Shown one piece after another: positions 1 through 64,000 of a stretch of 64,000 nt of DNA. The stretch spans positions 377,208,001 to 377,272,000 of the forward strand of contig CM097882.1 of the NCBI GenBank assembly GCA_044892505.1, given 5' to 3'. The notes under the pieces were generated by a model, which worked only from the letters and a program-made list of their open reading frames with translations, had not been told where the DNA came from and did not search any database. The position numbers and the translations under genes are program-made. How positions within the stretch are numbered: the stretch's first letter is position 1; the number at the start of each line of letters is the position of its first letter. Origin of the DNA: Schmidtea nova. Its lineage: Eukaryota.

Positions 1-9
1 TCGGATTCC

Positions 10-1065
10 TTGCTGTTCTGTCATGTACCATTGTATGGCGGCGCACCATCAAGTATAGATGATGACAACGAATACGATGATAAAAAGCCCAAACCTTTGC
101 CTAAAAAGCAAAGAAATGTTCGAGGCTCTGCTTCTTCCGACAGTAACTCTAGACAAAATATTAATTGTCCGTTCTTTTTAGATGAGAACCAATCACCATC
201 AACTTGGTTACTCACACTCGAAGCCCTTTTAGAAAGTTGCGGCGTTACTTCTTCAAGAGATAAATTCTATAGAATATTATCTCTCATCCCACAGGAACAT
301 TTAGGCCGCCTTTCTGCCGTTATTCGCCGCACAACGCAAAAAACCTTTTTAACTCCTTTTGAGGAACTCAGCACAGGACTGCTGGATTTATTTAAAGTCC
401 CCAAACAGGAAATATTCTCAAAATATTTCAAAGCCCAATCTTTAGGAAGTTTTAAGCCTACAGAATTTTTGCAGAAGGCTTTTACAGACCTCGAACAAAT
501 GCAAAATGGGACAGCACCCGACCAAAACATTTTACGCCAGTTCTTTTTAAGTGTACTTCCGACACACACACAACAGATACTTGCTTTATCGTCTCCCGTA
601 GATATACACGAATTAGCAAAAATGGCGGACAAAATTCATGAAATTGTTCTGTTAGGTGGTACACCAGGCTCATCTGTCAATAGCCTTCCTATCACAAGCC
701 CGCCGATCCCATCATCAACAGAAAATGCTCTTCTTTGCGCCATTCGCGACCTTACCGATCGTATTTCGCATTTGGAACGTCATAAATCTCCGTCTCGAAA
801 TCCATCACTTTCCAATGCGTTTGACCGACGACGTTCCAAATCCCCGGCTTATTCAAACATTTGCTTTTATCATACCAAATATGGGACGAAAGCAAATTGT
901 TGCAACATAGGATGTGGCTGGCGAAACAAAGCAGCTACCCTCAAAATCATTGATAAGTGCATTTATCACGCACGATTTGAGGATAAAGCAAACAATTGCA
1001 TTGTAGGTTGCAAATCCTACAATTCCCCACCATCTTCTCCAAACAACATTCAAAAAAACTTTTAA
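10..1065 (+). CDS. gag: Ty3/gypsy gag (element 1), open reading frame
   Basis: PFFLDENQSPSTWLLTLEALL N-terminal motif typical of invertebrate gypsy Gag; C-terminal Cx2Hx9Cx3C knuckles; directly upstream of an aspartic protease frame. True start uncertain (track start is TTG). Confidence 0.85.
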   Translation: MLFCHVPLYGGAPSSIDDDNEYDDKKPKPLPKKQRNVRGSASSDSNSRQNINCPFFLDENQSPSTWLLTLEALLESCGVTSSRDKFYRILSLIPQEHLGRLSAVIRRTTQKTFLTPFEELSTGLLDLFKVPKQEIFSKYFKAQSLGSFKPTEFLQKAFTDLEQMQNGTAPDQNILRQFFLSVLPTHTQQILALSSPVDIHELAKMADKIHEIVLLGGTPGSSVNSLPITSPPIPSSTENALLCAIRDLTDRISHLERHKSPSRNPSLSNAFDRRRSKSPAYSNICFYHTKYGTKANCCNIGCGWRNKAATLKIIDKCIYHARFEDKANNCIVGCKSYNSPPSSPNNIQKNF

Positions 1066-1788
1066 TGCCATCACTCGTTGCGGCTGAAGTTGATGGCAAA
1101 TTACCTCCTGTACTCGATTTATTTCTAGTGAGAGCTGAATCCCCTTCTTTCAGCGTTGCTCCGAACTTTTGCAGTACTCTCGATTTTCTTGTTGACACAG
1201 GATCCAGCCTCTCCATTCTTCCTTTACAATATGAATCTCTTTGCGATGATTCCGTTTATACCTTGAAAGCCGCCAACGGAACCATGGTAAATACACACGG
1301 TTCTTTTTCAGCAAATTTCGTTCTTCCTTCTTTAAATCAATCTTTTATATGGGAGTTCTGTGTGGCTGACGTTATTCATCCCATTCTTGGCTCAGACTTT
1401 TTGAGTTCACACAATTTGTTGGTCGATTGTCGTTCACGCCTTTTGAGAACACATTCGCACACAAATTCGTCTTTAGTCATTGACACAAAAAAACTCAACA
1501 TTTCCGACATATCTGACGTTTCTGTATCTACTGCCATTAAACCCAATCATCCAAAGATTGCTACAGACATTTTAAATAAATATACATTTTCACAGACAAT
1601 GCCTTTACGAAAGCAAGTCTCTGTAGCATCTTACTGCCATACTATCAACACCACAAACTCTCTTCCGGTACGTTGTAAAGTACGCCCTCTTTCGAACGAA
1701 AAACTAGATTTCGTTCGCTCCGAATTCGCTACTTTGTTGAACGAAGGCATTATAAAAAGATCTAAATCTCCATGGTCTTCACCACTAA
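1053..1788 (+). CDS. pol: Gypsy pol 5' part: aspartic protease plus first RT residues, reached by -1 frameshift
   Basis: FLVDTGSSLSILP and PILGSDFL protease motifs; GIIKRSKSPWSSPL RT N-terminal motif, after which RT homology stops. Confidence 0.88.
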
Positions 1789-3420
1789 CCACTTGTTTAC
1801 TTGTTCTCAATGAAAGACCCTTCTCCGAGGCAACAACGCCAGATTAGCTATATTAGCGAATTTTCTTGCCAAATATACCACATCGCCGGCAGTGATAACA
1901 TTATAGCTGATTTCCTTTCACGAAATGTAAACGCAATTATCCATTGTCCTTTATTTTCTATCGACGAACTCCAAAATAATCCTCCAGATGCCATTGATAT
2001 TTCGAAATTTGGCGACAAACATATAATCAAAGACAAAATTCACTACGACTCATCTCTTCCTGGCACTCTTCGCCCAATCTTGAACGACTCCATGAGAAAA
2101 CCGACTTTTCTATCTATCCACAACACGCACCACCCAGGTTCCTCAGCCACTTTTAATCTATTACACACGTGTGTAGTTTGGCCAAACATGAGACATGATG
2201 TTAAACTCTGGGTTGCACAATGCATAGGATGCCAACGTTTTAAAATAACTAAGCACACTAAACCTCCAATAATTCATTATCCCACTGGCAACCGTTTCGA
2301 AAACTTACACATTGACATCGTCGGCCCAGTCCCAAGTGACTGCGGTTTTTCTTACTTATTAACCATGATCGACCGCAAGACTCGTTGGTTCGAAGTCATT
2401 CCTTTACGCACCATTTCTTCTAACACTATCGCAACTTCGCTAATTCAAAATTGGATTTCACGATATGAAGTTCCCAAGTCGATCATCAGTGATCGCGGAA
2501 CACAGTTTGGATCTAACTTATTTCAAGCTTTGACCGCTAAACTTGGGATACAACATCTTCGTACGACCACATATCATCCACAAACAAACGGGTTAGTCGA
2601 ACGTTTCCATCGTACTTTAAAAGCTTCTCTTGGCATTCTTTCTGAACAACAAGGTTGGACAAAGGTTTTACCTTTCGTATTATTAGGTTGGCGAAATACA
2701 CCTTCTAGGACTACAGGATCATCACCTGCTCAATTACTTTTCGGTACAAACACATCGTTACCCGGTCAACTTGTCGACTTTGATAACTCTCCTACTTTGG
2801 AAGATCTCGCGATTGCCAGAGACCATTTTTTATCAATCGACACTAATCCTGAATTCTCTTCCGCGACCACCTATAAACCTTACATTCCAAAAACATTCGA
2901 AAATGCATCACACGTCTATATTAGAAATATAACTGATGCAAGTTTAAAGCCAAGATATTCCGGACCTTACAAGCTCGTCGAGATTAAAGAAAACAACGCG
3001 AAAGTGATCGTTAACGACTCTACACAAACATTTAACCTCTGCTGTCTTAAACCAGCTTTAGTTTTGCTCGATGATGAACCTCCACCTGACAATTTCTCGA
3101 CCCAAACCGATATAATCCCGAACTCTCACATAAACGATAATTACCCTATCAATTCCACTGAGGACGATCTTTCCAACAACTCACCTTCATACCCGATTGT
3201 TCAAACATCAGACGCAGAAAACAAAATGACGGAAAAATCTGAATACATACCGTTTATCCCAGAACCGAATGACGTACTTCGTTTACCACCCATTTTGAGG
3301 AAAGCAAAGCAAACACAAAATAAACCAAAGTCCGTCACTTACAACAAATGGGTTCGTGTCCGTTCTATTAATCAAAAACCGGATTCACCAACTAGACTAA
3401 TAAGAATCTATTCAAATTAA
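1789..3420 (+). CDS. Gypsy RNase H tail plus complete integrase
   Basis: PLVYLFSMKDPSPRQQRQISYISEF (RNase H end); HHCC finger (HNTHHPG...CIGC); DDE core (HIDIVGP, ISDRGTQF, NGLVERFHRTLK); GPY motif; no stop to 3420. Confidence 0.92.
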   Translation, partial: PLVYLFSMKDPSPRQQRQISYISEFSCQIYHIAGSDNIIADFLSRNVNAIIHCPLFSIDELQNNPPDAIDISKFGDKHIIKDKIHYDSSLPGTLRPILNDSMRKPTFLSIHNTHHPGSSATFNLLHTCVVWPNMRHDVKLWVAQCIGCQRFKITKHTKPPIIHYPTGNRFENLHIDIVGPVPSDCGFSYLLTMIDRKTRWFEVIPLRTISSNTIATSLIQNWISRYEVPKSIISDRGTQFGSNLFQALTAKLGIQHLRTTTYHPQTNGLVERFHRTLKASLGILSEQQGWTKVLPFVLLGWRNTPSRTTGSSPAQLLFGTNTSLPGQLVDFDNSPTLEDLAIARDHFLSIDTNPEFSSATTYKPYIPKTFENASHVYIRNITDASLKPRYSGPYKLVEIKENNAKVIVNDSTQTFNLCCLKPALVLLDDEPPPDNFSTQTDIIPNSHINDNYPINSTEDDLSNNSPSYPIVQTSDAENKMTEKSEYIPFIPEPNDVLRLPPILRKAKQTQNKPKSVTYNKWVRVRSINQKPDSPTRLIRIYSN

Positions 3421-3991
3421 TTGCACCACTTTCCACCAAGTTCTATTAGTTTTTTTTTCGGTTTCCTAAATTTCTTTCGCAATTCTTTCTCAGGTTATTC
3501 CATTTCATTCACGACTCTTTCCAAATACTTTCTGGACACTACAAAATACCATATTATTATATACTAAACTACTATATTACGTATCTACATTATAGTATTT
3601 CAAAATGTGCTCCGCATCTTCCGATGGGGGCTGATGTAGTGGTCTAGAAAGCCGATACCCAAGATTCTCTCAAAGTATTAAAGGAACATAGCCTGCCTCA
3701 AACTTTCACTTTATTCAGTGATATTAGATTTTCAACAAGTCATTTTAATGACGAAAAAACTCCAAAAAATAATCTGAGTTTAAAAAAAACAATCTGAGTT
3801 TAAAATAATATAAAATTTTAAACTGTAATAAAATTGTAAAACTTTTATTAAGATTTTTTGAACAAAACATTTTGTTTAAATTAATTGTGTAAATAATTTG
3901 GATTTAAAAATATATCGTTGGAGAAATTTATTCATTTTATTAAATTTTTTGAAATAGAATTTTTTCGAAATCTATTACATTTTCAAAGATT

Positions 3992-4226
3992 ATGATATTG
4001 AAAGCATTGATTATGATTCTTTTATGCTTCTTTACACTTATCGTGAATTATCAAATTTATCAGTGTTCTGCTACAGACAAACAACTAATGCATGCCCATA
4101 TTTTATATCGACATGGAGATAGAGCACCTGTTATAATATATCCAACTAATAAGAATAGGGAAGACAAGTGGCCTAATGGGATTGGAGGATTAACAAACCG
4201 AGGAATTATGCAGCATTTTAATTTGG
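3992..4226 (+). CDS. First coding exon of a secreted histidine acid phosphatase (ACP2/ACPP-like)
   Basis: Hydrophobic signal peptide, RHGDRAP signature, WPNGIGGLTNRGIMQHFNLG, then GTATGT donor at 4227. Later exons not found. Confidence 0.8.
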
Positions 4227-4479
4227 GTATGTTGCTACCCAAAGTGAGTTTATCCTCACTAAAATATACAATCAATAAATTAAAAGGCTTGCGTTTTTAT
4301 ATACGAACCTGGTTGTGTCTTTGCTTTGTTAAAGAGTTATTTTTTTAATATAGCTGTTTTCCAATACAAAGTGTTTTTAGTGTAGTTTTTTTATTTGTTC
4401 ATAGTTTTTTTATTTGTTAATATAGTTTTTTTATTTGTTAATGTAGTTTCTTTACATGTAAATATAGTTTTTTATATGA

Positions 4480-4700
4480 GAAACGCTGTAATAATTTTTA
4501 AACCTCTAGACAATATTTTGAAATTGTAAATATCAATGCTTTTCTTACATGTCTTTTTGTGCTCAATAATATTACTTTTTCTGGCATGATCTTGAACACG
4601 TGTACATAAATGATGGGCAGTCTCTCCAATGTATTTATTTATGGCCGCTCAACCACTCATACAACTTTTCTTTGAGATGAACCCAGAAACGCTTAATGAG
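4480..4700 (-). mobile_element. Penelope-like GIY-YIG relic
   Basis: Minus strand reads KYIGETAHHLCTRVQDHARKSNIIEHKKTC; frameshifted upstream. Confidence 0.6.
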
Positions 4701-5689
4701 GAGGATCTGAGGTACACGTGGAGGGTTCATAGTTTTTTGATGAAAAATATATATTTTCTTCCAAGCTATTCCAAAGTGACATAGAACTTTGAAATGTTTT
4801 TAGCCTATCTTTCCACTGGCTGAGGTCACCTGTCTCTTTTGACGAGATTTGACAATCTTCACACATTTTCTGCCACTTACAGACCTTCTTTCAAGTTGTA
4901 CCGTTTTCATCATGTCTTGTTTTGACAAAAACCTGCAAATCTTATTACAAAATGATATCATTCGTGAAACTCTTCAACGAAACCAGTAAAAATTATGTAG
5001 TAAAACAAGGACGCATCTTAAATACAAATAAAAAACTTTTAGTTATTAGTTTCAAACAAAATCTTTTAAATAAATAAATACGATTTTATACAATTTAATA
5101 CAAGTTATACAATTTTTAAATTTTGTGAACATTTTCAGTAGTTAAAAATTTGTTAAATGTAAATAGTGATAATAATTTATACGATTAGATGCTAGTTATA
5201 TAACCAGCAGATATAATTTGACAATTTGTGTTGAATAGGGAAATTATTTTGGATCTATTGTCTGAAAAAAATAAAATCGAAAAAAGTACAAAGGTGAAGG
5301 AGATTTAATATTTTAATAAGCTTTAATAAAATAAAAGTTTACTATAATAGTATTCATATATAGAGGGGACTTCTTCTATATTATGCATCACGTCATTTTC
5401 ACCACTGATGGGAAATACTAACAAGTCTTTTTGAGATGAAATATCGAAAAAAACTTTAAAGTTAGTCAAAGGGTTTTGATATTCTTTTTAATACATGTCA
5501 GTGATTATCATTAAAAATAATTTTAATCCCAGCAAAAGGACACAAATATGTTCTAGTAATTATGATGATTTTACTCATTCTCCATTAATAAAAAAAGAAT
5601 TAACAAGAACTCATTTGATAAAACTTTGACTAAGTTAAGCCACATCAGAGCAGGAAGTTCCGTTATGCAAATTAAGTCTTGGAAATTTT

Positions 5690-6384
5690 TGGTTTATTTT
5701 CTTTCGGCGGGAACCCATAACAAAAGTAATTATAAACTGGCGACATAATATCCTTTATTTAAACAATATTTAAATAATTTGAAAAGAAGAAATAAAAGAA
5801 AAATTCAGTAAATTATATTGCTGGAGAAAGAGAAATCTTTCCTAATCATTCAGGAAAATTATGTGTAAAATAAAATAGATTTTCAATAAATTTTAATGGA
5901 AAAATATAAAAAACTAAGTGAGTATGAATCAAGTTTAATTTTTATTCTTCATTCTGAGCCCCTCTTTTGCCAGAACTATTCTGGGATTTAATATAGGGAT
6001 CCAGCATAAATGAGTAGACATAACCCAAATTACTTTTAAGTATTATGAAGACTTTAGCAGTTTGACATACTACACAAAAGATATATGCAAACCGGGAGCT
6101 CAGTGCTTTTTGTGAATTTCTTGGATTTATTCTTCATAATAATCAATCTGGGATCACATTATGTCTCCATTGCCAGTAAAACTATCTACACTAGCCAAAA
6201 ACGTAGAAAATGGTAATTAAAAAGGCTGAAAAATTTTTTCTTGAAGTGTCAGTCAGTTGGCAACTAAATTTGAGTGGGTTATATTTTAAAAGGACTCCCA
6301 TCTCAATCATGAGATCTAGGATATAACATGTTACTTAATTGTTTGTTGCACATCTTATATAAAATGTTTCACTTAAATGGCAAG
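5690..6384 (-). pseudogene. Probable decayed piggyBac-like transposase, possibly continuing at ~10780-10900
   Basis: Broken minus-strand pieces KH*APGLHISFV, SNLGYVYSF, LNKGYYV, and LEEYWS at ~10800; these resemble piggyBac Y.PG..ISIDE, GY.YNF, KGYH and DYWS. Judged by eye only. Confidence 0.35.
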
Positions 6385-6528
6385 TGTTGCATTTAATTAA
6401 CTCATTTTGTTAATTAATTCCAAACTTCTCTAAAACATATATAAACAGTTAAAATTAGTTTATATAAGTAGATAATTGTAATAAATAAAAAATTCAAATA
6501 ATGTCTATCGCTTTTGATAAACTTAACA
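6385..6528 (+). repeat. 5' LTR of gypsy 2 (144 bp)
   Basis: Direct repeat of 10264-10406; TGTTG...TTAACA. Confidence 0.93.
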
Positions 6529-8986
6529 ATGGCATCAGAAATGGCTCAGAATCTTTAGTAGAAAAGCTAGAAATTCAATACAACTTCGTCAAACTACCGC
6601 CATACAACAGTGATTTTTCCACGTGGATCAAACAACTGGAAATTACATTCGCTTTCTCTAAACTCAAGTCAGAAAGAAGCAATTTCAACACCTAGTAATG
6701 ACAATTCCAACAGCAATCGCAAGAAGATTCTTTCACATGCTTGAAACAAAAGGTATCTCGCCCTTTACGGATCTAAAATAAGCAAGGCTGGAAGATTACA
6801 ACAGAAACAATCCTGTCTCATTTCAAAGTCTCCTAAACGATCATTATTTATGAGATCGTACTCCTTCGGAAGCACTCCAAGAAATCCATATTAAACTATT
6901 TAAATACAGTAATGGGACTGTATCTCTAGTTCTGCTAAAGGACCTGTTCCTCAGAATGTTACCAGAAAACATTCAAAATACATTGTTCCTTTAGTCTGAA
7001 GAAGACATTTTGATGATAGCAGAAATGGCGGACAAAACTATGGGTCAAAAGAAATCTATGCTTAATCTAATGAAAATGAACAATGTTGAAGACCAAATAG
7101 CAGCTTTGAAATACAGCCAGACACCCAAATAACCTCCCTAATCACTGGATACTCTATGTTATTACCATAGAACGTTTGGAGAAAAAGCCCGGAAATGTCA
7201 ACCATCCTGTTCATGGGAACAAAAGAATCAGAAACAAGGAAACGAGAGAATGTTTCAGTAAATTCGGTACCTGGAACCTTTGAGATCACATTAACCTACA
7301 ATCCGAAGCAAAATCAAACTTTCACCATCCCGGCAATTGTCTCCAACAACAACGTTGATTTTCTCATAGACTCGGGTGCCGGTGCTAGCGTATTGCCATC
7401 AAAATTGTTTGAACCGAATCTATCACTTGACAGAAATAGAATATTAATCAGCGCCAACAACTCCATCATCGAATATTCTGGTGACAGAGAAATATCGCTT
7501 AAGTTTGAAGGCTTTCAATAACCATTCAAATGGATATTTGCAGCAGCAAATCTCAGCAGACCAATAATAGGAGCAGACTTTTTGGCTCACTTTGATCTGA
7601 ATGTCAGTTTCAAGAACAGGTAAATTTTCAATATCAAAACTTCAGAATGCGCAAAAGGCTACAAAAAAGTATTAAAGATAAATAGTAAATTTTGTGAATA
7701 TGATGACATTATCTTTGACCCAAAAAAGCCACTAATCAACACCAAATCAGATGTCCAATTGAAGAAAATAGCAAAAGGAGAAGAAAAATCTCAAAAGTCT
7801 CGTAAGCCTTTTGGAGAACGACTAAGAGTAACCAAAGCAGAATATGATTGACTACTAAAAGAAAAGGTCATTCAAACCAGTAATAGTAGTTGGGCCTCAC
7901 CTTTAGTTGTCGTAAAAAAACGATAGAACGTGGAGACCCTGTGGTGACTACAGACTCCTCAACAATCTCACAGTTCCAGATAAATATCGTGTTCTTAGAA
8001 TCAAGGATATTCTTGATGGCCTGATTGGGAGCAAATACTTCACCAAATCAGACGTGATCAAAGCCTACCACCAGATATAGACTACAGAAGAAAACAGACA
8101 CAAAACTGCAGTTATAACCCCATTTGGATTATTCCAAAATAATACGATGCCATTTAGCTTACGAAACGCATCTCAAACATTCCAGCGACACATTGATAAC
8201 ATTCTCAGAGACTTGAAATCATTCTGTGTCTCTTATGTAGATGATGTCTTAATATTTTCAGACAGCCTGGAGAACCATAAATCACACGTTAGAACAGTTC
8301 TGAATAACCTTCATGCAGCTGGTCTCAAAGTCAACATTAGCAAATGCGAATTTAATAAAGAAAGGATCCAATTTCTTGGATTTGAATTGGACAAAAATGG
8401 AGTCAGAGCATCTCAAGAAAGGACTTCAAACATTCTTCAAATAGAAAAACTCAAAAGTGTAAGCATGCTAAGAAGCTTCATTGGTGCCATAAGATATTAC
8501 CACTGGTTGACTCCGCATCTATCTGATCTGTTGGCTCCATTGCATGGTCTAATACCGTTAGCTGCATGAAACAATAAAAAGTTTATTTGGAACGAAATCC
8601 ATGATAGCGCACTTGAACAAGCTAAAGCAGCCCTATGCAGAACAGTGCCGACTGGATATCCAGACCCATCCAGGCCATTCACACTATGCACGGATGCATC
8701 ATCAGTAGCCGTTGGAGCAAGCCTAAATCAAGCAGGTACAGAAAACCGTCTAACACCAATCGCATTTTATTCTCAGACGCTGTCCAAATCCGAAATGAGA
8801 TATTCGACATTTGACACGGAACTGCTGGCAATACAGCTTGCAACGAAACACTTCAAAGACTATCTCCCAGTCTCTTTATTCAAATTAAATACTGACCACA
8901 AACCAATCATTCACATAATGTCGATGAAAGAGCCATCTACAAGACAATGAAGAATCATTGAACATCTCTATCAGTTTATATTCAAG

Positions 8987-8988
<2 letters not shown>

Positions 8989-9060
<72 letters not shown>
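8989..9060. repeat. (TA)n microsatellite inside gypsy 2 pol
   Basis: About 36 TA units seen directly. Confidence 0.95.
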
Positions 9061-9063
<3 letters not shown>

Positions 9064-10263
9064 CAAGGAGAATGCAACTGCTGAACTCCTATCAAGATAA
9101 CATTCTATGGAAATAGTCATGATCCAGATGAATGTAATCAATACCTTTGATAATGCAAAGCTCCTAATAGAACAAAAGTCCGACAAGATGACTTCACTGG
9201 ATCTAAGGGAATCTAAAGATGGTATCCTAATAGATATCAGTCTGGGGAAGCCGAGAATCATCCTTCCGAAATCAGTCAGATTCCATGAATTTCAAAAGCT
9301 ACACCACATCTCACATCCTGGTTACAAACAAATGATACGATTATTAGCATCAAGATACGTTTGGGCACAAATGCGATCTGATATTAGAACTAGGAATTGT
9401 CATTGTCAGAAAGGTCAACAATCAAAGATAAGCCGTCATATCAAGACCCTTTACGGAGATATTCCAAAAACTGGACGATTCAAAACCATTCACATTGATC
9501 TCGTAGGACCACTATCTCTAGTAAATAAAGAGATTCATCCTTTCAATGATCGATAGATCAACGTTGGGGTGAAGCCATTCCAATTAACGAAATATTAAGT
9601 ACTTAAGTGGTAACAATAATGAATAGAGAATGGATAAGTAGATACGGTGTACCTGAAGTTATCATCAGTGATCAAGGGTCGCAATTTGAATCTACCTTAT
9701 TTAACAAATTTTGCAGAAATATGGGCATTGAACATAGACGAACCACAGCATACTATCCCCAATGCAATGGGAAGGTGGAAAGCTGGCACAGAAGTCTGAA
9801 GAACTCGCTCAAGGCTCATGCGACAGACGCAAATAAAACATGGGCTCATGACATCCCGACAGTACTACTAGGTTTACGCAGCTGTTGCACCTCAGATAAT
9901 TCACCATTCCTATCTGCACTCGTGTTTGGAACTAAACTCAGACTACCTGGCGATTTATCGATCACAACAGCAGAAGTTGACGAAGAAGAATCCAATACCC
10001 AAATCACCTACAATCCTATACAAAAAGAAAGAAAGATAGATCTAAAATAAAACAGTTCCATTCAGAAAGAGCTGGCCACATGCACCAGGGTATAGTTACA
10101 AAAACCGATCACCAAAGGACTCGATCTTCCGTATGATGGTCCGTTTAACGTAGTGGAAAGATCACCAGACCTCAAAATATCAATAAAGGACAAAAACAAA
10201 ATCGTCTCTACTGATCGACTACGAGCAAAAATAGAGGCGGATCCCAATCTTTGAGGGGAGTTA

Positions 10264-10406
10264 TGTTGGATTTAATTAACTCATTTTGTTAATTAATTCC
10301 AAACTTCTCTAAAACATATATAAACAGTTAAAAATTGTTTATATAAGTAGATAATTGTAATAAATTAAATTTCAAATAATGTCTATCGCTTTTGATAAAC
10401 TTAACA
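10264..10406 (+). repeat. 3' LTR of gypsy 2 (143 bp)
   Basis: Direct repeat of 6385-6528, preceded by a polypurine tract. Confidence 0.93.
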
Positions 10407-11315
10407 GTAAGTTCATTATTGTTCAAATCCTTTTAGATAAAACAAATTCTAAATATTGTGGGCACCTTGTGATAGTAGAAGTTTTTAAAATCTATTTAGT
10501 CAACTAGAAATTTGACAAAATTGACAATTGAATGGGAAATGAAATGGAAATGTTAAGACAGTAATGTTTGGATATCTTAAATGAAGCATTGAAATGTAAA
10601 AGTCATTCTCATTTTAGATTGACAATTGACCAACTATTAAAGTTGCGCTATCTTTTTTAATAATCTTTGACAAATTATATCTTTTTCACACTTTTTCTTA
10701 CATAAGCTATGAAAATAAATATACTAATTCTATAAATTAGTTTTGTCTAATTGTTAATAAATTCCTTGGAATATCATTGAATGGGGTGAACTGACCAATA
10801 CTCCTCCAATGTCTTGATCCAAATCATTAATTCGTATGGTTACCCAAAGAAATCGAAGGAATTGCCTCTTCGATAATAGCAGGATACGCGACTGTCTAAG
10901 AAAGTTACTTGTCTTAGCAACTAATTTTCTCATTTTCTTTTTGCAATATGCAACAATATCTTTATTTTATCTCTGACTTTTGATCCATTCTTTTCAAATT
11001 CTCTCAAAGGATTTTAGAATATTCTGAGAGTTGGTTTTCTCTCTCTTTATTTGATGTACTTAAACGTATTTTTCAATTTTTAGCCACGTGCCTGCATTTA
11101 GGATCTACGCAATGAGATTTGAACATACAATATAATCATACAACATGTATTTTGTTTAAGTACAAACTCGTGTAATTTAGTTTTAATATATCAATTTAAA
11201 TTTAATATGTCGCATTATTTTGTGAATAAATTACAAAAATAAAATTTAATTTTGAAGATGAACAAATTTTAAATGAAAATTTATTTTAATTAACAATGAA
11301 GATTATAAACGTTTA

Positions 11316-11468
11316 NNNNNNNNNNNNNNNNNNNNNNNNNNNNNNNNNNNNNNNNNNNNNNNNNNNNNNNNNNNNNNNNNNNNNNNNNNNNNNNNNNNNN
11401 NNNNNNNNNNNNNNNNNNNNNNNNNNNNNNNNNNNNNNNNNNNNNNNNNNNNNNNNNNNNNNNNNNNN
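11316..11468. other. Assembly gap; others at 21066-21385, 40926-41099, 52226-52483, 54096-54398, 54503-54690
   Basis: N runs. Confidence 1.
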
Positions 11469-11515
11469 GGAATTTCAAATAAAAATTGTCACCTTGATGA
11501 TTTTTTTCTACATAG

Positions 11516-12158
11516 ATTTTACAAACTCTTTTCCTTCCGATACACGGAAATATATGTTTACCGTTATAATTCCCAAATTATTTATTTTGGATAATATTAT
11601 CTTACGTTTTTACCTATACCAATTTCAAAAGTTATTTGGAATCTTATAATATTTTAATTTTAATTTTTCTATTTTGTACGAATCATGGTTATTTGTGCTA
11701 GTTTTAGAGTGAATTTTATCCATAAAAGCTATATGGAAAAGGCAAACACTTGCAAAAGTCTGTCCCGAAATTTTGTGTTAAATAGGAAAATTGGTGATCT
11801 ATTGTTTTAAAAATGAAATATGAAATTGAAATAAAAATTAAAAAAATTGACGAAAATCCAAGATTTTAATGATAAATTATATGCAATTTATGAAATAAAA
11901 ATATTCTTTAATAATATTTGGGTAATTTGACCACATTGTTTGCATATTACAATTTGAATGATGTGAGTATTTGCATAGCTATTGTTCCATCCGCTTGTTG
12001 GAAGGGCCAGAAAAATTCTATTTTAAATTTGTTAGGTAATAAATTGATGTTATTAGTGTCGTTTATATAGTGTTTCGAAATATTCTTTTTCAAACTTTGC
12101 CTATCTTCCTTTTATCATGTGCAATATTAAGTTTTCTATTTTTTCCTAAATTTAATTA

Positions 12159-12192
<34 letters not shown>

Positions 12193-15100
12193 CATAATTA
12201 TCTTTTTGTTTCACCTTTGATCTTTTTTATTATTAATATCAATAAATCCCATAATGGATGACTATTTAATTATTATTATTTATTTAATTATTATTATTTT
12301 ATTTAATATTTTAGTTCGTATCAATATTTTGTTTTTAAAAATAATTAAAATTAAAATTAATTATGTAGCCAATCTTTTACATATTTGTTCAGTTTTGCTA
12401 TTTCGCCGATAAAAGCAAATAGTTCGTTGTAAATATATATAATTATATAATTCACAAATTTCTGTTTAATTATAGTTTAGCTCTCAGTTTCTTGAATAAT
12501 TCTCATTTTGCTTTAACTCATTTAACGCAGTTATTTTCACAAACTATGACAAAATTATTAAATATTAAAGTCAATTAAAATTCAAAGAAATAACATTCGA
12601 CAAGATATTACTGAAATTTGTATTTATTGGAAAGATCTTTTGATCCCTCGTTTGTTAGAATGATTATAAATCAATTAAATAAAATAAAAGCACATAAAAA
12701 TGATTATTGATGATGCGATTATTACTATTGAGAAATTCGTCTTGTAGTTTTATTAAATGAGATAGCAGCAGATTTCTTATTTTTATTAATTTATCTCAGC
12801 ATGTTTAACTTTATCCTTAGCAATACATGCAATTAAAATTTCAATGTATGTAAATAAGATTTTAAATAAATTTATAGGAATATAAATTAAAATTTTTATG
12901 AAATCAAAAATATATTTTATTTTAATTTATTTAAGCATACAATTATATTTTATTATTTATTTAGATGCCTGGATTACGAAATTAAAGCCGAGGTATTTTA
13001 AGAAAATAGTTGAAGTAATAACTAATTGTTTTTATCAAGAAAAGTGTAGTTTTAAATTGTTCAAATAAGATTTAAATTAAATTACCATTTTATATAAAGA
13101 CTATAAATCAAAAATGACTTTTATATTTCACACAGATTTTTAAGTGTGCATTTAATACACACTTGAAAGGATGTGCGGATATTTGTGTGCTATATATAAA
13201 AATCAGTTTTGATCTATAGTCTTTATATTTTATTATAATTTCTGAAATTGAAATAAAGAGATCAAGGGAGAAAAAAATTAATAATGTAAAATTAAATTGT
13301 AATTATAACAAAAAATATTAATATAAAATTAGATTCTCAGCCTAGTCATTCAGTATTAAATACACAAATTTGCAGGTTTTAATGTATGATAATTATAAGG
13401 GTTTACAAAATACTCCAGAACACCAAGATCATCAATAAATATATTATTATTATTGAATCTGGAATTATCCTAGATTGATTTTATTATAGAAATAGTAATA
13501 GATAAGTCATTAAATCATTAATCTTCTTCATATTTGATAGTTTTACAATTTTTTTTCATTTTTCATACATAAGATAAAAAAATATATACTTTTGATTTAT
13601 TTTGAAAAAAACAACATTTGTCGGATGACTTATTTGTTTGTCGAAACTAGTATGCCAAATGTTGTTTTTTTCAAAAGATATTTCGAGTGATTGAAATAAT
13701 GAAGCTAAGGCAGTCGGGTGCGCTTGCAAACAGTTTCTGTTGAACACCTTTAGTGCGCAGAGGCGAAAATGAAATTCATACGCCATGTTTGCAAGTTACA
13801 GATTATCTGTAGGACCTTGCATATTCAAAGGATGTTTTATCCAGTGTACCAGGTATAGTATATAACAAAAATCTTTCGACTTTGTTTTATACTTACCTGG
13901 CGCGGAGAGAAATTTTCGCGTCGCCTGCAGAGCACTGATGAGAGCTAAAAGCTCGAAACTAGTTTGCTATTGGGGATTTGCACTGGGTGTCATAAAAAAT
14001 CACAAGCTTTACTTGTTTTGATTTATTGTTTGAAAAATTGAAAATAAATAAAACAATTGATCATTCTGGCAGTTTTAGCCAGTGGGTTGAAAATCAGGTA
14101 AAAGACCACAAAAATATAATTGGTTTTGTAGTACCATTTTAGGTAAAGTTGAATTTTATTGCTATGTTCCAATTTTAAAATAAAATTGATAAAAACTTTA
14201 ATGAAATAAAAACTTTGAGTAAATATTTTGCGATGATTCTCCCAAATGAATATATTAATTTTTAAATACTTCTATTGATCTGATTTTTCAAAAAAATACA
14301 AATTCAACTCATTAAATATTTGTTTAAATATTCTAAATATTTTTGTACACGTGACATTACCTTTGCAATTTTACTTTGTTTAAAACAGAAGTGGGCACAT
14401 ATGAGGCAAAATAGAGCCACATGTGGATACACAAATTCACTATTTTTTATTTAATTTATTTGTATATTTTCACAATTCACATATAAAAGCATAAGAAAAC
14501 ATTAAAAAATCATTATTTTAAAATTTTAATAATAAAATAAAAATAAAATTATACAGAAATAAATTTAAATAGAAAAATTACCATACACAATCACCCAAAA
14601 GGTTAAGTTGAAAAAAATGCAATAAAAAATTTTAATGGGAGCCTCACTCGACTCGACGAAGAGCCACATTTGCACACTGTTGCTTTAATATATTCCAATA
14701 GTGATATCCGTAATTATAAAATTTATTTATAATCCGTCAAAAATGGCAAAAAAATCACAAACAGGAATTATTTATGCGTGCAACCGACTTACGGACGTAC
14801 ATGCGATGGTAATTATGTAATTGAATATTGCGGCTATTGGATGTGTCTTATTTGTTTGAACAATTATAAAATTCATTTAAAAATAACTGAATCTTAATTT
14901 AAATATGCTAAAGAATAAAATATTTAAGTACTCATAAATTCATTTCCAACAGTTTCTTTCATTGTGTTCAATCAGGAATTTTACAAATAGTTTATTCTCG
15001 TCAGTTATCAATTTCTAAATCTTTATACATTTCTGTATTCAACTTATATTTTCAGATTCTAATCTTACTTCCATAAACCTGGGTTTAAATATTAAGGAAG

Positions 15101-15313
15101 TGTTTAATATTGTTTTCTTTTTTTAAAAATCAAAATAATTATAGAAATTAAAAAGTAGAGTTGCCGTTTAATATTTCTAAATTTTATTTTATTATTCTTT
15201 TTTTTCTAATAGATGTAAACAACTCAGAAACTTTGCAAATTGCAAATTTTATAGTTAGACAAAACATCTTCCAACATTATTATTTCCTGAGGCCAGTAAG
15301 CATTTCAAAAATA

Positions 15314-15351
<38 letters not shown>

Positions 15352-18300
15352 TAATTCTTCCATCAGATAAAAACCAATTGACTTATTGCCCTTGACACAG
15401 AACAATACAACACTCTATTTGAAGAACATCTATCAAACAATGAACCGATAAACAAAATAATCTTACCTGCATCGACTCAGATTTCATACAATAAGAAACT
15501 ATCAACACTTGCAAATATTCAAATCAACCTTCAAATCCAAGATTTACTTTTTAACTGTATTGAGCACTTACCTAGTAATATGACTATGCTACGTAAAGAC
15601 CACAAAAATCCTTTAAAAGGTAGACCTCTTATATCCGCAGTAGACATTCCTTCTACAAAACTTTCTAAAGCTCTTTCAGAAATCCTTCAAAATATATTTT
15701 GCCTTTGGTTCCTTGTCATCTTAAAAACACAACTGAATTCGTCTCTGAAATTACAAATACGTCTCTTCCGTTAAACGCATGAGAATAGTACTTCTGGGGG
15801 TTTATTGATCTTTCCAATCTTTACTGATCAATTCCTCTTCACGGAGAGAATAATATTTTCGACATCGCAGCTTCTTTCTTTGAAACTCATAAAGCCAACA
15901 CTGACCTCGCAGACTTAACTAAAGAAGACTTTATAGAACTTCTAAAATTAACAATAACTTCAGATATTGTCATAATTAAAAAAAACCATTCAAACAAATT
16001 CGTGGATTAGCCATAGGTAATAACCTTTCTCCCATCTTAGCCATTTTCTACATGAACTTTATAATCTAAGATCAGATCTTTTGTTGGGGACAAAATGTTT
16101 TTCTGGAAACGATACATCGACGACATCTTCATAGTCTCCACAATCACTCTCAATCAAATCCTATCACACGCAAATTCTACTAACACCAACATACAATTCA
16201 TTTTTGAAACACCGAAAGCAGAAGATAAAAAACTGTTTTTAGATACCATGGTAAGTTTCACAAAAGGCCAAGATACACTAAATGCAAACACCGAGCTCTA
16301 TTCTAAAAGTTTACATAGTGGTCATATCCTCCCATGGAAAAGTCCTGTTCCACTTCAACGCAACATCGCATTAGTAATAGGAAAAAGAAAGAGCCATAAG
16401 AAACTGTTCAGACGCAAACAAAGTACAAGAAACATTAGAAAACTTCAAAATACAATTCCTCCAAAAAGGATACGCTGAAGAATTTGTAAAGAAATACTTC
16501 CTTAACGAAACATACCACAATAAACCTAACAATAAGAAACGCCAGAAACATAATAGCAATAGCAAACCCAGTACATATCTAAGATTACCTTTCTTAATAG
16601 CACTACAGCCAATAAGATCACCAAAATTTTTAACCAAACATATTTGCCTATCCACAGTCGTCCTACTTTCATAACCTCCGCACCGTTAAAATCACAACTT
16701 CGAAAGACACCGATTTCCAACATCTCCAAACATAAATGTCTTTGCTGTTTCACAACCAGATTCTTTGGCTTTTCCAAAAATATAGTATATAAACTTTCTT
16801 GTCAAAAATGTGACGTTACTTACATAGGAGAAACACATAGAACCTTTCGCACCGACTTAAGGAACACACTAAAAACAAAACCAGTAATTATTACGAACAC
16901 TGGGAAAAAGTACATAAAACAACTCCATCTATAGTAGAAACAAAATGTCAGATTCTAAAATTCATTACAAAGATTAGCTTCCGAGACTTTTTACATCAAA
17001 AAATACATACAGTCCTTCAACATTCAATTCGCACAAAAAAATCATGTTTAAAAAGAAAATTAAAATAAATTTATTTTCATCCAATAAAATCATTATAAAA
17101 TAAAAAATAAATAATTAAGGTTAGTATTTAGGATTAAGTTAATATAACGGTTGTAATACACACTTGATAAAGGCTGTGTCGAAATATTGTGTACTTATTT
17201 AAAGAAATTTCGATCTATAGTCATCCATTATGGGAATTATTGATATTTATATATATTCTCAAAACATTATATAAACTAAATTTTGATCTTTCTTAGAAGA
17301 AAGGATCTTATATTAGACCACTTATGGAAAAATGTTGTAAAGTGCTAATCTAGTCGAGATAAAATATATAAACTAAATTTTGATCTTTCTTAGAAGAAAG
17401 GATCTTATATTAGACCACTTATGGAAAAATGTTGTAAAGTGCTAATCTAGTCGAGATAAAATCAGACAAAAAGTAATGAACACACTTAAGTAATTAATAA
17501 TCAGATAAGATTGTCCAAATAAGCTAAAATTTCTCTAGTTATAGAAATTGTTTTTTTAAATCAAATCATTTTTCAATTTAAGAGACAGGTATTGTAATTT
17601 TGACTATGTATCTCCAATATTATACTAATTATTTTTTTAATAAGAATAGTATTCAACAAAACCATATATTAAAATAATTAAACAAATAAAGACTACTCTA
17701 CAAACTATATATTTATTGTCCCAGATATAAATTGAATGGCAAATACATCAGACACAACAACGAAGGCCACGAACTTTTGAGGTGATTTACAGGCAATATA
17801 AATTTCTTTTTATTTTTGATGATTAATAACACAATTTAATATCCTTGTTACCGATAGAGTTTGCAAATTATAAATAAAAACTAAGTAATGTTATGTTCCA
17901 ATTTAAGAACCATTATTAATAATACTATACAAGCCGTGTGTTTTCACATTTGTATTGTACACTTAGTACTAAGTTTATTCTCTGAGGTTTCCATGGTTTA
18001 TTCTATCAGCCAATAATTATTGACGAATAAATGTAACAGTTAACAAGGCTATTATATACATGATGTATATTAGTTATATTATTGTGTATATTATTGCGTA
18101 TATTATTGTGTATTTTATCGTGTATATTATTGATATATTATTGGTTATTATAGTGATAAAACGTCTGTTAATTTTATTAAATAGGAGTCAAATATAAGCT
18201 ATTTTTTGATATACATCTTTAAAATAATCTAAAATATGCTTCAAATATTTCAACAAAGAAAACATTAAATGTTCCTTACAATGTTCCGTAGGTTTTACAA

Positions 18301-21300
18301 ACGGGAAAACCTTAATCATTGTACTTCTTATATCTTCATTTTTAAGACAACACGAATTTTTGGCAATGTTTAATTTACGTGTTAATTTTCTATAAATAAA
18401 CACCTGAAAAAGTTAGTTTTGAAAATTCATGTCGTATAGTAAAATATTTTTATCTAGTGCTTTAAAAACGAAAATATAAAATATAAGTTACTGAAATTAA
18501 AAATGTTAATAATGATTTGAAAGAAATGTTAAAAATTCTGTGACAGTTTCACAATAATTCCTATTGTTCAAAGATCGTTGGCCACGACTTCTGAAGGTAA
18601 AGAATGTCCTACTCTGAGAATATAAACCGTAATGACTGATATGTATATATATATATATATATATATTCTTTAAAGTTGACACAATTATAAGTATAGTTTG
18701 TTATTAATTATTGTATAATCTTTTAAGGAAAACAACCAAAAATTACCCAGAGGATTTTACCTGGTAACATATGCTCTACGTTGAGTTAGTCAATTAATTT
18801 ATCTATCAAAAATTAAGAATTTATTTTCTTTATGAAAATGCCTTAACTGGTATTTTTTATGTTCCCCGATAGCAATCTACTAGAAAGAGAAAACACTTTC
18901 CACTTATTAATCTGAATTTTTTTTCAATTTTTATTTATATTTTTTAAATTATCATTAATAGAGTGCAGATTTGTTTTATCATTTAGACAATAACAAATTT
19001 GGTCAAATACCACGTCTCGTTGTTGGAATCGAAACAAAATAATAAAATTGTAAGAAATTAATTAAAGTAATTAAAGATTTTATATGTTTCTATACTAAAT
19101 AATTACTCGTTAATTGTCATTTTAAAGAAATTAGTGTTTTGAATTAAATAAAAAAAATTTTAATTTTAGCCAGATAAATCTCAAGTTCAATTGACCACTG
19201 CCTTAGAATTTTTGAAAACTATTTATATGGTATGATATTTATATTATTATTTATATTTGAATTCAGTGCCACTGAGTTAACATGTTGCACCTTCATAAAC
19301 CATCAAATTGCAACCCTTAAAAATAATATTCATTCAAGTAGTATTAAAATTTAATAATAAAAATGATAAATATATATTTAAATTTTTTAACCATTTATTT
19401 TTGAGTTTAAAATGTTTTAATGATTAAAGATACGGGACAATTAGTGACGTCTAACCGCGATATTCATTAGTGAACAACATGTTCACAATTTTCAGTGTTC
19501 TTAACTCATTAAAATATGGCACATTTGAAATTAAGTTCCTAATCGAAAACGGAATACAATAGAGGGTTAATGAAGAACAAAAAATGAGTACAAAGGTACA
19601 GATATTATTTCCTAATTAAATCAAATTAAAATTATAAATGTGGTTAAAATAAATATTTTAGAGTATTCGAATAAAGTTTGAATTTCTTAAATTTTATAAA
19701 TAAAAATCGATTGAATAAAAATTAAATAAAAATCACACATAATGTAAAAACATTTGTTCAATATTAAAAAACACTTGTAGAGTAATTTAATTTCGAAAAA
19801 TCATTGTGCGAAGACAATTTTTATAATATAGAAGTAGTATAATGTGCCATCTTTGGATCACTATTTGATAAACCCTTACTACTATTTAGAAGACACTAGC
19901 TATTATGTTTTATTAAATAACTCTAACTAATATTTTTTATTATTTACATTTAGATAATTATTTATTTTGATTTTATTATTTAACTTAATAATAATATTAA
20001 TTACACCAATAATTTAAAATTAAATTTATCAAGTCACTGAACAAGTCCTTAAGCATTTGCAACATTTTTCTAATTGAGTGCATCTTAAAAGTTAGATAAT
20101 TATTAAAATATATTAATGAATGAAATATTATTGTTCATATACTGAAAATATTGCACACATCTAAATTCTGACCAATTAGTGTCGATTAAATTGATTGAAT
20201 CCATTTTGAAAGACTATTTAATATAAAGTTTTGTATTTTTTTGTACAATAATATGTAAACAAATTAATTATGATTTGTATTATGAGTTTCTATAAAAATA
20301 ATTAATGAATAAGTAAGGATTTTAACATTAGTTCATACAACGATTGTCAGCTTGCACAATTCTTTACATTTATGAATCTGAATAAATTTATTCTATGTCT
20401 GTCGCAAATCATTTGACGCCACTCGCTTGATATATGAGATGTAATTTGATATCAGTATAAATAGTGTTTCCGGTTGTTGTTCTGATAATATATTGAACAA
20501 TATCAATCTTTTATCAAGAATAATACAAATAACAATTTGTTTTACTAATTGTATCTTTTATTTAAAGACGTCAAAATGAAAAAAAAATAAAGAAATTGGA
20601 TTTATTATTTTATGTGACTGATATATTGAAAACTATAAGTTATATTTATTTATGAATTAAATTTCTTAATTGTCTATATTTTAAAAATAAATAAATTCAT
20701 AACCTTAAAAATAATACTTTTATTTCTAAATATTTTGAATCTAATAATAACCCAAGAAAATTATGGTCCTGATTTGTATATCTATTCATATAAATATATT
20801 CATTAAATATTCATAAAATTCTCATAGAATATCGATAGCTACTACGACAAATAAAATCCTTGAATATACATTGGACAAATTGAATTATCATAGGTTCTAG
20901 AGATTACTTTAAAAGAGTTCCTTAATGGTCAATCCGAAATGCATAACAAAAAGAATTTATGAAACAGTGGAAAAGAGTGATTTTCTCTTTAAAAATAAAG
21001 TTTCTTCATGTGGTTCTTTTACCATTTATTTGATATTTGTCAAAAAGTGTAAATTATTACACAAANNNNNNNNNNNNNNNNNNNNNNNNNNNNNNNNNNN
21101 NNNNNNNNNNNNNNNNNNNNNNNNNNNNNNNNNNNNNNNNNNNNNNNNNNNNNNNNNNNNNNNNNNNNNNNNNNNNNNNNNNNNNNNNNNNNNNNNNNNN
21201 NNNNNNNNNNNNNNNNNNNNNNNNNNNNNNNNNNNNNNNNNNNNNNNNNNNNNNNNNNNNNNNNNNNNNNNNNNNNNNNNNNNNNNNNNNNNNNNNNNNN

Positions 21301-24300
21301 NNNNNNNNNNNNNNNNNNNNNNNNNNNNNNNNNNNNNNNNNNNNNNNNNNNNNNNNNNNNNNNNNNNNNNNNNNNNNNNNNNNNNTTATTTAGATAAATG
21401 AGAAAACCAAGGTTTTATCATATACTTTGTTTTATATTCCAACAATAAATGAAAAAATTGACATTGAGAAAAATTTCATAGACTGGGCGACGGCTAGCTC
21501 TCATTACTTGCCGGTAAATGAATTGTATGTTCTATTATAAATATTCTCTTAAACAGTTTACAAGTTATTCATGACTTTGTAAATGATTAGTTTGAATCAA
21601 ACGCAGAGATTTCGTGCTGTCTGAATTTGTTATAAATTTCAAACTTTTTCATTATATAAATCTTCAAAAGTAAATACATCAAAATACACTATCTACGTAT
21701 ATCCAATCGTTAATAAAAATACAAAAATAAAATATATACTAAATCGAAAAAAGATTTATGAAAATCTTTCTACAAAATTACATTTAATTGAAGGTTTTTT
21801 GAAATAATATTCTTTCTATATTATACTAATGGGCTTCGTCCATTATCTTTTTTATTTTTTCTGTGCATTAAACACACACAATTGTCTTGGTGCTGGTTTA
21901 AACCAATAATATTGGGTTTGTAGAATGAAAATTTCCAATCAAGTTGAACTCATCACTCGAGAGTTTTTGCTGCTTCAGACAAACAAACAAAAAGCTGATT
22001 TTATAATTAAAATTTGTAAGTTGTAATTGAAATCGGTTTTTCCCAATGAGCAACAAAATGCGTTAATTAATATACTTTCACTTTATTTTCCATTCTATTT
22101 ATCACCTTAATTTTCGTCCTTTTAATAATCTCTCGAATTTTATGTTAAGTACAAGATTTTGAAGTTTAAATATATAGGGTAAACTCGGCTAACTTCGTGA
22201 TATTAAGGAATTCTCTTAATATTTTAAAAGAAACCATAGATATCTGACAAATATAATATCTGATAACTATGTGTGTCCCGTTATATGATTTGTCTACTAA
22301 TTTAATCATTCAAATTTTGAAATCTGTTTGTGAGTTCAAACTTATAAACGTTTAAACCAACCATGTTCTTTTTGTGTAACTTCGTGATGCTATGGGTTTT
22401 GTTGGGTTTAAATTTTTAATAAATGTTTATTATGTTATTACAAACATATTTTTAATAAATTAAATGTCTATAGTTTCGTAGCATACTAGCATTTGAATTC
22501 AAAAATATTAAAAAAATACATTATATTAACAAACAAAGTTATATTACTAAGCAAAATTGTAAAGATTCTACACAAATTAATATCTATTATATATAAATGG
22601 AACCAGCCAGTCCCTTAGTCTGCGGAATAGTTTAATCTAATAGTTTGATGGATAAACATTTACATAAAACCGTATGTAAATCTCAATGGTGCATTTTTAC
22701 TCTGATATCACGAAAAAAGCCGTGTCACGAAGAAAGCCGAGTTTACCCTGTATATATATATATATATACATAAACATTTACCTTTTTTTAAAATTTTCTG
22801 TAATTACTTCAAATTTATTCAATTTTTAATAAATTTAAAAATTTCTCACTCAGATATTCTTAATTATTATTTGATGTTCCTACCGAATGTGTTATAGAGA
22901 AACATGCCAACGTTAGTTACAAGGAATTGGATTAGTATTAACTCATTTTTGCGGGAATTATTTTCAAAATTTATAATAATTTCAACAAATCATGTTATGA
23001 TATATAATAATTATTTTTAATTTTAATACGAAACGATCCCCACGCTTGCTAGCTGTATACTTATTCAATCTAAACTTTTATTGCGTCATGCATAATGGAT
23101 TGGGTGTAAAAATATTAAATGTTCCGATATTGGAACACTTGGAAAATGGGTTATTAAGGATCGTTCTCATTGAAGCAAGAAAATAATTTTCAATTCTTTA
23201 AATTATCACTGTTTATCACATTATTATAAGCAAAATGTCTATAAACACAAATATTAATTAATAATACTTTTTGTTTATTCCAATACGTACTACAAATAGT
23301 CAAATATTTTACATTGAATCAAACTCTAATTATAATTCTTGATAATATTAATATTAAATATTAAATATAATAAAAAGGTAAAAGTGTTAAGTCTTTCTCC
23401 GCAATGATTTTTGATAAAATATTACGATCTTTAAAAGATCCTGACCTCTCAAGTACGAAACTCTTTCCAATTTACTTCCTGCGTATTGCTAGTTATTTTC
23501 TTTCTCCTGAATTCTGATTTAATATAAATTATTGAAACAAGTTAAGATTTATTGTCGAAATAAATTAAATTAAAATTAAGAATTTTCAAAAACTTTTTGA
23601 CAAATAAAAATTCTTTTTATTAATCTTCAAAAATTAGAGCGTTAAAAATTTTTTTTGAATTAGAACATTTAAAAAAATTAAAAGCACTTCTTTTTAATAA
23701 AATGCTCTTTTTATAAATTTCTCGAAAATAACACCCATTTTGAATTTAATTTTTTAAAGCTTTTTCTTAGCTATTTCGATGACAATGTTAATCTGGCTCA
23801 GATTGAAACTTTATTAATAAATAATAAAATAAGCCTGCTGCAAAGTTTTATTTGGTGTAAATATTTGATTAAAAAATAATTTTTATCAATCTTATTTCAG
23901 AATATAGCTGGAATCTTCATCGTTTATTGCTGTTTCTTTCTATTAAATAATCTTTTTATTGGATGTAAATCTGATCAATTCAATACCTTAACCTTTTCTT
24001 CAAAATTTTAGAATAACTTTTATTTTAAAGAAAATTATCTCAATTCAAAACAAAAGTTCATTTTTAATATTAATATTAAATAACATATTTTATATTTTAA
24101 CATTTTAAACTTTGTTAAATTTTATTTTGTAACTAATTTAATGACAAAATCTCTACAAAATCCCAATATTTTTCAACTTTATTTTTTCTTCCCTTTTGTT
24201 CAAAGGTTTTAAATTTTAAATTCTTTATTAACACTTTTTAAATATGATTATTTTGCTTTAAATCTTCAAACAAGTAAACTCAGACATATTGAAATGCTGA

Positions 24301-27300
24301 TTCGACAAAATACTGACCCACAAAGAATGTAGGATTTCTACCATAGATCAACACTTCCATATTTACAGAGAATAAAGAATAGATAAACGATTTACCAAAG
24401 AAGTGTACAATTCTGAAAAATGCGCAATATGTATAGATGTCATAAATAGTCACAGATACCACGATAATGATATCAAGAAAATAAATTCCAATCTGAGAAG
24501 ACAGAAAGAATTTCAAAAGAAAAAGTATTTCCACCTTCGAATCCTATTTACTAATAACCAAATAAATTTTAAGATCATCAAAAAGCTTAATTTCATTGAC
24601 TTCCAATTCGTTTAGCATATAGATCTAGGACAATCAAGTACACTCTGGCGAACAAAACAAGAAAAGATAATACTTATTAAATGGAAAACTGCTAGACACA
24701 TAAGGAAATATGCTTCCAAAAGAACGTTTTCTATAATATCATGTTAAGAAATGCAAAGAAATTAACATTTAAAGCATCCTTAGGATTTTGTATCAAAGAA
24801 TTAGAAAGTATTTGCATCCTGGTGAAAAATAATATTTATACAGACATATTCAACAGTGTCAGATAGAAAAATGAAAAACTTTAATATCAGATAATATATT
24901 GACCAGAAAAAAACAATAAAAGAATCTCCGACTTAAGGAGGCTATTTTCATTTGAGACCAATACCCAAAATTCAACTTTAAAAAAGATGCCACTGAAATT
25001 GCCCACCTTCTAATTTGTTAATAAGATGTTAAATTTAGAAAAAAACCTTTTGAAGAAATTTTTAATAATTTTAAGTTTAAAACATTTTTTCACAAAGCCA
25101 AAAGAGAAAAGGGGGAAGAAGCCAAAATGAAAAAAGAAAGTAAAGAAATATTTTAATTTTATAGAGATTTTATCATAAAATTAAGTTAGTTATAAACTTA
25201 AATTTAATAAAAGGTTAAAATATAATATAAATATATATTTGAAAGTTTACAGATTATCTGATTACCTTGAATATTCAAGTGATGTGATATTCAGTGTACC
25301 AGGAAAAGTACTCAATAAAGTTATTTCAACTTTGTTTTATACTTACCTGGCGTGAAGAGCAATCTTCGGGTCTTATGTATAGCACTGACGAGAGCCCAAA
25401 GCCTGAAACTAGTCTCTTATTAGGAATTTGCATTGGGTATCACAAAGCTTTACCTTTTCTTAATTAATAAATAATAATGGTTATCAAATATTTAAATTAA
25501 ATTAAATGATAATAAAAATACACACTTAAAAATGCTGTTCCTAAAGTTCGTGTGCCTTAAAAAAAGAAATTTGATCTATAATCTTTATTTAAAAAATTTA
25601 AATTAAAAAAATTAATTTAAATCTTTTTTAAATATGTAAATATTTCTTTTTCTTTCAATTTCTCAAAGATTTATATATTCAAAACCTTCTTTTCATAATT
25701 TTTGATTTTTTCTAAATTAATAATAATTGAAAAGATTTCCGAATAGATAGAGAAGTGATAAAAGATGAAAATATAACAGTAAAGTTTATTTAAAATTTAA
25801 AACTGTCAAGTTTACAGTGTAATATACTTTTATAATTCGAATGCTATTACGTGCTTGTTAAGGTGTCATTTTCATTTTGTTCCTATCCATTCGTTTTCGA
25901 TGCAAAAGCAAAATCCAAATTGTTGCAAGTCGAAGCTGGCTTGTTTATGCGAAATGCAGTTCTAGAAACTCATACAAATCTGATTATGTCCATACTCAAT
26001 GCTCAAGAGTCAGGCATTATCAACATGGAAACTCCGTTTTTTGAAATCGGCGTTAATCGAGAAACAGTTCTTCAAGACACATTAAAAGCACTTGAAAAAG
26101 CATCTCAAAAGGAATTTAAGAAGCCATTAAAAGTTTATTTACTTAATATATAAATTGCTTTTTTAAACTAATACTTTTAGATTTCCTTTTCAAATGAAGA
26201 AGCAGTCGATGACGGCGGAGTTGTGAAGGTAATACTTTCGATAATTATTGTTTAAATAAAAATATTATATTTTATAATTTAATTATTCAAAAAATAATTC
26301 GGAATCCTTATTACAAAAATAAATTATTTCATCTATATTTTTAATGAAAACCTTGAAAGATCCAAATACGTATAATAAAAATACGTAAAAAATGTGCATA
26401 TTAATCTCAATAAAAATATTTCAATATAAAACGGTATATTGACGAGCTAGAGAGTGATCCACAATATAAAACTTAGAATTGAATCAGAATGTTCACAAGG
26501 GTATTTTGACGTTTTTAAATACAAAAAAAGCTCTAAAAACTATTATGATCTCCAACAAAGTGTGAAAATTACTTAAATTGCTATTTAACATTAACTAAAA
26601 TTATTAAGATTAAAACTAAACATTTCATTTTTTTTCTTTATTTAAACGTTTTTCTAAATGACATTTATTCATTTTTACTAAATAATTACTATCTTTGTAC
26701 GCGTGGTTAAATTTAAATATTTTTTTAGTTTAACTCAAATTTTTGTATTTTTCAATTTTAAAAAGTTTTTCTCTTATTCTAAATAACTTATTTTATTTTA
26801 TAATTAAAATTAATTTTATGGTGTGATGTTATTTTAACTAAGTTTTATATGTTTTCCCTGCCTAAGTTGTGTTACATTTTAGGCAAAGGAGTTCAAAAAT
26901 ATTTTATTTTTTTATGTTATTTGTTATACAGATGGAAAAAAAACTTTTATAAATTTTTAAAGAACTTTTTTACTTTTTTACTTCCGAAATTATTTGTGCC
27001 TTGTTTATTTATTTTATTTATCAGAATTAATAAAATTATAATTTAGATTAAATTTTAATTATTTCATTGACTTAAAATAGCTTTTTAAAAGTTCTGATTT
27101 ACAAAAATTGTATACTGCCGGAAGAGTGCTGATTTTAATGAATTCTCGGAGGCTAGTCGCTCTATAGAAATCTTTTTAAGGAATTTGGTATTTTGTATTT
27201 GTCACAATTTCCATTGTTAAAATACTAGAAAGTGCTTTAAAAATTATTTAATACTAATAATACTCTTTAAAAAAAATTTATTTATTTTATTTAGATTTTT

Positions 27301-30300
27301 AAAAATATTTATTTGTATAAATAAAAATTTACAAACATAATAACTAATCTTACCCTCACACGTGGCATCAAAATAATACCTAACAGCGCTTGGCATAGTT
27401 ATCCATAAGCATTATACTAATAAATAAAATTTACTTAACATATTTATTTATATTAAAAGTAATTTGTGATATTATGAAACTATTATGTTTAGTTATTGAT
27501 AGACCTTGTAAGTAAATAAAATAGAAGATATTTCGAATTTTACGTGAAATATCAAAATGATAATAAATGAACAAAAAATAAAATTTACAAATTATTTGTT
27601 AAATAAAAATATTAATCATTTATTTCCTGTTCAATGGGTTTTTAAAATTTAAAAACCGTTACTAAGAAAACGGGTAAATGTTTGAAGAAGGCATTCCATA
27701 TATTTTTTCATTAGTCAAATATTTTTGTATTTCTTATCATAATGTTGAGAATCATTTCATCTAATTTCGAAAGAAACATTTTTTTGTTTTTAACAATCAT
27801 TACATTTACATCATTTTCTTGAAAGCTCTGCTTATCATCTTGTAACAAATCTGTTAACATTAGAACTACTGACGAAATTCTATACTAAAAACTAGATAGA
27901 TATGATCCATTCTATCTTATAGGTTTATTTAAAAATTACGATGTTAATGTTCATAATTAAATATTTTTTTCGTTTTTATATACTTTCTTCAAATAGAATG
28001 AATCCAAAAATATATTTAACCAATTGCAATTTATATAATAATATATTTAAATTATCATTTTTTGGTATCAACTTTAATTAAATATTAATAAATAATAAAT
28101 TAAGCCTAAAAATAAAATATTAAATTTATATTATTAATATTATAATAATATTATATGATTATATAATATTGATATATTATTAAATGTTAAATAATTAATA
28201 AATAATAAATTAAGCCCTTGCTGCAAATTTTTATTAAGTGAAAATTTTCGATTATAAAATAATCCTTATCTATCAATCTATTTAATAATTATTTAATAAT
28301 ATATTGAATTATTAGCATATACAAGAGTAGGGGATAGTGAGCGCACGGAGCCACTTTTTTCACACAGCAACGGTTGCTAGGGTAAATACACACATCAATA
28401 TATAATCCCCGAGGAACCTATTTCCAAGGTAAACACACACTTCGATATATAATCCCTGATGAATATGTTGCCAGGGTAAATACACACATCAATATATAAT
28501 CCCTTAAAAACACCTTGCTAGGGCAAACACATAATCGAGGAACCTGTTGCCAGAATAAACACGCACATTAAAGTATAATCCTCTTGCAACCTGTTGCTAA
28601 GGTAACCACATATGTCAATATATAATTATTAAAGTAACTATTGCTAAGGTAAATACGCCATTGTGTAACCGCAGGGACTACTGTTGGTAGACCTCAAAAC
28701 ATACAACACATTAATTATTACCCGTAACACACACGATAAAATGTTTTTACTTAATCGAATGACATTTTTGTTTTAATGTACTGACTAACATTTCGAGTAG
28801 TTGTTCCACATATTTTTAACTTATAACTTTAGAAAATCGAGTGTGGGAACAATGAAAACGGATGGAAATAATTCGAGAATTGTGACAATATTCGAAATTT
28901 TATAAACTATTCAGCAGCGGGGAACTATAAGAGCAAATGAAATTTATTAATATTTGTAAACAGAAATAGTTATTTTTTCATTAAATAAAAAGATTGACAC
29001 ATAAAAACAAAATGAAAACGCTGAACGATAAAACCGTTTGAAATCTTGAGAATACATAAAAACTTTGAAAATAATTAAACATAATAAATTAAATAAATAT
29101 AAAACTAAATACAATGAAACCAATTATTTTTATCAGTTTTATTCATTACATATCTGAATTTGAGAAATAATTTGAATTGAGAGCTGGATCTGGAACTAGA
29201 ACGCTAACCTGATCTTTTGATTGGTATATAAACGAGTAACACCCCTTATAATGTCCATATGCAAGACTTTCATTTTTATCCACCCAAAGTCTTTTGTCAT
29301 CAAGATTAGTCAAGGCAATCTTAGAAGATTTATTAGTAAAGAGTTGATGATTCTTACTAACTATTCGTGATTGAGCAACAGAAACTATTGAATTATTATT
29401 ATAACAATCCAGATATGACTGATGATTCAATTTAGTATCCTTCAATGTTATACCTTTAGCCTTAATGCACTCTTCATCACCTAAAAGACTGTAACACTTT
29501 GGCCTAAGGAATGCCCACTCATCATACTTGAATCCTTTATTCTCATCTTTGAATTTACCAATGACGGAATCTAGGTTCCTACTGTATAATGGGTGATTCG
29601 GATCGTAATTAGAAGTGTCAAGTAAGTTATCTCTTATCATGGCCGGTAAAAGAATATCGAGCTTACAATTCTTAATCTCCAAGAAGAAAGAATCGGTGTC
29701 ACCAGCAACGATGTTAATTTCGCAGTTGAATTCATTACGATATTTTTGTAATTCTTCATACTGCAGCTGGTACATTCTAAGTTTAGATAAATCCAGTACA
29801 GTTTGACCAATGTAGCTGGGTCTATCTAAACACAAAGAGTCCTTATTAAGTAAAACAGAAACTAGGTCATCGTCAATTCTATAAGTTTTTCTAAAAGTAG
29901 GTTTTGAAGTATACGTAATCAGTTTCGATTCTGAATTACATAGTCGTAAATTAAGTCATTTTTTAAGATTTTCAACCGTTTTCCCATAAAGACTATTATT
30001 CAAGAGTTTGTAATAGTTTTTATCTAAAGCCGTAGAAGAAGCTGCCCTAAGTTCAGTGTTCGTATCCATATACTTTTTAAATATAGGTTTCTGATTGTAC
30101 AAAAAGAAACATTTTTAACTAATAAAAATTCAAATAAATACAAATTTTATTAAAATAAATCTTCTTCATCATCTTCTTCTGTAACTTGATTGAATTCTCT
30201 GTCATTAATGTCTTTATAATGCCCGTATGCACAACTTTACTCCGTCTTTTGTAGTTTACGCTGATTTTTAGGCGATCTTACCTTCTGATGATAAGTACTT

Positions 30301-33300
30301 TCAAAGACATGCGGCTAGTCAACAATCTTTTGATTCTGCTACTATTTGTTATCTTTGTAAGAAAACTTTAGTACAACCAGTCAGAGACCATGATCACTAC
30401 ACTGGTGAATATTTGGGAGCTGCTTGTAATTCTTGTAATCAATCCCGTCGTTTATACAAGTTTTTACCCGTTATTTTTCATAATTTAAAGATCTATGACT
30501 TGCACCATATTCTTAAATATGGATTGGCTAACTTTAGTAGTTGGAAAATATCTTGTATTCCTACAACTAGTGAAAAGTTCTTGACATTGTCTGCAAGGGT
30601 TGGTGATTTAACAATTAAATTCATCGATTCTTGTCAGTTTGTTAACTCTAGTTAAAATGATGCAGTTAAGACTCTTACTTGTCTGCCTTTGACTAGATCT
30701 GAATTCACCGGGACTATTGTAGATTGTAAGGGCATTTTTCCTTATGATTTTGCAACATCTTTAGAAATCCTTAATAACACTTATGAGTTGCCACTAAAAT
30801 GGGAAGGTGTTAAACAGGCTGAATATGACAAGGCATTGGTGATTTGGAGGTAATCCCAGTGTCAAACTCTGTGTGACTATATGATGGTCTATCTTAAACT
30901 GGATGTTTTTCTTCTTGCTGATTTCTTTCAACAGTTTAGGGCTAAATCTATAGCTCACAATAGACTTGAGCCTTTGAATTTCTTGGGGATTCCAGGTATG
31001 TCGTGGGCTTCTGCGCTTATTACAAAGAAAAAACCTATTGAGTTGCTCCAGGATATGGAGATTTATAATTTTTTCGAAGGGGGGATCCGTGATGCATTGA
31101 CATTTGTCAACAAACATCACGTAGTATCCTCCGAAACGACTGAACTTTTATACATTGACATAAATAATTTATACGGATGGGCTTTAAGTCAAAAATTACC
31201 TTATGGTGAATTTAGTTGGATCACAGATCAAAATAAATTTAATTAATTAATTAAATTAATGGATGCTGATTTGGCTATTTTAACTTATGGCGTGACTTTT
31301 CAAGTGGATCTAGAAATCCCTTCAGAAATTCACGATAAATTAAATGATTTTCCGGTTGCAGCAGAGAAAATGTGTGCTCCCTGTTCAAAAGTTGAGAAGT
31401 TAATGCTTACGCATTATCCAAAGTTCAACTACGTTGTTCATTGGAGGCTTCTCAAGCTTTTTGTTTCTTTGGGTGTTAAAATAACACAAGTTCATCGGGC
31501 TGTTCAGTACAATCAGAAACCTATATTTAAAAAGTATATAGATACGAACACTGAACTTAGGGCAGCTTCTTCTACGGCTTTAGATAAAAACTATTACAAA
31601 CTCTTGAATAATAGTCTTTATGGGAAAACGGTTGAAAATCTTAAAAAACGACTTAATTTACGACTATGTAATTCAGAATCAAAACTGATTACATATACTT
31701 CAAAACCTACTTTTAGAAAAACCTATAGAATTGACGATGACCTAGTTTCTGTTTTACTTAATAAGGACTCTGTGTGTTTAGATAGACCCAGCTACATTGG
31801 TCAAACTGTACTGGATTTATCTAAACTTAGAATGTACCAGCTGCAGTATGAAGAATTACAAAAATATCGTAATGAATTCAACTGCGAAATTAACATCGTT
31901 GCTGGTGACACCGATTCTTTCTTCTTGGAGATTAAGAATTGTAAGCTCGATATTCTTTTACCAGCCATGATAAGAGATAACTTACTTGACACTTCTAATT
32001 AGGATCCGAATCACCCATTATACAGTAGGAACCTAGATTCCGTCATTGGTAAATTCAAAGATGAGAATAAAGGATTCAAGTATGATGAGTGGGCATTCCT
32101 TAGGCCAAAGTGTTACAGTCTTTTAGGTGATGAAGAGTGCATTAAGGCTAAGGGTATAACATTGAAGGATACTAAATTGAATCATCAGTCGTATCTGGAT
32201 TGTTATAATAATAATTCAATAGTTTCTGTTGCTCAATCACGAATAGTTAGTAAGAATCATCAACTCTTTACTAATAAATCTTCTAAGATTGCCTTGACTA
32301 ATCTTGATGACAAAAGACTTTGGGTGGATAAAAATGAAAGTCTTGCATATGGACATTATAAGGGGTGTTACTCGTTTATATACCAATCAAAAGATCAGGT
32401 TAGCGTTCTAGTTCCAGATCCAGCTCTCAATTCAAATTATTTCTCAAATTCAGATATGTAATGAATAAAACTGATAAAAATAATTGGTTTCATTGTATTT
32501 AGTTTTATATTTATTTAATTTATTATGTTTAATTATTTTCAAAGTTTTTATGTATTCTCAAGATTTCAAACGGTTTTATCGTTCAGCGTTTTCATTTTTT
32601 TTTATGTGTCAATCTTTTTATTTAATGAAAAAATAACTATTTCTGTTTACAAATATTAATAAATTTCATCTGCTCTTATAGTTCCCCGCTGCTGAATAGT
32701 TTATAAAATTTCGAATATTGTCACAATTCTCGAATTATTTCCATCCGTTTTCATTGTTCCCACACTCGATTTTCTAAAGTTATAAGTTAAAAATATGTGG
32801 AACAACTACTCGAAATGTTAGTCAGTACATTAAAACAAAAATGTCATTCGATTAAGTAAAAACATGTTATCGTGTGTGTTACGGGTAATAATTAATGTGT
32901 TGTATGTTTTGAGGTCTACCAACAGTAGTCCCTGCGGTTACACAATGGCGTATTTACCTTAGCAATAGTTACTTTAATAATTATATATTGACATATGTGG
33001 TTACCTTAGCAACAGGTTGCAAGAGGATTATACTTTAATGTGCGTGTTTATTCTGGCAACAGGTTCCTCGATTATGTGTTTGCCCTAGCAAGGTGTTTTT
33101 AAGGGATTATATATTGATGTGTGTATTTACCCTGGCAACATATTCATCAGGGATTATATATCGAAGTGTGTGTTTACCTTGGAAATAGGTTCCTCGGGGA
33201 TTATATATTGATGTGTGTATTTACCCTAGCAACCGTTGCTATGTGAAAAAAGTGGCTCCGTGCGCTCACTATCCCCTACTTACAAGTATACAATATTTTG

Positions 33301-36300
33301 TTATTTTATTAAAATTATTTGTTCCTATTTTTTGTTTTTACTCAAATTTCGGACCAACCTGTTTTTTTGACCCATTGGACAAAAAACCAGGTTGGATAAA
33401 AATTAAATATAAATGATATTTATTGAAATTTTAACAGATTTTATAATATTGTGATTTTATTATAATATTGAAATTAATATTATATTTATTATTATAATTA
33501 TTATAATTATTATTATAAAAATTAAATAAAAATGATATTTATTGAAATTTTAACAGATTTTATAATATTGTGATTTTATTTAAAACAATAAATAAGTTAT
33601 AATTTATTTATAAAAGAAATTTCTGGGTCAAAAAATCGGGATGATCCCAAATTTTTAAAAGCAATCAAAAACATTTACCGATGAACACAAATACAAATTC
33701 AAAAGAAATTTATAGAATTTCAATTTCAATTACACCTAAAGCAGTTGTAGGTATCATTTCCAAAGATTATATAATAAATCATATAAAATACATAGTAGTC
33801 TAAGTTTGTTTTACATAATCTATGAAACATTACAAACCACCGGAAGTATTCAAATATTCATAGTAAAATATTTCTTTTAATATTTTCAAGAAATAGTTAG
33901 TATTCACAAAAATAAACTTTTCTAATTCAATAAAATTGTTTAATATAAAAGTTGTTAATTTTAATTTATTCAAATTAAAAGAAAATATTTTTAATTACAA
34001 TAATCCATTTATAATAACCTTTAATTTATACTGACTTATATTTCGTATGCACACTGTGTACTTCAGGACAAATAAAATGTGCATAATTTTCAATTTTATT
34101 TATATTAAAAACGTATTTATATCACTTAAATTATGCCACTACATTTCAATAATTACAAAAAGACTCATTATTATAAACTAAAAAATACATGGATATACAA
34201 TCTAAATGAATTGAAATCTTTACAATGTATAACAAAAATACCACTGGGGTCTGTCTATTTTATCGTCTCGGCAATTAAATAGCAATTTAATTAAAAAATA
34301 AATTTTTGGATTAAAGAAAATTATTATTTATTTAAAAAAATAGTTTATTAAAAAAAATAATTTAAATTTAATTAATTATCACACTTATTTCTAACTAATA
34401 CAAAATGAACGTAAATTTTACTAGATAATTAGATTTAAAAAATTAACATACAGTAATTATAAATGAATAAATTAATAAATTAATAGATTTTTATTTTCAT
34501 AGGATCAGAAACTTTCACCAGTTTCTGTGATAATTTAAAGAGAAAAAAACAAAATAAAATATTTTTTTTTAATTCATCAACCGTGACGAAATCTTAATGA
34601 TTACTAAAAATATTCAAATATTCTCTGGAAACGTGGTCTGAGATGTTGATATTCGATTAGAAGAACAATTCAATTTGCTAAGGAAATTTCAATGCAAAAC
34701 ATTAAAACAATAAATTATATTTCCAACATAACCAAAAAGAAAATTTCAGAAAAATCATCCTAGAAATATTTATTACAATAATAATATTTTTCAAGCTTTT
34801 CGCTAATGATAATAATAAAAATTGCTTTGCAACAAAATATTTTAATGCCATTTAAAGTGATAAGCACATTTATCCTCAAATTAGAATAAAATTAACATCC
34901 ATGGTCACATAAAAATGTTTCTTTGCAACATGGAATGACAAGAATCAATTTTTATAGATACATCTCAGGTAACCTTGGTAATTTGTCTGAGAAAAGCCGG
35001 TATTTACGCGCTACGCCAAATAAGTACTTAGACTCGACACGAAATAATTACCTAAATAAATATTGCAGGCGATTATACTTGAATTTGTTTAAGTAATGAA
35101 TAGTGTCTCGGTTTTCTTAAGCTAATTTTGTTTGGAAAAGGAATTGTATTATTTCATTATTGCGTCAGAAAATGTCAGATCATGTTGAATTTCGAAGCGG
35201 TATAAAGTTTCTGCTTTTGAAGAAATCGAGTAGCCAAGAATTTATTGCAATACTGCATTGACCCACAAAAATGTTCAACTTTTTATAATTAGATATTTAA
35301 ATCCAAAAATAAATGATCAAGTTGCCCGTTCCACGGATATTTTGAATGTGTTTAGGTAACTGAAGGTTGAATGTTGCGAATTGTGTTTGTGGTATAATTA
35401 TGTTTGTTCTTTGTAAATATTTTAATTTTTTTTTAAATTTGTAAATTTTATGTTGAATGTTAAAATTTTATTAAATTAAATTTTATTTTATAATACTTAT
35501 GTTGTTCTATGTAAAATGTTTGTTTTTTAATTAAATTTTAAGAAATTTTTAAGTAATAAAATAAAATTTAATAAATAAAATTTTTAAATTAAAATTTTGA
35601 TATAGTATGGAGATGATTATTATTGATTAATTTGTTAAAATTTAGCACATTTTCTATTTCATTATTGATTGTCCTGATTGTTGCCTGAAGAAGATTGTTA
35701 TACAATCGAAATATATCGCGTTTATGTTGAATTTACTGAGTTGGCGTTTTTCTACTATTTTTATAATTCATAATAATTAAAACAATAATTATTTTTTTCT
35801 TCAGATGAATGATTTGATTGTCGGTGTCACACTTACTAAATGTTAAATTGAAATTTTCCCACTAGACGTTCACTTGGAAAATTTATATCTAATAATTAAT
35901 TAATATCGCAATTAATTACTCTCTCAGTCTGAAAATACGGTATAAATTTGGAGTATAATATAAATTGTATAGTATACCATATTTTCGGATGGAAGTAGTA
36001 ATTAAAATTTGATTTATTAATTTATTTAATTAAAGCAATAATTCTGTTGATAATTTTTTTCATTTTAGGAATATTTTCTATTAGCAATCAGAGAAATAAT
36101 GCTTCCAAAAACAGGTCTTTTCAAGTGCTACAATCAATCAAAAATGTGCTATTTTCAACAAAACGTATGCTTTAATTTCCATTTGATTTCATTGTTTTTT
36201 TGTATTATTAAATTATAAATTATACTTTTTTATTTAAAAATTAAACAATATTGTTTTGAAATAAAAATAGTTTGTTTAAAATGACAACTCATTAGTAATT

Positions 36301-39300
36301 TGTTTAATTGAAAATGAGTTACAGAGACTAAATTCTCTGAAATAAAAATATTTTAATTATAATTGACTTATTAATCAACATATTTTTTCATTAACTATTT
36401 CCTTATTTAGTAATTACTTGTAAAGTTTATATTTTAAAATCAATTATAATTGTTTATAATCATTAATTTTTTCAGATGTTGTAATTGTTTTAATGTCTTA
36501 AAATTATCAATATTTTTAACATTAATTAACAAAAAAAATTTGATCTAAAGTTTTAGAAAAATTAATATGAAAATTATTGAATAAAAAAAATATCAAACGT
36601 GAGACCAAATTATAATTATGTTAAAATGGTCAGTTTTTATTTTAATTTGTAATAAATATTAAATTCCTAAAATGAAAAAAGATATCAACTTAATTGATAC
36701 CAAAATGTTGACTAACGTCACTCATCTCTTAGTAAGTAAGTTATTTCTTGGGAAATTTTTCAAAGTCCGAAAGATTTTATTTTTAAATTTTGCGAAAATT
36801 TCAAATTATTTTAAATAGCTATATTATTGTACATCATTATTTTAAATGTATAAAACGCTTAAAGGAAAAAAAGGTGGAAGACAAATTTTATTTGATATCA
36901 CAAAGAAAAATCTTTTTAATAGACTATTTAAAATCGACTTTGGGAAGTGTTGAGATTTAGTGGTAATATTTATATACAAGATAACAAAGTTTATAAAGAT
37001 ACAATTATGACAAATAAATGGAAATAAATCTTAACACTACGCGAGAAATGAAAGGAGGATCACATGGAAAGAGTTGAAAAAGAATGAAAAAATAAAAAGA
37101 TATACAAATTTGACAAAGATAATAAAAGATGATAAATAAATCTATGTTATACCACAAGTAGGCCACCATTTATTTAAAATTTTAACATTTTATATCAATT
37201 TGAAAAAGTAACATTAAAAAAATAGACCGCAAAATATACATTAATTGACAAATAATTTACTCGAAATAAATTATAATGAAAATGACAATTTCACTTTCTA
37301 TAAAGCTTATTTTTCCAATAGGTAAAAGATAAAGACAATATCTATCGTTGCGTTGGCCAGTTATGTGGTCTGGCCATATACAACGGGGTGATTATAGATC
37401 TTCATTTTCCATTGGTTTTATTCAAGAAGCTTCTTGGAGAAGTCTCATCCTTAGATGATTTAGTTGAATTGGATCCAGTTCTCGGGAACTCATTGCAGCA
37501 AGTACTGGACTACAACGAGAAAGATTTTAAAGATGTTTTCGGATTATATCATGAAGTTAGAAAATTCAGTTATTGTTTTTATTATTAAAAATATATTTTC
37601 AAGTTTTATTTTAATTTTAATTTTTCATATATCATAATCGTTTTATTTTAGAATTTTCTATTTTTGTATAAATACTATCGATGAATTTATTTTTAAAAAT
37701 ACATGAACTTCCGACACAGCCTTTTCAAGTGTGAGCACACTTAAGAAAAAAAGTCACTAAGTCTATGAGTCCGATAGTAAACAAGTACCGTGAGGGAAAA
37801 TCAAAAATAACTTTGAAGAGAGTTAAGTAGTACGTGAAATCGCTTAGAGGTAAACGAGGGAAGCCGAAGCTGATGTATGTGATTCAGTTGATTGAGTGTT
37901 ACCTCGTTTTTATTGAAATCTTACAAGGATTCGCTGTTGATGAGCTCGTAATATACGATCAATGCACTTTCTATTCATCAAAACTGTGACCAATAGAATT
38001 ATTTTTCTGTCGTATTGATAAAAGTAACCAGTTCTTTGGAATCGGTTTGACAGTTCGATGCACGGTTAATTATAGTGTTTTGGGGATTGCAATTTGCTAA
38101 TTTTCATACTTGTCAATGCTGACTAATTGATGGCTAGTTCTAGATGATTGTTAAAGCGTAAATTTAAAGTCTGCAGTGTATATGTAGGTTACACTAGAAA
38201 CACGGATTAAAACACGGGAGTTTCGAAACTACATTGCAAAATTAATGTAAAGGTTTGCTTTTGTAAACTGGGATGTGACCTCGTCGAAACACAGAGTGCA
38301 ACATCGACTCGCCTAGAGATATTTGTATCTCGTCGGAGTTGTAGCGATTATGTAAGATCCGGAAAGATGGTGAACTATGCACTAGCAGGTTGAAGTCAGA
38401 GGAAATTCTGCTGGAGGACCGCGGTAGTTTTAACGTGTAAATCAGTTGTCGGACCTGAGTATAGGGGCGAAAGAATAATCGAACTATCTAAATAAAATTT
38501 CTGAAATTGAAAAACAAAATCAAAGGTGAAAATCTAAAAAAAAATGTTAATGATAATATAATCTTTCTATGTTTAATGTAAAAATAAGATTGGTTGACTG
38601 ACACATAATGAATGCTGTGCTGATAATCTGTGTTTAACTCAAAATGACCCGTTGACATTCTGTAATAAATTGAAAAAGTAATTGAAAATAAAAAACTTTG
38701 AATGAAAATAAGATTGAGAAATATTTTTTTAAAGAAGACTGGCATTAAGATAGATACTTTTAAATTGAAACCCGATATTTGTATTAACTGTAAGGGTCGT
38801 GCACTGCAATAGACCCTTACTCTACAGTTGGGCTGTGACAATAATTTTGATTTTGGGCTTTTATAGTTCATTTTAAATTCATTTTACTTTCATATTTAGT
38901 TTTATGTTTACTTTTACTTATTATTTACTTAATATATAAATCTTTCATTGCGAACTCTTAATTTAAAATGACCATATGCCCGCTTTTTCAGAGGTTTGTG
39001 TATTGCATTCGTCATTGTAACAAATGTTCATTGAGAAAAATTATTTTACGCATTAAACGGCAGCGTATGGCGTTCCTCGTATAAATTAAATAAACTAATA
39101 TAAAAAACACGGCCTCATATCAAATATCTAGTAAACTGATAAAGTCGATGGGTATGGACTCTTGATATGATTTGTATTTAGTATTTTCTTGATTACATAA
39201 TAAAATTGCTTTATCTTTTTTCAAAGCTTTTATTAATTAATAGATATTGTGGGAGGACATTGAAGGGAAATCTCATATCCACGAATTGGTGACAGGCGGG

Positions 39301-42300
39301 AAATCGGTTCCAGTGACAAATGACAATAAAGAACAATTTGTATTAGATTACATCCATTTCATGTTAGATAAGAATGTAGCTTCAGGATTCGACGCGTTCA
39401 AAATAGGATTCTATCTAGTTTGTGTTGGTTCAGTGCTTAAATTATTCCGCCCAATAGAACTACAAGTAAATATGCAGATGATGTAATACTGAAAATGCTT
39501 AATTTATACAAATCATAAATCAAGGAAATGATGGTCGGTTGTGAGATCAATGAATGGTCTGAATTGCAAAACAACGCAGTCTATGAGGGTGATTATTGGA
39601 AAGGTCATCAGGTGATCATTTGGTTTTGGGAGGTATTTAAAGAAATTAATATTGAGAAAAAGAAACGATTTCTAAGATTTTTAACAGGATGTGACAGGGC
39701 CCCAATAACAGGGGTTACTGATTTCAAAGTGAGGAGTAAATCATTGCATTTAACATAAATATATTTTAAATTAAAATTAAAATTACATAATCAAATTAGA
39801 GTAAAAGATTTTGTAGATATTAAAACAATCATTTTATTACGTATTTTAAATAAGTATTTTAAGTTAAAATCGTGTAATTTTAATACGTTGACTGCTTTCA
39901 TAAAGGTGAATACTAAATCTGTATTGTGTACTGCGGACGGCACATGTGTCAGTTAGCGGGTTAAAATAATAAATAAAATAAAAATTTTTTAAAAAAAGAT
40001 TTTAGGATAATAATTTCAAATGAGTATTTCGCATAAGTAGTTTTACATTAAAATAGTTCAATTTGGTTTTGTTATTTTTGAAGGTTTTATTTTCAAAAAA
40101 TAATAAATTAGATAAAAATGTTATATAGATAGATTTCATAAAAAATAATTTAAGTAAGTATTTTTAAATAAAAAAATGCTCGTTTTTATTTTGTTTAAAT
40201 ATCTTCGAAGACAAAATTATTTCTTGAATTAAATAAATATTTTTGGATAAATGACTTCGGATTCTGAATTAGATGAAGATTTTCTAACAACATCTAATAA
40301 TAAATTCTTTTCATTTTTAAACTATTCAGACAAATTGCTTCTGATAAATAATCTAAATAATTAATAGAAATTTAGATAATAAGATAATTAATTTTTTTCA
40401 TTGTGAATATTTATAATTTATAGAAATTTAAAATTAATCTTTATTTAAATTAAATGAAATTTTACAAAATATTTAAAATATGTAAAAGAAAATTAAAAAA
40501 AATTATTAAATTACGATTTTAATTTTTTTATATTATATCACCGTGTACAATTATTTTGTACAGACTTAAAGCGTTCCGGAAATTGTTTCTTGAAGAAAAT
40601 AAATTGGCTCAAAGGTTTTGTAAAACACCGCAAATTGGTGGTTAAAAGTTCTTATTTGAATATTCCATCCAGTACTATTATATTACAATTGATCATAAAG
40701 TACTCCTCTTGTTGAGGGGCGGGATACATAGGATTAATATAATACACTTTTATTTTTATTAAACATCAATTTAGTTATTCCCGGAACGCCGCTGTGAGTG
40801 TGTTACTAGGTAGCAATGTCCTGTCTGAACCATTATGAGTTATCGTGCGTTTTTAATAAGATTTTTTAAGTGTATTTTGTTAAATTGTTTGAATTTTTTT
40901 TTTTATTATTATTAAATTAATTAAANNNNNNNNNNNNNNNNNNNNNNNNNNNNNNNNNNNNNNNNNNNNNNNNNNNNNNNNNNNNNNNNNNNNNNNNNNN
41001 NNNNNNNNNNNNNNNNNNNNNNNNNNNNNNNNNNNNNNNNNNNNNNNNNNNNNNNNNNNNNNNNNNNNNNNNNNNNNNNNNNNNNNNNNNNNNNNNNNNG
41101 TTAGTATTATCATAAAATCAAACAATGTGTCACAATTAAATTCATTCCATATATGTTGAGCTTTTTCATATTCATCGGTTATAACTCCTTCGCAAATCGG
41201 TGGCAACTCGTATGTATTTTGTAAAACCTCTAAAGAAGTTGCAAAATTATATGTAAATATCGCCTTCGAAGTAATAATAGTCCCTATAAATTCGGATGAA
41301 GTAAGAGGAAAATCTGTTAAAGTCTTTACAGCATCGTTTAAGCTGGAGCTTACAAATTGGCAAGAATCGATAAATTTTATAGTTAATCGACTCTTGCATA
41401 TAAAGTCAAAAACTTTTCACTTGTAGTAGGAATACAACTTATATTCCAACTTGGAAATTTATTTAAACCATATTTGAGGATATGATGTAAATCATATCCA
41501 CGTAAATTATGAAAAATTACAGGCACGATGAATCTAATTTTCTGAGAAAAATTGCATTTAAAGCAAGATGTACCCAAGTATTTACCTGTATAATGGTCAT
41601 GAACCGGATTCTTCAAAGATTTATTACACAAATAATGGGTTTTTAGCCAAAAACTGCCTTATAAGGAATTTAAATGGGTAACTGATAAGGCAAAATTAAA
41701 TAAAATAATTTATTATTGTGAATCTGCTGATTTAGAAGTATTAACTTATGGGTTTACATTAGAAGTCGATTTAGAAATTCCTGATTCGATTCACGACAAG
41801 CTGGATGATTTTCCAATTGCCTCTGAAAAGATGTGTCCACCTTTTCTCAAAGGTTGAGAAGTTGTTGCTCACGCATTATCCCAAGAAGAACTATGTTGTT
41901 CATTGGAGACTTCTCCAATTCTTTCTTTCTCTTGGAGTAAAAATAACTCATGTCCATAGGGCAATTAAATTTAAACAAGCATGTATTTTTAAGGATTACA
42001 TCGATACCAATACCAGACTTAGAGCAGAATCAAGTAATGCTCTCGGTAAAAATTATTATAAATTATTAAATAATAGTCTCTACGGTAAAACCGTAGAGAA
42101 TCTTAAAAAGCGCATAAATTTAAGATTATGTAATTCGGCTTCTAGGCTGATTACATATACTTCTAAGCCAACTTTCAAAAGGACTTTCGAAATTGACGAT
42201 GATTTGGTTGCCGTCTTGCTGAATAAGGAATCGGTGTGTTTGGATAGACCCAGCTACATTGGCCAAACTGTACTGGATCTATCTAAACTTAGAATGCACC

Positions 42301-43274
42301 AGCTTCAGCATGAAAAGTTACACAAATATTGTGACGACTTCAACTGTGAATTTAACATCGTTGCTGGGGATACTGATTCGTTTTTTCTTGAGGTTAGAAA
42401 TTTTAAGCTTGATATTCTTTTACCGGCCATGATAAGAGATAACTTGCTTGACACTTCTAATTATGATCCGAATCACTCTTTATACAGTAGGAACCTTGAT
42501 TCTGTCATTTGGAAGTTCAAAGACGAGAATAAAGGGCTTAAGTACCAGGAGTGGTTGTTTCTTAGACCTAAATATTAGTCTTTTAGGTTAAGAGGGTAAC
42601 ATTGGTGGGTACTGGCATAAAGTATCAGTTGTACCTGGATTGTTTTAATAATAACCAAATATTTTCTGTTCCCTAAACCAGAATCACGAGTAAAAATCAT
42701 CAACTATTCACTATTAGAAATGAAAAGACTGCACTGACAAACGCAGATGATAAAAAGAAAAGGGTAGCAAAAAAGAAAAGCTTGGCATATGGCCATTATA
42801 TGGAGGGGACTTGGTTATATTTCAACATACCGATCCAAGCATCAATACATATCAACAATTTCAAGATTCAGATGAAAATATCCATGATGACAGTTTTATT
42901 TAAATAAAATTTGTTCAAAAATTTAGTTGTTATTGTTTTTATTTATTTAATTATTCGTTTTATATTGTACAGATTAGTTTCAGTCTATTTTTTATCAGTC
43001 TGTCTTATATTTTATAGATGTTTTTGTCTATCTTTATAATTTTGTAATAATTTCAAGAAACTATGGTTAAATCGTAGATATAATAGCAATAATAAAAATA
43101 ATAAAAATAATAAATAAATAAGTAATAAAATAAGTAATAAATATTTAGTTTAATACTTATTGTAATTATACATGTAATTTTTTTGTTGTGCAGAGTCGTC
43201 TCATTTGTTTTTTATTTGTTTGTAATATTTTGATGAGTGTTTTCATTGAACATTTATCATTAAAGTTGTTCAAA

Positions 43275-43322
<48 letters not shown>

Positions 43323-46300
43323 AACAAAAAAAGGATAATATAAAAATAAATAATAAATAAATAACTAATTAAATAACTAATTAAAAATAATAAATAAAAT
43401 AAATAATATTAAAAAGAATATAAATTTTAAAAAATATAAATATATTAAATAATAAAAATGAATTTAATTTAATTAATTTAATATTAATAAAAAATAAAAA
43501 TTCAAACATTTATACATTTTTACAAAATACACTTAAAAGATCTTATTAAAAACGCACGATAACTCATAGCTGTTCAGACAGGACATTGTTACCTACTTGT
43601 GTTATATGGATTTTTTTACAAAATGACTTACACGATTCTTTGGTGTTTTTTTGATGGATTAATGTAGTTTCTGTATTTTTCATTTAAAACTACATGATTC
43701 GTAACAAAGTATTAAAATTTAAATAATACTGTTCTATAATACAGTTGTTCCGGTAATTTTTAAAAGTCTGCGTAGGAAAATATTTATTTAAAGAGATTGA
43801 AAATGTTAGATTCATTGATCAAAGAATTTGGATTGGAGATTGAAAGATGTAACCACCTGGTCTATTGCCTTTGATTGGATTATATATGTGTAGAATGATA
43901 GATAAGTTTCATTGTTCTAAATGTATTTAGTTTTATATTATCAAACCATTTTTCGATTTAATAACGAAGTTGACATTCGTGCTGATTACTTTTCTTATTC
44001 TATTGTTTTTTGAATTAATTGGTGTGATTGTTGGCGATTCTAAAATTTCTGTATTGCTGTTGTCATTTATATTTGTCAAATTTCATGGGTGAAATGCCAC
44101 ATACCTTGAAAAAGACTGTCCAACTTCTCTGTATTCGAGTTTCCGATCATAGTCAATATACCTTTTTGTGACGTGCTATTTTCCTATTAAATATGCCTAT
44201 TAGACGGACAGTTCCTGTAGTTTCGAAAGTTATCAAGTATGCAAAGGTTCGTATGCCCACTATAAAATTAGAACTATTATTGCCAGATTCATACATGACA
44301 AATAAAATAACATACAAGTTTAAACTTGCCTATAATCACAAATAAACATATCTAACACATAAAACGGAAGCGTCTGGCATTCTTCGCTTAAATATAATTA
44401 AATTTTTGGTCTTTGACTATTTGTCACGTTTTTTTCTCCTGGGAATATACGGTTTTCGGATCTGTTTCCAATCATATTGGTGTTTGTGAATATTATGTGA
44501 TTGTTGATGATTCTTATTTTTTTCTTTTGATCTTTATTCTATACACGTTTAATTTTTCAAATTTCATGGGTGAAATGTAACATACTTTGGAGAAGACTGA
44601 CCGTCTTTTTTGAACTCGAGTTTTAAAGCATTTTCAATTGATGATTATGGACTTCGTCTTCAATCATACTGTTGTTTATAAATATGGGAATATTTATAAA
44701 ATATTCTTAAAGAAATATTTAAAAAAGAATATGGCTTTTTAAGATTAATTTATTTAAATTAAAAATTAATTTTATCTTTTTAAATGTTTCGGCTTTTTTA
44801 TAAAATTATATTTTTCATTTTTTAAGAAAAATATGATTAATTTGTTTGAAAATCGTTTTACTTGATTTATATTGGAATGGTTTTAAATAGCACCTGATGA
44901 TGAGAAGAAGTTTCTTGAAACATATTGTGCAGAATATTTTTTTGGATAGGCGTTTGTTTATCATTATTTCAGTTATTTCATTATTTTGTTGTGCTATGAA
45001 CTGTTGTAATTAATTCATTTTGATATTTTTTGTATTTTCTATTTATTATTCTTAAATTAATGCATTCGGGAAATCATTCCTATATTACAAACTTTAAAAT
45101 TATAAAGAATGTTTACATAAGGTGTCATTTTAACTAGTGAAATGAAGATTTCGGTACTTCATTCTATAGCAAAAACAACACTGTTTGTGAAATATAATTC
45201 AAATAAAGTACAAACATTTTGGTAATGTGAAACCTGAACGATGACAATGCAATTATTTTAAATGTTAGTTTGAAATAATGATTGAAATTGAAAAATTTAT
45301 TTTAATTATATTTTCAAATAAATCATTTTTAATTATTTAATCATGATTTTCTTGATGAATTGTTCGAAATAAGCAATCCGTGAATGAAAAGTTCATATAC
45401 GCCGAAATATTAATATTAATTAAAAATAATGATATTTATAAATGACTATTTTGTATTAATAATTTAGTTTGACAATCGAATTATGTCAAAACATTCAGCA
45501 AATTTTAATTTTATTTAAATTTAAAAAATATCTATGATTTTAAAATAATAAAAAAATTTTTTTTTTTTATAATATCTTTAATAATTTTAGAATCAAATAA
45601 TTTTTTATTTTCGGATGACTGACATTATGAGTTAACCAATGCACTGAGTTCGATTATGAGTGGATTCGAGTTTCTTTTATAGCACCCTTGAGAATTAAAT
45701 GATTTCGAAACCGCATCGAATCACATATTAAAAATTATTTTAATCAGCCAATCATCCTAGTATCAAAAATAATTTCATTTTATATGATTACTTATCTGCA
45801 ATAGGATGTTATTGCAAGCTTTACTGCGTTTAATCCTATGGTTATAGAGGAATGATATGATTTTCTCATACATCTAGTTAGTAATCGAAGTTTCTTACAT
45901 GGTACTAGTGAAATCCCAAAAAAGCTCGAAAACGCCTCTCAAATTATTGAAAAAAAATTTTAATCATGTTTAATTTAATTTATTTTAATTTTAAAATTTA
46001 ATATATTGTACAATATTATAAAATGCAAAAAAAACTTTGTTCAGTTAATTACAACATAAAAATGTTTTTCTGTTATTGCAAAAACGAACAACTAAACAAA
46101 ATTATGAAATACACCTAATTCTGTTTTTACACGAATTTGATTTAACACGAATTAAAAAGAATTTTTTTTTCTCATTTTACACGAATTGCTTTGTTTTAAC
46201 ACGATTTTCAATATTCTATGAATTTTTTTTGATGTTCTTTTAATTTTTTTTATTTTCATTTTTCACAAATTATGTATACATACATTTTAACTTCGCGTTA

Positions 46301-46798
46301 TATTCTTCAGAAATCAGTTAGATTATTTTTTATATAATATATTTAATGAATTAAAATGTGTAAGCACGAAAAATAAATTCCTTTGTGAACTCTAACAAGG
46401 ATTTTTTTATATTTATTATTATACTTTTGTTTTTTATTGTACTTTTGTTGCTTTTTTAGGTATGTAACCAATCTACTATTTTTCCATTTAGCCAATATCT
46501 TTTTTTACACAAATTTTTTAGGAACGTATCTATCATGTAAAAACAGAATTAGGTGTATTATATATTAATTTTATTAATCAGCCACATTTTATTATTACTG
46601 ACAGAATTTATTGGAGTGATTTAATGCATTTTTATCATTTAGATCGTCATCCAGCCGACAAATGGTGGAGATCAATTTTATCCAGTTGCCCATACTTGTT
46701 ATAATCTTCTAGATCTGCCAAAATATAGTTCAAAAAAAATTTTAAAGACGAAGCTTTTGGCCGCTATTGAACACACCGAAGGATTTACTTTAGTATAG
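11516..46798 (+). CDS. HERC4: Small HERC (HERC3/4-like) HECT E3 ubiquitin ligase, 3' part, multi-exon
   Basis: Confident GT-AG exons 21394-21513, 25863-26132, 26181-26228, 36069-36164, 37322-37555, 39244-39465, 39525-39728 and 46643-46798 splice in frame. They encode FCSYPFVFDAKAK, EEAVDDGGVVKEYF, GLAIYN...DLHFP, FLRFLTGCDRAP and PVAHTCYNLLDLPKY (catalytic Cys). Tentative exons: 11516-11605, 11979-12035, 12965-13014. RCC1-repeat exons not seen; the symbol is family-level only. Confidence 0.88.
12965..13014 (+). CDS. Tentative HERC exon (AWITKLKPRYFKKIVE)
   Basis: AG/GT flanks; resembles the WWS.LEPPLFLKIVE segment of HERC4 as recalled; phase-compatible with candidate exon 11979-12035. Confidence 0.5.
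13600..13676 (+). ncRNA. Degenerate minimal hammerhead inside a perfect 21-bp inverted repeat
   Basis: CGGATGA...GTC GAAA CTAG TA (U4 replaced by G) flanked by TTTTGAAAAAAACAACATTTG / CAAATGTTGTTTTTTTCAAAA. Confidence 0.5.
13793..14012 (+). ncRNA. ~220-bp structured element with type I minimal hammerhead (copy 1)
   Basis: AGCA-CTGATGA-GAGC(TAAAA)GCTC-GAAA-CTAG-TT-TGCT at 13931-13968; homologous along its length to 25243-25453. Confidence 0.8.
14388..14690. mobile_element. Possible degenerate hAT-type MITE
   Basis: Imperfect inverted ends (CAGAAGTGGGCACAT / GAGCCACATTTGCACACTG); no TSD confirmed. Confidence 0.3.
15365..17245 (+). mobile_element. Penelope-like element, frameshifted (RT + GIY-YIG + terminal pLTR)
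   Basis: KDHKNPLKGRPLIS, WKRYIDDIF, NIVYKLSCQKCDVTYIGETHR; same family as the copies at 54.7-56.2 kb and 57.5-58.0 kb. Confidence 0.9.
17268..17461. repeat. Tandem duplication, 2 x 97 bp
   Basis: Apparently identical units starting at 17268 and 17365. Confidence 0.9.
21394..21513 (+). CDS. HERC exon (INEK...FYIPTINEKIDIEKNFIDW)
   Basis: TTTAG acceptor, GTAAAT donor, 40 codons; resembles the HERC4 pre-HECT segment. Confidence 0.75.
22175..22750. mobile_element. Tc1/mariner-type MITE (576 bp)
   Basis: ~26-bp TIRs (T/C)AGGGTAAACTCGGCT..CTTCGTGA with TA on both sides; no ORF. Confidence 0.8.
24250..25030 (+). mobile_element. Heavily decayed PLE 3' region (second family)
   Basis: Broken KNVFYNI..C.KC, QRI, LKEAIFI...PKFN pattern resembling a PLE GIY-YIG C-terminus. 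Confidence 0.45.
25243..25453 (+). ncRNA. Hammerhead-containing structured element (copy 2, partly decayed)
   Basis: AGCA-CTGACGA-GAGC(CCAAA)GCCT-GAAA-CTAG-TC at 25381-25414; stems I and II each carry a mismatch. Confidence 0.72.
25863..26228 (+). CDS. Two HERC exons (25863-26132, 26181-26228) split by a 48-nt intron
   Basis: FCSYPFVFDAKAK...KKPLK then ISFSNEEAVDDGGVVK; GT-AG intron. Confidence 0.88.
28373..28660. repeat. Seven ~47-bp subterminal direct repeats (mirrored at ~32945-33233)
   Basis: Core GTTGCYAGGGTAAAYAC; unit starts 28373, 28421, 28467, 28514, 28546, 28593, 28640. Confidence 0.85.
29146..30100 (-). pseudogene. polB: Inverted duplicate of the pPolB 3' half (left arm)
   Basis: Reverse complement of 31507-32461 with a handful of substitutions. 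Confidence 0.92.
30239..32461 (+). pseudogene. polB: Protein-primed family B DNA polymerase (pPolB), disrupted
   Basis: VVYADF, C..C...VRDHDHYTG...C..C finger, HNLKIYD, YLKLDV, DINNLYG, KLLNNSLYGK, GDTDS, RPKCYS, KAKG; several stops. Confidence 0.92.
35170..35270 (+). pseudogene. Mariner transposase N-terminal relic
   Basis: MSDHVEFRSGIKFLLLKK resembles MDEVEYRNVIKFYVLLKK of the mariner at 61.8 kb. Confidence 0.45.
35681..35721 (+). ncRNA. Minimal hammerhead ribozyme (PLE type)
   Basis: CTGAAGA-A-GATTG(TTATA)CAATC-GAAA-TATA-TC; palindromic stem III; stem I only ~3 bp. Confidence 0.65.
36069..36164 (+). CDS. HERC HECT exon (EYFLLAIREIM...)
   Basis: TTTTAG acceptor, GTATGC donor, 32 codons, continues GGVVK|EYF. 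Confidence 0.88.
37322..37555 (+). CDS. HERC HECT exon
   Basis: VGQLCGLAIYNGVIIDLHFPLVLFKKLL; AG/GT flanks; 78 codons. Confidence 0.9.
37700..37736 (-). repeat. Solo PLE terminal (pLTR) piece; further degenerate copies near 13150-13190 and 25505-25575
   Basis: Reverse complement ACACTTGAAAAGGCTGTGTCGGAAG matches the PLE terminus at 17160-17184. Confidence 0.6.
37757..38490 (+). rRNA. 28S: Decayed internal fragment of 28S rRNA (5' third), pseudogene
   Basis: AACAAGTACCGTGAGGGAAA, GTACGTGAAA, GAAAGATGGTGAACTATGC and TATAGGGGCGAAAGA.TAATCGAAC conserved LSU blocks; no 5.8S/ITS or 3' part; lies in a HERC intron. Confidence 0.9.
39244..39728 (+). CDS. Two HERC HECT exons (39244-39465, 39525-39728) split by a 59-nt intron
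   Basis: VPVTNDNKEQFV, FRPIELQ|EMMVG, WFWEVF, FLRFLTGCDRAP. Confidence 0.9.
40805..43597. mobile_element. Second mini-Polinton with internally inverted pPolB (spans an N gap)
   Basis: Ends ACTAGG (one mismatch to AGTAGG) and CCTACT; TSD TGTGTT at 40799-40804 and 43598-43603; ~120-bp TIRs; pPolB N-part on - (41100-41634) and C-part on + (41636-~42850). Confidence 0.82.
43278..43320. repeat. (AAT)n microsatellite
   Basis: Seen directly. Confidence 0.9.
44890..44930 (+). ncRNA. Minimal hammerhead ribozyme (another family)
   Basis: GCAC-CTGATGA-T-GAGAA(GAAGT)TTCTT-GAAA-CATA-TT-GTGC. Confidence 0.65.
46643..46798 (+). CDS. Terminal HERC exon with catalytic Cys
   Basis: IVIQPTNGGDQFYPVAHTCYNLLDLPKY...AIEHTEGFTLV*; TTTAG acceptor. 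Confidence 0.92.
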   Translation: MVIQPTNGGDQFYPVAHTCYNLLDLPKYSSKKILKTKLLAAIEHTEGFTLV

Positions 46799-47442
46799 TC
46801 ATGATAAATATTCATTATTTATTTATAGCTCAACATTTGTGTTGATTTAAACAAATTAACCTATTTATTGTTTTCAATAAAAATCTTCCAATTTATTTCT
46901 TTTATATACATGTAACAAGAATTAAAAATTTAATAAATGAGTATTGTCAATTCGATGAAAAGCTATGTGGATGGGTTTCATTGAAATGATGGGAGTAGTT
47001 TATTGTTACCAGGAAGAGATCACCATCAATTCACGGCAAGGACATATATTTATGTTTTTTATAATAATTTATATTTATTAGCCATTGAAATATTTTTATA
47101 TTCACATCAGTAAAACAAATTATTAATCAAGCAACAAGCGATGCAATAGTGCATCATCAAAAATATAAAATAATGAAATGCGAAATGCGAAATGGGTGTT
47201 TTACTTTGAAATTGAAAGAAATATATTGTTAAGATATCATAATAAATAAACAAAATTTAATTAAATATGCAGTACCATTTGATTTAGTTGGACCTTTTTG
47301 AGCAAACACTCCATATTTCTGTCAAAGCTTTCTTATCGAAACATTTCCTTTTTTCTTGTCTTCTTTATGAACACTTTCTTATACAGATATGGCTCCAAGC
47401 TTGAGAATCCTGACCAATATGCTATTCCTAACTAGTCACATC

Positions 47443-50030
47443 AGTAGGTAGTCAATGGTTCTTTGGCGCACTTCAAATACTACCCACCCCCACCCCCCTA
47501 GAAAATTTTTTCTCTGCGTTTACGGGCCACTATGTTTTTCTGGCCATTTTTGTATTAGAAATTTATTGTCGGTCTTTTGTACAGGTGCGTTAGCGGGCCA
47601 TTATGTTTTTGGGTCGATCTTTTGTATTGGAAAATTTTTGTCAGTCTTTTGTACAGGGATTTTTAGCTCCGAGATTTTTCTTGGGCAAAAAGGGACTCTG
47701 GTATTTTGTACATGGAATACTGGTCGGTGTTTTTTGTACAACAATTTCTTCTCCCAGATTTTTCTAGGGCAAAAAGGGACTCTGCTAATTTTGAACTGAA
47801 ATTTTAATGGTAAATAAAAACACGTGTAAATCTTTTAAACAAGTAAAATACATTGAAATTATTTTGAATAGGATTTTCAATTCCCACAATTTCTCGGGCA
47901 AAAAGGGACTCTAGTAATGTGAGAGTTGAAATGACACAATATTTAAAATTTATTAAAAAAAAGGGTAACATTAATTTTTTGGAGAAATCAGAGTTGGTAA
48001 ATTTTTAAATATAAAATTAAATTCTTTTTCACAAAATGAAATTCTTTTTTCACAAAATTCATTTTTAAACCAATAAAAGTATTAACTAATAAAATGAAAC
48101 ATTTTTAACTAATAAAAATTCAAAAAAATAAAAAGAAACATTTTTAACTAAATTTTATTAAAATAAATCTTCTTCGTCGTCTTCTTCTGTAACTTGATTG
48201 AATTCTGTGTCATTAATGTCTTTATAATGCCCGTATGCACAACTTTCATTTTTTCCCACCCAAACCCTTTTATCCTCTTTATTACTTAGTGCAATTTTTG
48301 AATTTTTAAAGCTATATAACTGATGATTTTTTGTACCTATTCTAAATTGTGGTACACTAATCTCTGAGTTATTTAAATAACATTTTACATATGAATCGTG
48401 GTCTATTTTAGTATCCTTTATTGTTGCTCCCTTAGCTTTTGTAGTATTAGTTTTACCCAACAAGCTGTAACATTTCGGTCTAAGGAAAATCCACTCGTCA
48501 TATCCTTCACCCTTACTTTCATCTTTAAATTTCCCAATAACAGAATCCAATTTCTTGCTGTATAGTGGGTGATCAGTTGGATAATTTGATGTATCTAACA
48601 AGTTATCATTTTTCATTTCATTTAATAATATTTCTAATTTCTAGAAAAAACGAATCTGTATCGCCTGCTACGATATTTATCTGACAACTATATTTGTCGC
48701 GATATTTTTGTAAATCTTTGTATTGTAATTCGTACATTCGAAGTTTTGATAAATCAAGCACCGATTGTCCAATATAACTCGGTCTATCTAAACAAATCGA
48801 ATCTGGATTTAATAAAGCAGCAATTAAATTATCGACGATTTTAATAGATTTTTTGAAAGAAGGTTTGGATGTTTATTTAACTAGATTTTTCTCCGTTGAA
48901 CATAATCTTAAATTCATTCTCCTTTTAAGATTTTCCACTGTTTTGCCATACAGATTATTATTGAGTAATTTGAAAAAGTTTTTATCTAAAGTATTACTAC
49001 TTTTCGCCCGCAATTCAGTGTTGGTGTCTATATACTTTTTGAAAATTGGATATTGCTTAAATTTAACTGCTCTATTTATCTTTGTGACTTTAACACTAAG
49101 TTCTAAATATAATTGAAGTAATCGCCAATGAATTATATAATTCTTTTTAGGGTAATGAGTCAATAGTAATTTTTCTACTTTTGAACCTCGTGGTTTCATT
49201 TTTTCTGCAGCTACTGGGAAATCATCCAAGAAATCATGAATTTCAGCAGGTATTTCCAAATCTACCTCTAAAGTGTAACCGTAAGATATAGATTCAAGAT
49301 TTAGATTAATACAGTCATGCAAAATATTATCTAAATTATCAGTCATCCAACTAAATTATCCACAAGGTAAAGGTTGACTTAAAGTCCATCCGTAAAGATT
49401 ATTTATATCGATATACAATAATTCTGTATTTTCATCGGTTTTAACGAAGTGTTTATTTACAAAAGTCAGACCTCCTCGAATTCCCCCTTCATAAAAGCTA
49501 AACATTTCATTTTCTGTTATTAATTCTATTGGTTCATCTAAAGTCATTAAAGAAGATGACCAAGACATGCCAGGAATACCGAAGTAATTCAATGGCTCTA
49601 ATCTATTGTGAGCTATAGATTTGGTTCGAAATTGCTGAATGAAATCAGCCAAAAGAAAGCAATCAAGTTTCAAGTAAGTCATCAAATAATCTAAAAGAGT
49701 AACACAGTTTGTTTCTGTCCAAATCAGTTGTGCCTTTTCATATTCTTCTTTTGAAACACCTTTTCAGATTGGTGGTAACTCATAAGTATTTTCAAGAACT
49801 TCTAAACTTGTAGCAAAGCTATACGGAAAAATACCTTTTCAGAAACTATAGTTCCATTAAAAACCGAATTTGTCAAAGGTAAAGATTTCAACGTTTTCAC
49901 TGCCTTTGCCAAAGAATCATTCACAAACTGGTATGAGTCTATAAATCTTAAACTAATCTTGCCAACATGAGCTATCAATGAAATAAATTTTTCAGTTGTA
50001 ATAGGTATACAACCCAATGACCAATTCTTG
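47443..50030 (-). mobile_element. polB: Third Polinton: terminus, subterminal repeats and disrupted pPolB of a divergent family
   Basis: AGTAGGTAGTCAATG at 47443; GGGCAAAAAGGGACTCT at 47683, 47767 and 47896; pPolB pieces (YLKLD, GIRGG, DINNLYG, KLLNNNLYGK, RPKCYS) ending at the stop at 48158; other end not found. Confidence 0.8.
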
Positions 50031-53000
50031 AACTTATTTAATCCGTTTAAATTCTTTGTCAAAAATATTCTGAAACTTGCAACTATTAAACAACCTATAC
50101 AATAGTTCGGGTTAGTATTAAAACCATATAAGCAAAATCCAAATATGATAAATATGGTTAAAATCAAAAAAATATCAAAATAACTAAGTGTGCAAAAATT
50201 ATTAAAGTTATTAAGTTATTAAGTTTAAAGACTAACTCAAATTTTATAATAAAAACTTAGTAAAAGGTTCCTAGAAAAAGTAATTTGGAAATAAAAAATT
50301 AATTAAAAATTAATTAATCGCTCAATGGTAAGCCCGAGACAATGGAAAACCCGATCAATGAGGAAGGCCTGGAGAGCGAAAAGACCCGAGAAATTAAAGG
50401 CGAGTAATTTTCAAAGAAAATTGAGATAAGCCCACTGTACGGTAAACAAATTAATTTGTCATTATCGTCATTAACTCAAAATATTCGAGATAATATTTAC
50501 ACACAATTAGATAAATGTCCCATCAAAAGAGTATAAAAAGAAGTCAAAATAAAGACAAAACGCTGGTTGGTTGAAAATATTTACGTCAAAATTGTAAATT
50601 GAAAAACTTTAGGAAAGTTAATAGATGGAGAAAAAAGTGATTATAATAAAACTTTACTCAATGAAACATACCAGAAAAGGTGATTACCTCTTGGGTCATC
50701 TGCCTTAACGTTGAATCAAATTAAAGGAAAGTGCAAATTATTGTAAAATTGTAAATTAAAGACAAAAAGTAATTTGTTGTGACAGTCAAATAAAATTCTT
50801 GTGTTGGGTATTATTGATTTTGATAAATAAAAGGACACGAGAAGTCAGAGGTTGTAGCGATTTAGTGGTTTAAAAAATAAACCAACACAATATTGCTTAC
50901 TGTAATTATAATAACTTTACTTAAACAAAAGTTTTTAATTCTTCCAATGTCTAATGACACAATTACAATAGTAAAGTAGTAAATATTACAAAAATATAAA
51001 TTAAAAATTTAGAAAATAAGTTTTAAATATTTCTCATTTCAACATGACAATCATCATCAATCAAATGTGAGTGAAAACTCGAAGGGAATTCTTTTGTGTA
51101 TTTATCATCAATTTTAAATCAAAAGCTTTACCTGATTTATTGTGAGAAATAATTCACAGAAATAAAAATAGAAGATTCAGAAAGCCAAATTGTCTAGGTT
51201 AAGAATATGATATGAAATCGGCTTCCGTAGTTTCATAACAACTTCATTATGACAGGATCGCTCAAATTTTAATATGAAATAAACATTTTTAAAAATAATA
51301 TTTTAAATTATTTAAATTTATAATTTGTTTGCACAATATATTAAATCGATTTAGAATTTATTTCCTATTTGATGTTGACAGTAAAGCTGTAGAAATATAT
51401 AGCAATACAATTGCTTTATTAACGCTTTTTCATAATTGAATCTTTGCCACGTTAATTTAATTGTCATTTAAAATTAAAACAAATATATTAAAATATTTCA
51501 TTTAACCCTAATCATATCAATATGAGGCTCCAAGTCACATCTGAGGTGTAAAGGAACGAGCCTATGAAATTATTTACATTGAAATTTGAAAAATAATTGG
51601 CATTTATTAAATATGATAATTTTTCGTGTTAGGATATTGGAAAGTAGTGAAATCTTTACAATTAAAATGCTACAGAATTGGAGTAAAACATATACATAAA
51701 AAATAATTGAACCTGTTCAATCTAGTTTTTGCATAGAAAACAATACTGATTGGGGATCAATGGAGCATACTGAGTTGTATGCTCCATTTTAAAATTTCAG
51801 ACGTTTTTAGGGTGATTTGACTAAAATTTCAGTTAACTTATATACTAAATTATAGTTTCCTATACCCTTGTGTGGTATTGATTCTTTTTATTATTATTAC
51901 AGCACTCATTGTGCTCATAAATTTATTTTAACCCCATGGAATGTTATTATTATCATTATTATAATTAACATTGTAAGGAACAAGTAGATTAATTAATTAA
52001 ATTAACCTATTATTCAATAATAATTCAAAATCATAATTTCAAGTTAGAAATTATTTATGATGCTTGATTGTTGTGCTTGTATGTTGGTATGTGTATGTGT
52101 GTTTGGAGGTATTCTGTAACAATAATGAGTAAAACAATAAACTCCCTTTTTAGATGTTATACAATGATGAGCTATAAAAGTGTGAGTTGTATATTTGTCG
52201 TCAGAATATATTTTGGTGTATCTATNNNNNNNNNNNNNNNNNNNNNNNNNNNNNNNNNNNNNNNNNNNNNNNNNNNNNNNNNNNNNNNNNNNNNNNNNNN
52301 NNNNNNNNNNNNNNNNNNNNNNNNNNNNNNNNNNNNNNNNNNNNNNNNNNNNNNNNNNNNNNNNNNNNNNNNNNNNNNNNNNNNNNNNNNNNNNNNNNNN
52401 NNNNNNNNNNNNNNNNNNNNNNNNNNNNNNNNNNNNNNNNNNNNNNNNNNNNNNNNNNNNNNNNNNNNNNNNNNNNNNNNNNNTTAGCAGAGTTTAATAA
52501 AATTTAATAATAAGGAAACAGTGTTAAGCCTACTCCTCAATGTTTATTTAAATGAAATATTTCGATCTTAAAAAGATCAAATTATAATATAAACCATAAG
52601 TTCATGATCACTAAAATATCAATAAAAAATTTCAGTCAAGATCACAAAAAATATTTCTTTTAAAAATAAATTTTCATATTCAAATAAATAAATGATATTA
52701 TTCCTTTTTATTTACACTTAATATCATAAACATTAATAATATTTAAGAAATGGTTGAAATAAAAAGGGTTTTGAGGATAAAATGTATTCAGCTTAGGGCT
52801 GTGAAGGTTACTGAAGTTATCCATCATTTACTATGCTGAATGTTACAAAGGTATTCTTTCTTTCAGATGAATTACTTGTTTATGTAAAGTGAATCTTTAT
52901 ATATGTAATTAATAGTTCCATATTGTATTATAGAATTGAGGGGTCTACATAAAATTTCAATATTTATGGGTAATAATACGTGAATGAAAATAATCTCAAC

Positions 53001-54699
53001 CGGAACCTTAATAAATCCAACAGAAGTAGAAGTGCAAATGCTATTAATTTCATGACGTCTCTAATCGCTCTGCTATTAGTTACTCAAATTATTATTTTGG
53101 GAAAAATAAAAAACTCTCTTAAGCTTTAGATTAATCCGTAACGAAAAACGTTTTCATACATTTAAGCAAAGTTGCATTACGGTGAAAGAAATGAATAATA
53201 TACACTAATTGAAATAAACTCGATTAATCGGGATTTGCTATTATTTGTACAATAAATTTTTTTAATTATTACTTTGTAAAGATTTTATAATTATATAAAA
53301 TTGTTCGAAAAGAAAGAAAGGTAGAAAATTTGCCAATAGTAAGAAATTCTGAAGTCTCATAATATTAAAAATCGTAAACGTCTCATGCGGCAGGGAACAA
53401 TAAAACTGATCCTATCTTAAATTTCTGAACAAATCCAAATTCAATTAGTAATGAAACGGATACAATTTGTTATTATTTTACTCTTGAAAAGGATTTATAC
53501 AAGTTTTTTTTCAGAAAATGTTATGATTTTAAGTTACTCCTTAGTTAACAAAATATTCTTGCACAAGTATGAAACTTGCGAATTGCTCACTAAGTTTAAT
53601 CATTAAAATTTTTAATCTTATTTACCTGTGATATTTTTCATATTTCATTTTATTTTTCGCACTGCTTTTTTCAGACGTTATTTCCATGAAAATAACATTT
53701 TCAAATGACAGTGCCGGTAATCTGTGTTGAATTAGAGTGGAAAAAATATTTGGTTTATTATTTGAAATATAAAGGAAAACAAATATCTAAGTTTTAAATA
53801 ATTAATTAAACTAAACCGATAAAACGGAATTTATTCGAAAAACTGATTTTTTTAATCAGCTTTTAAAATACACTTTAAAACATATCATAACAAAGTTGTC
53901 GCTATACGTTGGACTAGAAAAATGAAAGATTTTGATAAAGATTTCCATAGAACATAAGTTATCAGAATTTCTTTATATTAAAATTTTAACACTAGAATTT
54001 CAGAAAACTAAATAATTATCATTTTAAAAAGGGAAAGAAATGTGGTACTTTCCGGTTATTTCTATTATATAATCATTTTTTAACTAATTTAGGCANNNNN
54101 NNNNNNNNNNNNNNNNNNNNNNNNNNNNNNNNNNNNNNNNNNNNNNNNNNNNNNNNNNNNNNNNNNNNNNNNNNNNNNNNNNNNNNNNNNNNNNNNNNNN
54201 NNNNNNNNNNNNNNNNNNNNNNNNNNNNNNNNNNNNNNNNNNNNNNNNNNNNNNNNNNNNNNNNNNNNNNNNNNNNNNNNNNNNNNNNNNNNNNNNNNNN
54301 NNNNNNNNNNNNNNNNNNNNNNNNNNNNNNNNNNNNNNNNNNNNNNNNNNNNNNNNNNNNNNNNNNNNNNNNNNNNNNNNNNNNNNNNNNNNNNNNNNTG
54401 GTTTATTATTATGATTTTATAATAATTATTATTAATTAGGATAGTATTTTATTAGGATAGTATTTTATCAGTGTCTTTTATTAAATTTGATTAATTTTGG
54501 AANNNNNNNNNNNNNNNNNNNNNNNNNNNNNNNNNNNNNNNNNNNNNNNNNNNNNNNNNNNNNNNNNNNNNNNNNNNNNNNNNNNNNNNNNNNNNNNNNN
54601 NNNNNNNNNNNNNNNNNNNNNNNNNNNNNNNNNNNNNNNNNNNNNNNNNNNNNNNNNNNNNNNNNNNNNNNNNNNNNNNNNNNNNNNNNNACCTTTGAT

Positions 54700-56240
54700 C
54701 TTTTTTTATTATTATTATCAATAATTCTCATAATGACTATAGATCAAAATTTTTTTTTATAAACAATAACACAATATTTCGGCACAGCCTTTATCAAGTG
54801 TGTATTTCTATCGTTATATTTACTTAATACTAAATAGTAGCCTTAATTATTTTTTTAAATATTTTATAATGATTTTATTGGATGAAAAAATATATTTTAA
54901 TTTTTTTGTGCGAATTGAATGTTGATGGACAGTTTGTATTTTTTTATGTAAAAAGTCTCGGAAGCTAATCTTTGTAATGAATTTTTGAATCCCTCTTGTA
55001 GAATCTGGCATTTTGTTTCTTCTATAGATGGAGTTGTTTTATGTACTTTCTCCCAGTGTTCGTAATAATTACTGGTTTTGTTTTTAGTGTGTTCATTAAG
55101 TCGGGTGCGAAAAGTTCTATGTGTTTCTCCTATGTAAGTAGCGTCACATTTTTGACAAGAAAGTTTATATACTATATTTTTGGAAAAGCAAAAGCATCGG
55201 GTTGTGGAACGGCAAAGACATTTATGTTTGGAGATGTTGGAAATTGGTGGCTTTCGGTGTTGTGATTTTAACGGTGCGTAGGTTATGAACGTTGGACGGA
55301 CGTGGATAGGCAAATCTGTTTGATTAAAAATGTTGGTGATTTTGTTGGCTGTAGTGTCATTTAGGAAAGGTAATCTTAGATATGTTGTGTGTTTGTTATT
55401 GTTAATATGTTTCTGGCGTTTTCTATTGTTGCGTTTATTGTGGTATGGTTCGTTAAGGAAGTGTTTTTTTAGAAATTCTTCAGGGTATCCATTTTGGAGG
55501 AATTGTATTTTGAAGTTTTCTAATGTTTCTTGTAGTTTGTTTGCGTCTGAACAGTTTCTTATGGCTCTTTTTCTTTCTCCTATTAGTAATGCGATTTTGC
55601 GTTGAAATGGAACGTGGCTTTTCCATGGGAGGATATGACCGCTATGTAAACTTTTAGAATATAGCTCGGTGTTTGCATTTAGTGTATCTTGGTCTTTTGT
55701 GAAACTTACTATGGTATCTAAAAACGGTATTTTAACTTCTGTGTTCGGTGTTTCAAAAGTGAATTGTTTGTTGGTGTTAGTAGAATTTGCGTGTGATAGG
55801 ATTTGATTGAGAGGGATTGTGGAGACTATGAAGATGTCGTCGATGTATCGTTTCCAGAAAAGTATTTTGTCCCCAAAAAAAGATATGATCTTAGATCCTA
55901 TAAAGTTCATGTAGAAGATGGCTAAGATGGGAGAAAGGTTATTACCCATGGCTAATCCATGAATTTGTTTGAATGGTTTTTCTTTAATTATGACAGTATC
56001 TGAATTTATTGCTAATTTTAGAACTTCTATAAAGTCTTGTTTAGTTAAGTCTGCGAGGTCAGTATTGGTTTTATGAGTTTCAAAGAAAGAAGCTGCGATG
56101 TCGAAAATATTATTCTCTCTGTGAAGAGGAATAGATCCGTTAAGATTGGAAACGTCAAGAGATCCCCAGAAGTACTGTTGTCCTGCGTTTAACGGAAGAG
56201 ACGTATTTGTAATTTCGGAGACGAATTCAGTTGAGATAAT
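54700..56240 (-). mobile_element. 5'-truncated Penelope-like element with terminal pLTR
   Basis: Same family as 15365-17245; homology begins at ~56240. Confidence 0.92.
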
Positions 56241-56270
56241 CGAAAAGTACCAGAAATGTTCTGAATTCAT
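54897..56270 (-). CDS. Open PLE RT (QIHGLAMG, YIDD) + GIY-YIG ORF, 457 aa
   Basis: Uninterrupted frame in the ORF track; the first ~13 residues are not PLE-derived. Confidence 0.85.
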   Translation of the reverse strand: MNSEHFWYFSIISTEFVSEITNTSLPLNAGQQYFWGSLDVSNLNGSIPLHRENNIFDIAASFFETHKTNTDLADLTKQDFIEVLKLAINSDTVIIKEKPFKQIHGLAMGNNLSPILAIFYMNFIGSKIISFFGDKILFWKRYIDDIFIVSTIPLNQILSHANSTNTNKQFTFETPNTEVKIPFLDTIVSFTKDQDTLNANTELYSKSLHSGHILPWKSHVPFQRKIALLIGERKRAIRNCSDANKLQETLENFKIQFLQNGYPEEFLKKHFLNEPYHNKRNNRKRQKHINNNKHTTYLRLPFLNDTTANKITNIFNQTDLPIHVRPTFITYAPLKSQHRKPPISNISKHKCLCRSTTRCFCFSKNIVYKLSCQKCDATYIGETHRTFRTRLNEHTKNKTSNYYEHWEKVHKTTPSIEETKCQILQEGFKNSLQRLASETFYIKKYKLSINIQFAQKN

Positions 56271-57052
56271 TTCAATACGACATTCTTATTCTTGGTTTCA
56301 AAATAATATTTTCTTCATTTAGAACCCAAAAAAATGTTTGGTCAACAATGTTGGGGTTGTGTCTAAACGAGTGTGAAGTGAAATAAAAAGCACAAAAAGT
56401 AGGTGCAAATTACTTATATGACCTTATAATATGTATTATAAGAAATATCAATAAAGTGTTGAGGAAATGCAAAAGCATTGTATTTAAAATTTTTGATTAG
56501 TCTTGAAAGCGGTCATTTTCCGCTGCAGTGTGTTCGGTGATAATAACTTTTAAAACAAATTTTCATTTGAATCATTTTATTCTTATTTTCACTATTTTTT
56601 CAAAACTATAAATCATTTACTGTTATATGTCATAAAACCTGTGTATCTTTCTTTCACTCAATGTTTATTTATTTTTCTCTTAAAAGTCAGAAGATTCCCA
56701 ATCACTTGCAATCGACTTCACTTATTTCTTCCATGTTTTACTCTCAATGATTCTCACATAAATGTTTTATATACTATCTTACAGATATCTCTCATAACTG
56801 TAGAGATATACACATAACTCTACAGTTCATAACTTCCTCCTATAGCAGTAATTGTCATTCTTGATTGTCTTCATAAACTTATACGTCATACTAAAAATAT
56901 AAATAATTAATTTAACACTAAAACTTCGGCAGCTGATTGATATATTTAGGTATACGTTAAACATATCATTCATATTAATGTACTTAAATTGAAAATAAAA
57001 ACTATTTTTTAATTTACTTTAATTCTCAATTAAGGTCATAATTCTTTTATGA

Positions 57053-57535
57053 TGTAATTATAATGGGATATTTGATTTCCCTAACCCTTATTATATATTG
57101 TGTCATGCCTGCATGTGTGATTGATTATGCTTGATTGACTGGGTCCTCAGGTGACATCATTGTTTATTATTTTCCCAATAAGCTTTGCTGATTGTGCTGG
57201 TGTCGGCACACCGGGTACTATAAATAGTACCAAGATTTCATAAATAAAGTTTTAGAACTTCAAAAGTCATTCTTATTCTTTACATGGCGACCACGCTTTC
57301 AACTCAGGAATTATTACGGATTCTCCCACAGCCGAAAATCTATTCAATTGGAGACGATTTGGAAGAATTTATTGAGAAGATTGAATCTTACTTTTCAATT
57401 ATTCAGTTAGACAATAGTCAAAGAAAGGTAATTGTTCGAGCTTATTTGGACGAAAATTGCCGCAACAAATATGACAAGATTCCAGATGAAGAAGATTATG
57501 TGAAAAGGCTTAGACTAGCGTTCGAAGTAAACCAA
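57053..57535 (+). mobile_element. LTR (57053-57284) + PBS + gag N-terminal stub
   Basis: TGTAA...TTACA ends; TGGCGACCACG directly after; ORF LEEFIEKIESYF...LDENCRNKY is Gag-like. Confidence 0.65.
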
Positions 57536-57990
57536 AATATAGTATATAAAATATAGTATATAAAAATAGTGTATAAACTTTCTTGTCAAAAATGTGACAC
57601 TACTTACATAGGAGAAACACATAGAACTTTTCGCACCCGACTTAATGAACACACTAAAAACAAAACCAGTAATTATTACGAACACTGGGAGAAAGTACAT
57701 AAAACAACTCCATCTATAGAAGAAACAAAATGCCAGATTCTACAAGAGGGATTCAAAAATTCATTACAAAGATTAGCTTCCGAGACTTTTTACATAAAAA
57801 AATACAAACCATCCATCAACATTCAATTCGCACAAAAAAATTAAAATAAATTTTTTTCATCCAATAAAATAATTATAAAATATTAAAAAAATAATTAAGG
57901 TTACTATTTAGGATTAAGTAAATATAACGATAGAAATACACACTTGATAAAGGCTGTGTATTTGATCTATAGTCAGCATTATGAAAATTA
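57536..57990 (+). mobile_element. PLE 3' fragment (GIY-YIG + pLTR with partly deleted hammerhead)
   Basis: Near-identical to the reverse complement of 54.8-55.2 kb. Confidence 0.9.
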
Positions 57991-57998
57991 TTGATAAT

Positions 57999-58037
<39 letters not shown>

Positions 58038-61000
58038 TTTAAATGAATTTAAATATATATATATATTTAAATATGCACAAATAAATTAACAAATCTCTTT
58101 TAAAATAGCAAACTATGTGTATTAACAATAAAAATTTTATTTATTTTAATACATTTACATTACATGTGGAAATTGAAGTGTAAAGAATAACAAGATTTTA
58201 ACAAAAAATTTCATATGGTTTTTTTATTGCATTGTTTTTTATTATTAGGTAGAAGTTTGTCTATATAAGCACAAAATAAAATAAAATGCAGTGAAACTGA
58301 GTGCAAATAGTAAAATTCAAAAAGTAATAAAGTAATAAAAAAACAAATAAAGTGCAATCTAATTTAAAAATTAGAAAAATTCAAAATCAATATAATGATG
58401 TGAAACAGGTATGGGCGATACCAAATAATAATACGAATAAAAAAAACAAAATTAAATTAATGGGGGTCACCAGAAATAGATATTAAGAATATAAAAAGTA
58501 AATTAAATTAAATTAATTACTGAAAAACTTGAGCCAATGACAAACCCAAGTTGTATGGAAAATCCGAGTTGTTAAAAAAATAATTAAATTACTTTTGGCT
58601 AATTTTTGACCCAAGGGAAAACACGAGCAGTGCAGGAAAACTAAATTTAAAATAAAATAGTAAATTGGTTAGAGATATATTAATTGTATAGAATCCCGAA
58701 CAAAAAATTATTGATTCTATTGAAAGAAATATCTTTAAAGCGGATAACAATTTCTTAAAATTGCTAGTTGGTGGAAAATATACAATTCATCCAATTATCT
58801 TTAAAAAAAGATAAAGTTAGTTATTCAGATGAATCAGAGAGTAATTAGGGACTAAAAGAGTGAATTGCAGGCAAGCAAATCAATCAGAGAATAATATAGA
58901 AAGCGTAAAAAGTTTGGTTACATATATTATCGCTTTCTCTAGAAGAGTGTAGAGTACATTTTAAGTGCTATATTATGAGTGATTATAGTTAAATTCAATA
59001 CAAGTTATTGGGCTGGGTATTGTTTTTTAAAAGAAGGAGCATGTCGGATAAATTTTGAATTGGCTTGCATAAATAACCCAACAACTATCTTTTATTTGCA
59101 CTTTTGATCTTTTCGTTTCTATTTCAGAAATTTTTCAAATAAATCAAATTTTTTTTAAAAAATTAATTTTTAAAAATATGTTTGATTTAAGGTCCTTAAA
59201 AAATTTTAAAAATATTATCTTTGCTCATTTTCAAATACGAAGCCAATACAATGTATTTTTTACACTAATTTCTTTTACGCGTATTTTTTTGGAAACGTAT
59301 TAGAATATGGTTTATTACACTGATGGATTTTCTGTTATAGATTTTAAAACGGAAGAAGTGGAATTAATTTTTTCAATATAAATTTACAACAATAAAATGC
59401 AGATTTTCAGAAAATTATACCAGTTTAGAAAATGTCATTGTTGAAGCGTGAATTTTTATTTGAATAATTACAATAAGTTTCTTTTCTTCTTTGTTTCCAA
59501 TTGATGAAAATTTGTGTTTTTTATGAAATCTATTTAAATAACAGATAAAATTTACTTTCAAAATGTAAAAGATTTTGATAAAAACAGAAATTAATTGATT
59601 TAAAAAAAATTTAATTTACAAATTACACTTCTGAAATCATTTTATTGATTAATTAAGAAAAATTATTTTGACACGGACAAATTTTATTTATGTGAAATAT
59701 ATTTAAATATTTTTCTTTTGTAAAACTGAAAAAAAAATAATTTTCGAAAAAAAAGTATTTAACTTCGGAAACTCATATTTTTGGAATTGAGTAAATTGAG
59801 CAAAAAATGCACAAAAAATTGTACAAAATAATATTATCGTAAAATTCAAAAAACTAATAAATGAATTTCAAAAATTAATATTAATTGGGAGAAACGGGTA
59901 TTGGCAGATTGATAGTCCTTAGAAAACGTTATTTAAAAAATACAAACTAATTAATTAATTGGGGAAAACAAATAAATGTAATTAGAAATGAAATCCCGGG
60001 ATTCGACAGACAAAATGTCAGCTTGTCAAACAAAAAAACAAATTTATTAAATTTTCTGGCTGTTCATGGGCAACAAATTAAATTATAGATTGTGGCGAAA
60101 AAACACTTTCCTATAAAATGAATTGTCAACTAAGTCAAATTGCCATTCTTGTCGAAGACAAAACGAGAAGTTAAAGTAAAACAAAAAAGAAAAAGAAAGA
60201 GAAAAATAAAAATAAAAATAAAAATAAAAAATAAATATTTTATCAAATTGGTTTTATTGCTTAAGACGGCTTTCCTCAGGGGGGCCTGTACCTATTTTAA
60301 ATAAAAATAATTTGTATCAATAATAATTATAAATTTTTGTTACAATAAATCGTTGTTTTGCTGAATATAAAATTTGCAACTATTTTATCACATGTCATTT
60401 GTTTTTTTAATTTTAATTTTGGAGAGGTCATTTCGAAATCAAAATATTCTTCACTTTTGATATTTTAAAAATTATTTTCATTTTTCCTTCAAAATTTAGA
60501 AAGATTTTTTTTCTAGTGTTATTCAATGAAACTTGATAAAGGCAGTGCATAAAATTGAAATTGAATAGGAAAAATCTATTGTATGAAAAAAATGAAAGTA
60601 AATTTTAATTATTAAATAAATATTTAATATTTAAAGATTAATTTTAAATTTTATCATTTAGAAATTTTTTTTATTTGTGATTTTTATTAAATTTAATTTG
60701 TCAGTTACAATTTATCCGGCACAAGTGTGTCTTGTCAAAGTTTAAACCACAAATATATTTTATTTGAATCTTTTTTGTCTGTTGACCATTTTTAAATCTA
60801 TACTCATATTTGTCGAGCTAAAAATTTTTTTTTTCAGGTGAAAACTTTTCAATTTTTAACTCTGAACAAATTGACAAACCTCCAAATCGGAAAAGGTGCT
60901 CTGGGACAATTGCGTTCAATGGATCATATTTGAAGTAATTGAAATTATTTCTATAAAATAATTCAAAGTATCACGATATCATCTGTGTAAATAAAATATT

Positions 61001-61627
61001 CTCCATTTCTTAATTGGCAATTAAATATTTTTTAAAAGTAAATAAAAAAGATTTATCATAGGAAGTATGGTTGTTTACTATTTGAATTATTTTTACTAAT
61101 TATATAAAATAACCGGTGAACCTGCTAGAAAAATCTTAAAAATTACTTAAAAATAATCATTTATTAATTCAAAAATATTTAATTAAACAAAATATTTTAA
61201 ATTCATTTCAAAATTAACAAATTAAAATAATTAAAAATCAAAATATTCTTCTATTAGAACGACGTTTTCTTTTGCTTCAAGAACTAATATTAGAGAAATC
61301 CAGAGATTTGGCCTTTTGGGTGCCTGGTTATTTTTTAAGAAAATAAAATTATTTTTATAAAATTTGAGTACTTTACAAGTTATGTTTATGAAAAATTGAA
61401 AATATTGCAATGATAAAAAAGTGAATAAAAAAATCAGAATAAAGGAAAATTGTTTGAAATTAATATATAAGTATGATTTCGTATGAAACTATTAAGTTAG
61501 AGGTTTATTTTCTTTTACATATAATTTCTTTATTTCTTTAAAGTCTAGATACAAAATTCTCAATTAAAGTTATTTAATTCAAAAAACTATTCTTAATAGA
61601 AGGAGTAAAAAAGTCAAAATGAAGTTA

Positions 61628-62939
61628 CGTAGTTCGTTCAACAATGCCTGAAACTGACTAAGAAAGAAACATGATAAACCAATCAAACCAATTGGTATTA
61701 ACACCTACACGTATGTTTGTTTATATGGATAAATAATATAATATGATTGACTTACGTACGTACGTGTAATCCATAAGCTAACTCACATGTCAATTTTTTG
61801 TCAAATGGATGAGGTGGAATACAGAAATGTGATAAAGTTCTATGTGCTTTTAAAGAAGTCATATGATGAAATATTTCGTGATATGCCAATTGCAAATGGC
61901 AACAAATGTCCTTCTAGATCCACAATATATCGTTGGATATCATTATTCAAGCATGGCCATGAAAGTGTGCACCAGGATTATTCCAATGTTGACAGACCAA
62001 CTGAAATTTCCGATCAAAGAATTATGCAATGTGAGGCGATTTTTCGCGCTGAAAGACTAATTAAGGTGGGTGAAATTGCAGAATTACTTAAAATACGTGT
62101 TGGCAGTTGTCACAACATCATTGGAAAATTAGGCTATAGCAAATTATGCTCACAATTTGTTCCAAAGTTTCTGTCTCCTGACATGAAGGAAATGCACCTC
62201 AACAACACATTGTCAAATTCACAACTGTTGAATCAGTATGGTAAAGTATTTATTAATAATATTGTAACTGAGGACGAGACACTCCTTTTATTATACTTAT
62301 TTGAAACCAAATGGGTATCATCTGAATGAAGACATGTAGAAGAGAAACCTCCTCTGGAGATGAGAAGTGGCACCTCACATCGAGAACAACTGATACTCTC
62401 AGTGTTTTGGGGCAAAAGTGGAGTCATTCTCCTAGATTTCTTCACTAATGGACAAACAATAAATGGTCAATACTATGCCAAATTGGCAGAGGAATGCCGT
62501 GCAAAGAAACGGAAATCAAGAAATGTTCCACTTTGGCTCCTTGTTGATAATATATCTCTCTATGCAAACAAATTTACACGATGTTCAACAGAAAAAAGTG
62601 GTTTTAGGCTTCTCCAACACCCACCTTACAGCCCGGACCTTTCTCCGAGTGACTTCCTTTTGTTCAAGCACCTGAAGAAAGAATTACACAGCCATCATTT
62701 TGAGACATCAGATGCACTGCAGCAATTTGTTGACCAGTAGTTTGCACAGCGTCCTGGACATTTGTTTGCTGATGCATTTCAAGATTTGGTTATTCGATGG
62801 GATAAGCTGGTTGCTCTCAATGGTAATTATATAAAAAAATAATTAAATGTGCTTTTCGAACTAGTATTTGATGTAGTTCAATAAAAGTTGTTTCAGTTTT
62901 TTGTGTTGTGTTTCTTTCTTAGTTATTGAACGAACTACG
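61628..62939 (+). mobile_element. Mariner (D,D34D) transposon, 1312 bp, disrupted transposase
   Basis: TIR CGTAGTTCGTTCAA with TA on both sides; VTEDET, VDN, YSPDLSPSDF; 34 residues between the second and third Asp; internal stops and a frameshift. Confidence 0.93.
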
Positions 62940-64000
62940 TATAATGATATTTAAGTACATAAAAATGATACAGATGATAATTATATAACTGTTGACAGCA
63001 CATTAAAAAGGCTAGGAAACAAGATAACCTTTGATTAAAAATAGAATGCTGAAGATTCTTCAAATTTAGTTTATAAACTGATTGGAGTCGAAGTCATATT
63101 GCAAAATGATTTCTAGCTTTAAAAAAGATTTTAAATTAACAACTAACTTGGTAAGTATAATTTATAGCAAAGACAAAAGCTTCTCAGCTGGGAAACTGAA
63201 TTCACTACAATTCACAAAAAGGCCATTTAACACAGAAAATAATATTCGAGCAGTTTTGAACATTTTAAAAACAATTTAACAATATTAAAATAAATATATT
63301 TTAAATCAGGGATTCTTGACAGGGTCGTTGAAGGTTAACAAGGTTCGCGGAATGACCAATCCAAAAAAATAATTCTTTATTTCTGAAATAAATGTCAAGC
63401 TTTTATGAAAATCTAACAAATATTTTGATTTCAATGTTTGTTAACCTCTTATGAATGTTAGGGAATGTTATAATTTGTCAATTTTGTATCGTTTTTAATT
63501 TTCAAAAACTAAATTCATTCATTTATAAAATAAATATATTTCAAAAAATAACTATAAACAATTAAAGAATGGATGGAATGGGTGGAATGGTTATTAGGCG
63601 GGTCATGACTATTAGAAGTTTAAGAGTCACTAACTAAAATGATCCTAGAGGAACTTTTAAAATATTGTTTCTTTAGTTTTAATAAACTTTTAGTAATAGA
63701 TAAATGTTGCCGCGTTCTGATTGGCTGGAATTGGGAAATCAGAAATACCAATAACAAATCCAATTATATTGTTGCTGACGATAAAACAAATTCAATAAAT
63801 CTTTTTGTTGGAACTTCATTTTATTTGCTTTAAATATTGATGGAAGTAAACGATTGTAAATAGAGATCAAAACTAATGGCAGTGATTAACGGATTTATTA
63901 TTAGATAGAATGCTTCATAAATCAAACTTTGGAAATATTTTAATTTACTGCTTTATCATAAGTAAGATTTTATGTTTTGAGAAATTGATTTACATTATTG

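What the first reader, a model, noticed from the sequence alone, without database searches (positions are those of the whole stretch)
13889..13901. Exact U1 snRNA 5' end (ATACTTACCTGGC) heads the hammerhead module
Seen: a 13-nt match to the canonical U1 5' end in both copies (13889, 25339), then a stem-loop, the ribozyme and ATTTGCA(C/T); about 95 nt upstream is also conserved. Established: this segment of U1 reads 5' splice sites, and snRNA promoters lie upstream. Inference: possibly a U1-derived ribozyme-bearing RNA. Alternatives: an antisense CAG|GTAAGTAT donor, or just one arm of the upstream hairpin.
Basis: partly seen in the sequence, partly recalled or inferred. Interest (0 to 1): 0.7.

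Follow-up and report, generated by a model that had tools for sequence, protein, structure and literature searches.

The report
U1 fragment inside hammerhead retrozyme repeat
The exact U1 start sequence is real, but it lies inside two decayed copies of an abundant 380-base self-cleaving-ribozyme retroelement (a "retrozyme") as a roughly 20-base piece of the host's own U1 gene, predicted to be locked in a hairpin, and is not the head of a U1-like gene.

Summary
ATACTTACCTGGC is exact at 13889 and 25339, and each site is followed by a GNRA hairpin and a hammerhead core.

Both sites are single, decayed insertions of a ~380-nt non-LTR retrozyme.
- The U1-like-plus-hammerhead module has at least 3,640 exact copies in this 1.25-Gb genome.
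- Copies are dispersed or in 380-382-bp tandem arrays, share a fixed 3' end, and are often 5'-truncated.
- An intact family member matches Rfam type I hammerhead (27.6 bits, E=2e-4). Its helix III is a palindrome, so cleavage probably needs a dimer.

The genome has real 157-nt U1 genes. The repeat shares only TTT+ATACTTACCTGGCGCGG (20 nt) with them. Nothing else upstream or in the body is similar.

The snRNA genes carry an AAATG motif near -66 and a TATA-like box near -30. The repeat lacks the first at that distance. Its young subfamily has the second.

The U1-like bases are predicted to pair with an upstream arm. That arm varies between subfamilies, while the U1-like arm does not.

Most likely this is a captured U1-gene fragment kept as a structural arm. 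A transcription start at this A remains possible (~15%). No RNA data could be obtained.

Earlier agents of this scan reached the same reading for this family on other windows.

The parts
13596..13639 (-). Inverted duplicate of the element's own 5' end (unit ~227-266), upstream of copy A.
   Evidence: BLAST of the natural unit from L025 against the window. The sequence carries the same ATGTTGTTTTTTT variant as the direct copy.
13640..13654 (+). 15-nt filler GTCGAAACTAGTATG, resembling the 3' part of the hammerhead (unit ~158-171), at the complex 5' junction.
   Evidence: Read directly and compared with the unit. Published Penelope-type insertions have complex tandem/inverted 5' junctions (PMC8557442).
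13655..14018 (+). Copy A: a nearly full-length, ~95% identical single unit of the young subfamily of the ~380-nt retrozyme (unit ~245-380 plus 1-224).
   Evidence: nhmmer E=1.4e-118. The 3' end ...AAGCTTTACTTGTT matches the family's fixed 3' terminus.
13782..13833 (+). Conserved block I (unit 368-39; contains TTGCAAGTTACAGATTATCTG). Its function is unknown.
   Evidence: Lowest divergence between subfamilies: 0.074 differences per site, 2 variable sites in 52.
13849..13900 (+). Predicted hairpin P1. The 5' arm CCAGGTATAGTATATAAC... is donor-like and contains TATATAA. The 3' arm is CTTTGTTTT plus the U1-like ATACTTACCTGG.
   Evidence: MFE folds. P(unpaired) of the U1-like bases is 0.02-0.18. No covariation support.
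13886..13905 (+). 20-nt stretch identical to the true U1 genes of this genome (-3 to +17).
   Evidence: Best local alignment against L001 and L003 U1 loci is exactly this 20-mer. Exact pattern hit.
13901..13920 (+). Hairpin P2, an 8-bp stem capped by GNRA (GAAA here; GCAA in the older subfamily).
13921..13976 (+). Type I hammerhead. Core CTGATGA is at 13935-13941, helix II at 13942-13954, GAAA at 13955-13958, and the predicted cleavage site at 13964|13965. In copy A it is decayed: GUU instead of GUC, and one helix I mismatch at 13931.
   Evidence: An intact family unit matches RF00163 at 27.6 bits, E=2e-4. Copy A itself scores only 15.6 bits against RF00008. Alignment.
13980..13993 (+). 3' strand of the predicted long-range helix P0 (GCACTGGGTGTCAT), pairing with 13834-13847.
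   Evidence: Folds. In the older subfamily GUGAUAUCCAGUGU pairs with GCACUGGGUAUCAC over 14 bp.
25212..25463 (+). Copy B: a 5'-truncated, old and decayed copy of the older subfamily. It is ~75-80% identical to the young unit, and its best genomic relatives are 79-87% identical.
   Evidence: nhmmer E=5.7e-59. The 3' end ...AAGCTTTACCTTTTCTTA is followed by TAA-rich DNA.
25336..25352 (+). U1-identical stretch in copy B (TTT + ATACTTACCTGGCG). Its upstream partner arm reads CCAGGAAAAGTA, which is not a splice donor.
25371..25426 (+). Hammerhead of copy B. The GUC site is intact (cleavage would be at 25414|25415), but helices I and II are decayed.

Best explanation
Both sites are dead single insertions of an abundant ~380-nt non-coding retroelement of the animal 'non-LTR retrozyme' kind.

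How the family works (shown only where stated):
- Tandem units are transcribed (inferred).
- Each unit carries a type I hammerhead whose helix III is only the palindrome ACUAGU, so two ribozymes probably pair to cut after GUC (window equivalent 13964|13965). The sequence features are shown; dimer use and cleavage are inferred.
- This would release 380-nt monomers that fold into a highly paired RNA. By analogy with published retrozymes, these would be circularised and copied back into DNA by a Penelope-like reverse transcriptase (inferred).
- Integration has a fixed 3' end, often in (TAA)n tracts, with frequent 5' truncation and tandem or inverted arrays (shown).

The U1 piece:
- The U1 5' end is a 19-20-nt piece of the host's own U1 gene (-3 to +16/17) embedded 75 nt upstream of the cleavage site (shown).
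- It was probably captured once, before the sampled subfamilies split (inferred).
- It forms the 3' arm of a ~20-bp hairpin. This hairpin, a GNRA hairpin and a long-range helix branch from a junction capping hammerhead helix I (predicted).
- In that position it is not free to read splice sites, and it does not head an snRNA gene.
For: Family and mobility:
- At least 3,640 exact copies of the U1-like + hammerhead module, against 0 for the reversed control pattern.
- 3,956 exact copies of the 29-nt ribozyme.
- Tandem arrays of 380-382 bp and dispersed copies.
- Fixed 3' end, variable 5' starts, (AAT)n flanks.

Ribozyme: RF00163 at 27.6 bits, E=2e-4, type I topology with a zero-length helix III loop.

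Fold: -120 kcal/mol, z=-7.6.

U1 relation:
- True U1 genes exist at 111 bits and 157 nt.
- The shared stretch is exactly 20 nt and nothing more.
- There is no Rfam U1 hit here.
- There is no AAATG motif at the snRNA distance. The best PWM hit scores 8.3 at -117, about 0.5 such hits are expected per unit, and it is not conserved in the older subfamily.

Pairing: the U1-like bases have P(unpaired) 0.02-0.18 in natural young and old copies, linear or circular.

Transcript start: 0 of 68 non-full-length copies start at the U1-like A.

Literature:
- Non-LTR retrozymes with type I hammerheads in 150-450-bp tandem repeats are reported in many animal phyla, platyhelminths included (PMC7229834).
- A Penelope-like origin has been proposed (bioRxiv 10.64898/2026.07.22.740005).
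- U1 pieces have been added repeatedly to non-autonomous retroelements (SINEU, PMC4494074).
Against: - No RNA evidence: cleavage, circles and transcript ends are all untested.
- The helices have no covariation support, because the copies are decayed repeats.
- The match includes 3 T's that lie upstream of U1 +1 in the gene. This fits DNA-level capture of a start site better than capture of mature U1 RNA, although the chance of TTT here is ~5%.
- The young subfamily has TATAW at -29/-30 from the U1-like A, as do 6 of 8 real snRNA genes sampled. The background chance is 3.8%.
- The U1-like arm carries no subfamily-level change, while its pairing partner carries five: 33/526 versus 116/540 differing cells. 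This hints at a constraint on the sequence itself and not only on pairing.
- That hint is weak. Zero variable sites in 13 has p~0.24 given 37 variable sites in 357, and the cells are not independent.
- A link to an autonomous Penelope-like element was not tested.
Confidence: 0.72

Rival explanations
1. The unit carries its own core promoter copied from a U1 gene, with a TATA-like box at about -30 and the U1 start region. Transcription would begin at the U1-like A. The first hammerhead cut would then release a ~76-nt capped RNA whose U1 5' end is free, because its pairing partner lies upstream of the start. Downstream units would be cut into 380-nt monomers.
For: - Identity to the U1 genes runs from -3 to +17, so it includes non-transcribed T's.
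- TATAW starts at -29/-30 in the young subfamily and copy A, as in 6 of 8 real snRNA genes sampled (6 of the 7 U1/U5 genes). Background chance is 0.038.
- Conserved block I lies at about -55 to -120, where snRNA promoter elements sit.
- The U1-like arm is invariant between subfamilies.
- There is a precedent: newt hammerhead satellite 2 is reported to have an snRNA-type promoter (Coats et al. 1994, as cited in PMC2220036). In Penelope the pLTR holds the transcription start (PMC8557442).
Against: - There is no AAATG motif at -65 to -68. The ancestral sequence there is AAGTG at -57.
- The older subfamily has TATTTAA, which is not TATAW.
- The TATA-like box is automatically produced by complementarity of the hairpin arm to TTTTATAC.
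- None of 68 truncated copies starts at this A.
- In this 75% AT genome, TATA-like strings are common.
Confidence: 0.15
2. The selected feature is on the other strand. GCCAG|GTAAGTAT is a perfect 5' splice donor that acts in antisense or host read-through transcripts, through U1 snRNP binding, exonisation or protection from premature polyadenylation.
For: - The minus strand reads a consensus donor in all subfamilies, since it is the complement of the invariant arm.
- Penelope-like elements are known to carry and keep introns (PMC8557442).
Against: - A donor needs only ~9-11 nt, but identity with U1 continues through GGCGCG(G), which has no role in a donor.
- The hammerhead and the fixed 3' end define the + strand as the element's sense strand.
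- The + strand donor-like arm is not conserved: the older subfamily has CAGGAAAAG.
- No splice junction data could be obtained.
Confidence: 0.07
3. The resemblance is chance or convergence: the segment is simply a hairpin arm that happens to equal the U1 5' end.
For: - It is one arm of a predicted hairpin.
- No other part of the unit resembles U1.
Against: - The chance of a 16-nt match of this composition in one unit is about 6e-9 (my arithmetic).
- The match follows this genome's own main U1 variant and not its other U1 variants.
Confidence: 0.03
4. It is a bona fide short variant U1 snRNA gene.
For: - Exact 5' end.
- A hairpin follows it.
- An AUUUG string downstream.
Against: - No RF00003 hit at E<=10.
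- No Sm site or stem-loops I-IV.
- The AUUUGCAC is the strand of a long-range helix.
- Thousands of retroelement copies carry it.
- Real U1 genes are present elsewhere.
Confidence: 0.01

Closest known systems
Animal non-LTR retrozymes (Cervera and de la Pena 2020, PMC7229834)
   Same: - Type I hammerhead in a 150-450-bp, low-GC (37%) non-coding unit.
- From single copies to long tandem arrays.
- Highly self-paired predicted RNA.
- Thousands of copies.
- Reported for platyhelminths in general.
   Different: - This unit embeds a 19-20-nt piece of the host U1 gene. No such feature was found in the papers searched.
- Circular RNA and cleavage were not tested here.
Minimal hammerheads of Penelope-like elements / newt-type double hammerheads
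   Same: Helix III is reduced to a palindrome (ACUAGU with a zero-length loop in the Rfam alignment), which implies action as a dimer. Insertions show 5' truncation, tandem and inverted copies, and a microsatellite bias, as described for Penelope-like elements (PMC8557442).
   Different: Helices I and II are of canonical size, with an internal loop in helix I. No reverse-transcriptase ORF is attached, and the link to an autonomous partner was not tested.
SINEU elements of crocodilians (Kojima 2015, PMC4494074)
   Same: Non-autonomous retroelements that acquired U1-derived sequence.
   Different: In SINEU the U1 or U2 part is a long head at the 5' end of the element. Here only 16-17 transcribed nt are present, and they are internal (position ~250 of 380).
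Newt satellite 2 (hammerhead repeat with an snRNA-type promoter; Coats et al. 1994, cited in PMC2220036)
   Same: A hammerhead-bearing ~330-bp repeat connected with snRNA gene features.
   Different: In the newt the link is a functional promoter. Here the link is the U1 start region, plus in the young subfamily a TATA-like box, and promoter function is unproven. The original paper was not available to read.
U1 snRNA gene (RF00003)
   Same: Identical -3 to +17, including the splice-site-reading 5' end.
   Different: No stem-loops I-IV, no Sm site, no upstream AAATG motif, and no Rfam match.

Membership tests
U1 snRNA gene (RF00003) | Covariance-model match at or above the gathering score (69.5 bits) | tested here: not met
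   No hit in the window at gathering. No U1 hit even at E<=10 on 13780-14040. True U1 genes elsewhere score 87-112 bits.
U1 snRNA gene (RF00003) | 5' end AUACUUACCUG | tested here: met
   Exact at 13889 and 25339.
U1 snRNA gene (RF00003) | Body similarity (stem-loops, Sm site) to the genome's own U1 | tested here: not met
   Local alignment of U1 nt 18-157 against the unit scores 19, versus shuffles at 17 (p~0.2).
U1 snRNA gene (RF00003) | Upstream promoter elements shared with the genome's snRNA genes | tested here: inconclusive
   The AAATG motif with G at -65 to -68 (6 of 8 genes) is absent at that distance. A TATA-like box at about -30 is present in the young subfamily only. Only U1, U5 and U6 loci were available, because the U2 and U4 searches failed.
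Hammerhead ribozyme type I (RF00163) | Conserved core CUGANGA...GAAA, with helices I-III in type I order and an NUH cleavage triplet | tested here: met
   An intact family unit aligns over the full model, with GUC and all core bases. In the window, copy A has GUU and a helix I mismatch, and copy B has decayed helices.
Hammerhead ribozyme type I (RF00163) | Score at or above the Rfam gathering threshold (34 bits) | tested here: not met
   27.6 bits, E=2e-4. The shortfall comes from the minimal helix III.
Hammerhead ribozyme type I (RF00163) | Self-cleavage | not testable with these tools
   Needs in-vitro transcription of an intact unit, as monomer and as dimer.
Animal non-LTR retrozyme | Short (150-450 bp), low-GC, non-coding unit with a type I hammerhead, from monomers to long tandem arrays | tested here: met
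   380-382-bp period, arrays of tens of units, 37% GC.
Animal non-LTR retrozyme | Highly self-paired monomer RNA | tested here: met
   MFE -120 kcal/mol, z=-7.6, 0 of 100 shuffles as stable. This is a prediction only.
Animal non-LTR retrozyme | Expressed as linear and circular monomer RNA | not testable with these tools
Animal non-LTR retrozyme | Mobilised by, or derived from, Penelope-like elements | not tested
   Only indirect signs were seen: 5' truncation, tandem and inverted junctions, microsatellite targets.
snRNA-headed SINE (SINEU-like) | snRNA-derived sequence forms the 5' head of the element | tested here: not met
   Full-length copies start at unit ~225. The U1 piece is at unit 94-110, and 0 of 68 truncated copies begin at it.

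The most novel reading that the evidence does not exclude
Each young unit is a small gene with a U1-derived core promoter. Transcription would start at the U1-like A, and the hammerhead 75 nt downstream would release a ~76-nt capped RNA with a free, authentic U1 5' end but no Sm site or U1 protein sites. Made from thousands of units, such an RNA could occupy 5' splice sites, or titrate factors that recognise the U1:donor duplex, in this animal.
Probability: 0.08. Interest if true: 0.8.

Novelty: new member of a known kind. Interest (0 to 1): 0.3.

Why it matters
As it stands, this is an ordinary abundant retrozyme family with one unusual feature: a fragment of the host's U1 gene start, kept unchanged in every subfamily sampled. 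It shows that snRNA fragments can be captured by this class of ribozyme-bearing retroelements. It also gives a marker for dating the family.

It would matter more if the fragment marks the element's transcription start. No promoter was named for animal retrozymes in the papers searched here. If so, thousands of units would each emit a short RNA carrying the splice-site-reading end of U1.

The analysis also yields a first sketch of the snRNA promoter layout of this genome: AAATG near -66 and a TATA-like box near -30.

Tried and rejected
- **Rfam.** The window at gathering threshold gave nothing. The permissive scan of copy A gave only a weak Hammerhead_3 hit, whose type III reading I rejected. 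The type I reading gives perfect helix I pairing (AUAGCA/UGCUAU) and a GUC site in intact copies, and Rfam confirms it.
- **tRNA-type promoter.** I considered a tRNA-derived Pol III promoter in the 5' half of the unit, because of A/B-box-like strings. ARAGORN and Rfam found no tRNA.
- **Sm site and 3' box.** I rejected ATTTGCAC as an Sm site because it is the strand of a predicted long-range helix. I rejected AAGCTTTAC as an snRNA 3' box because it is the retroelement's 3' terminus.
- **Promoter motif.** A PWM for the snRNA upstream motif found only a chance-level hit in the unit.
- **Covariation.** Counting on 32 copies showed no signal beyond shuffles.
- **Other species.** The metagenome scan of the composite pattern found nothing and the IMG/VR scan gave one chance hit. 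The 19-mer gave 11 chance hits in metagenome contigs. Some of these contigs came from gut-metagenome assemblies. They looked microbial, only the flanks of each match were read, and none was pursued.
- U2 and U4 genome searches failed. The newt promoter paper is not held.
Full report
**1. The observation**

ATACTTACCTGGC is exact at 13889-13901 and 25339-25351 on the + strand. With up to two mismatches only one further site appears in 64 kb.

The two neighbourhoods align from about 95 nt upstream to about 130 nt downstream. Each has the 13-mer, a 20-nt GNRA-capped hairpin, a CTGA(T/C)GA...GAAAC core and ATTTGCA(C/T). The description is correct.

**2. What the two sites are**

The window lies in a 1.25-Gb genome with three very large chromosomes. 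Earlier notes of this scan call it a flatworm; I did not verify that.

- A 216-nt query around 13889 found full-length matches at 94-97% identity all over the genome. Many loci hold head-to-tail runs with a 380-382-bp period.
- A composite pattern (U1-like 12-mer, 30-40 nt, CTGANGAG, 8-14 nt, GAAACTAGT) has 3,640 exact matches, against 0 for the reversed control.
- The 29-nt ribozyme alone has 3,956 exact matches. So nearly all ribozymes of this type are preceded by the U1-like segment.
- Using a natural unit from L025 as ruler, copy A covers unit positions ~245-380 plus 1-224 at 95% identity (13655-14018). It is preceded by a 15-nt ribozyme-like filler and a 44-nt inverted duplicate of the element's own 5' end.
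- Copy B (25212-~25463) is a 5'-truncated, 75-80% identical copy. Its closest relatives are only 79-87% identical, so it is an old insertion of an older subfamily.
- An HMM of the family finds only these two copies in the window.

**3. Anatomy of the unit**

*Ribozyme.* An intact unit matches Rfam Hammerhead_1 (type I) over the whole model at 27.6 bits, E=2e-4, below the 34-bit gathering score.
- Helix I is AUAGCA/UGCUAU, extended by UCUCC/GGGGA across an internal loop.
- Helix II is GAGC-CAAAA-GCUC.
- The site is GUC.
- Helix III is only ACU/AGU with no loop. The palindrome AAACUAGU cannot close in cis, so I infer cleavage in dimers, as published for newt-type and Penelope-type hammerheads.
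- In the window the site maps to 13964|13965 and 25414|25415. Copy A has GUU and a helix I mismatch, and copy B has damaged helices I and II. Neither window copy looks active.

*Fold.* The 380-nt monomer is predicted to fold very stably (-120 kcal/mol, z=-7.6). A junction caps hammerhead helix I, and three elements branch from it:
- a long-range helix, GUGAUAUCCAGUGU with GCACUGGGUAUCAC in the older subfamily;
- hairpin P1;
- the GNRA hairpin P2.

*Ends.* Dispersed copies share a 3' end...CACAAAGCTTTAC(C)TTGTT(A). This is often followed by (AAT)n tracts. Their 5' starts vary widely.

These features fit the published animal non-LTR retrozymes, which are reported for platyhelminths among other phyla (PMC7229834). 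They also fit the insertion style of Penelope-like elements (PMC8557442; bioRxiv 10.64898/2026.07.22.740005).

**4. Relation to the real U1**

The genome has canonical U1 genes of 157 nt scoring up to 111.8 bits. They sit in clusters with U5.

- Their sequence begins ATACTTACCTGGCGCGGTTTAACC.
- The best local alignment between these loci (-150 to +217) and two tandem units is exactly TTTATACTTACCTGGCGCGG, 20 of 20.
- The U1 upstream 150 nt and the U1 body beyond nt 17 align to the unit no better than shuffles (p=0.17-0.77 and ~0.2).
- The older subfamily has ...GGCGCGA, giving 16 transcribed nt.
- A match of this length and GC content cannot be chance (about 6e-9 per unit by my arithmetic). 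It also goes well beyond what a splice-donor complement needs.

The segment therefore derives from U1. But only a fragment is present, and it is internal: unit position 94-110, which is about position 250 of the linear element.

**5. Promoter test**

I compared eight distinct snRNA upstream regions: five U1, two U5 and one U6.
- Six have AAATG with its G at -65 to -68.
- Six have TATAW starting at -32 to -29, against a background of 0.038.

For the retrozyme:
- It has no AAATG at that distance from the U1-like A. Its best PWM match is at -117, with a score expected 0.5 times per unit, and it is not conserved in the older subfamily.
- The ancestral string at -57 is AAGTG.
- The young subfamily and copy A do have TATATAA at -29/-30. 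The older subfamily has TATTTAA.
- This box is also what complementarity to TTTTATAC in the hairpin would produce.
- None of 68 non-full-length copies begins at the U1-like A.

A U1-type gene is thus not supported. A start site at this A is not excluded.

**6. The hairpin and conservation**

In natural young and old copies, linear or circular, the U1-like bases are predicted to be paired with P(unpaired) of 0.02-0.18. Their partner is CCAGGUAUAGUAU.

- That partner looks like a splice donor only in the young subfamily. The older one reads CCAGGAAAAG or CCAGGAAUAG. A conserved + strand donor mimic is therefore rejected.
- Among 30 non-young copies, the 5' arm differs from the reference in 116 of 540 cells and has 5 subfamily-level variable sites.
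- The U1-like arm differs in 33 of 526 cells and has 0-1 variable sites, as low as the ribozyme.
- This suggests the U1-like sequence itself is kept. The evidence is weak, though. The cells are not independent, and zero variable sites in 13 has p~0.24 at the family's overall density.
- Pair counting shows no covariation beyond shuffles, as expected for neutrally decaying copies.

**7. Interpretation**

The best reading (0.72) is a retrozyme that captured a U1-gene start fragment before its subfamilies split and keeps it as a hairpin arm beside the ribozyme. Precedent for U1 pieces joining non-autonomous retroelements exists (SINEU, PMC4494074).

Rivals:
- an internal promoter with its start at this A (0.15; precedents are the newt satellite 2 snRNA-type promoter, cited in PMC2220036, and the transcription start in the Penelope pLTR);
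- a selected antisense donor (0.07);
- chance (0.03);
- a true U1 variant (0.01).

**8. Limits**

- No more genome sequence could be fetched.
- U2 and U4 searches failed.
- Scans of metagenome and viral collections gave only chance hits.
- I built and printed no consensus. All rulers are natural copies.

**9. Earlier notes of this scan**

Notes s1-399578, s1-388934, s1-399581 and s1-411042 describe the same family on other windows with the same main reading. I re-derived each point used here independently.

Noticed in passing
L001 1081-1235 and 1501-1657; L003 1501-1657 and 1918-2071; L005 1501-1653: The genome carries several divergent U1 genes, all scoring 104-112 bits, with different 5' ends: ATACTTACCTGG, AAACTTACTTGG and AAACTAACCTGG. 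They sit side by side and next to U5 genes. Variant U1s with altered splice-site-reading sequences may be worth a separate look.
   Followed up: partly
L001, L003, L039, L041, L073 (upstream of U1, U5, U6): Candidate snRNA promoter layout for this genome: AAATG with its G at -65 to -68 in 6 of 8 genes, and a TATAW box starting at -32 to -29 in 6 of 8 (6 of the 7 U1/U5 genes; window background 3.8%).
   Followed up: partly
L049, L058, L061, L067, L069 and others (3' junctions); window 25464-25490: Many retrozyme copies end directly in (AAT)n/(ATT)n microsatellite. L069 has it on both sides. This suggests a target preference like that reported for some Penelope-like clades.
   Followed up: partly
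G000:C1:1154666-1163123 (places listed): Two long retrozyme arrays of opposite orientation meet head to head, with 5 units on the minus strand followed by 18 on the plus strand at a 382-bp period. This is a large inverted structure.
   Followed up: no
G000:C2:333381460-333423212 (L073-L078): A tandem array of at least 48 identical U6 genes, with periods of 739 and ~1567 bp, each with a tRNA gene ~100 bp away on the opposite strand.
   Followed up: no
G000:C2:312959679-313028186 and 314005095-314031634: Two long tandem arrays (~2.5-kb period, tens of copies) of a lower-scoring U1 type (86.6-91 bits). Sequence was not fetched.
   Followed up: no
window 13596-13654; L019 ~1834-1864: 5' junctions of some copies carry an inverted duplicate of the element's own 5' end, plus short filler derived from the ribozyme region. 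This suggests template switching during insertion.
   Followed up: partly
I did not examine them.
   Followed up: no

What the first reader, a model, noticed from the sequence alone, without database searches (positions are those of the whole stretch)
13793..14012. ~215-bp multi-hairpin RNA element with a hammerhead, two dispersed copies
Seen: shared with 25243-25453 are a long hairpin (CCAGG...CCTGG, inner AACAAA or AATAAA/TTTGTT), a 10-bp GNRA-capped hairpin (GAAA vs GCAA loop) and a type I hammerhead; no ORF. Differences between the copies largely preserve pairing. Inference: a retrozyme-like non-autonomous RNA or an unusually structured PLE terminus.
Basis: partly seen in the sequence, partly recalled or inferred. 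Interest (0 to 1): 0.75.

Follow-up and report, generated by a model that had tools for sequence, protein, structure and literature searches.

The report
Hammerhead retrozyme repeat, Penelope-style insertions
The two stretches are decaying copies of an abundant, non-coding 382-base repeat with a self-cleaving hammerhead ribozyme, spread the way Penelope-like retrotransposons insert, so it is an ordinary member of the published animal "retrozyme" class.

Summary
They are not a two-copy, 215-bp element. They are 5'-truncated copies of a 382-bp repeat with at least 1131 to 2577 first-look matches on all three chromosomes. The repeat also forms tandem arrays, one with more than 7 units at 99% identity.

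- **Ribozyme:** the family consensus matches Rfam Hammerhead_1 over its full length (27.6 bits, E 1.4e-4, below the gathering score of 34). Helix III is only a palindromic ACUAGU, the dimer-dependent metazoan type.
- **Coding and folding:** the unit has no ORF. The monomer folds far better than shuffles (z = -7.2).
- **Covariation:** there is none across 60 copies (94.4% paired, the same as shuffles).
- **Insertion marks:** dispersed copies show variable 5' truncation, partial tandems, head-to-head twins, (ATT)n or (TA)n targets, and two 3'-end classes about 38 nt apart. That gap is the published Penelope "tail".
- **Not a pLTR:** flanks are unique and no PLE ORF is attached. An abundant RT plus GIY-YIG Penelope-like element is present in the genome, but its 3' region has no similarity to the unit.

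Copy A keeps the catalytic core with weakening private changes. Copy B is degraded. No RNA data could be had.

Verdict: a new member of the known non-LTR retrozyme class. This scan already found the same family on other DNA of this genome.

The parts
13600..13639 (-). Inverted 'tail' piece. It is the reverse complement of unit positions 59-95, that is, a head-to-head arm cut down to the 38-nt tail.
   Evidence: Blast of the unit on the window gives 90% over 40 bp. The same piece lies in direct orientation at the 3' end of other copies.
13640..13655 (+). 16-nt filler at the 5' junction (GTCGAAACTAGTATGC). It resembles the end of the hammerhead, unit 370-382 plus 1-3.
   Evidence: Read from the sequence. 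Few other loci share it (coverage dip).
13663..14018 (+). Copy A body: unit 82 to 382, then 1 to 57. It is 96% identical to the young-subfamily consensus, crosses one cleavage site, and ends at the first class of 3' ends.
13797..13811 (+). Small 6-bp hairpin (UACAGA UUA UCUGUA).
   Evidence: MFE fold; 98% of cells paired in 60 copies.
13838..13847 (+). 5' strand of a long-range helix. It pairs with 13980-13989 and encloses the two hairpins and the hammerhead.
   Evidence: MFE folds; RNAalifold keeps this helix; 96.9% of cells paired.
13849..13900 (+). Long imperfect hairpin, CCAGG...CCUGG.
   Evidence: 92% of cells paired
13901..13920 (+). 8-bp hairpin with a GAAA loop. The older subfamily and copy B have GCAA.
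13923..13976 (+). Type I hammerhead: outer and inner helix I; core CUGAUGA at 13935-41; helix II at 13942-54; GAAA at 13955-58; palindrome ACUAGU at 13958-63. The cleavage site follows 13964.

Private changes in this copy:
- 13964: U in place of the family's C.
- 13930: G breaks one helix I pair.
- 13923: G breaks one outer pair.
   Evidence: The contigs of four runs carry T, T and C at 13923, 13930 and 13964 (table 3).
13980..13989 (+). 3' strand of the long-range helix.
25235..25460 (+). Copy B. It belongs to the older subfamily, is 5'-truncated at unit 204, and is 88% identical to that subfamily's consensus. It ends at the first class of 3' ends, after GCTTTACCTTTT.

Hammerhead: core CUGACGA at 25385-91, site 25414|25415. 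Helix II has one mismatch and one wobble at its base. Helix I has one mismatch.

Best explanation
Both stretches are dead copies of a non-autonomous retroelement of the animal non-LTR retrozyme kind.

**Shown**
- The family has a 382-bp non-coding unit with one canonical metazoan type I hammerhead: helix I 6 bp, helix II 4 bp, helix III reduced to the palindrome ACUAGU.
- It exists as tandem arrays and as thousands of dispersed copies.
- Dispersed copies carry the Penelope-like insertion marks:
  - variable 5' truncation;
  - copies longer than one unit;
  - head-to-head inverted twins;
  - insertion into (ATT)n or (TA)n microsatellites;
  - 3' ends at two sites about 38 nt apart (unit ~48-65 and ~86-110), so a 38-nt 'tail' sits at one end only.
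- Every dispersed copy reads through the cleavage site.
- An abundant RT plus GIY-YIG PLE with long open frames is present and also ends in (ATT)n.

**Inferred**
- Array transcripts are cut by hammerheads that pair through their palindromic helix III. This releases 382-nt monomers, which a host RNA ligase closes into highly folded circles.
- A PLE protein nicks AT-rich DNA and starts reverse transcription at either of two internal sites on an uncleaved multimer or a circle. That would explain why copies cross the cleavage site and can exceed one unit.

**The window's copies**
- Copy A has a single, weakened hammerhead and cannot release a monomer on its own.
- Copy B is older and its ribozyme is damaged.
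For: - **Tandem array:** period 382, 7.1 copies, 99% identity.
- **Copy number:** 1131 and 2577 first-look candidates with the two queries. Hits lie on C1, C2 and C3 at 95-97% identity with the copy A query and 79-87% with the copy B query.
- **Flanks:** unique beyond the unit.
- **Architecture:** mapping of the unit on 60 loci shows 5' truncation, copies of 1.2-1.65 units and inverted twins.
- **3' ends:** bimodal. 32 copies fall in class 1 and 20 in class 2, with no copies ending at unit 66-85. The twins I could score carry one arm of each class.
- **Published match:**
  - PMC8557442 describes the 30-40 bp PLE tail, the inverted twins and the microsatellite bias.
  - PMC11167929 describes two internal RT start sites that define the tail, and a 5'-ATT-3' cleavage preference.
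- **Ribozyme:**
  - Rfam Hammerhead_1 covers model positions 1-45 of 45 at 27.6 bits, E 1.4e-4, on the array copy.
  - The architecture equals the 'canonical metazoan type I' of PMC4209133.
  - The core is intact in 29 of 30 young copies and 13 of 30 older ones.
- **Folding and coding:** monomer fold -119.7 kcal/mol, z = -7.2. GC is 36.9% and there is no ORF.
- **Resident PLE:** RVT_1 followed by GIY-YIG in 598-aa open frames. There are 3407 first-look GIY-YIG candidates, with open frames up to 856 aa.
- **Class definition:** tandem 150-450 bp units, type I hammerhead, low GC, circRNAs (PMC7229834). The link to PLEs is in bioRxiv 10.64898/2026.07.22.740005.
Against: - No RNA evidence. The only runs found are contigs of unknown kind from one study, and they cannot show ends or circles.
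- Self-cleavage is untested, and the hammerhead scores below Rfam's gathering threshold.
- No covariation supports the non-ribozyme hairpins.
- The autonomous partner is not identified by sequence. The abundant PLE's 3' region is unrelated to the unit and carries a different, non-canonical (U3) mini-hammerhead-like motif.
- Only about 75 copies in 60 loci were examined. The loci were chosen by similarity to the 3' half, which hides copies that lack it.
Confidence: 0.85

Rival explanations
1. It is the ordinary pseudo-LTR (terminus) of an autonomous Penelope-like element. The copies seen would be solo or truncated ends of coding elements.
For: PLE pLTRs carry hammerheads near the 3' end (PMC4209133, PMC8557442). 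PLEs with RT plus GIY-YIG are very abundant in this genome. The insertion marks are the same as those of PLEs.
Against: The unit repeats head to tail every 382 bp with no coding capacity. Copies longer than one unit continue into the same 382-bp unit, not into an ORF. Flanks are unique or microsatellite. Thirty PLE endonuclease loci, each with 1.5 kb on either side, show no similarity to the unit and no canonical hammerhead.
Confidence: 0.04
2. It is a plain satellite DNA that spreads by unequal exchange or segmental duplication. The hammerhead would be a passenger with no retrotransposition.
For: Tandem arrays at 99% identity exist. Classic hammerhead satellites in newts and schistosomes were first described this way (PMC7229834).
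Against: - Thousands of isolated copies lie on all three chromosomes.
- 3' ends fall at two defined sites, and 5' ends vary.
- There are head-to-head twins, and targets are microsatellites.

These are marks of target-primed reverse transcription, not of DNA-level amplification.
Confidence: 0.05
3. It is a SINE-like element mobilised by a LINE (non-LTR) reverse transcriptase, not by a PLE.
For: It is short, non-coding, 5'-truncated and inserted in AT-rich DNA. PMC7229834 originally left open whether LINEs or PLEs do the job.
Against: There is no tRNA-like head (aragorn finds none) and no poly(A) tail. The two 3'-end classes about 38 nt apart, the tail at one end only, the inverted twins and the partial tandems are described as specific to PLEs (PMC8557442, PMC11167929).
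Confidence: 0.05

Closest known systems
Metazoan non-LTR retrozymes (Cervera and de la Pena 2020, PMC7229834). The class includes the newt/axolotl satellite 2 repeats and the Schistosoma Sm-alpha-type hammerhead repeats.
   Same: - Type I hammerhead.
- 150-450 bp non-coding unit (here 382 bp).
- Tandem arrays plus dispersed copies.
- Low GC (36.9%).
- Helix III of one or two pairs under a palindromic loop, which predicts action as a dimer, as in the axolotl HHR_Amex1 type.
- Strongly folded monomer.
   Different: The sequence is species-specific. Expression and circularity were not shown here. The dispersed copies show an unusually clean PLE 'tail' pattern that the 2020 paper did not describe.
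Penelope-like elements and their non-autonomous derivatives (PMC8557442; PMC11167929; bioRxiv 10.64898/2026.07.22.740005)
   Same: - 5' truncation.
- Partial tandems.
- Inverted 5' twins.
- A 30-40 bp tail between two reverse-transcription start sites.
- ATT or microsatellite targets.
- A hammerhead a few tens of nucleotides upstream of the 3' end.
   Different: The unit has no RT/EN ORF and no detectable sequence similarity to the abundant resident PLE. Its hammerhead is the canonical type I (helix I 6 bp, helix II 4 bp). It is not the 'min-HHR' with a long helix II that is typical of PLE pLTRs.
Plant LTR retrozymes (PMC4918200)
   Same: Non-autonomous, hammerhead-bounded, and predicted to make circular RNA.
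   Different: Plant elements have type III hammerheads inside true LTRs, a PBS and PPT, GC above 55% and a size of 600-1000 nt. Ty3/Gypsy machinery mobilises them. None of this applies here.

Membership tests
Hammerhead ribozyme, type I (Rfam RF00163) | Conserved core CUGANGA ... GAAA, with a non-G residue at the cleavage site after a U. | tested here: met
   - Family consensus: CUGAUGA, GAAA, GUC|.
- Copy A: CUGAUGA, GAAA, GUU|.
- Copy B: CUGACGA, GAAA, GUC|.
Hammerhead ribozyme, type I (Rfam RF00163) | Three helices round the core with helix I open (5' and 3' ends in helix I). | tested here: met
   Helix I AUAGCA/UGCUAU (6 bp), helix II GAGC/GCUC (4 bp), helix III A-U and C-G within the palindrome ACUAGU. 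The Rfam alignment covers model positions 1-45 of 45. In 60 copies, 93-96% of helix cells are paired.
Hammerhead ribozyme, type I (Rfam RF00163) | Score at or above Rfam's gathering threshold (34 bits). | tested here: not met
   - Array copy: 27.6 bits, E 1.4e-4.
- Window: no gathering hit.
- Copy A: only Hammerhead_3 at 15.6 bits.
- Copy B: none.

The shortfall lies in the very short helix III. This is a known trait of metazoan hammerheads (PMC4209133).
Hammerhead ribozyme, type I (Rfam RF00163) | Self-cleavage at the predicted site. | not testable with these tools
   This needs in vitro transcription of monomeric and dimeric constructs.
Metazoan non-LTR retrozyme | Short tandem repeats (monomer 150-450 bp), each with one type I hammerhead. 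| tested here: met
   L030 has period 382, 7.1 copies, 99% identity and one hammerhead per unit. Partial tandems occur at many loci.
Metazoan non-LTR retrozyme | Non-coding, low GC, no LTR/PBS/PPT. | tested here: met
   The longest stop-to-stop frame is 88 codons. GC is 36.9%. The copies have no terminal repeats other than the tandem units themselves.
Metazoan non-LTR retrozyme | Expressed as linear and circular monomeric RNA. | not testable with these tools
   No run on record as RNA holds the unit. The four holders are contigs of unknown kind.
PLE-type insertion (mobilised by a Penelope-like RT/GIY-YIG protein) | 5' truncation, partial tandems and an adjacent inverted 5'-truncated copy. | tested here: met
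   5' starts are spread over the whole unit. Copies of 503-631 bp occur. Twins are seen in L005, L006, L008, L009, L012, L015, L021, L023 and L054, and in the window itself.
PLE-type insertion (mobilised by a Penelope-like RT/GIY-YIG protein) | A 30-40 bp 'tail' between two reverse-transcription start sites, present at one end only. | tested here: met
   3' ends fall at unit ~48-65 and ~86-110, with no copies ending at unit 66-85. In twins one arm has the tail and the other lacks it. In the window the tail is the inverted piece 13600-13639, and the body ends at unit 57.
PLE-type insertion (mobilised by a Penelope-like RT/GIY-YIG protein) | AT-rich, ATT or microsatellite target. | tested here: met
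   Most flanks are (ATT)n/(TAA)n or (TA)n. The resident PLE copies also end in (ATT)n. The two window copies lie in AT-rich DNA, not in clean microsatellites.
PLE-type insertion (mobilised by a Penelope-like RT/GIY-YIG protein) | Sequence similarity of the 3' end to an autonomous partner. | tested here: not met
   There is no significant similarity between the unit and 30 PLE endonuclease loci. Only one PLE family's 3' region was read in full.
PLE pseudo-LTR | Flanks, or is continuous with, an RT plus GIY-YIG ORF. | tested here: not met
   Flanks are unique or microsatellite in 60 loci. Between and around the window copies no ORF exceeds 229 aa.
SINE | Pol III (tRNA, 7SL or 5S) head and an A-rich or LINE-derived tail. 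| tested here: not met
   aragorn finds no tRNA-like sequence in a trimer of the unit. Rfam gives no 7SL or 5S hit. There is no poly(A) at the 3' ends.

The most novel reading that the evidence does not exclude
The circular retrozyme RNA may itself be the template for integration. PLE reverse transcriptase starts at internal sites and needs no 3' end (PMC11167929), so it could load onto the closed 382-nt circle at unit ~57 or ~95 and run round it. That would give copies that always cross the cleavage site and can exceed one unit.

The rule seen here, that each head-to-head twin has one arm from each start site, would then reflect a protein dimer copying from both start sites at the two strands of one staggered cut. 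The conserved junction closed by the long-range helix across the ligation site would be its recognition element.
Probability: 0.2. Interest if true: 0.6.

Novelty: new member of a known kind. Interest (0 to 1): 0.25.

Why it matters
The finding adds a species-specific family to a published class and does not open a new one. Its modest value is that the dispersed copies tie an invertebrate retrozyme to Penelope-like machinery by insertion marks: two start sites about 38 nt apart, the tail at one end of twins, and ATT-repeat targets. The earlier link rested on co-occurrence or phylogeny. The young subfamily, with 29 of 30 intact ribozymes, and the 99%-identical arrays would make a convenient system. 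It could be used to test whether circles or multimers are the template for a PLE reverse transcriptase.

Tried and rejected
- **Rfam, whole window at gathering threshold:** nothing.
- **RNAalifold on 60 copies:** a poor consensus structure (-14.3 kcal/mol, covariation term -0.43). It kept only the long-range helix and missed the hairpins. I therefore scored my own 58-pair structure. It showed no covariation above shuffles.
- **Autonomous partner:**
  - A GIY-YIG Pfam search of the genome gave 30 loci.
  - None showed similarity to the unit beyond 15-28 bp chance-level matches.
  - None had a canonical CUGANGA...GAAA motif with a paired helix II.
The 5' 750 bp of the abundant PLE and the rarer PLE families were not examined.
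- **Expression:**
  - The run search found four runs of one study, all Logan contigs of unknown kind, and none on record as RNA.
  - Laying them showed only that the repeat is vastly over-represented relative to its flanks.
  - It also showed that the window copy's three hammerhead changes are private.
  - No starts, ends or circle junctions can be read from contigs.
  - A single-contig joint skipping 13555-14016 (22 letters on its short side) is too weak to call an empty-site allele.
- **Other readings considered and dropped:**
  - A tRNA-derived SINE head: none found.
  - A ribozyme on the opposite strand, which would suggest an ambisense viroid-like element: Rfam found none at E up to 10.
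- **Left undone:** I did not try to name the organism. The run names are coded and a costly protein search was not justified.
Full report
**Observation**

The two stretches align at 84% mean column identity over about 215 bp.
- The long CCAGG...CCUGG hairpin lies at window 13849-13900 and 25299-25350.
- The GNRA-capped hairpin lies at 13901-13920 (GAAA loop) and 25351-25370 (GCAA loop).
- The hammerhead core is CUGAUGA at 13935-41 with GAAA at 13955-58. In copy B the core is CUGACGA at 25385-91.

Both stretches fold better than shuffles (z = -3.9 each). Rfam gives no gathering-level match anywhere in the window. With relaxed thresholds, copy A gets only Hammerhead_3 at 15.6 bits, E 1.7, and copy B gets nothing.

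**What the copies belong to**

A search of the window's own genome (1.25 Gb, three very large chromosomes) used 13793-14012 as the query. It gave 45 scored matches out of 1131 first-look candidates, most of them full length at 95-97% identity, on all three chromosomes. The copy B region as query gave 2577 candidates at 79-87%.

One locus, L030, holds a head-to-tail array of period 382 with 7.1 copies at 99% identity, running off the locus. I numbered the 382-bp unit from the predicted cleavage site.
- **Copy A** is unit 82-382 followed by 1-57 (window 13663-14018). Upstream lies a 40-bp piece, 13600-13639, which is the reverse complement of unit 59-95.
- **Copy B** is unit 204-382 followed by 1-32, plus a short end.

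Its GC is 36.9%, against 27.8% for the window.

**The ribozyme**

In array and young copies the motif reads AUAGCA-CUGAUGA-GAGC CAAAA GCUC-GAAA-C UA G U C|UGCUAU.
- Helix I has 6 bp and helix II has 4 bp.
- Helix III is only A-U and C-G inside the palindrome ACUAGU.

On the array copy, Rfam Hammerhead_1 aligns over its whole length (positions 1-45 of 45) at 27.6 bits, E 1.4e-4. This is under the gathering score of 34, and the loss is in helix III.

This is the 'canonical metazoan type I' architecture of PMC4209133: helix I 6 bp, helix II 4 bp, and helix III of 1-2 bp under a small palindromic loop. Such ribozymes are known to be nearly inactive as monomers and active as dimers (PMC4209133; PMC7229834 for axolotl).

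The core and helices are intact in 29 of 30 young copies and 13 of 30 older ones.
- **Copy A** keeps the core. It has U for C at the cleavage position (13964), a G that breaks one helix I pair (13930) and a G that breaks an outer pair (13923).
- The contigs of four sequencing runs carry C, T and T at these places, so the three changes are private to this copy (table 3).
- **Copy B** has a mismatch and a wobble in helix II and a mismatch in helix I.

**Structure outside the ribozyme**

The 382-nt monomer folds to -119.7 kcal/mol, against -82.7 ± 5.1 for shuffles (z = -7.2). A long-range helix (13838-47 with 13980-89 in copy A) closes a junction that holds the long hairpin, the GNRA hairpin and the hammerhead. 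The cleavage and ligation site therefore sits inside a closed domain.

I aligned 60 distinct copies (A2) and scored a 58-pair structure.
- 94.4% of cells pair, against 32-46% in slid registers. Shuffled partners give the same 94.4%.
- Only 3 pairs show a double change, against 2.5 expected.
- Between A and B, 20 pairs differ. About half stay paired in both copies and one change is compensatory.

So there is thermodynamic support but no covariation support. This is what neutrally decaying insertions of a young family would give. The ten differences between the two subfamily consensus sequences spare the ribozyme and keep a GNRA loop, but they are too few to test.

**How the copies got there**

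Sequence beyond the unit is not shared between loci. Mapping the unit on 60 loci shows four things.
- 5' starts are scattered over the whole unit.
- Copies of 503-631 bp run on into a second unit.
- Flanks are mostly (ATT)n/(TAA)n or (TA)n.

I took 62 segments downstream of a hammerhead.
- 9 continue into the next unit.
- 32 end at unit ~48-65. This count includes older copies, which lack an 11-bp duplication and end after GCTTTACTTGTT.
- 20 end at ~86-110, and 1 ends at 119.
- No copy ends at unit 66-85.

In the twins that could be scored (L005, L006, L008, L009, L015, L054, and the window's own copy), one arm ends in each class. With class frequencies of about 0.6 and 0.4, seven of seven has a chance of about 0.006. 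That figure is my own arithmetic on a small sample.

These are the published marks of Penelope-like elements.
- PMC8557442 describes 5' truncation, partial tandems, adjacent inverted copies, a 30-40 bp tail at one end and a microsatellite bias.
- PMC11167929 traces the tail to two adjacent internal start sites of reverse transcription, and reports cleavage at 5'-ATT-3'.

In the window, the tail is the inverted piece 13600-13639. A 16-nt filler resembling the end of the hammerhead follows it (13640-55). The body then ends at unit 57.

**The likely driver**

A Pfam GIY-YIG search of the genome gave 3407 first-look candidates. Many score identically, and open frames run up to 856 aa. Some copies are spaced about 3.1 kb apart, and some lie in inverted pairs. 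Two open frames have RVT_1 followed by a C-terminal GIY-YIG domain, which marks a canonical endonuclease-bearing PLE.

Its copies end in (ATT)n, the same targets as the 382-bp repeat. Its 3' untranslated region has no similarity to the unit. It carries a mini-hammerhead-like motif (helix II 6-7 bp, AAAUUU palindrome) with U instead of C at core position 3 in all eight copies aligned.

So a suitable machine is present and looks recently active, but a partner is not shown by sequence. I could not fetch more of the genome to look at other PLE families.

**Mechanism**

Shown: the unit, its arrays, the ribozyme architecture, the insertion marks, and the resident PLE.

Inferred from established knowledge of retrozymes (PMC7229834) and PLEs (PMC11167929):
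1. Array transcripts are cut by hammerheads paired through ACUAGU.
2. Monomers with 5'-OH and 2',3'-cyclic phosphate ends are closed by a tRNA-type ligase.
3. A PLE protein nicks ATT-rich DNA and starts cDNA synthesis at unit ~57 or ~95.

Every dispersed copy runs from that start back across the cleavage site. The template therefore cannot be a cleaved linear monomer. It must be an uncleaved multimer or a re-closed circle. Internal initiation would let a circle serve, and rolling round it would give the copies that exceed one unit. That last step is a hypothesis.

**What could not be settled**

No RNA data were available. The only runs holding the unit are contigs of unknown kind from one study. 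They show only that the repeat is over-represented by four to five orders of magnitude relative to its flanks. Cleavage and circularity are untested.

**Comparison and verdict**

The element meets the sequence-level definition of a metazoan non-LTR retrozyme: a type I hammerhead, a tandem unit of 150-450 bp, no coding capacity and low GC. It carries PLE insertion marks. It fails the test for a pLTR, because no ORF is attached, and the test for a SINE, because it has no pol III head and no A-tail.

It is a new member of a known kind. Earlier notes of this scan on other pieces of the same genome (s1-411042, s1-408929, s1-396006, s1-381105) reached the same reading. I tested it independently here and it holds. 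The two window copies are themselves inert relics.

Noticed in passing
L082 (reverse strand, oriented positions 1-2385); likewise L085, L076, L075, L080, L083, L087, L078: A very abundant canonical Penelope-like element. It has RVT_1 followed by a C-terminal GIY-YIG domain, open frames up to 856 aa and a spacing of about 3.1 kb in tandems. There are 3407 first-look GIY-YIG candidates, and copies are 91-97% identical to one another. The copies end in (ATT)n microsatellites.
   Followed up: partly
L082 reverse strand, oriented ~2228-2275 (3' UTR, about 125 nt before the element's end): A mini-hammerhead-like motif: AGAGA-UUGACGA-GGAUUAU UUG AUAAUC-GAAA-AUUU-UCUC. Core position 3 is U, not C, in all eight aligned copies, while position 8 stays G. 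Whether it can cleave is unknown. An earlier scan note (s1-376190) reports a U3-A8 variant elsewhere in this genome.
   Followed up: partly
L084:17-44: An isolated hammerhead-like fragment (CTGATGAGAGCCAAATGAGCTGTAAAC) about 1.5 kb from a PLE endonuclease remnant. It is 86% like the retrozyme core over 28 bp, with GUAAAC in place of CGAAAC. It is probably a decayed copy of a related family.
   Followed up: no
window 13596-14035, as laid in runs X1-X4: Summed contig depth on the repeat is about 10^4 times the flank depth in run X2 and about 10^5 times in X1, X3 and X4. Nextera-type adapter ends appear in loose ends. The run kind is unknown, so the tenfold difference between runs is unexplained.
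   Followed up: no
window 17268-17462: A perfect two-copy tandem duplication of a 97-bp unit (100% identity).
   Followed up: no
L030:2703-2789 and the flanks of many loci: The 7-unit array and most dispersed copies abut (TAA)n/(ATT)n or (TA)n microsatellites. These repeats seem to be the main landing pads for both the retrozyme and the PLE in this genome.
   Followed up: partly
   Followed up: no

Follow-up and report, generated by a model that had tools for sequence, protein, structure and literature searches.

The element and its remains of a polymerase gene

As detailed in Table 1, the window (the whole 64-kb stretch of DNA that was analysed) contains at positions 28326-33280 an element of 4,955 bp, which begins with AGTAG, ends with CTACT, has an inverted arm at each end and is flanked on both sides by the hexamer TACAAG. 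Given the base composition of the flanks, the probability that such a match arises by chance is ~1.8e-4. The first-pass annotation had described 1.77-kb inverted arms with a perfect TACAAG target-site duplication (TSD), only a few substitutions between the arms and an independent stop in each of them, all of which was borne out: the arms measure 1,775 and 1,774 bp, are set apart by 13 substitutions and a single indel of 1 bp (99.2% identity) and have separate stops, at 29956-29958 (minus strand) in the left one and at 32000-32002 in the right one. Of the arms that extend over the respective position, 1 of 57 has the right-arm stop and 2 of 53 have the left-arm stop. Subterminal 47-bp repeats are present in each arm. 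The left flank, from 27300 to 28247, is matched without differences by one contig from a public run. The window is AT-rich and the genome amounts to 1.25 Gb.

Read on the plus strand, the whole element spans codons 607-1291 of the protein-primed DNA polymerase gene (pPolB), i.e. about its C-terminal half, in a natural reference frame of 1308 codons; the N-terminal part is missing and stops occur at 30653, 30851, 31244 and 32000. The duplicated arm covers codons 1006-1291, or ~22% of pPolB. The earlier view that half of pPolB lies within the arms was therefore too generous, since half is reached only in the element as a whole. The pPolB of Polintons is described in PMC11161782 as having a terminal-protein domain that serves protein priming; with codons 607-1291 and four stops, the element has no intact polymerase of this type with its N-terminal domain. 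When the proteins of a full relative (ATPase, integrase in two pieces, capsid and protease) were used as tblastn queries, no match was obtained anywhere in the 64-kb window, in agreement with the first-pass annotation, which had noticed none of the four genes. The 4,955-bp element is unable to mobilise itself. It has the two features that mark the ends of autonomous Polintons, a 6-bp TSD and terminal inverted repeats (TIRs) with AG..CT ends. It also has those of a non-autonomous Polinton derivative, namely termini in common with a full element residing in the same genome and repeated insertion without an integrase of its own.

Table 1. Features of the element and of its borders (positions in the 64-kb window)
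Feature	Position	Strand	Remarks
Left target-site duplication, TACAAG	28320..28325	+	Same hexamer as at 33281-33286
Left arm (inverted repeat), 1,775 bp	28326..30100	-	99.2% identity to the right arm
Polinton family-1 terminus	28326..28345	+	First 16 bases common to the full 15.5-kb elements
Subterminal imperfect 47-bp repeats	28373..28657	.	Mirrored at 32949-33233
Inverted pPolB C-terminus	29149..30099	-	Reference codons 1006-1291 plus tail; private stop at 29956-29958
Deletion junction closing the left arm	30099..30100	.	Joins L021 positions 1880 and 6362; ~4.5 kb lost, 2-bp overlap
pPolB 3' end from a second Polinton family	30101..30238	-	Back-to-back with family-1 pPolB; 97% to window 48150-48246
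Broken C-terminal half of family-1 pPolB, directed toward the right end	30239..32461	+	Endonuclease VII-like finger, PF03175 pieces
Second deletion junction	30298..30311	+	~160 bp fewer than in L021 and L060; from alignment to L021
Right arm, 1,774 bp	31507..33280	+	From arm-to-arm alignment
Right target-site duplication, TACAAG	33281..33286	+	Direct copy of the left hexamer

Full Polintons and giant palindromes in the genome

The 20-nt terminus pattern was matched exactly 940 times in forward and 919 times in reverse orientation (the reversed control gave 0 and 0), but these 1,859 matches are not a count of elements because some are internal termini. The genome is crowded with Polinton copies, which are also nested. 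From 100 of the matches listed (C1, 3.4-73 Mb), a sample of 27 loci was assembled from ends that pair within 30 kb, which used 62 of the 100 matches. The sample leaves out unpaired ends and counts three mis-paired loci; it is biased to young, intact copies. A perfect 6-bp TSD was present in 21 of the 27 loci, and in 3 loci 5 of the 6 positions matched.

The full gene set (ATPase, integrase, capsid-like protein, protease and pPolB) was found in 5 of the 27 loci, four of them copies of 15.3-15.5 kb and one a hybrid of 19.3 kb. Besides pPolB, they encode an A32-like ATPase (PF04665), an rve integrase with a chromodomain (PF00665, E 3.2e-8 in the 15.5-kb relative) and a C5 protease (PF00770); their candidate capsid is a DJR-like look-alike, with PF21738 in 30% of the cluster members. 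The autonomous helper sharing the terminus, for which the first-pass annotation had proposed a search, is thus represented by the full 15.5-kb Polinton: the first 16 terminal bases of the full copies are identical to those of the window element and, in 4 of the 5, the pPolB DNA is ~95% identical. Comparison with the full element and comparison of the two arms agree that both ends of the window element are the pPolB-proximal end, as had been claimed. Past the first 28 bases the subterminal region of the full copies diverges from that of the window element, the right end of the 19.3-kb hybrid being the exception. Another integrase family, found beside a family-1 end at locus L036, was considered as a direct helper and rejected; the arrangement there is chimeric or nested and pPolB is ~57-76% alike.

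As aligned, the TIRs of the full copies are ~1.0-1.3 kb long, and the final 184 codons of pPolB lie within them. The values given in the sources consulted are 46-1,447 bp for the TIRs of intact vertebrate Mavericks (PMC8097293) and 100-1,500 bp for those of Polintons in general (bioRxiv 10.1101/2023.08.22.554363); for C. elegans, loci with pPolB and a TIR and without integrase are reported (bioRxiv 10.1101/2024.01.15.575659). The first-pass annotation had named, as a finding that would tell against its own interpretation, a parent Polinton with equally long, pPolB-containing TIRs. The full copies come close to this because their TIRs of ~1.3 kb already contain pPolB and the arms of other relatives reach 6.9 kb.

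Palindromes are frequent in the sample. At least 74% self-complementarity was observed for 10 of the 27 loci, and 7 have over 1,000 pPolB codons per arm; arm lengths (up to that 6.9 kb) and centres are highly variable. At its centre, the sequence of one hairpin copy (L069+L070) can be read as a fold-back closed by a 12-nt loop, and an element of a second family has the same design (12.7 kb, TSD ATTCAA, arms 99.8% identical). At three loci the inverted repeat extends beyond the Polinton ends into the flank, over ~8.4 kb (L026+L027), at least 10 kb (L022) and ~0.7 kb (L133+L134), a pattern more readily explained by fold-back on the chromosome or by an error of assembly than by a replicon that had been excised. 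An inverted pPolB copy was seen in none of 33 metagenome loci, most of which are short and may not resolve palindromes.

A lineage of three palindromes and the history of its arms

Two sisters of the window element were identified, L021 (9.6 kb, TSD TTTATG) and L060 (6.7 kb, TSD CCCATT), and the palindrome lineage therefore occupies at least three insertion sites, with three different TSDs. Its hallmark is a fusion in which pPolB ends from two Polinton families are joined back-to-back; this is present in the window element, in both arms of L021 and once in L060, and in these only among the 40 scored of 1132 candidates. Apart from pPolB, the lineage has none of the Polinton genes. The arms of the sisters are longer than those of the window element (2.8 and 4.0 kb). 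Each arm of L021 begins at the family-1 end, continues across the fused pPolB ends and closes with a family-2 end. At its centre, L021 resembles a locus on C2 that is free of Polintons (88-93%), the similarity stopping where the family-2 terminus starts, and no Polinton gene match was obtained in the 20-kb locus concerned; since this is a paralogue of ~90% identity, the actual donor was not located. L060 has part of the L021 centre in common.

The window element aligns collinearly to positions 110-1880, 6362-6574 and 6736-9685 of L021, and the two gaps are deletions, of ~4.5 kb and ~160 bp. Where the 1.77-kb arm stops on its inner side, DNA has been lost, since the adjoining segment 30099-30311 and the interior of the L021 right arm are 99.5% identical; judging from this alignment, the 1.77-kb arm is what remains of a 4-kb arm. 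The large deletion, which set the arm length, may have occurred before or after insertion. When its junction was searched for genome-wide, allowing one mismatch, a single match was obtained, the window copy itself, and no other copy of the 4.95-kb form. The further copies with different TSDs anticipated by the first-pass annotation thus exist for the lineage, at three sites, but the 4.95-kb form itself occurs once in the genome. The window element is a decayed member of this lineage, cut down from a 9.6-kb palindromic Polinton derivative.

To follow the arms through the history of the lineage, departures on the six arms of the three elements were polarised against 28 other arms. Nineteen departures are on all six arms, 5 are on the four arms of the window element and L060, and 1 is on five of the six. 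Others are on both arms of one element (4 in L021, 2 in L060, 1 in the window element) and 19 are on single arms. No polarised site in this comparison pairs single arms from different elements; in the unpolarised count, one column pairs the window left arm with the L021 right arm. The same 94 bp are missing from both arms of L060. The stop at 30653 is present in all 5 lineage arms covering it, while the one at 30851 is shared by the window element and L060 (on both arms of the latter) and absent in L021. From this pattern of stops and both-arm changes it follows that the lineage was already polymerase-broken and without integrase before it spread, and that its arms were equalised repeatedly. 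Against this stands a nearest-arm comparison over 400 bp, a weak test, in which the two arms of the same element were strictly each other's closest match in only 12 of 24 elements, although in 21 of the 24 they had no more than 4 differences. The arms of the window element have 14 differences and those of L021 are 97.6% identical. The two halves of the giant palindromes of this family were likely re-copied from each other during spread, which would be a trace of the mode of replication.

Origin of the palindromes and comparison with known systems

The window element is probably a non-autonomous Polinton derivative, what is left of a 9.6-kb palindrome after two internal deletions; the palindrome itself would have arisen by fold-back (copy-back) synthesis starting at one Polinton end, and an integrase acting in trans would have inserted it. 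Protein-primed synthesis would start at the family-1 end and continue through the neighbouring family-2 end into the flanking DNA; not meeting a matching end, it would then switch to its own strand, fold back and copy itself. The product, with its two identical ends, could be inserted by the integrase of a helper, generating the 6-bp TSD. Around each round of spread the arms would be re-equalised, through self-copying or through repair within the folded single strand, and they would diverge after insertion. The equalising step is an additional assumption, made because, by our own reasoning, simple panhandle replication alone would be insufficient to keep arms of several kb equal; self-copying, hairpin repair or chromosomal conversion may each have been responsible. 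This scheme rests on sequence patterns since no replication intermediate has been observed. The first-pass annotation had proposed a copy-back genome integrated in trans. The evidence from the sister lineage and from the family (the fold-back centre of L069+L070, the three TSDs) supports this idea for the family as a whole, where replication-coupled copy-back with integration in trans is likely, and not as it was stated for the window copy, whose arm edge is a deletion junction.

Three other explanations were considered. The palindromes could form and be equalised on the chromosome, by break-induced fold-back, ectopic recombination of inverted neighbours and arm-to-arm gene conversion, and be moved by a helper integrase without any copy-back. 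The three loci with inverted repeats reaching into the flanks and the crowding and nesting of Polinton copies speak for such an origin, and break-induced fold-back inversions are among the routes described in PMC10622511. We nevertheless hold it to be unlikely: arms that stay in place gain private differences (14 in the window element, 97.6% identity in L021), so conversion in place must be slow; changes on both arms mark every node of the lineage and side-shared changes none; and most of the sampled palindromes stop at the Polinton termini and have a perfect TSD.

It is very improbable that one copy-back event on a full Polinton directly made a 4.95-kb genome with 1.77-kb arms. Both ends being the pPolB-proximal one, with a perfect TSD between element and host, is what such an event would leave, but the edge of the arm is a deletion (shown by the segment 30099-30311, which continues the sequence of L021), the sister arms of 2.8 and 4.0 kb are longer, and L021 and L060 hold DNA that is absent from the window form. 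Least probable of all is a palindrome created during assembly, from fold-back chimeric reads or collapsed repeats. The direct TSD with flanks that are not inverted, the 14 differences between the arms, separate stops included, and the sisters with common junctions at other sites and with other TSDs all argue against it, even though no contig among those listed from four public runs of one study, none recorded as RNA, spans 27300-31500 (the contigs are too short for the junctions) and the flanks of one relative, which lies on a small contig, are near-perfect inverted copies over at least 10 kb.

If the palindromes do stem from copy-back synthesis with insertion in trans, a broader proposal can be made, tentatively and with real doubt: in this genome a single Polinton end might be enough to found a new mobile element, by protein-primed copying inward, even across other elements and host DNA, folding back and rebuilding the second end. 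This, if true, would explain why palindromes of several kb occur in two families, why the TIRs of full elements contain pPolB and how host DNA is duplicated and transported, and the genome would preserve an extensive fossil record of intermediates of Polinton replication. To our knowledge, Polinton replication has been modelled, not observed. The palindrome pattern of this family is unusual and makes the replication model testable: given 1,859 exact matches to the terminus, a small sample in which roughly one locus in three is a palindrome of 10-14 kb, and arms that sort by element, single-strand fold-back replication can be put to a test by sequence only. The family also provides targets in the search for free hairpin or linear forms, and suggests how Polintons could copy host DNA, carry it elsewhere and give rise to unstable palindromes.

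In the Foldback-type transposons (Drosophila FB, Galileo), which move by a cut-and-paste transposase, the TIRs are very long and enclose short repeats. The window element resembles them in this respect; it differs by its Polinton ends, its 6-bp TSD, its pPolB and the lack of such a transposase. Palindromic mini-replicons are a known product of genomes with a terminal protein, as in adenovirus end repair and defective genomes, phi29 mini-DNAs and the palindromes of Streptomyces linear plasmids, and a terminal-protein replicon that regenerates its second end by intra-strand annealing would yield the same anatomy. Those are free replicons, whereas here many copies are fixed in a eukaryotic chromosome.

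By its AG..CT ends, its 6-bp TSD, its pPolB and its full relative in the same genome, the window element belongs with the Polintons/Mavericks (polintoviruses). It departs from them in that a broken pPolB is its only gene and that coding DNA lies inside the inverted repeats, which are 1.8 kb long here and reach 6.9 kb in relatives; some of the latter have whole pPolB frames in both arms, and arm length exceeds the published TIR ranges. In the literature searched, no description of pPolB-containing or multi-kb Polinton palindromes was encountered; supplements and Repbase entries lay outside the search and may hold such descriptions.

Copy-back and snap-back defective viral genomes, as defined in PMC13506859, and the snapback genomes reported for AAV (PMC8235507) offer the closest parallel to the proposed scheme. 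As in them, both termini derive from one end of the parent, a helper would be needed, and relatives are near-complete palindromes. On the other hand, the elements described here are integrated and inherited with a TSD; the arm edge of the window copy is a later deletion instead of a template-switch point; and host-like DNA was captured at the centre of the lineage. With these differences in mind, copy-back and snap-back genomes may serve as a working analogy for the Polinton palindromes.

Palindromic copies and their centres

The pPolB stop at window 31244-31246 was present in 31 of the 53 arms compared, so a lineage with a broken polymerase had spread widely. 5' of the long pPolB frame of the palindromic subfamily, the sequence, inspected by eye, suggests a candidate short first exon with an AT-rich intron (L026:6965-7935; L-numbers denote fetched loci and a plus sign the paired ends of one copy).

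Several palindromes have a centre of about 800 bp flanked by inward-facing Polinton termini, and these centres derive from the end of the full element. L108+L109, L137+L138 and L135+L136 are palindromes of 11-13 kb with family-1 termini, i.e. those of the window element, and perfect TSDs; they gave no pPolB match at the 78% cut-off applied to the sampled loci. The palindromic design with two pPolB copies also occurs in a second Polinton family (L094+L095). At L026+L027 (~8.4 kb), L022 (at least 10 kb) and L133+L134 (~0.7 kb), the inverted repeat passes the Polinton ends into the flanking DNA, which fits a chromosomal fold-back or an assembly error.

Other elements in the window

Two further decayed pPolB remnants, from other families, lie in the window. 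Frames at 850-3420, 7170-10050, 15380-17200, 54750-57960 and 61750-62740 resemble, by eye, what we take to be LTR-retrotransposon pol, Penelope-like RT/GIY-YIG and mariner-like transposase.

Location of Polinton features (C1, contig CM097882.1 of assembly G000)
Feature	Location	Strand	Details
Palindromes with ~800-bp centre	L067+L068 8197-9043; C1 4.87, 5.28, 12.1, 51.5 Mb
Two-pPolB palindrome, second family	L094+L095; G000:C1 about 463.22-463.23 Mb		12.7 kb; arms 4.99 kb, 99.8% identity; TSD ATTCAA
Full-gene-set copies with inverted 184-codon pPolB repeat	L096+L097, L098+L099, L100+L101, L102+L103, L104+L105
TATA-binding-protein-like ORF	L102:2031-2363	-	PF00352, E 1.1e-13; within full 15.5-kb Polinton
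Decayed pPolB remnant, other family	window 41100-42820
Decayed pPolB remnant, other family	window 47443-50050		begins at family-2-type terminus, 47443

Terminal repeats and additional genes of the full Polinton

In all five sampled copies with the full gene set, the last 184 pPolB codons are repeated, inverted, at the opposite end. The word-searched text of one review (PMC11161782) makes no mention of TBP, to which one ORF of the full 15.5-kb copy (L102) is similar. The same copy also carries, by domain match (PF05829), an ORF resembling adenovirus mu/protein X.

Follow-up and report, generated by a model that had tools for sequence, protein, structure and literature searches.

A 2.8-kb element of Schmidtea nova as a probable deletion remnant of a palindromic, polB-only Polinton derivative

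The window, by which we mean the whole 64,000-nucleotide stretch of Schmidtea nova DNA analysed here, contains a 2.8-kb element that, from a reading of the sequence, spans 40805-43597 (Table 1). The element begins at 40805 with ACTAGGTAGCAATG, ends at 43597 with ...TTACCTACT, and is flanked by the intact TGTGTT target site duplication (TSD) reported in a first-pass annotation; based on base composition and hand arithmetic, a 6/6 match exactly at both ends would arise by chance about once in 1,000-3,000 cases. It combines AG...CT-type terminal inverted repeat (TIR) ends, a 6-bp TSD, and a protein-primed polB in broken pieces, as do Polintons/Mavericks, whose TSDs span 5-8 bp and mostly measure 6 bp, and is far below their size range (13-25 kb, with a unique, gene-rich interior). 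Its inverted arms at 40807-40925 and 43477-43595 are 82% identical over 119 nt, with six differing positions (8%) in the outer 76 nt. In a copy of the locus from the same genome without assembly gap, the N stretch (40926-41099) continues the left arm at 4% GC, and the full arms reach about 300 bp (316 aligned columns, 79%, 24 mismatches, 41 gap positions) rather than the roughly 120 bp originally estimated. Because this gap-free copy shows AT-rich arm DNA running through the gap, a misjoin and a polymerase hidden within the N stretch were both ruled out.

Table 1. Features of the 2.8-kb element and of the neighbouring element in the window
Feature	Position	Strand	Remarks
Left TSD copy TGTGTT	40799..40804	.	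sequence
Left arm, outer ~300 bp	40805..41108	-	older-subfamily terminus (ACTAGGTAGCAATG) and AT-rich subterminal DNA; copy of right end in inverted orientation
Junction 1 (approximate)	41109..41110	.	left-arm deletion joining exonuclease region to AT-rich subterminal DNA
Broken polB piece from left arm	41109..41635	-	90.5% to bases 4417-4953 of arm L050
Junction 2, strand switch	41635..41636	.	deletion across palindrome centre
Broken polB piece from right arm	41636..42830	+	92% to young copies
3' and subterminal region with right terminus (...CCTACT)	42831..43597	+	sequence comparison
Right TSD copy TGTGTT	43598..43603	.	sequence
Neighbouring second-family element	28326..33280	.	centrally deleted palindrome, 1.8-kb arms at 98.4%, TSD TACAAG

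Between the arms lie two polB pieces that face outward from about 41635, as first annotated. The left piece contains part of the EndoVII-like motif and exonuclease motifs II and III, whereas the right piece starts just past motif A, keeps motifs B and C, and matches Pfam DNA_pol_B_2 on the plus strand (E 1.3e-9). The pieces are not the complementary halves they were taken for, since both lack the N-terminal region of polB and 292 bp that include catalytic motif A; the surviving sequence has six indels and a premature stop. On arm L050, the left side of the element corresponds to bases 7037-6917 and 4953-4417 and the right side to 5246-7039, and every piece fits collinearly onto a left or right arm of the palindromes described below. 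The best matches to its 3' and subterminal region are old copies carrying that region at both ends (L091, L092). Searching with helper ORFs (tblastn) gave no integrase match in the window or inside polB palindromes, and packaging ATPase and capsid genes are absent from the element and from the palindromes.

The first-pass annotation had postulated a recurring class of polB-only defective Polintons, and Polinton derivatives that keep only polB, lack integrase, and carry 6-bp TSDs do recur in the genome. The recurring unit, however, is not a mobile mini-element with outward-facing halves but a palindrome of 12-14 kb, both arms of which contain a whole polB. These near-perfect palindromes are abundant, have AGTAG...CTACT Polinton ends and 6-bp TSDs, and measure 11.8-14.4 kb when whole; each arm carries one outward-pointing terminal-protein/vOTU/polB gene, polB being the only long ORF, and the unique loop is just 0.35-0.8 kb and non-coding, approximately 95% of the element being one inverted repeat. 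The same plan is found in two families, A and C, whose polB are 74% alike. Exact terminal 16-mers were counted 403, 141, and 3,784 times, compared with 0, 11, and 0 for controls. For family A, pairs were picked by terminal motif alone and 20 of the 30 listed were fetched (three of these had been retrieved earlier on account of polB). They comprised 14 polB-arm palindromes, of which seven were whole and seven partly deleted, two other-end palindromes, two complete Polintons, and two linear polB-only copies, with a perfect 6-bp TSD in 19 of the 20 pairs. The family C sample (14 of 19 fetched) yielded nine polB palindromes with arms at 96-99.9%, one interrupted copy, two complete Polintons, and two copies without clear assignment. 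The neighbouring element of the window belongs to the second family, and with a different TSD and polB only ~75% identical it is independent of the 2.8-kb element, as had been proposed.

In the palindromes, a short cassette forms the loop. A Polinton-type end stands at either side of it, A and B, both facing inward, and the sequences just outside these ends are reverse complements of each other and not a direct repeat. In 21 of the 30 best loci, the inner arm end, inverted, adjoins the cassette on both sides, and the turning point is fixed at one cassette boundary, homologously placed in both families; end A is free in four loci (B never), and five are cut on one side. One-armed 7-kb copies end in the cassette, with end A as the integrated terminus and a TSD of their own, for example L143 (7.2 kb, TSD GCCTGT). 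The A side is helper-type terminal sequence, at 82% over 92 bp in family A and 85-95% over 520-720 bp in family C. Predicted A-B pairing is stronger than A-R pairing in 8 of 9 copies (-34 to -66 vs -7 to -36 kcal/mol in those eight; shuffled sequences about -10 kcal/mol); L148/149 has an A-type far end, and this end pairs with A better than B does. That fold-backs in long reads created the palindromes or the 2.8-kb junction is hardly credible: more than 25 loci have different unique flanks with exact TSDs, the arms of the 2.8-kb element have diverged, arm-specific deletions occur, and contigs from two runs of one study, in which ends A and B are not distinguishable, span arm and cassette. An artefact would fit with the finding that no listed public contig bridges 41635/41636, those contigs being too short to be informative.

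The polB gene has a dN/dS of 0.13-0.34 and keeps all six catalytic motifs, although this purifying selection is possibly borrowed because complete Polintons carry polB 95-97% identical to that of the palindromes. Relatives of the 2.8-kb element have whole polB ORFs with terminal-protein-like, vOTU-like, exonuclease, and polymerase parts, and this TP-vOTU-exonuclease-palm architecture is described for Polinton polB in the accessible part of 10.1101/2024.03.18.585575. In the polB model, residues 127-237 are little-finger/PAD-like (Z 8.1, rmsd 2.5, 91 aligned) and residues 252-387 viral OTU-like (Z 6.3, rmsd 4.2, 107 aligned), the Cys and His of the OTU-like region being invariant in 86 sequences; a sequence search of solved structures returned no match, and Foldseek against the PDB returned nothing at E 0.001. 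The EndoVII-like motif scores under the curated cut-off (E 2e-4 to 6e-4) and is common among polB homologues, and no evidence supported it as a cruciform resolvase. Upstream of the long ORF, three splice-site dinucleotides of putative 5' exons are the same in all 16 arms of family A that were compared; neither family C nor the complete copies showed a counterpart. Other organisms provided 346 polB homologues. Single-sequence scans gave nothing, and alignment scans gave 90 loci, 15 of at least 10 kb, with no polB-spanning palindrome, a result to which the short-read contigs lend little weight.

Complete Polintons of ~15 kb, with TIRs of at least 650 bp and ends related to those of the palindromes, are also present in the genome. 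They carry a retroviral-like integrase and a packaging ATPase, as well as ORFs without Pfam match that we read as putatively capsid-like, and the palindromes are likely to depend on them as helpers. In principle, the 2.8-kb element might derive from a complete or single-arm Polinton in which the exonuclease segment was truly inverted within the element and sequence on either side of it was lost. Its two polB pieces are non-overlapping and separated by 292 bp in the gene, as such an event would produce as well, and the genome contains possible parents in the form of complete Polintons and of linear copies with polB alone, both with related ends. We regard this origin as very improbable, since the 3' region scores 1389 and 1289 against the both-end copies L091 and L092 but only 305 and 307 against the complete Polintons L061 and L067, and since two simple deletions of an abundant structure account for both junctions. 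Partial-deletion intermediates are present (L059, L066, L152/153, L158/159, L316-L318, L091, L092/093, and L104), and the neighbouring element of the window is, judged from its sequence, an earlier stage of the same decay. The outward layout for which an inversion had been invoked would thus be inherited from the palindrome, with no inversion required.

According to the first-pass annotation, the 2.8-kb form was made before insertion, during replication, and short outward elements constitute a mobile class of their own. The intact TSD and the presence of both ends agree with this view, as do a 475-bp element with Polinton-type ends and TSD (L012/L014), young copies already carrying deletions, and one polB-truncated family-C variant found at three loci with three different TSDs. 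This variant upholds the claim that defective forms remain integrable, but the claim does not extend to the outward-halves mini-element as a mobile unit. A pre-insertion origin is quite unlikely because the junction at 41635/41636, where no microhomology is evident, has no second copy among the 40 candidates scored of 595, because breakpoints differ from copy to copy in the old subfamily, and because strand-switch junctions were unique in all three shortened copies tested, the 2.8-kb element among them, in genome searches that scored 40 candidates each, as expected for deletions after insertion. The 2.8-kb element is therefore probably neither the product of an inversion nor a member of a mobile 2.8-kb class.

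Arms of the same element differ at 0-7 positions per ~1,284 nt in 9 of 9 elements, compared with mostly 10-40 between elements. Arm identity neither serves as a decisive clock nor proves that the arms are regenerated in each cycle, given an old copy (L092/093) with diverged outer ends and an imperfect TSD whose inner arms are 99.5% alike and share the same frameshifts, which points to chromosomal arm-to-arm conversion or assembly smoothing. The host might itself have made or kept the palindromes, with fold-back repair or gene conversion doubling a one-armed insertion and homogenizing its arms and the element polymerase uninvolved. In addition to the old copy, two palindromes without TSD (L062/063 and L109) continue into inverted flanks, indicating that the host, too, produces fold-backs; PMC10622511 describes fold-back priming at breaks as a host pathway, and arm conversion is known for Y palindromes from the accessible part of PMC7999016. 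Doubling after insertion would, on the other hand, leave no direct 6-bp TSD outside both R ends, yet one is found in 14 of 14 polB palindromes of family A and 9 of 9 of family C, and near-identical palindromes occur at separate loci with different TSDs, two of them sharing an identical polB segment and spacer length. Such a host origin thus appears unlikely.

Taken together, we are fairly confident that the 2.8-kb element is a dead, twice-deleted remnant of an abundant 12-14-kb palindromic Polinton derivative, for which the sequences predict a fold-back origin at the cassette, hairpin copying by its own polB, and integration by complete Polintons. In this scheme, a one-armed linear replicon (A-loop-B-arm-R) would be displaced as a single strand, and its 3' end would pair with the nearby internal B rather than the distant R and extend along the arm to give R-arm-A-loop-B-arm-R. 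The displaced palindrome strands would snap back, offering a duplex origin to the protein-primed polymerase, and a helper integrase would insert the palindromic product; doubling would bring 7 kb near the helper size (15 kb), possibly with consequences for packaging. Once in the chromosome, the palindrome would have lost its centre in a first deletion, down to 1.8-kb arms separated by a 0.8-kb spacer, and most of its left arm in a second, which would account for the lack of overlap between the two polB pieces that survive. Against this scheme, one-armed copies could be products and not precursors, arm identity can also originate within the chromosome, and the 300-bp left end taken alone would be compatible with a single-arm parent, because the TIRs of complete Polintons are at least 650 bp long. 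Our belief is evenly balanced on the broader proposal of a satellite class of Polinton viruses, that is, self-replicating, helper-integrated hairpin replicons encoding only terminal protein and polymerase, in which a dedicated fold-back cassette would switch between 7-kb one-armed and 14-kb two-armed, helper-sized states, polB and terminal sequences would be exchanged with different helper families, and hundreds to perhaps at least a thousand copies would reside in an animal genome.

The replication and transposition of Polintons have so far been modelled almost solely from gene content, and the palindromes keep apparent precursor, product, and decay stages of a cycle of strand displacement and fold-back. 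The fold-back model predicts fixed-size hairpin DNA, protein-blocked ends, and a defined turning point. With integration by a helper, the palindromes would represent a polymerase-only replicon able to spread in the nucleus on a borrowed integrase; if the satellite reading is true, they would document in the genome how replication of Polintons proceeds and offer a present-day analogue of the transition from Polinton to linear plasmid. Inverted repeats of several kilobases, present in such numbers, are likely also to cause rearrangements and to generate double-stranded RNA. The 2.8-kb copy is itself a fossil, and its interest lies in the class that it revealed.

The palindromes resemble Polintons/Mavericks in their AG-type termini, 6-bp TSD, and size of ~13-15 kb, as well as in a protein-primed polB with TP-vOTU-exonuclease-palm order and nuclease-like insert, and differ in being approximately 95% inverted repeat, the TIRs given in the accessible parts of the same sources being 100-1,500 bp (PMC10748475, PMC8097293, PMC6431247, 10.1101/2024.03.18.585575). 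The literature searched, including the accessible portions of PMC10680173, PMC11410931, and 10.64898/2025.12.11.693146, with Repbase, subscription journals, and supplements outside its scope, held no description of palindromic Polintons. Published screens, as far as their accessible text states, demanded five proteins or integrase plus polB, so polB-only palindromes would be skipped, and short-read assemblies would collapse them. The palindromes further differ from Polintons in having no integrase, ATPase, or capsid gene, polB twice, and two extra termini inside.

Palindromic subgenomic phi29 DNA and the repair of adenovirus minichromosome ends are examples of snap-back. As in the snap-back defective viral genomes of AAV (available text of PMC8235507), both ends of the palindromes derive from one parental end, strands are self-complementary, and a helper would supply missing functions. 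Unlike those genomes, which arise anew at scattered turning points, the palindromes are inherited in the chromosome as a lineage whose loop cassette and turning point are fixed, integrate with a TSD, and in many copies keep an intact replicase; as regards the encapsidation and helper interference of snap-back genomes, what was observed is the size match with the helpers. Tetrahymena rDNA and Streptomyces linear plasmids also form palindromes, starting from a short inverted repeat close to a free end. In yeast fold-back priming (accessible part of PMC10622511), a short imperfect inverted repeat near the end likewise marks the centre, and the unique spacer becomes the loop. Here, however, a duplicated Polinton terminus serves as the repeat, and a mobile element results, not a chromosome rearrangement. 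Linear protein-primed plasmids (invertrons) are maintained outside the chromosome as linear DNA carrying terminal protein. The invertron plasmids pAL2-1/kalilo are protein-primed and flanked at both ends by the same target sequence in inverted copies, but are mitochondrial, with inverted arms of host DNA and the polymerase in the central unit (accessible part of PMC1864894), whereas in the palindromes the arms encode the polymerase and the central unit is non-coding. With regard to cut-and-paste elements, no transposase ORF was found in the palindrome arms and no link to such a transposase was seen. Foldback transposons (FB, Galileo) share very long TIRs and internal tandem repeats with the palindromes, which would likewise be mobilized in trans, but the transposons have a DDE transposase partner and 7-10-bp TSDs, whereas the palindromes have Polinton ends, a 6-bp TSD throughout, and a polymerase in their arms.

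The 2.8-kb feature is real, and its ends and 6-bp flanks are as the first-pass annotation described them (see table). Its inverted arms agree at 82% over 119 nt as far as the N stretch, with six differences in the outer 76 nt. The copy of this site in the S. nova genome (G000) has no gap; the stretch behind the Ns is 4% GC and carries the left arm on, so each arm spans about 300 bp (arm-to-arm alignment of 316 columns, 79%), not the ~120 bp first proposed for these otherwise genuine inverted ends. The two polB pieces do point outward, as claimed, but they do not complement each other: neither contains the gene's N-terminal part or the 292 bp that include motif A. The remaining polB is broken by six indels and one stop, and this copy is dead.

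Features of the studied element and of the surrounding window
Feature	Position	Strand or direction	Remarks
Left terminus ACTAGGTAGCAATG	from 40805		directly after TGTGTT; sequence reading
Right terminus ...CCTACT	ends 43597		TGTGTT directly after; sequence reading
Exonuclease-region piece of protein-primed polB	41109-41635	leftward	
Polymerase piece of protein-primed polB	from 41636	rightward	
Neighbouring element (family C)	28326-33280		TSD TACAAG
Remnant of a third polB family	47443-50060	minus	~68% to the other two families; directed toward an end of AGTAGGTAGTC type (47443), for which the window shows no partner
ORFs that we take, from their motifs, to be retroelement-like	1-3417		
Inverted repeat pair, 1.5 kb	15730-17251 and 54710-56285		89%
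Direct repeat, 144 bp	6385-6528 and 10264-10406		96%
Palindrome, 74 bp	8988-9061		perfect

Genome searches with each polB piece gave 7,865 and 3,085 candidates, of which 40 were scored per search, and many of the matches were paired, a few kb apart and facing away from each other. All 10 outward-facing pairs fetched had multi-kb inverted arms, and AGTAG...CTACT ends with a perfect 6-bp TSD were present in 7/7 pairs with both ends visible. To keep polB from steering the choice of pairs, a second sampling was made by terminal motif. Family A has 403 exact termini plus 141 of an older variant, to which the studied element belongs; the 20 pairs fetched of 30 listed comprised 14 palindromes with polB arms, 7 of them whole and 7 with partial deletions; the other six were two complete Polintons (15.1-15.2 kb), two linear copies with polB alone, and two palindromes built from the other, non-polB end. 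The TSD was perfect in 19 of the 20. Behind 20 unpaired termini, a polB arm was found in 9 cases and other or interrupted sequence in the remainder. Family C, defined by the neighbouring element, has 3,784 exact termini, counting inner ends and those of helpers (complete Polintons with related ends), and of 14 outer pairs fetched from 19 listed, 9 are polB palindromes with a TSD, 11.8-14.4 kb long, 1 is interrupted, 2 are complete Polintons, and 2 were not assigned to a type. Between the two families, polB is 74% identical at the DNA level, and the inner arm is homologous. By rough extrapolation from these samples, the genome would hold several hundred to more than 1,000 palindromes. Because near-matching copies stand at different loci, each with a different TSD, the palindromes appear to move as units; some lack a TSD, their inverted sequence running on into the flanks. 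Palindromes of the other, non-polB end (6-16 kb; L057/L058, L062/L063, L086, L107/L108, L109) have a TSD in some cases and inverted flanks in some. Palindromes often lie inside or beside other Polinton sequence (L043/L044 flanks, L035/L036, L037, L041), and one host element encodes an integrase with a phospholipase-A2-like domain.

Each whole arm contains a single long ORF of ~1,250 codons directed toward the terminus, with exonuclease and polymerase motifs and a dN/dS of 0.13-0.34 between copies. In a structure model of residues 1-531 (pLDDT 82.9), residues 127-237 resemble Y-family little-finger/PAD domains (Z 8.1) and residues 252-387 viral OTU domains (Z 6.3), scores that are middling taken alone; this N-terminal part also matches adintovirus polB (E 3e-26), and Cys270 and His379 are unchanged in 86/86 sequences. 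The domain order is that of the TP-vOTU-exonuclease-palm plan of Polinton polB (10.1101/2024.03.18.585575). The purifying selection may stem from sequence exchange between palindromes and helpers, since their polB genes are 95-97% identical. No integrase, ATPase, or capsid-like sequence was found inside the polB palindromes or in the 64-kb window; an rve integrase and an ATPase are present in the helpers. Complete Polintons are very abundant in this genome; for one capsid-like ORF, 150/150 scored matches (of 15,874 candidates) were 98-100% identical, mostly with open frames. In one complete family-A copy, an ORF (L060:2855-3331) encodes a TATA-binding-protein domain (Pfam TBP, E 4e-16), and complete family-C copies (L302/L303, L306/L307) have terminal repeats of 1.0-1.3 kb, which take in the final 500 bp of polB at either end.

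The unique center of the palindromes is a cassette of ~355 bp (family A) or ~815 bp (family C) that starts with AGTAG and ends with CTACT; its two Polinton-type ends, A and B, face inward. The sequences flanking it are reverse complements (TTTGT/ACAAA; CGGGAG/CTCCCG), so the cassette is no ordinary insertion. On its A side it is similar to the terminal repeats of complete Polintons. Of the best 30 cassette loci, 21 are two-armed and 5 are cut; the remaining 4 have a free end, which is A every time and never B. L143 is a one-armed element of 7.2 kb, arm plus cassette, with GCCTGT on both sides; L148/149 resembles it, except that its far end is A-type and two of its terminal bases are altered or missing. 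In 8/9 copies, the predicted pairing of end A is stronger with the nearby end B than with the distant terminus. In L033/L034 and at the L031/L032 center, this inner boundary is taken by another AGTAG-ended cassette, one with ~120-bp repeats, and next to the cassette, family-A arms carry roughly eight 144-bp repeats in an array (L034:200-1400 and homologous arms). Bases 8-35 of the termini form block-like mosaics; the same variants recur at outer ends, at helper ends, and at end A of the cassette, as if sequence were exchanged between termini.

We consider it likely, from these arrangements, that the palindromes arise by fold-back and self-replication. A one-armed linear form would be copied by strand displacement, and the 3' copy of end A would fold back onto B and be extended along the arm, giving a palindrome with the cassette as its loop. 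Displaced palindrome strands would immediately re-form a duplex origin, and a helper integrase would be required for insertion with a 6-bp TSD. Against this scheme, one-armed copies may be products and not precursors, and some palindromes, as noted, have no TSD. Replication of phi29 and adenovirus yields similar products. The proposed scheme shares its logic with fold-back priming (PMC10622511) and snap-back genomes (PMC8235507). Whole palindromes measure 11.8-14.4 kb versus 15.1-15.5 kb for helpers, and a size constraint on Mavericks has been discussed (PMC8097293). Part of the arm identity is due to conversion in place or assembly smoothing, because in an old copy with diverged ends the inner arms are 99.5% alike and carry the same frameshifts.

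The studied element is very probably a remnant of a palindromic parent. On one arm of a polB palindrome (L050), its left-arm pieces fall collinearly at 7037-6917 and then 4953-4417 and its right-arm piece, also collinear, at 5246-7039; the nearest relatives of its 3' region are old copies bearing that region at both ends. A central deletion would first have given 1.8-kb arms around a 0.8-kb spacer, a state represented by the neighbouring element, L059, L066, and L317; one arm would then have lost most of its length, as happened in L158/159, to leave what is seen today. Long inverted repeats are unstable when their spacers are short (PMC7999016). No second copy of the element's strand-switch junction was found among 40 scored of 595 candidates, nor of the L066 and neighbouring-element junctions among those scored, and we infer from this, short of proof, that both deletions followed insertion. 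In favor of the earlier proposal that defective polB-only forms remain able to integrate, a polB-truncated family-C variant has spread to three loci.

No description of palindromic Polintons was found in the literature searched, and published Polinton screens demanded several Polinton genes (PMC10748475, PMC8097293). The palindromes derive from Polintons but depart from them in integrase, morphogenesis genes, and interior; they behave like a snap-back defective genome, but one turned into a stable transposon lineage.
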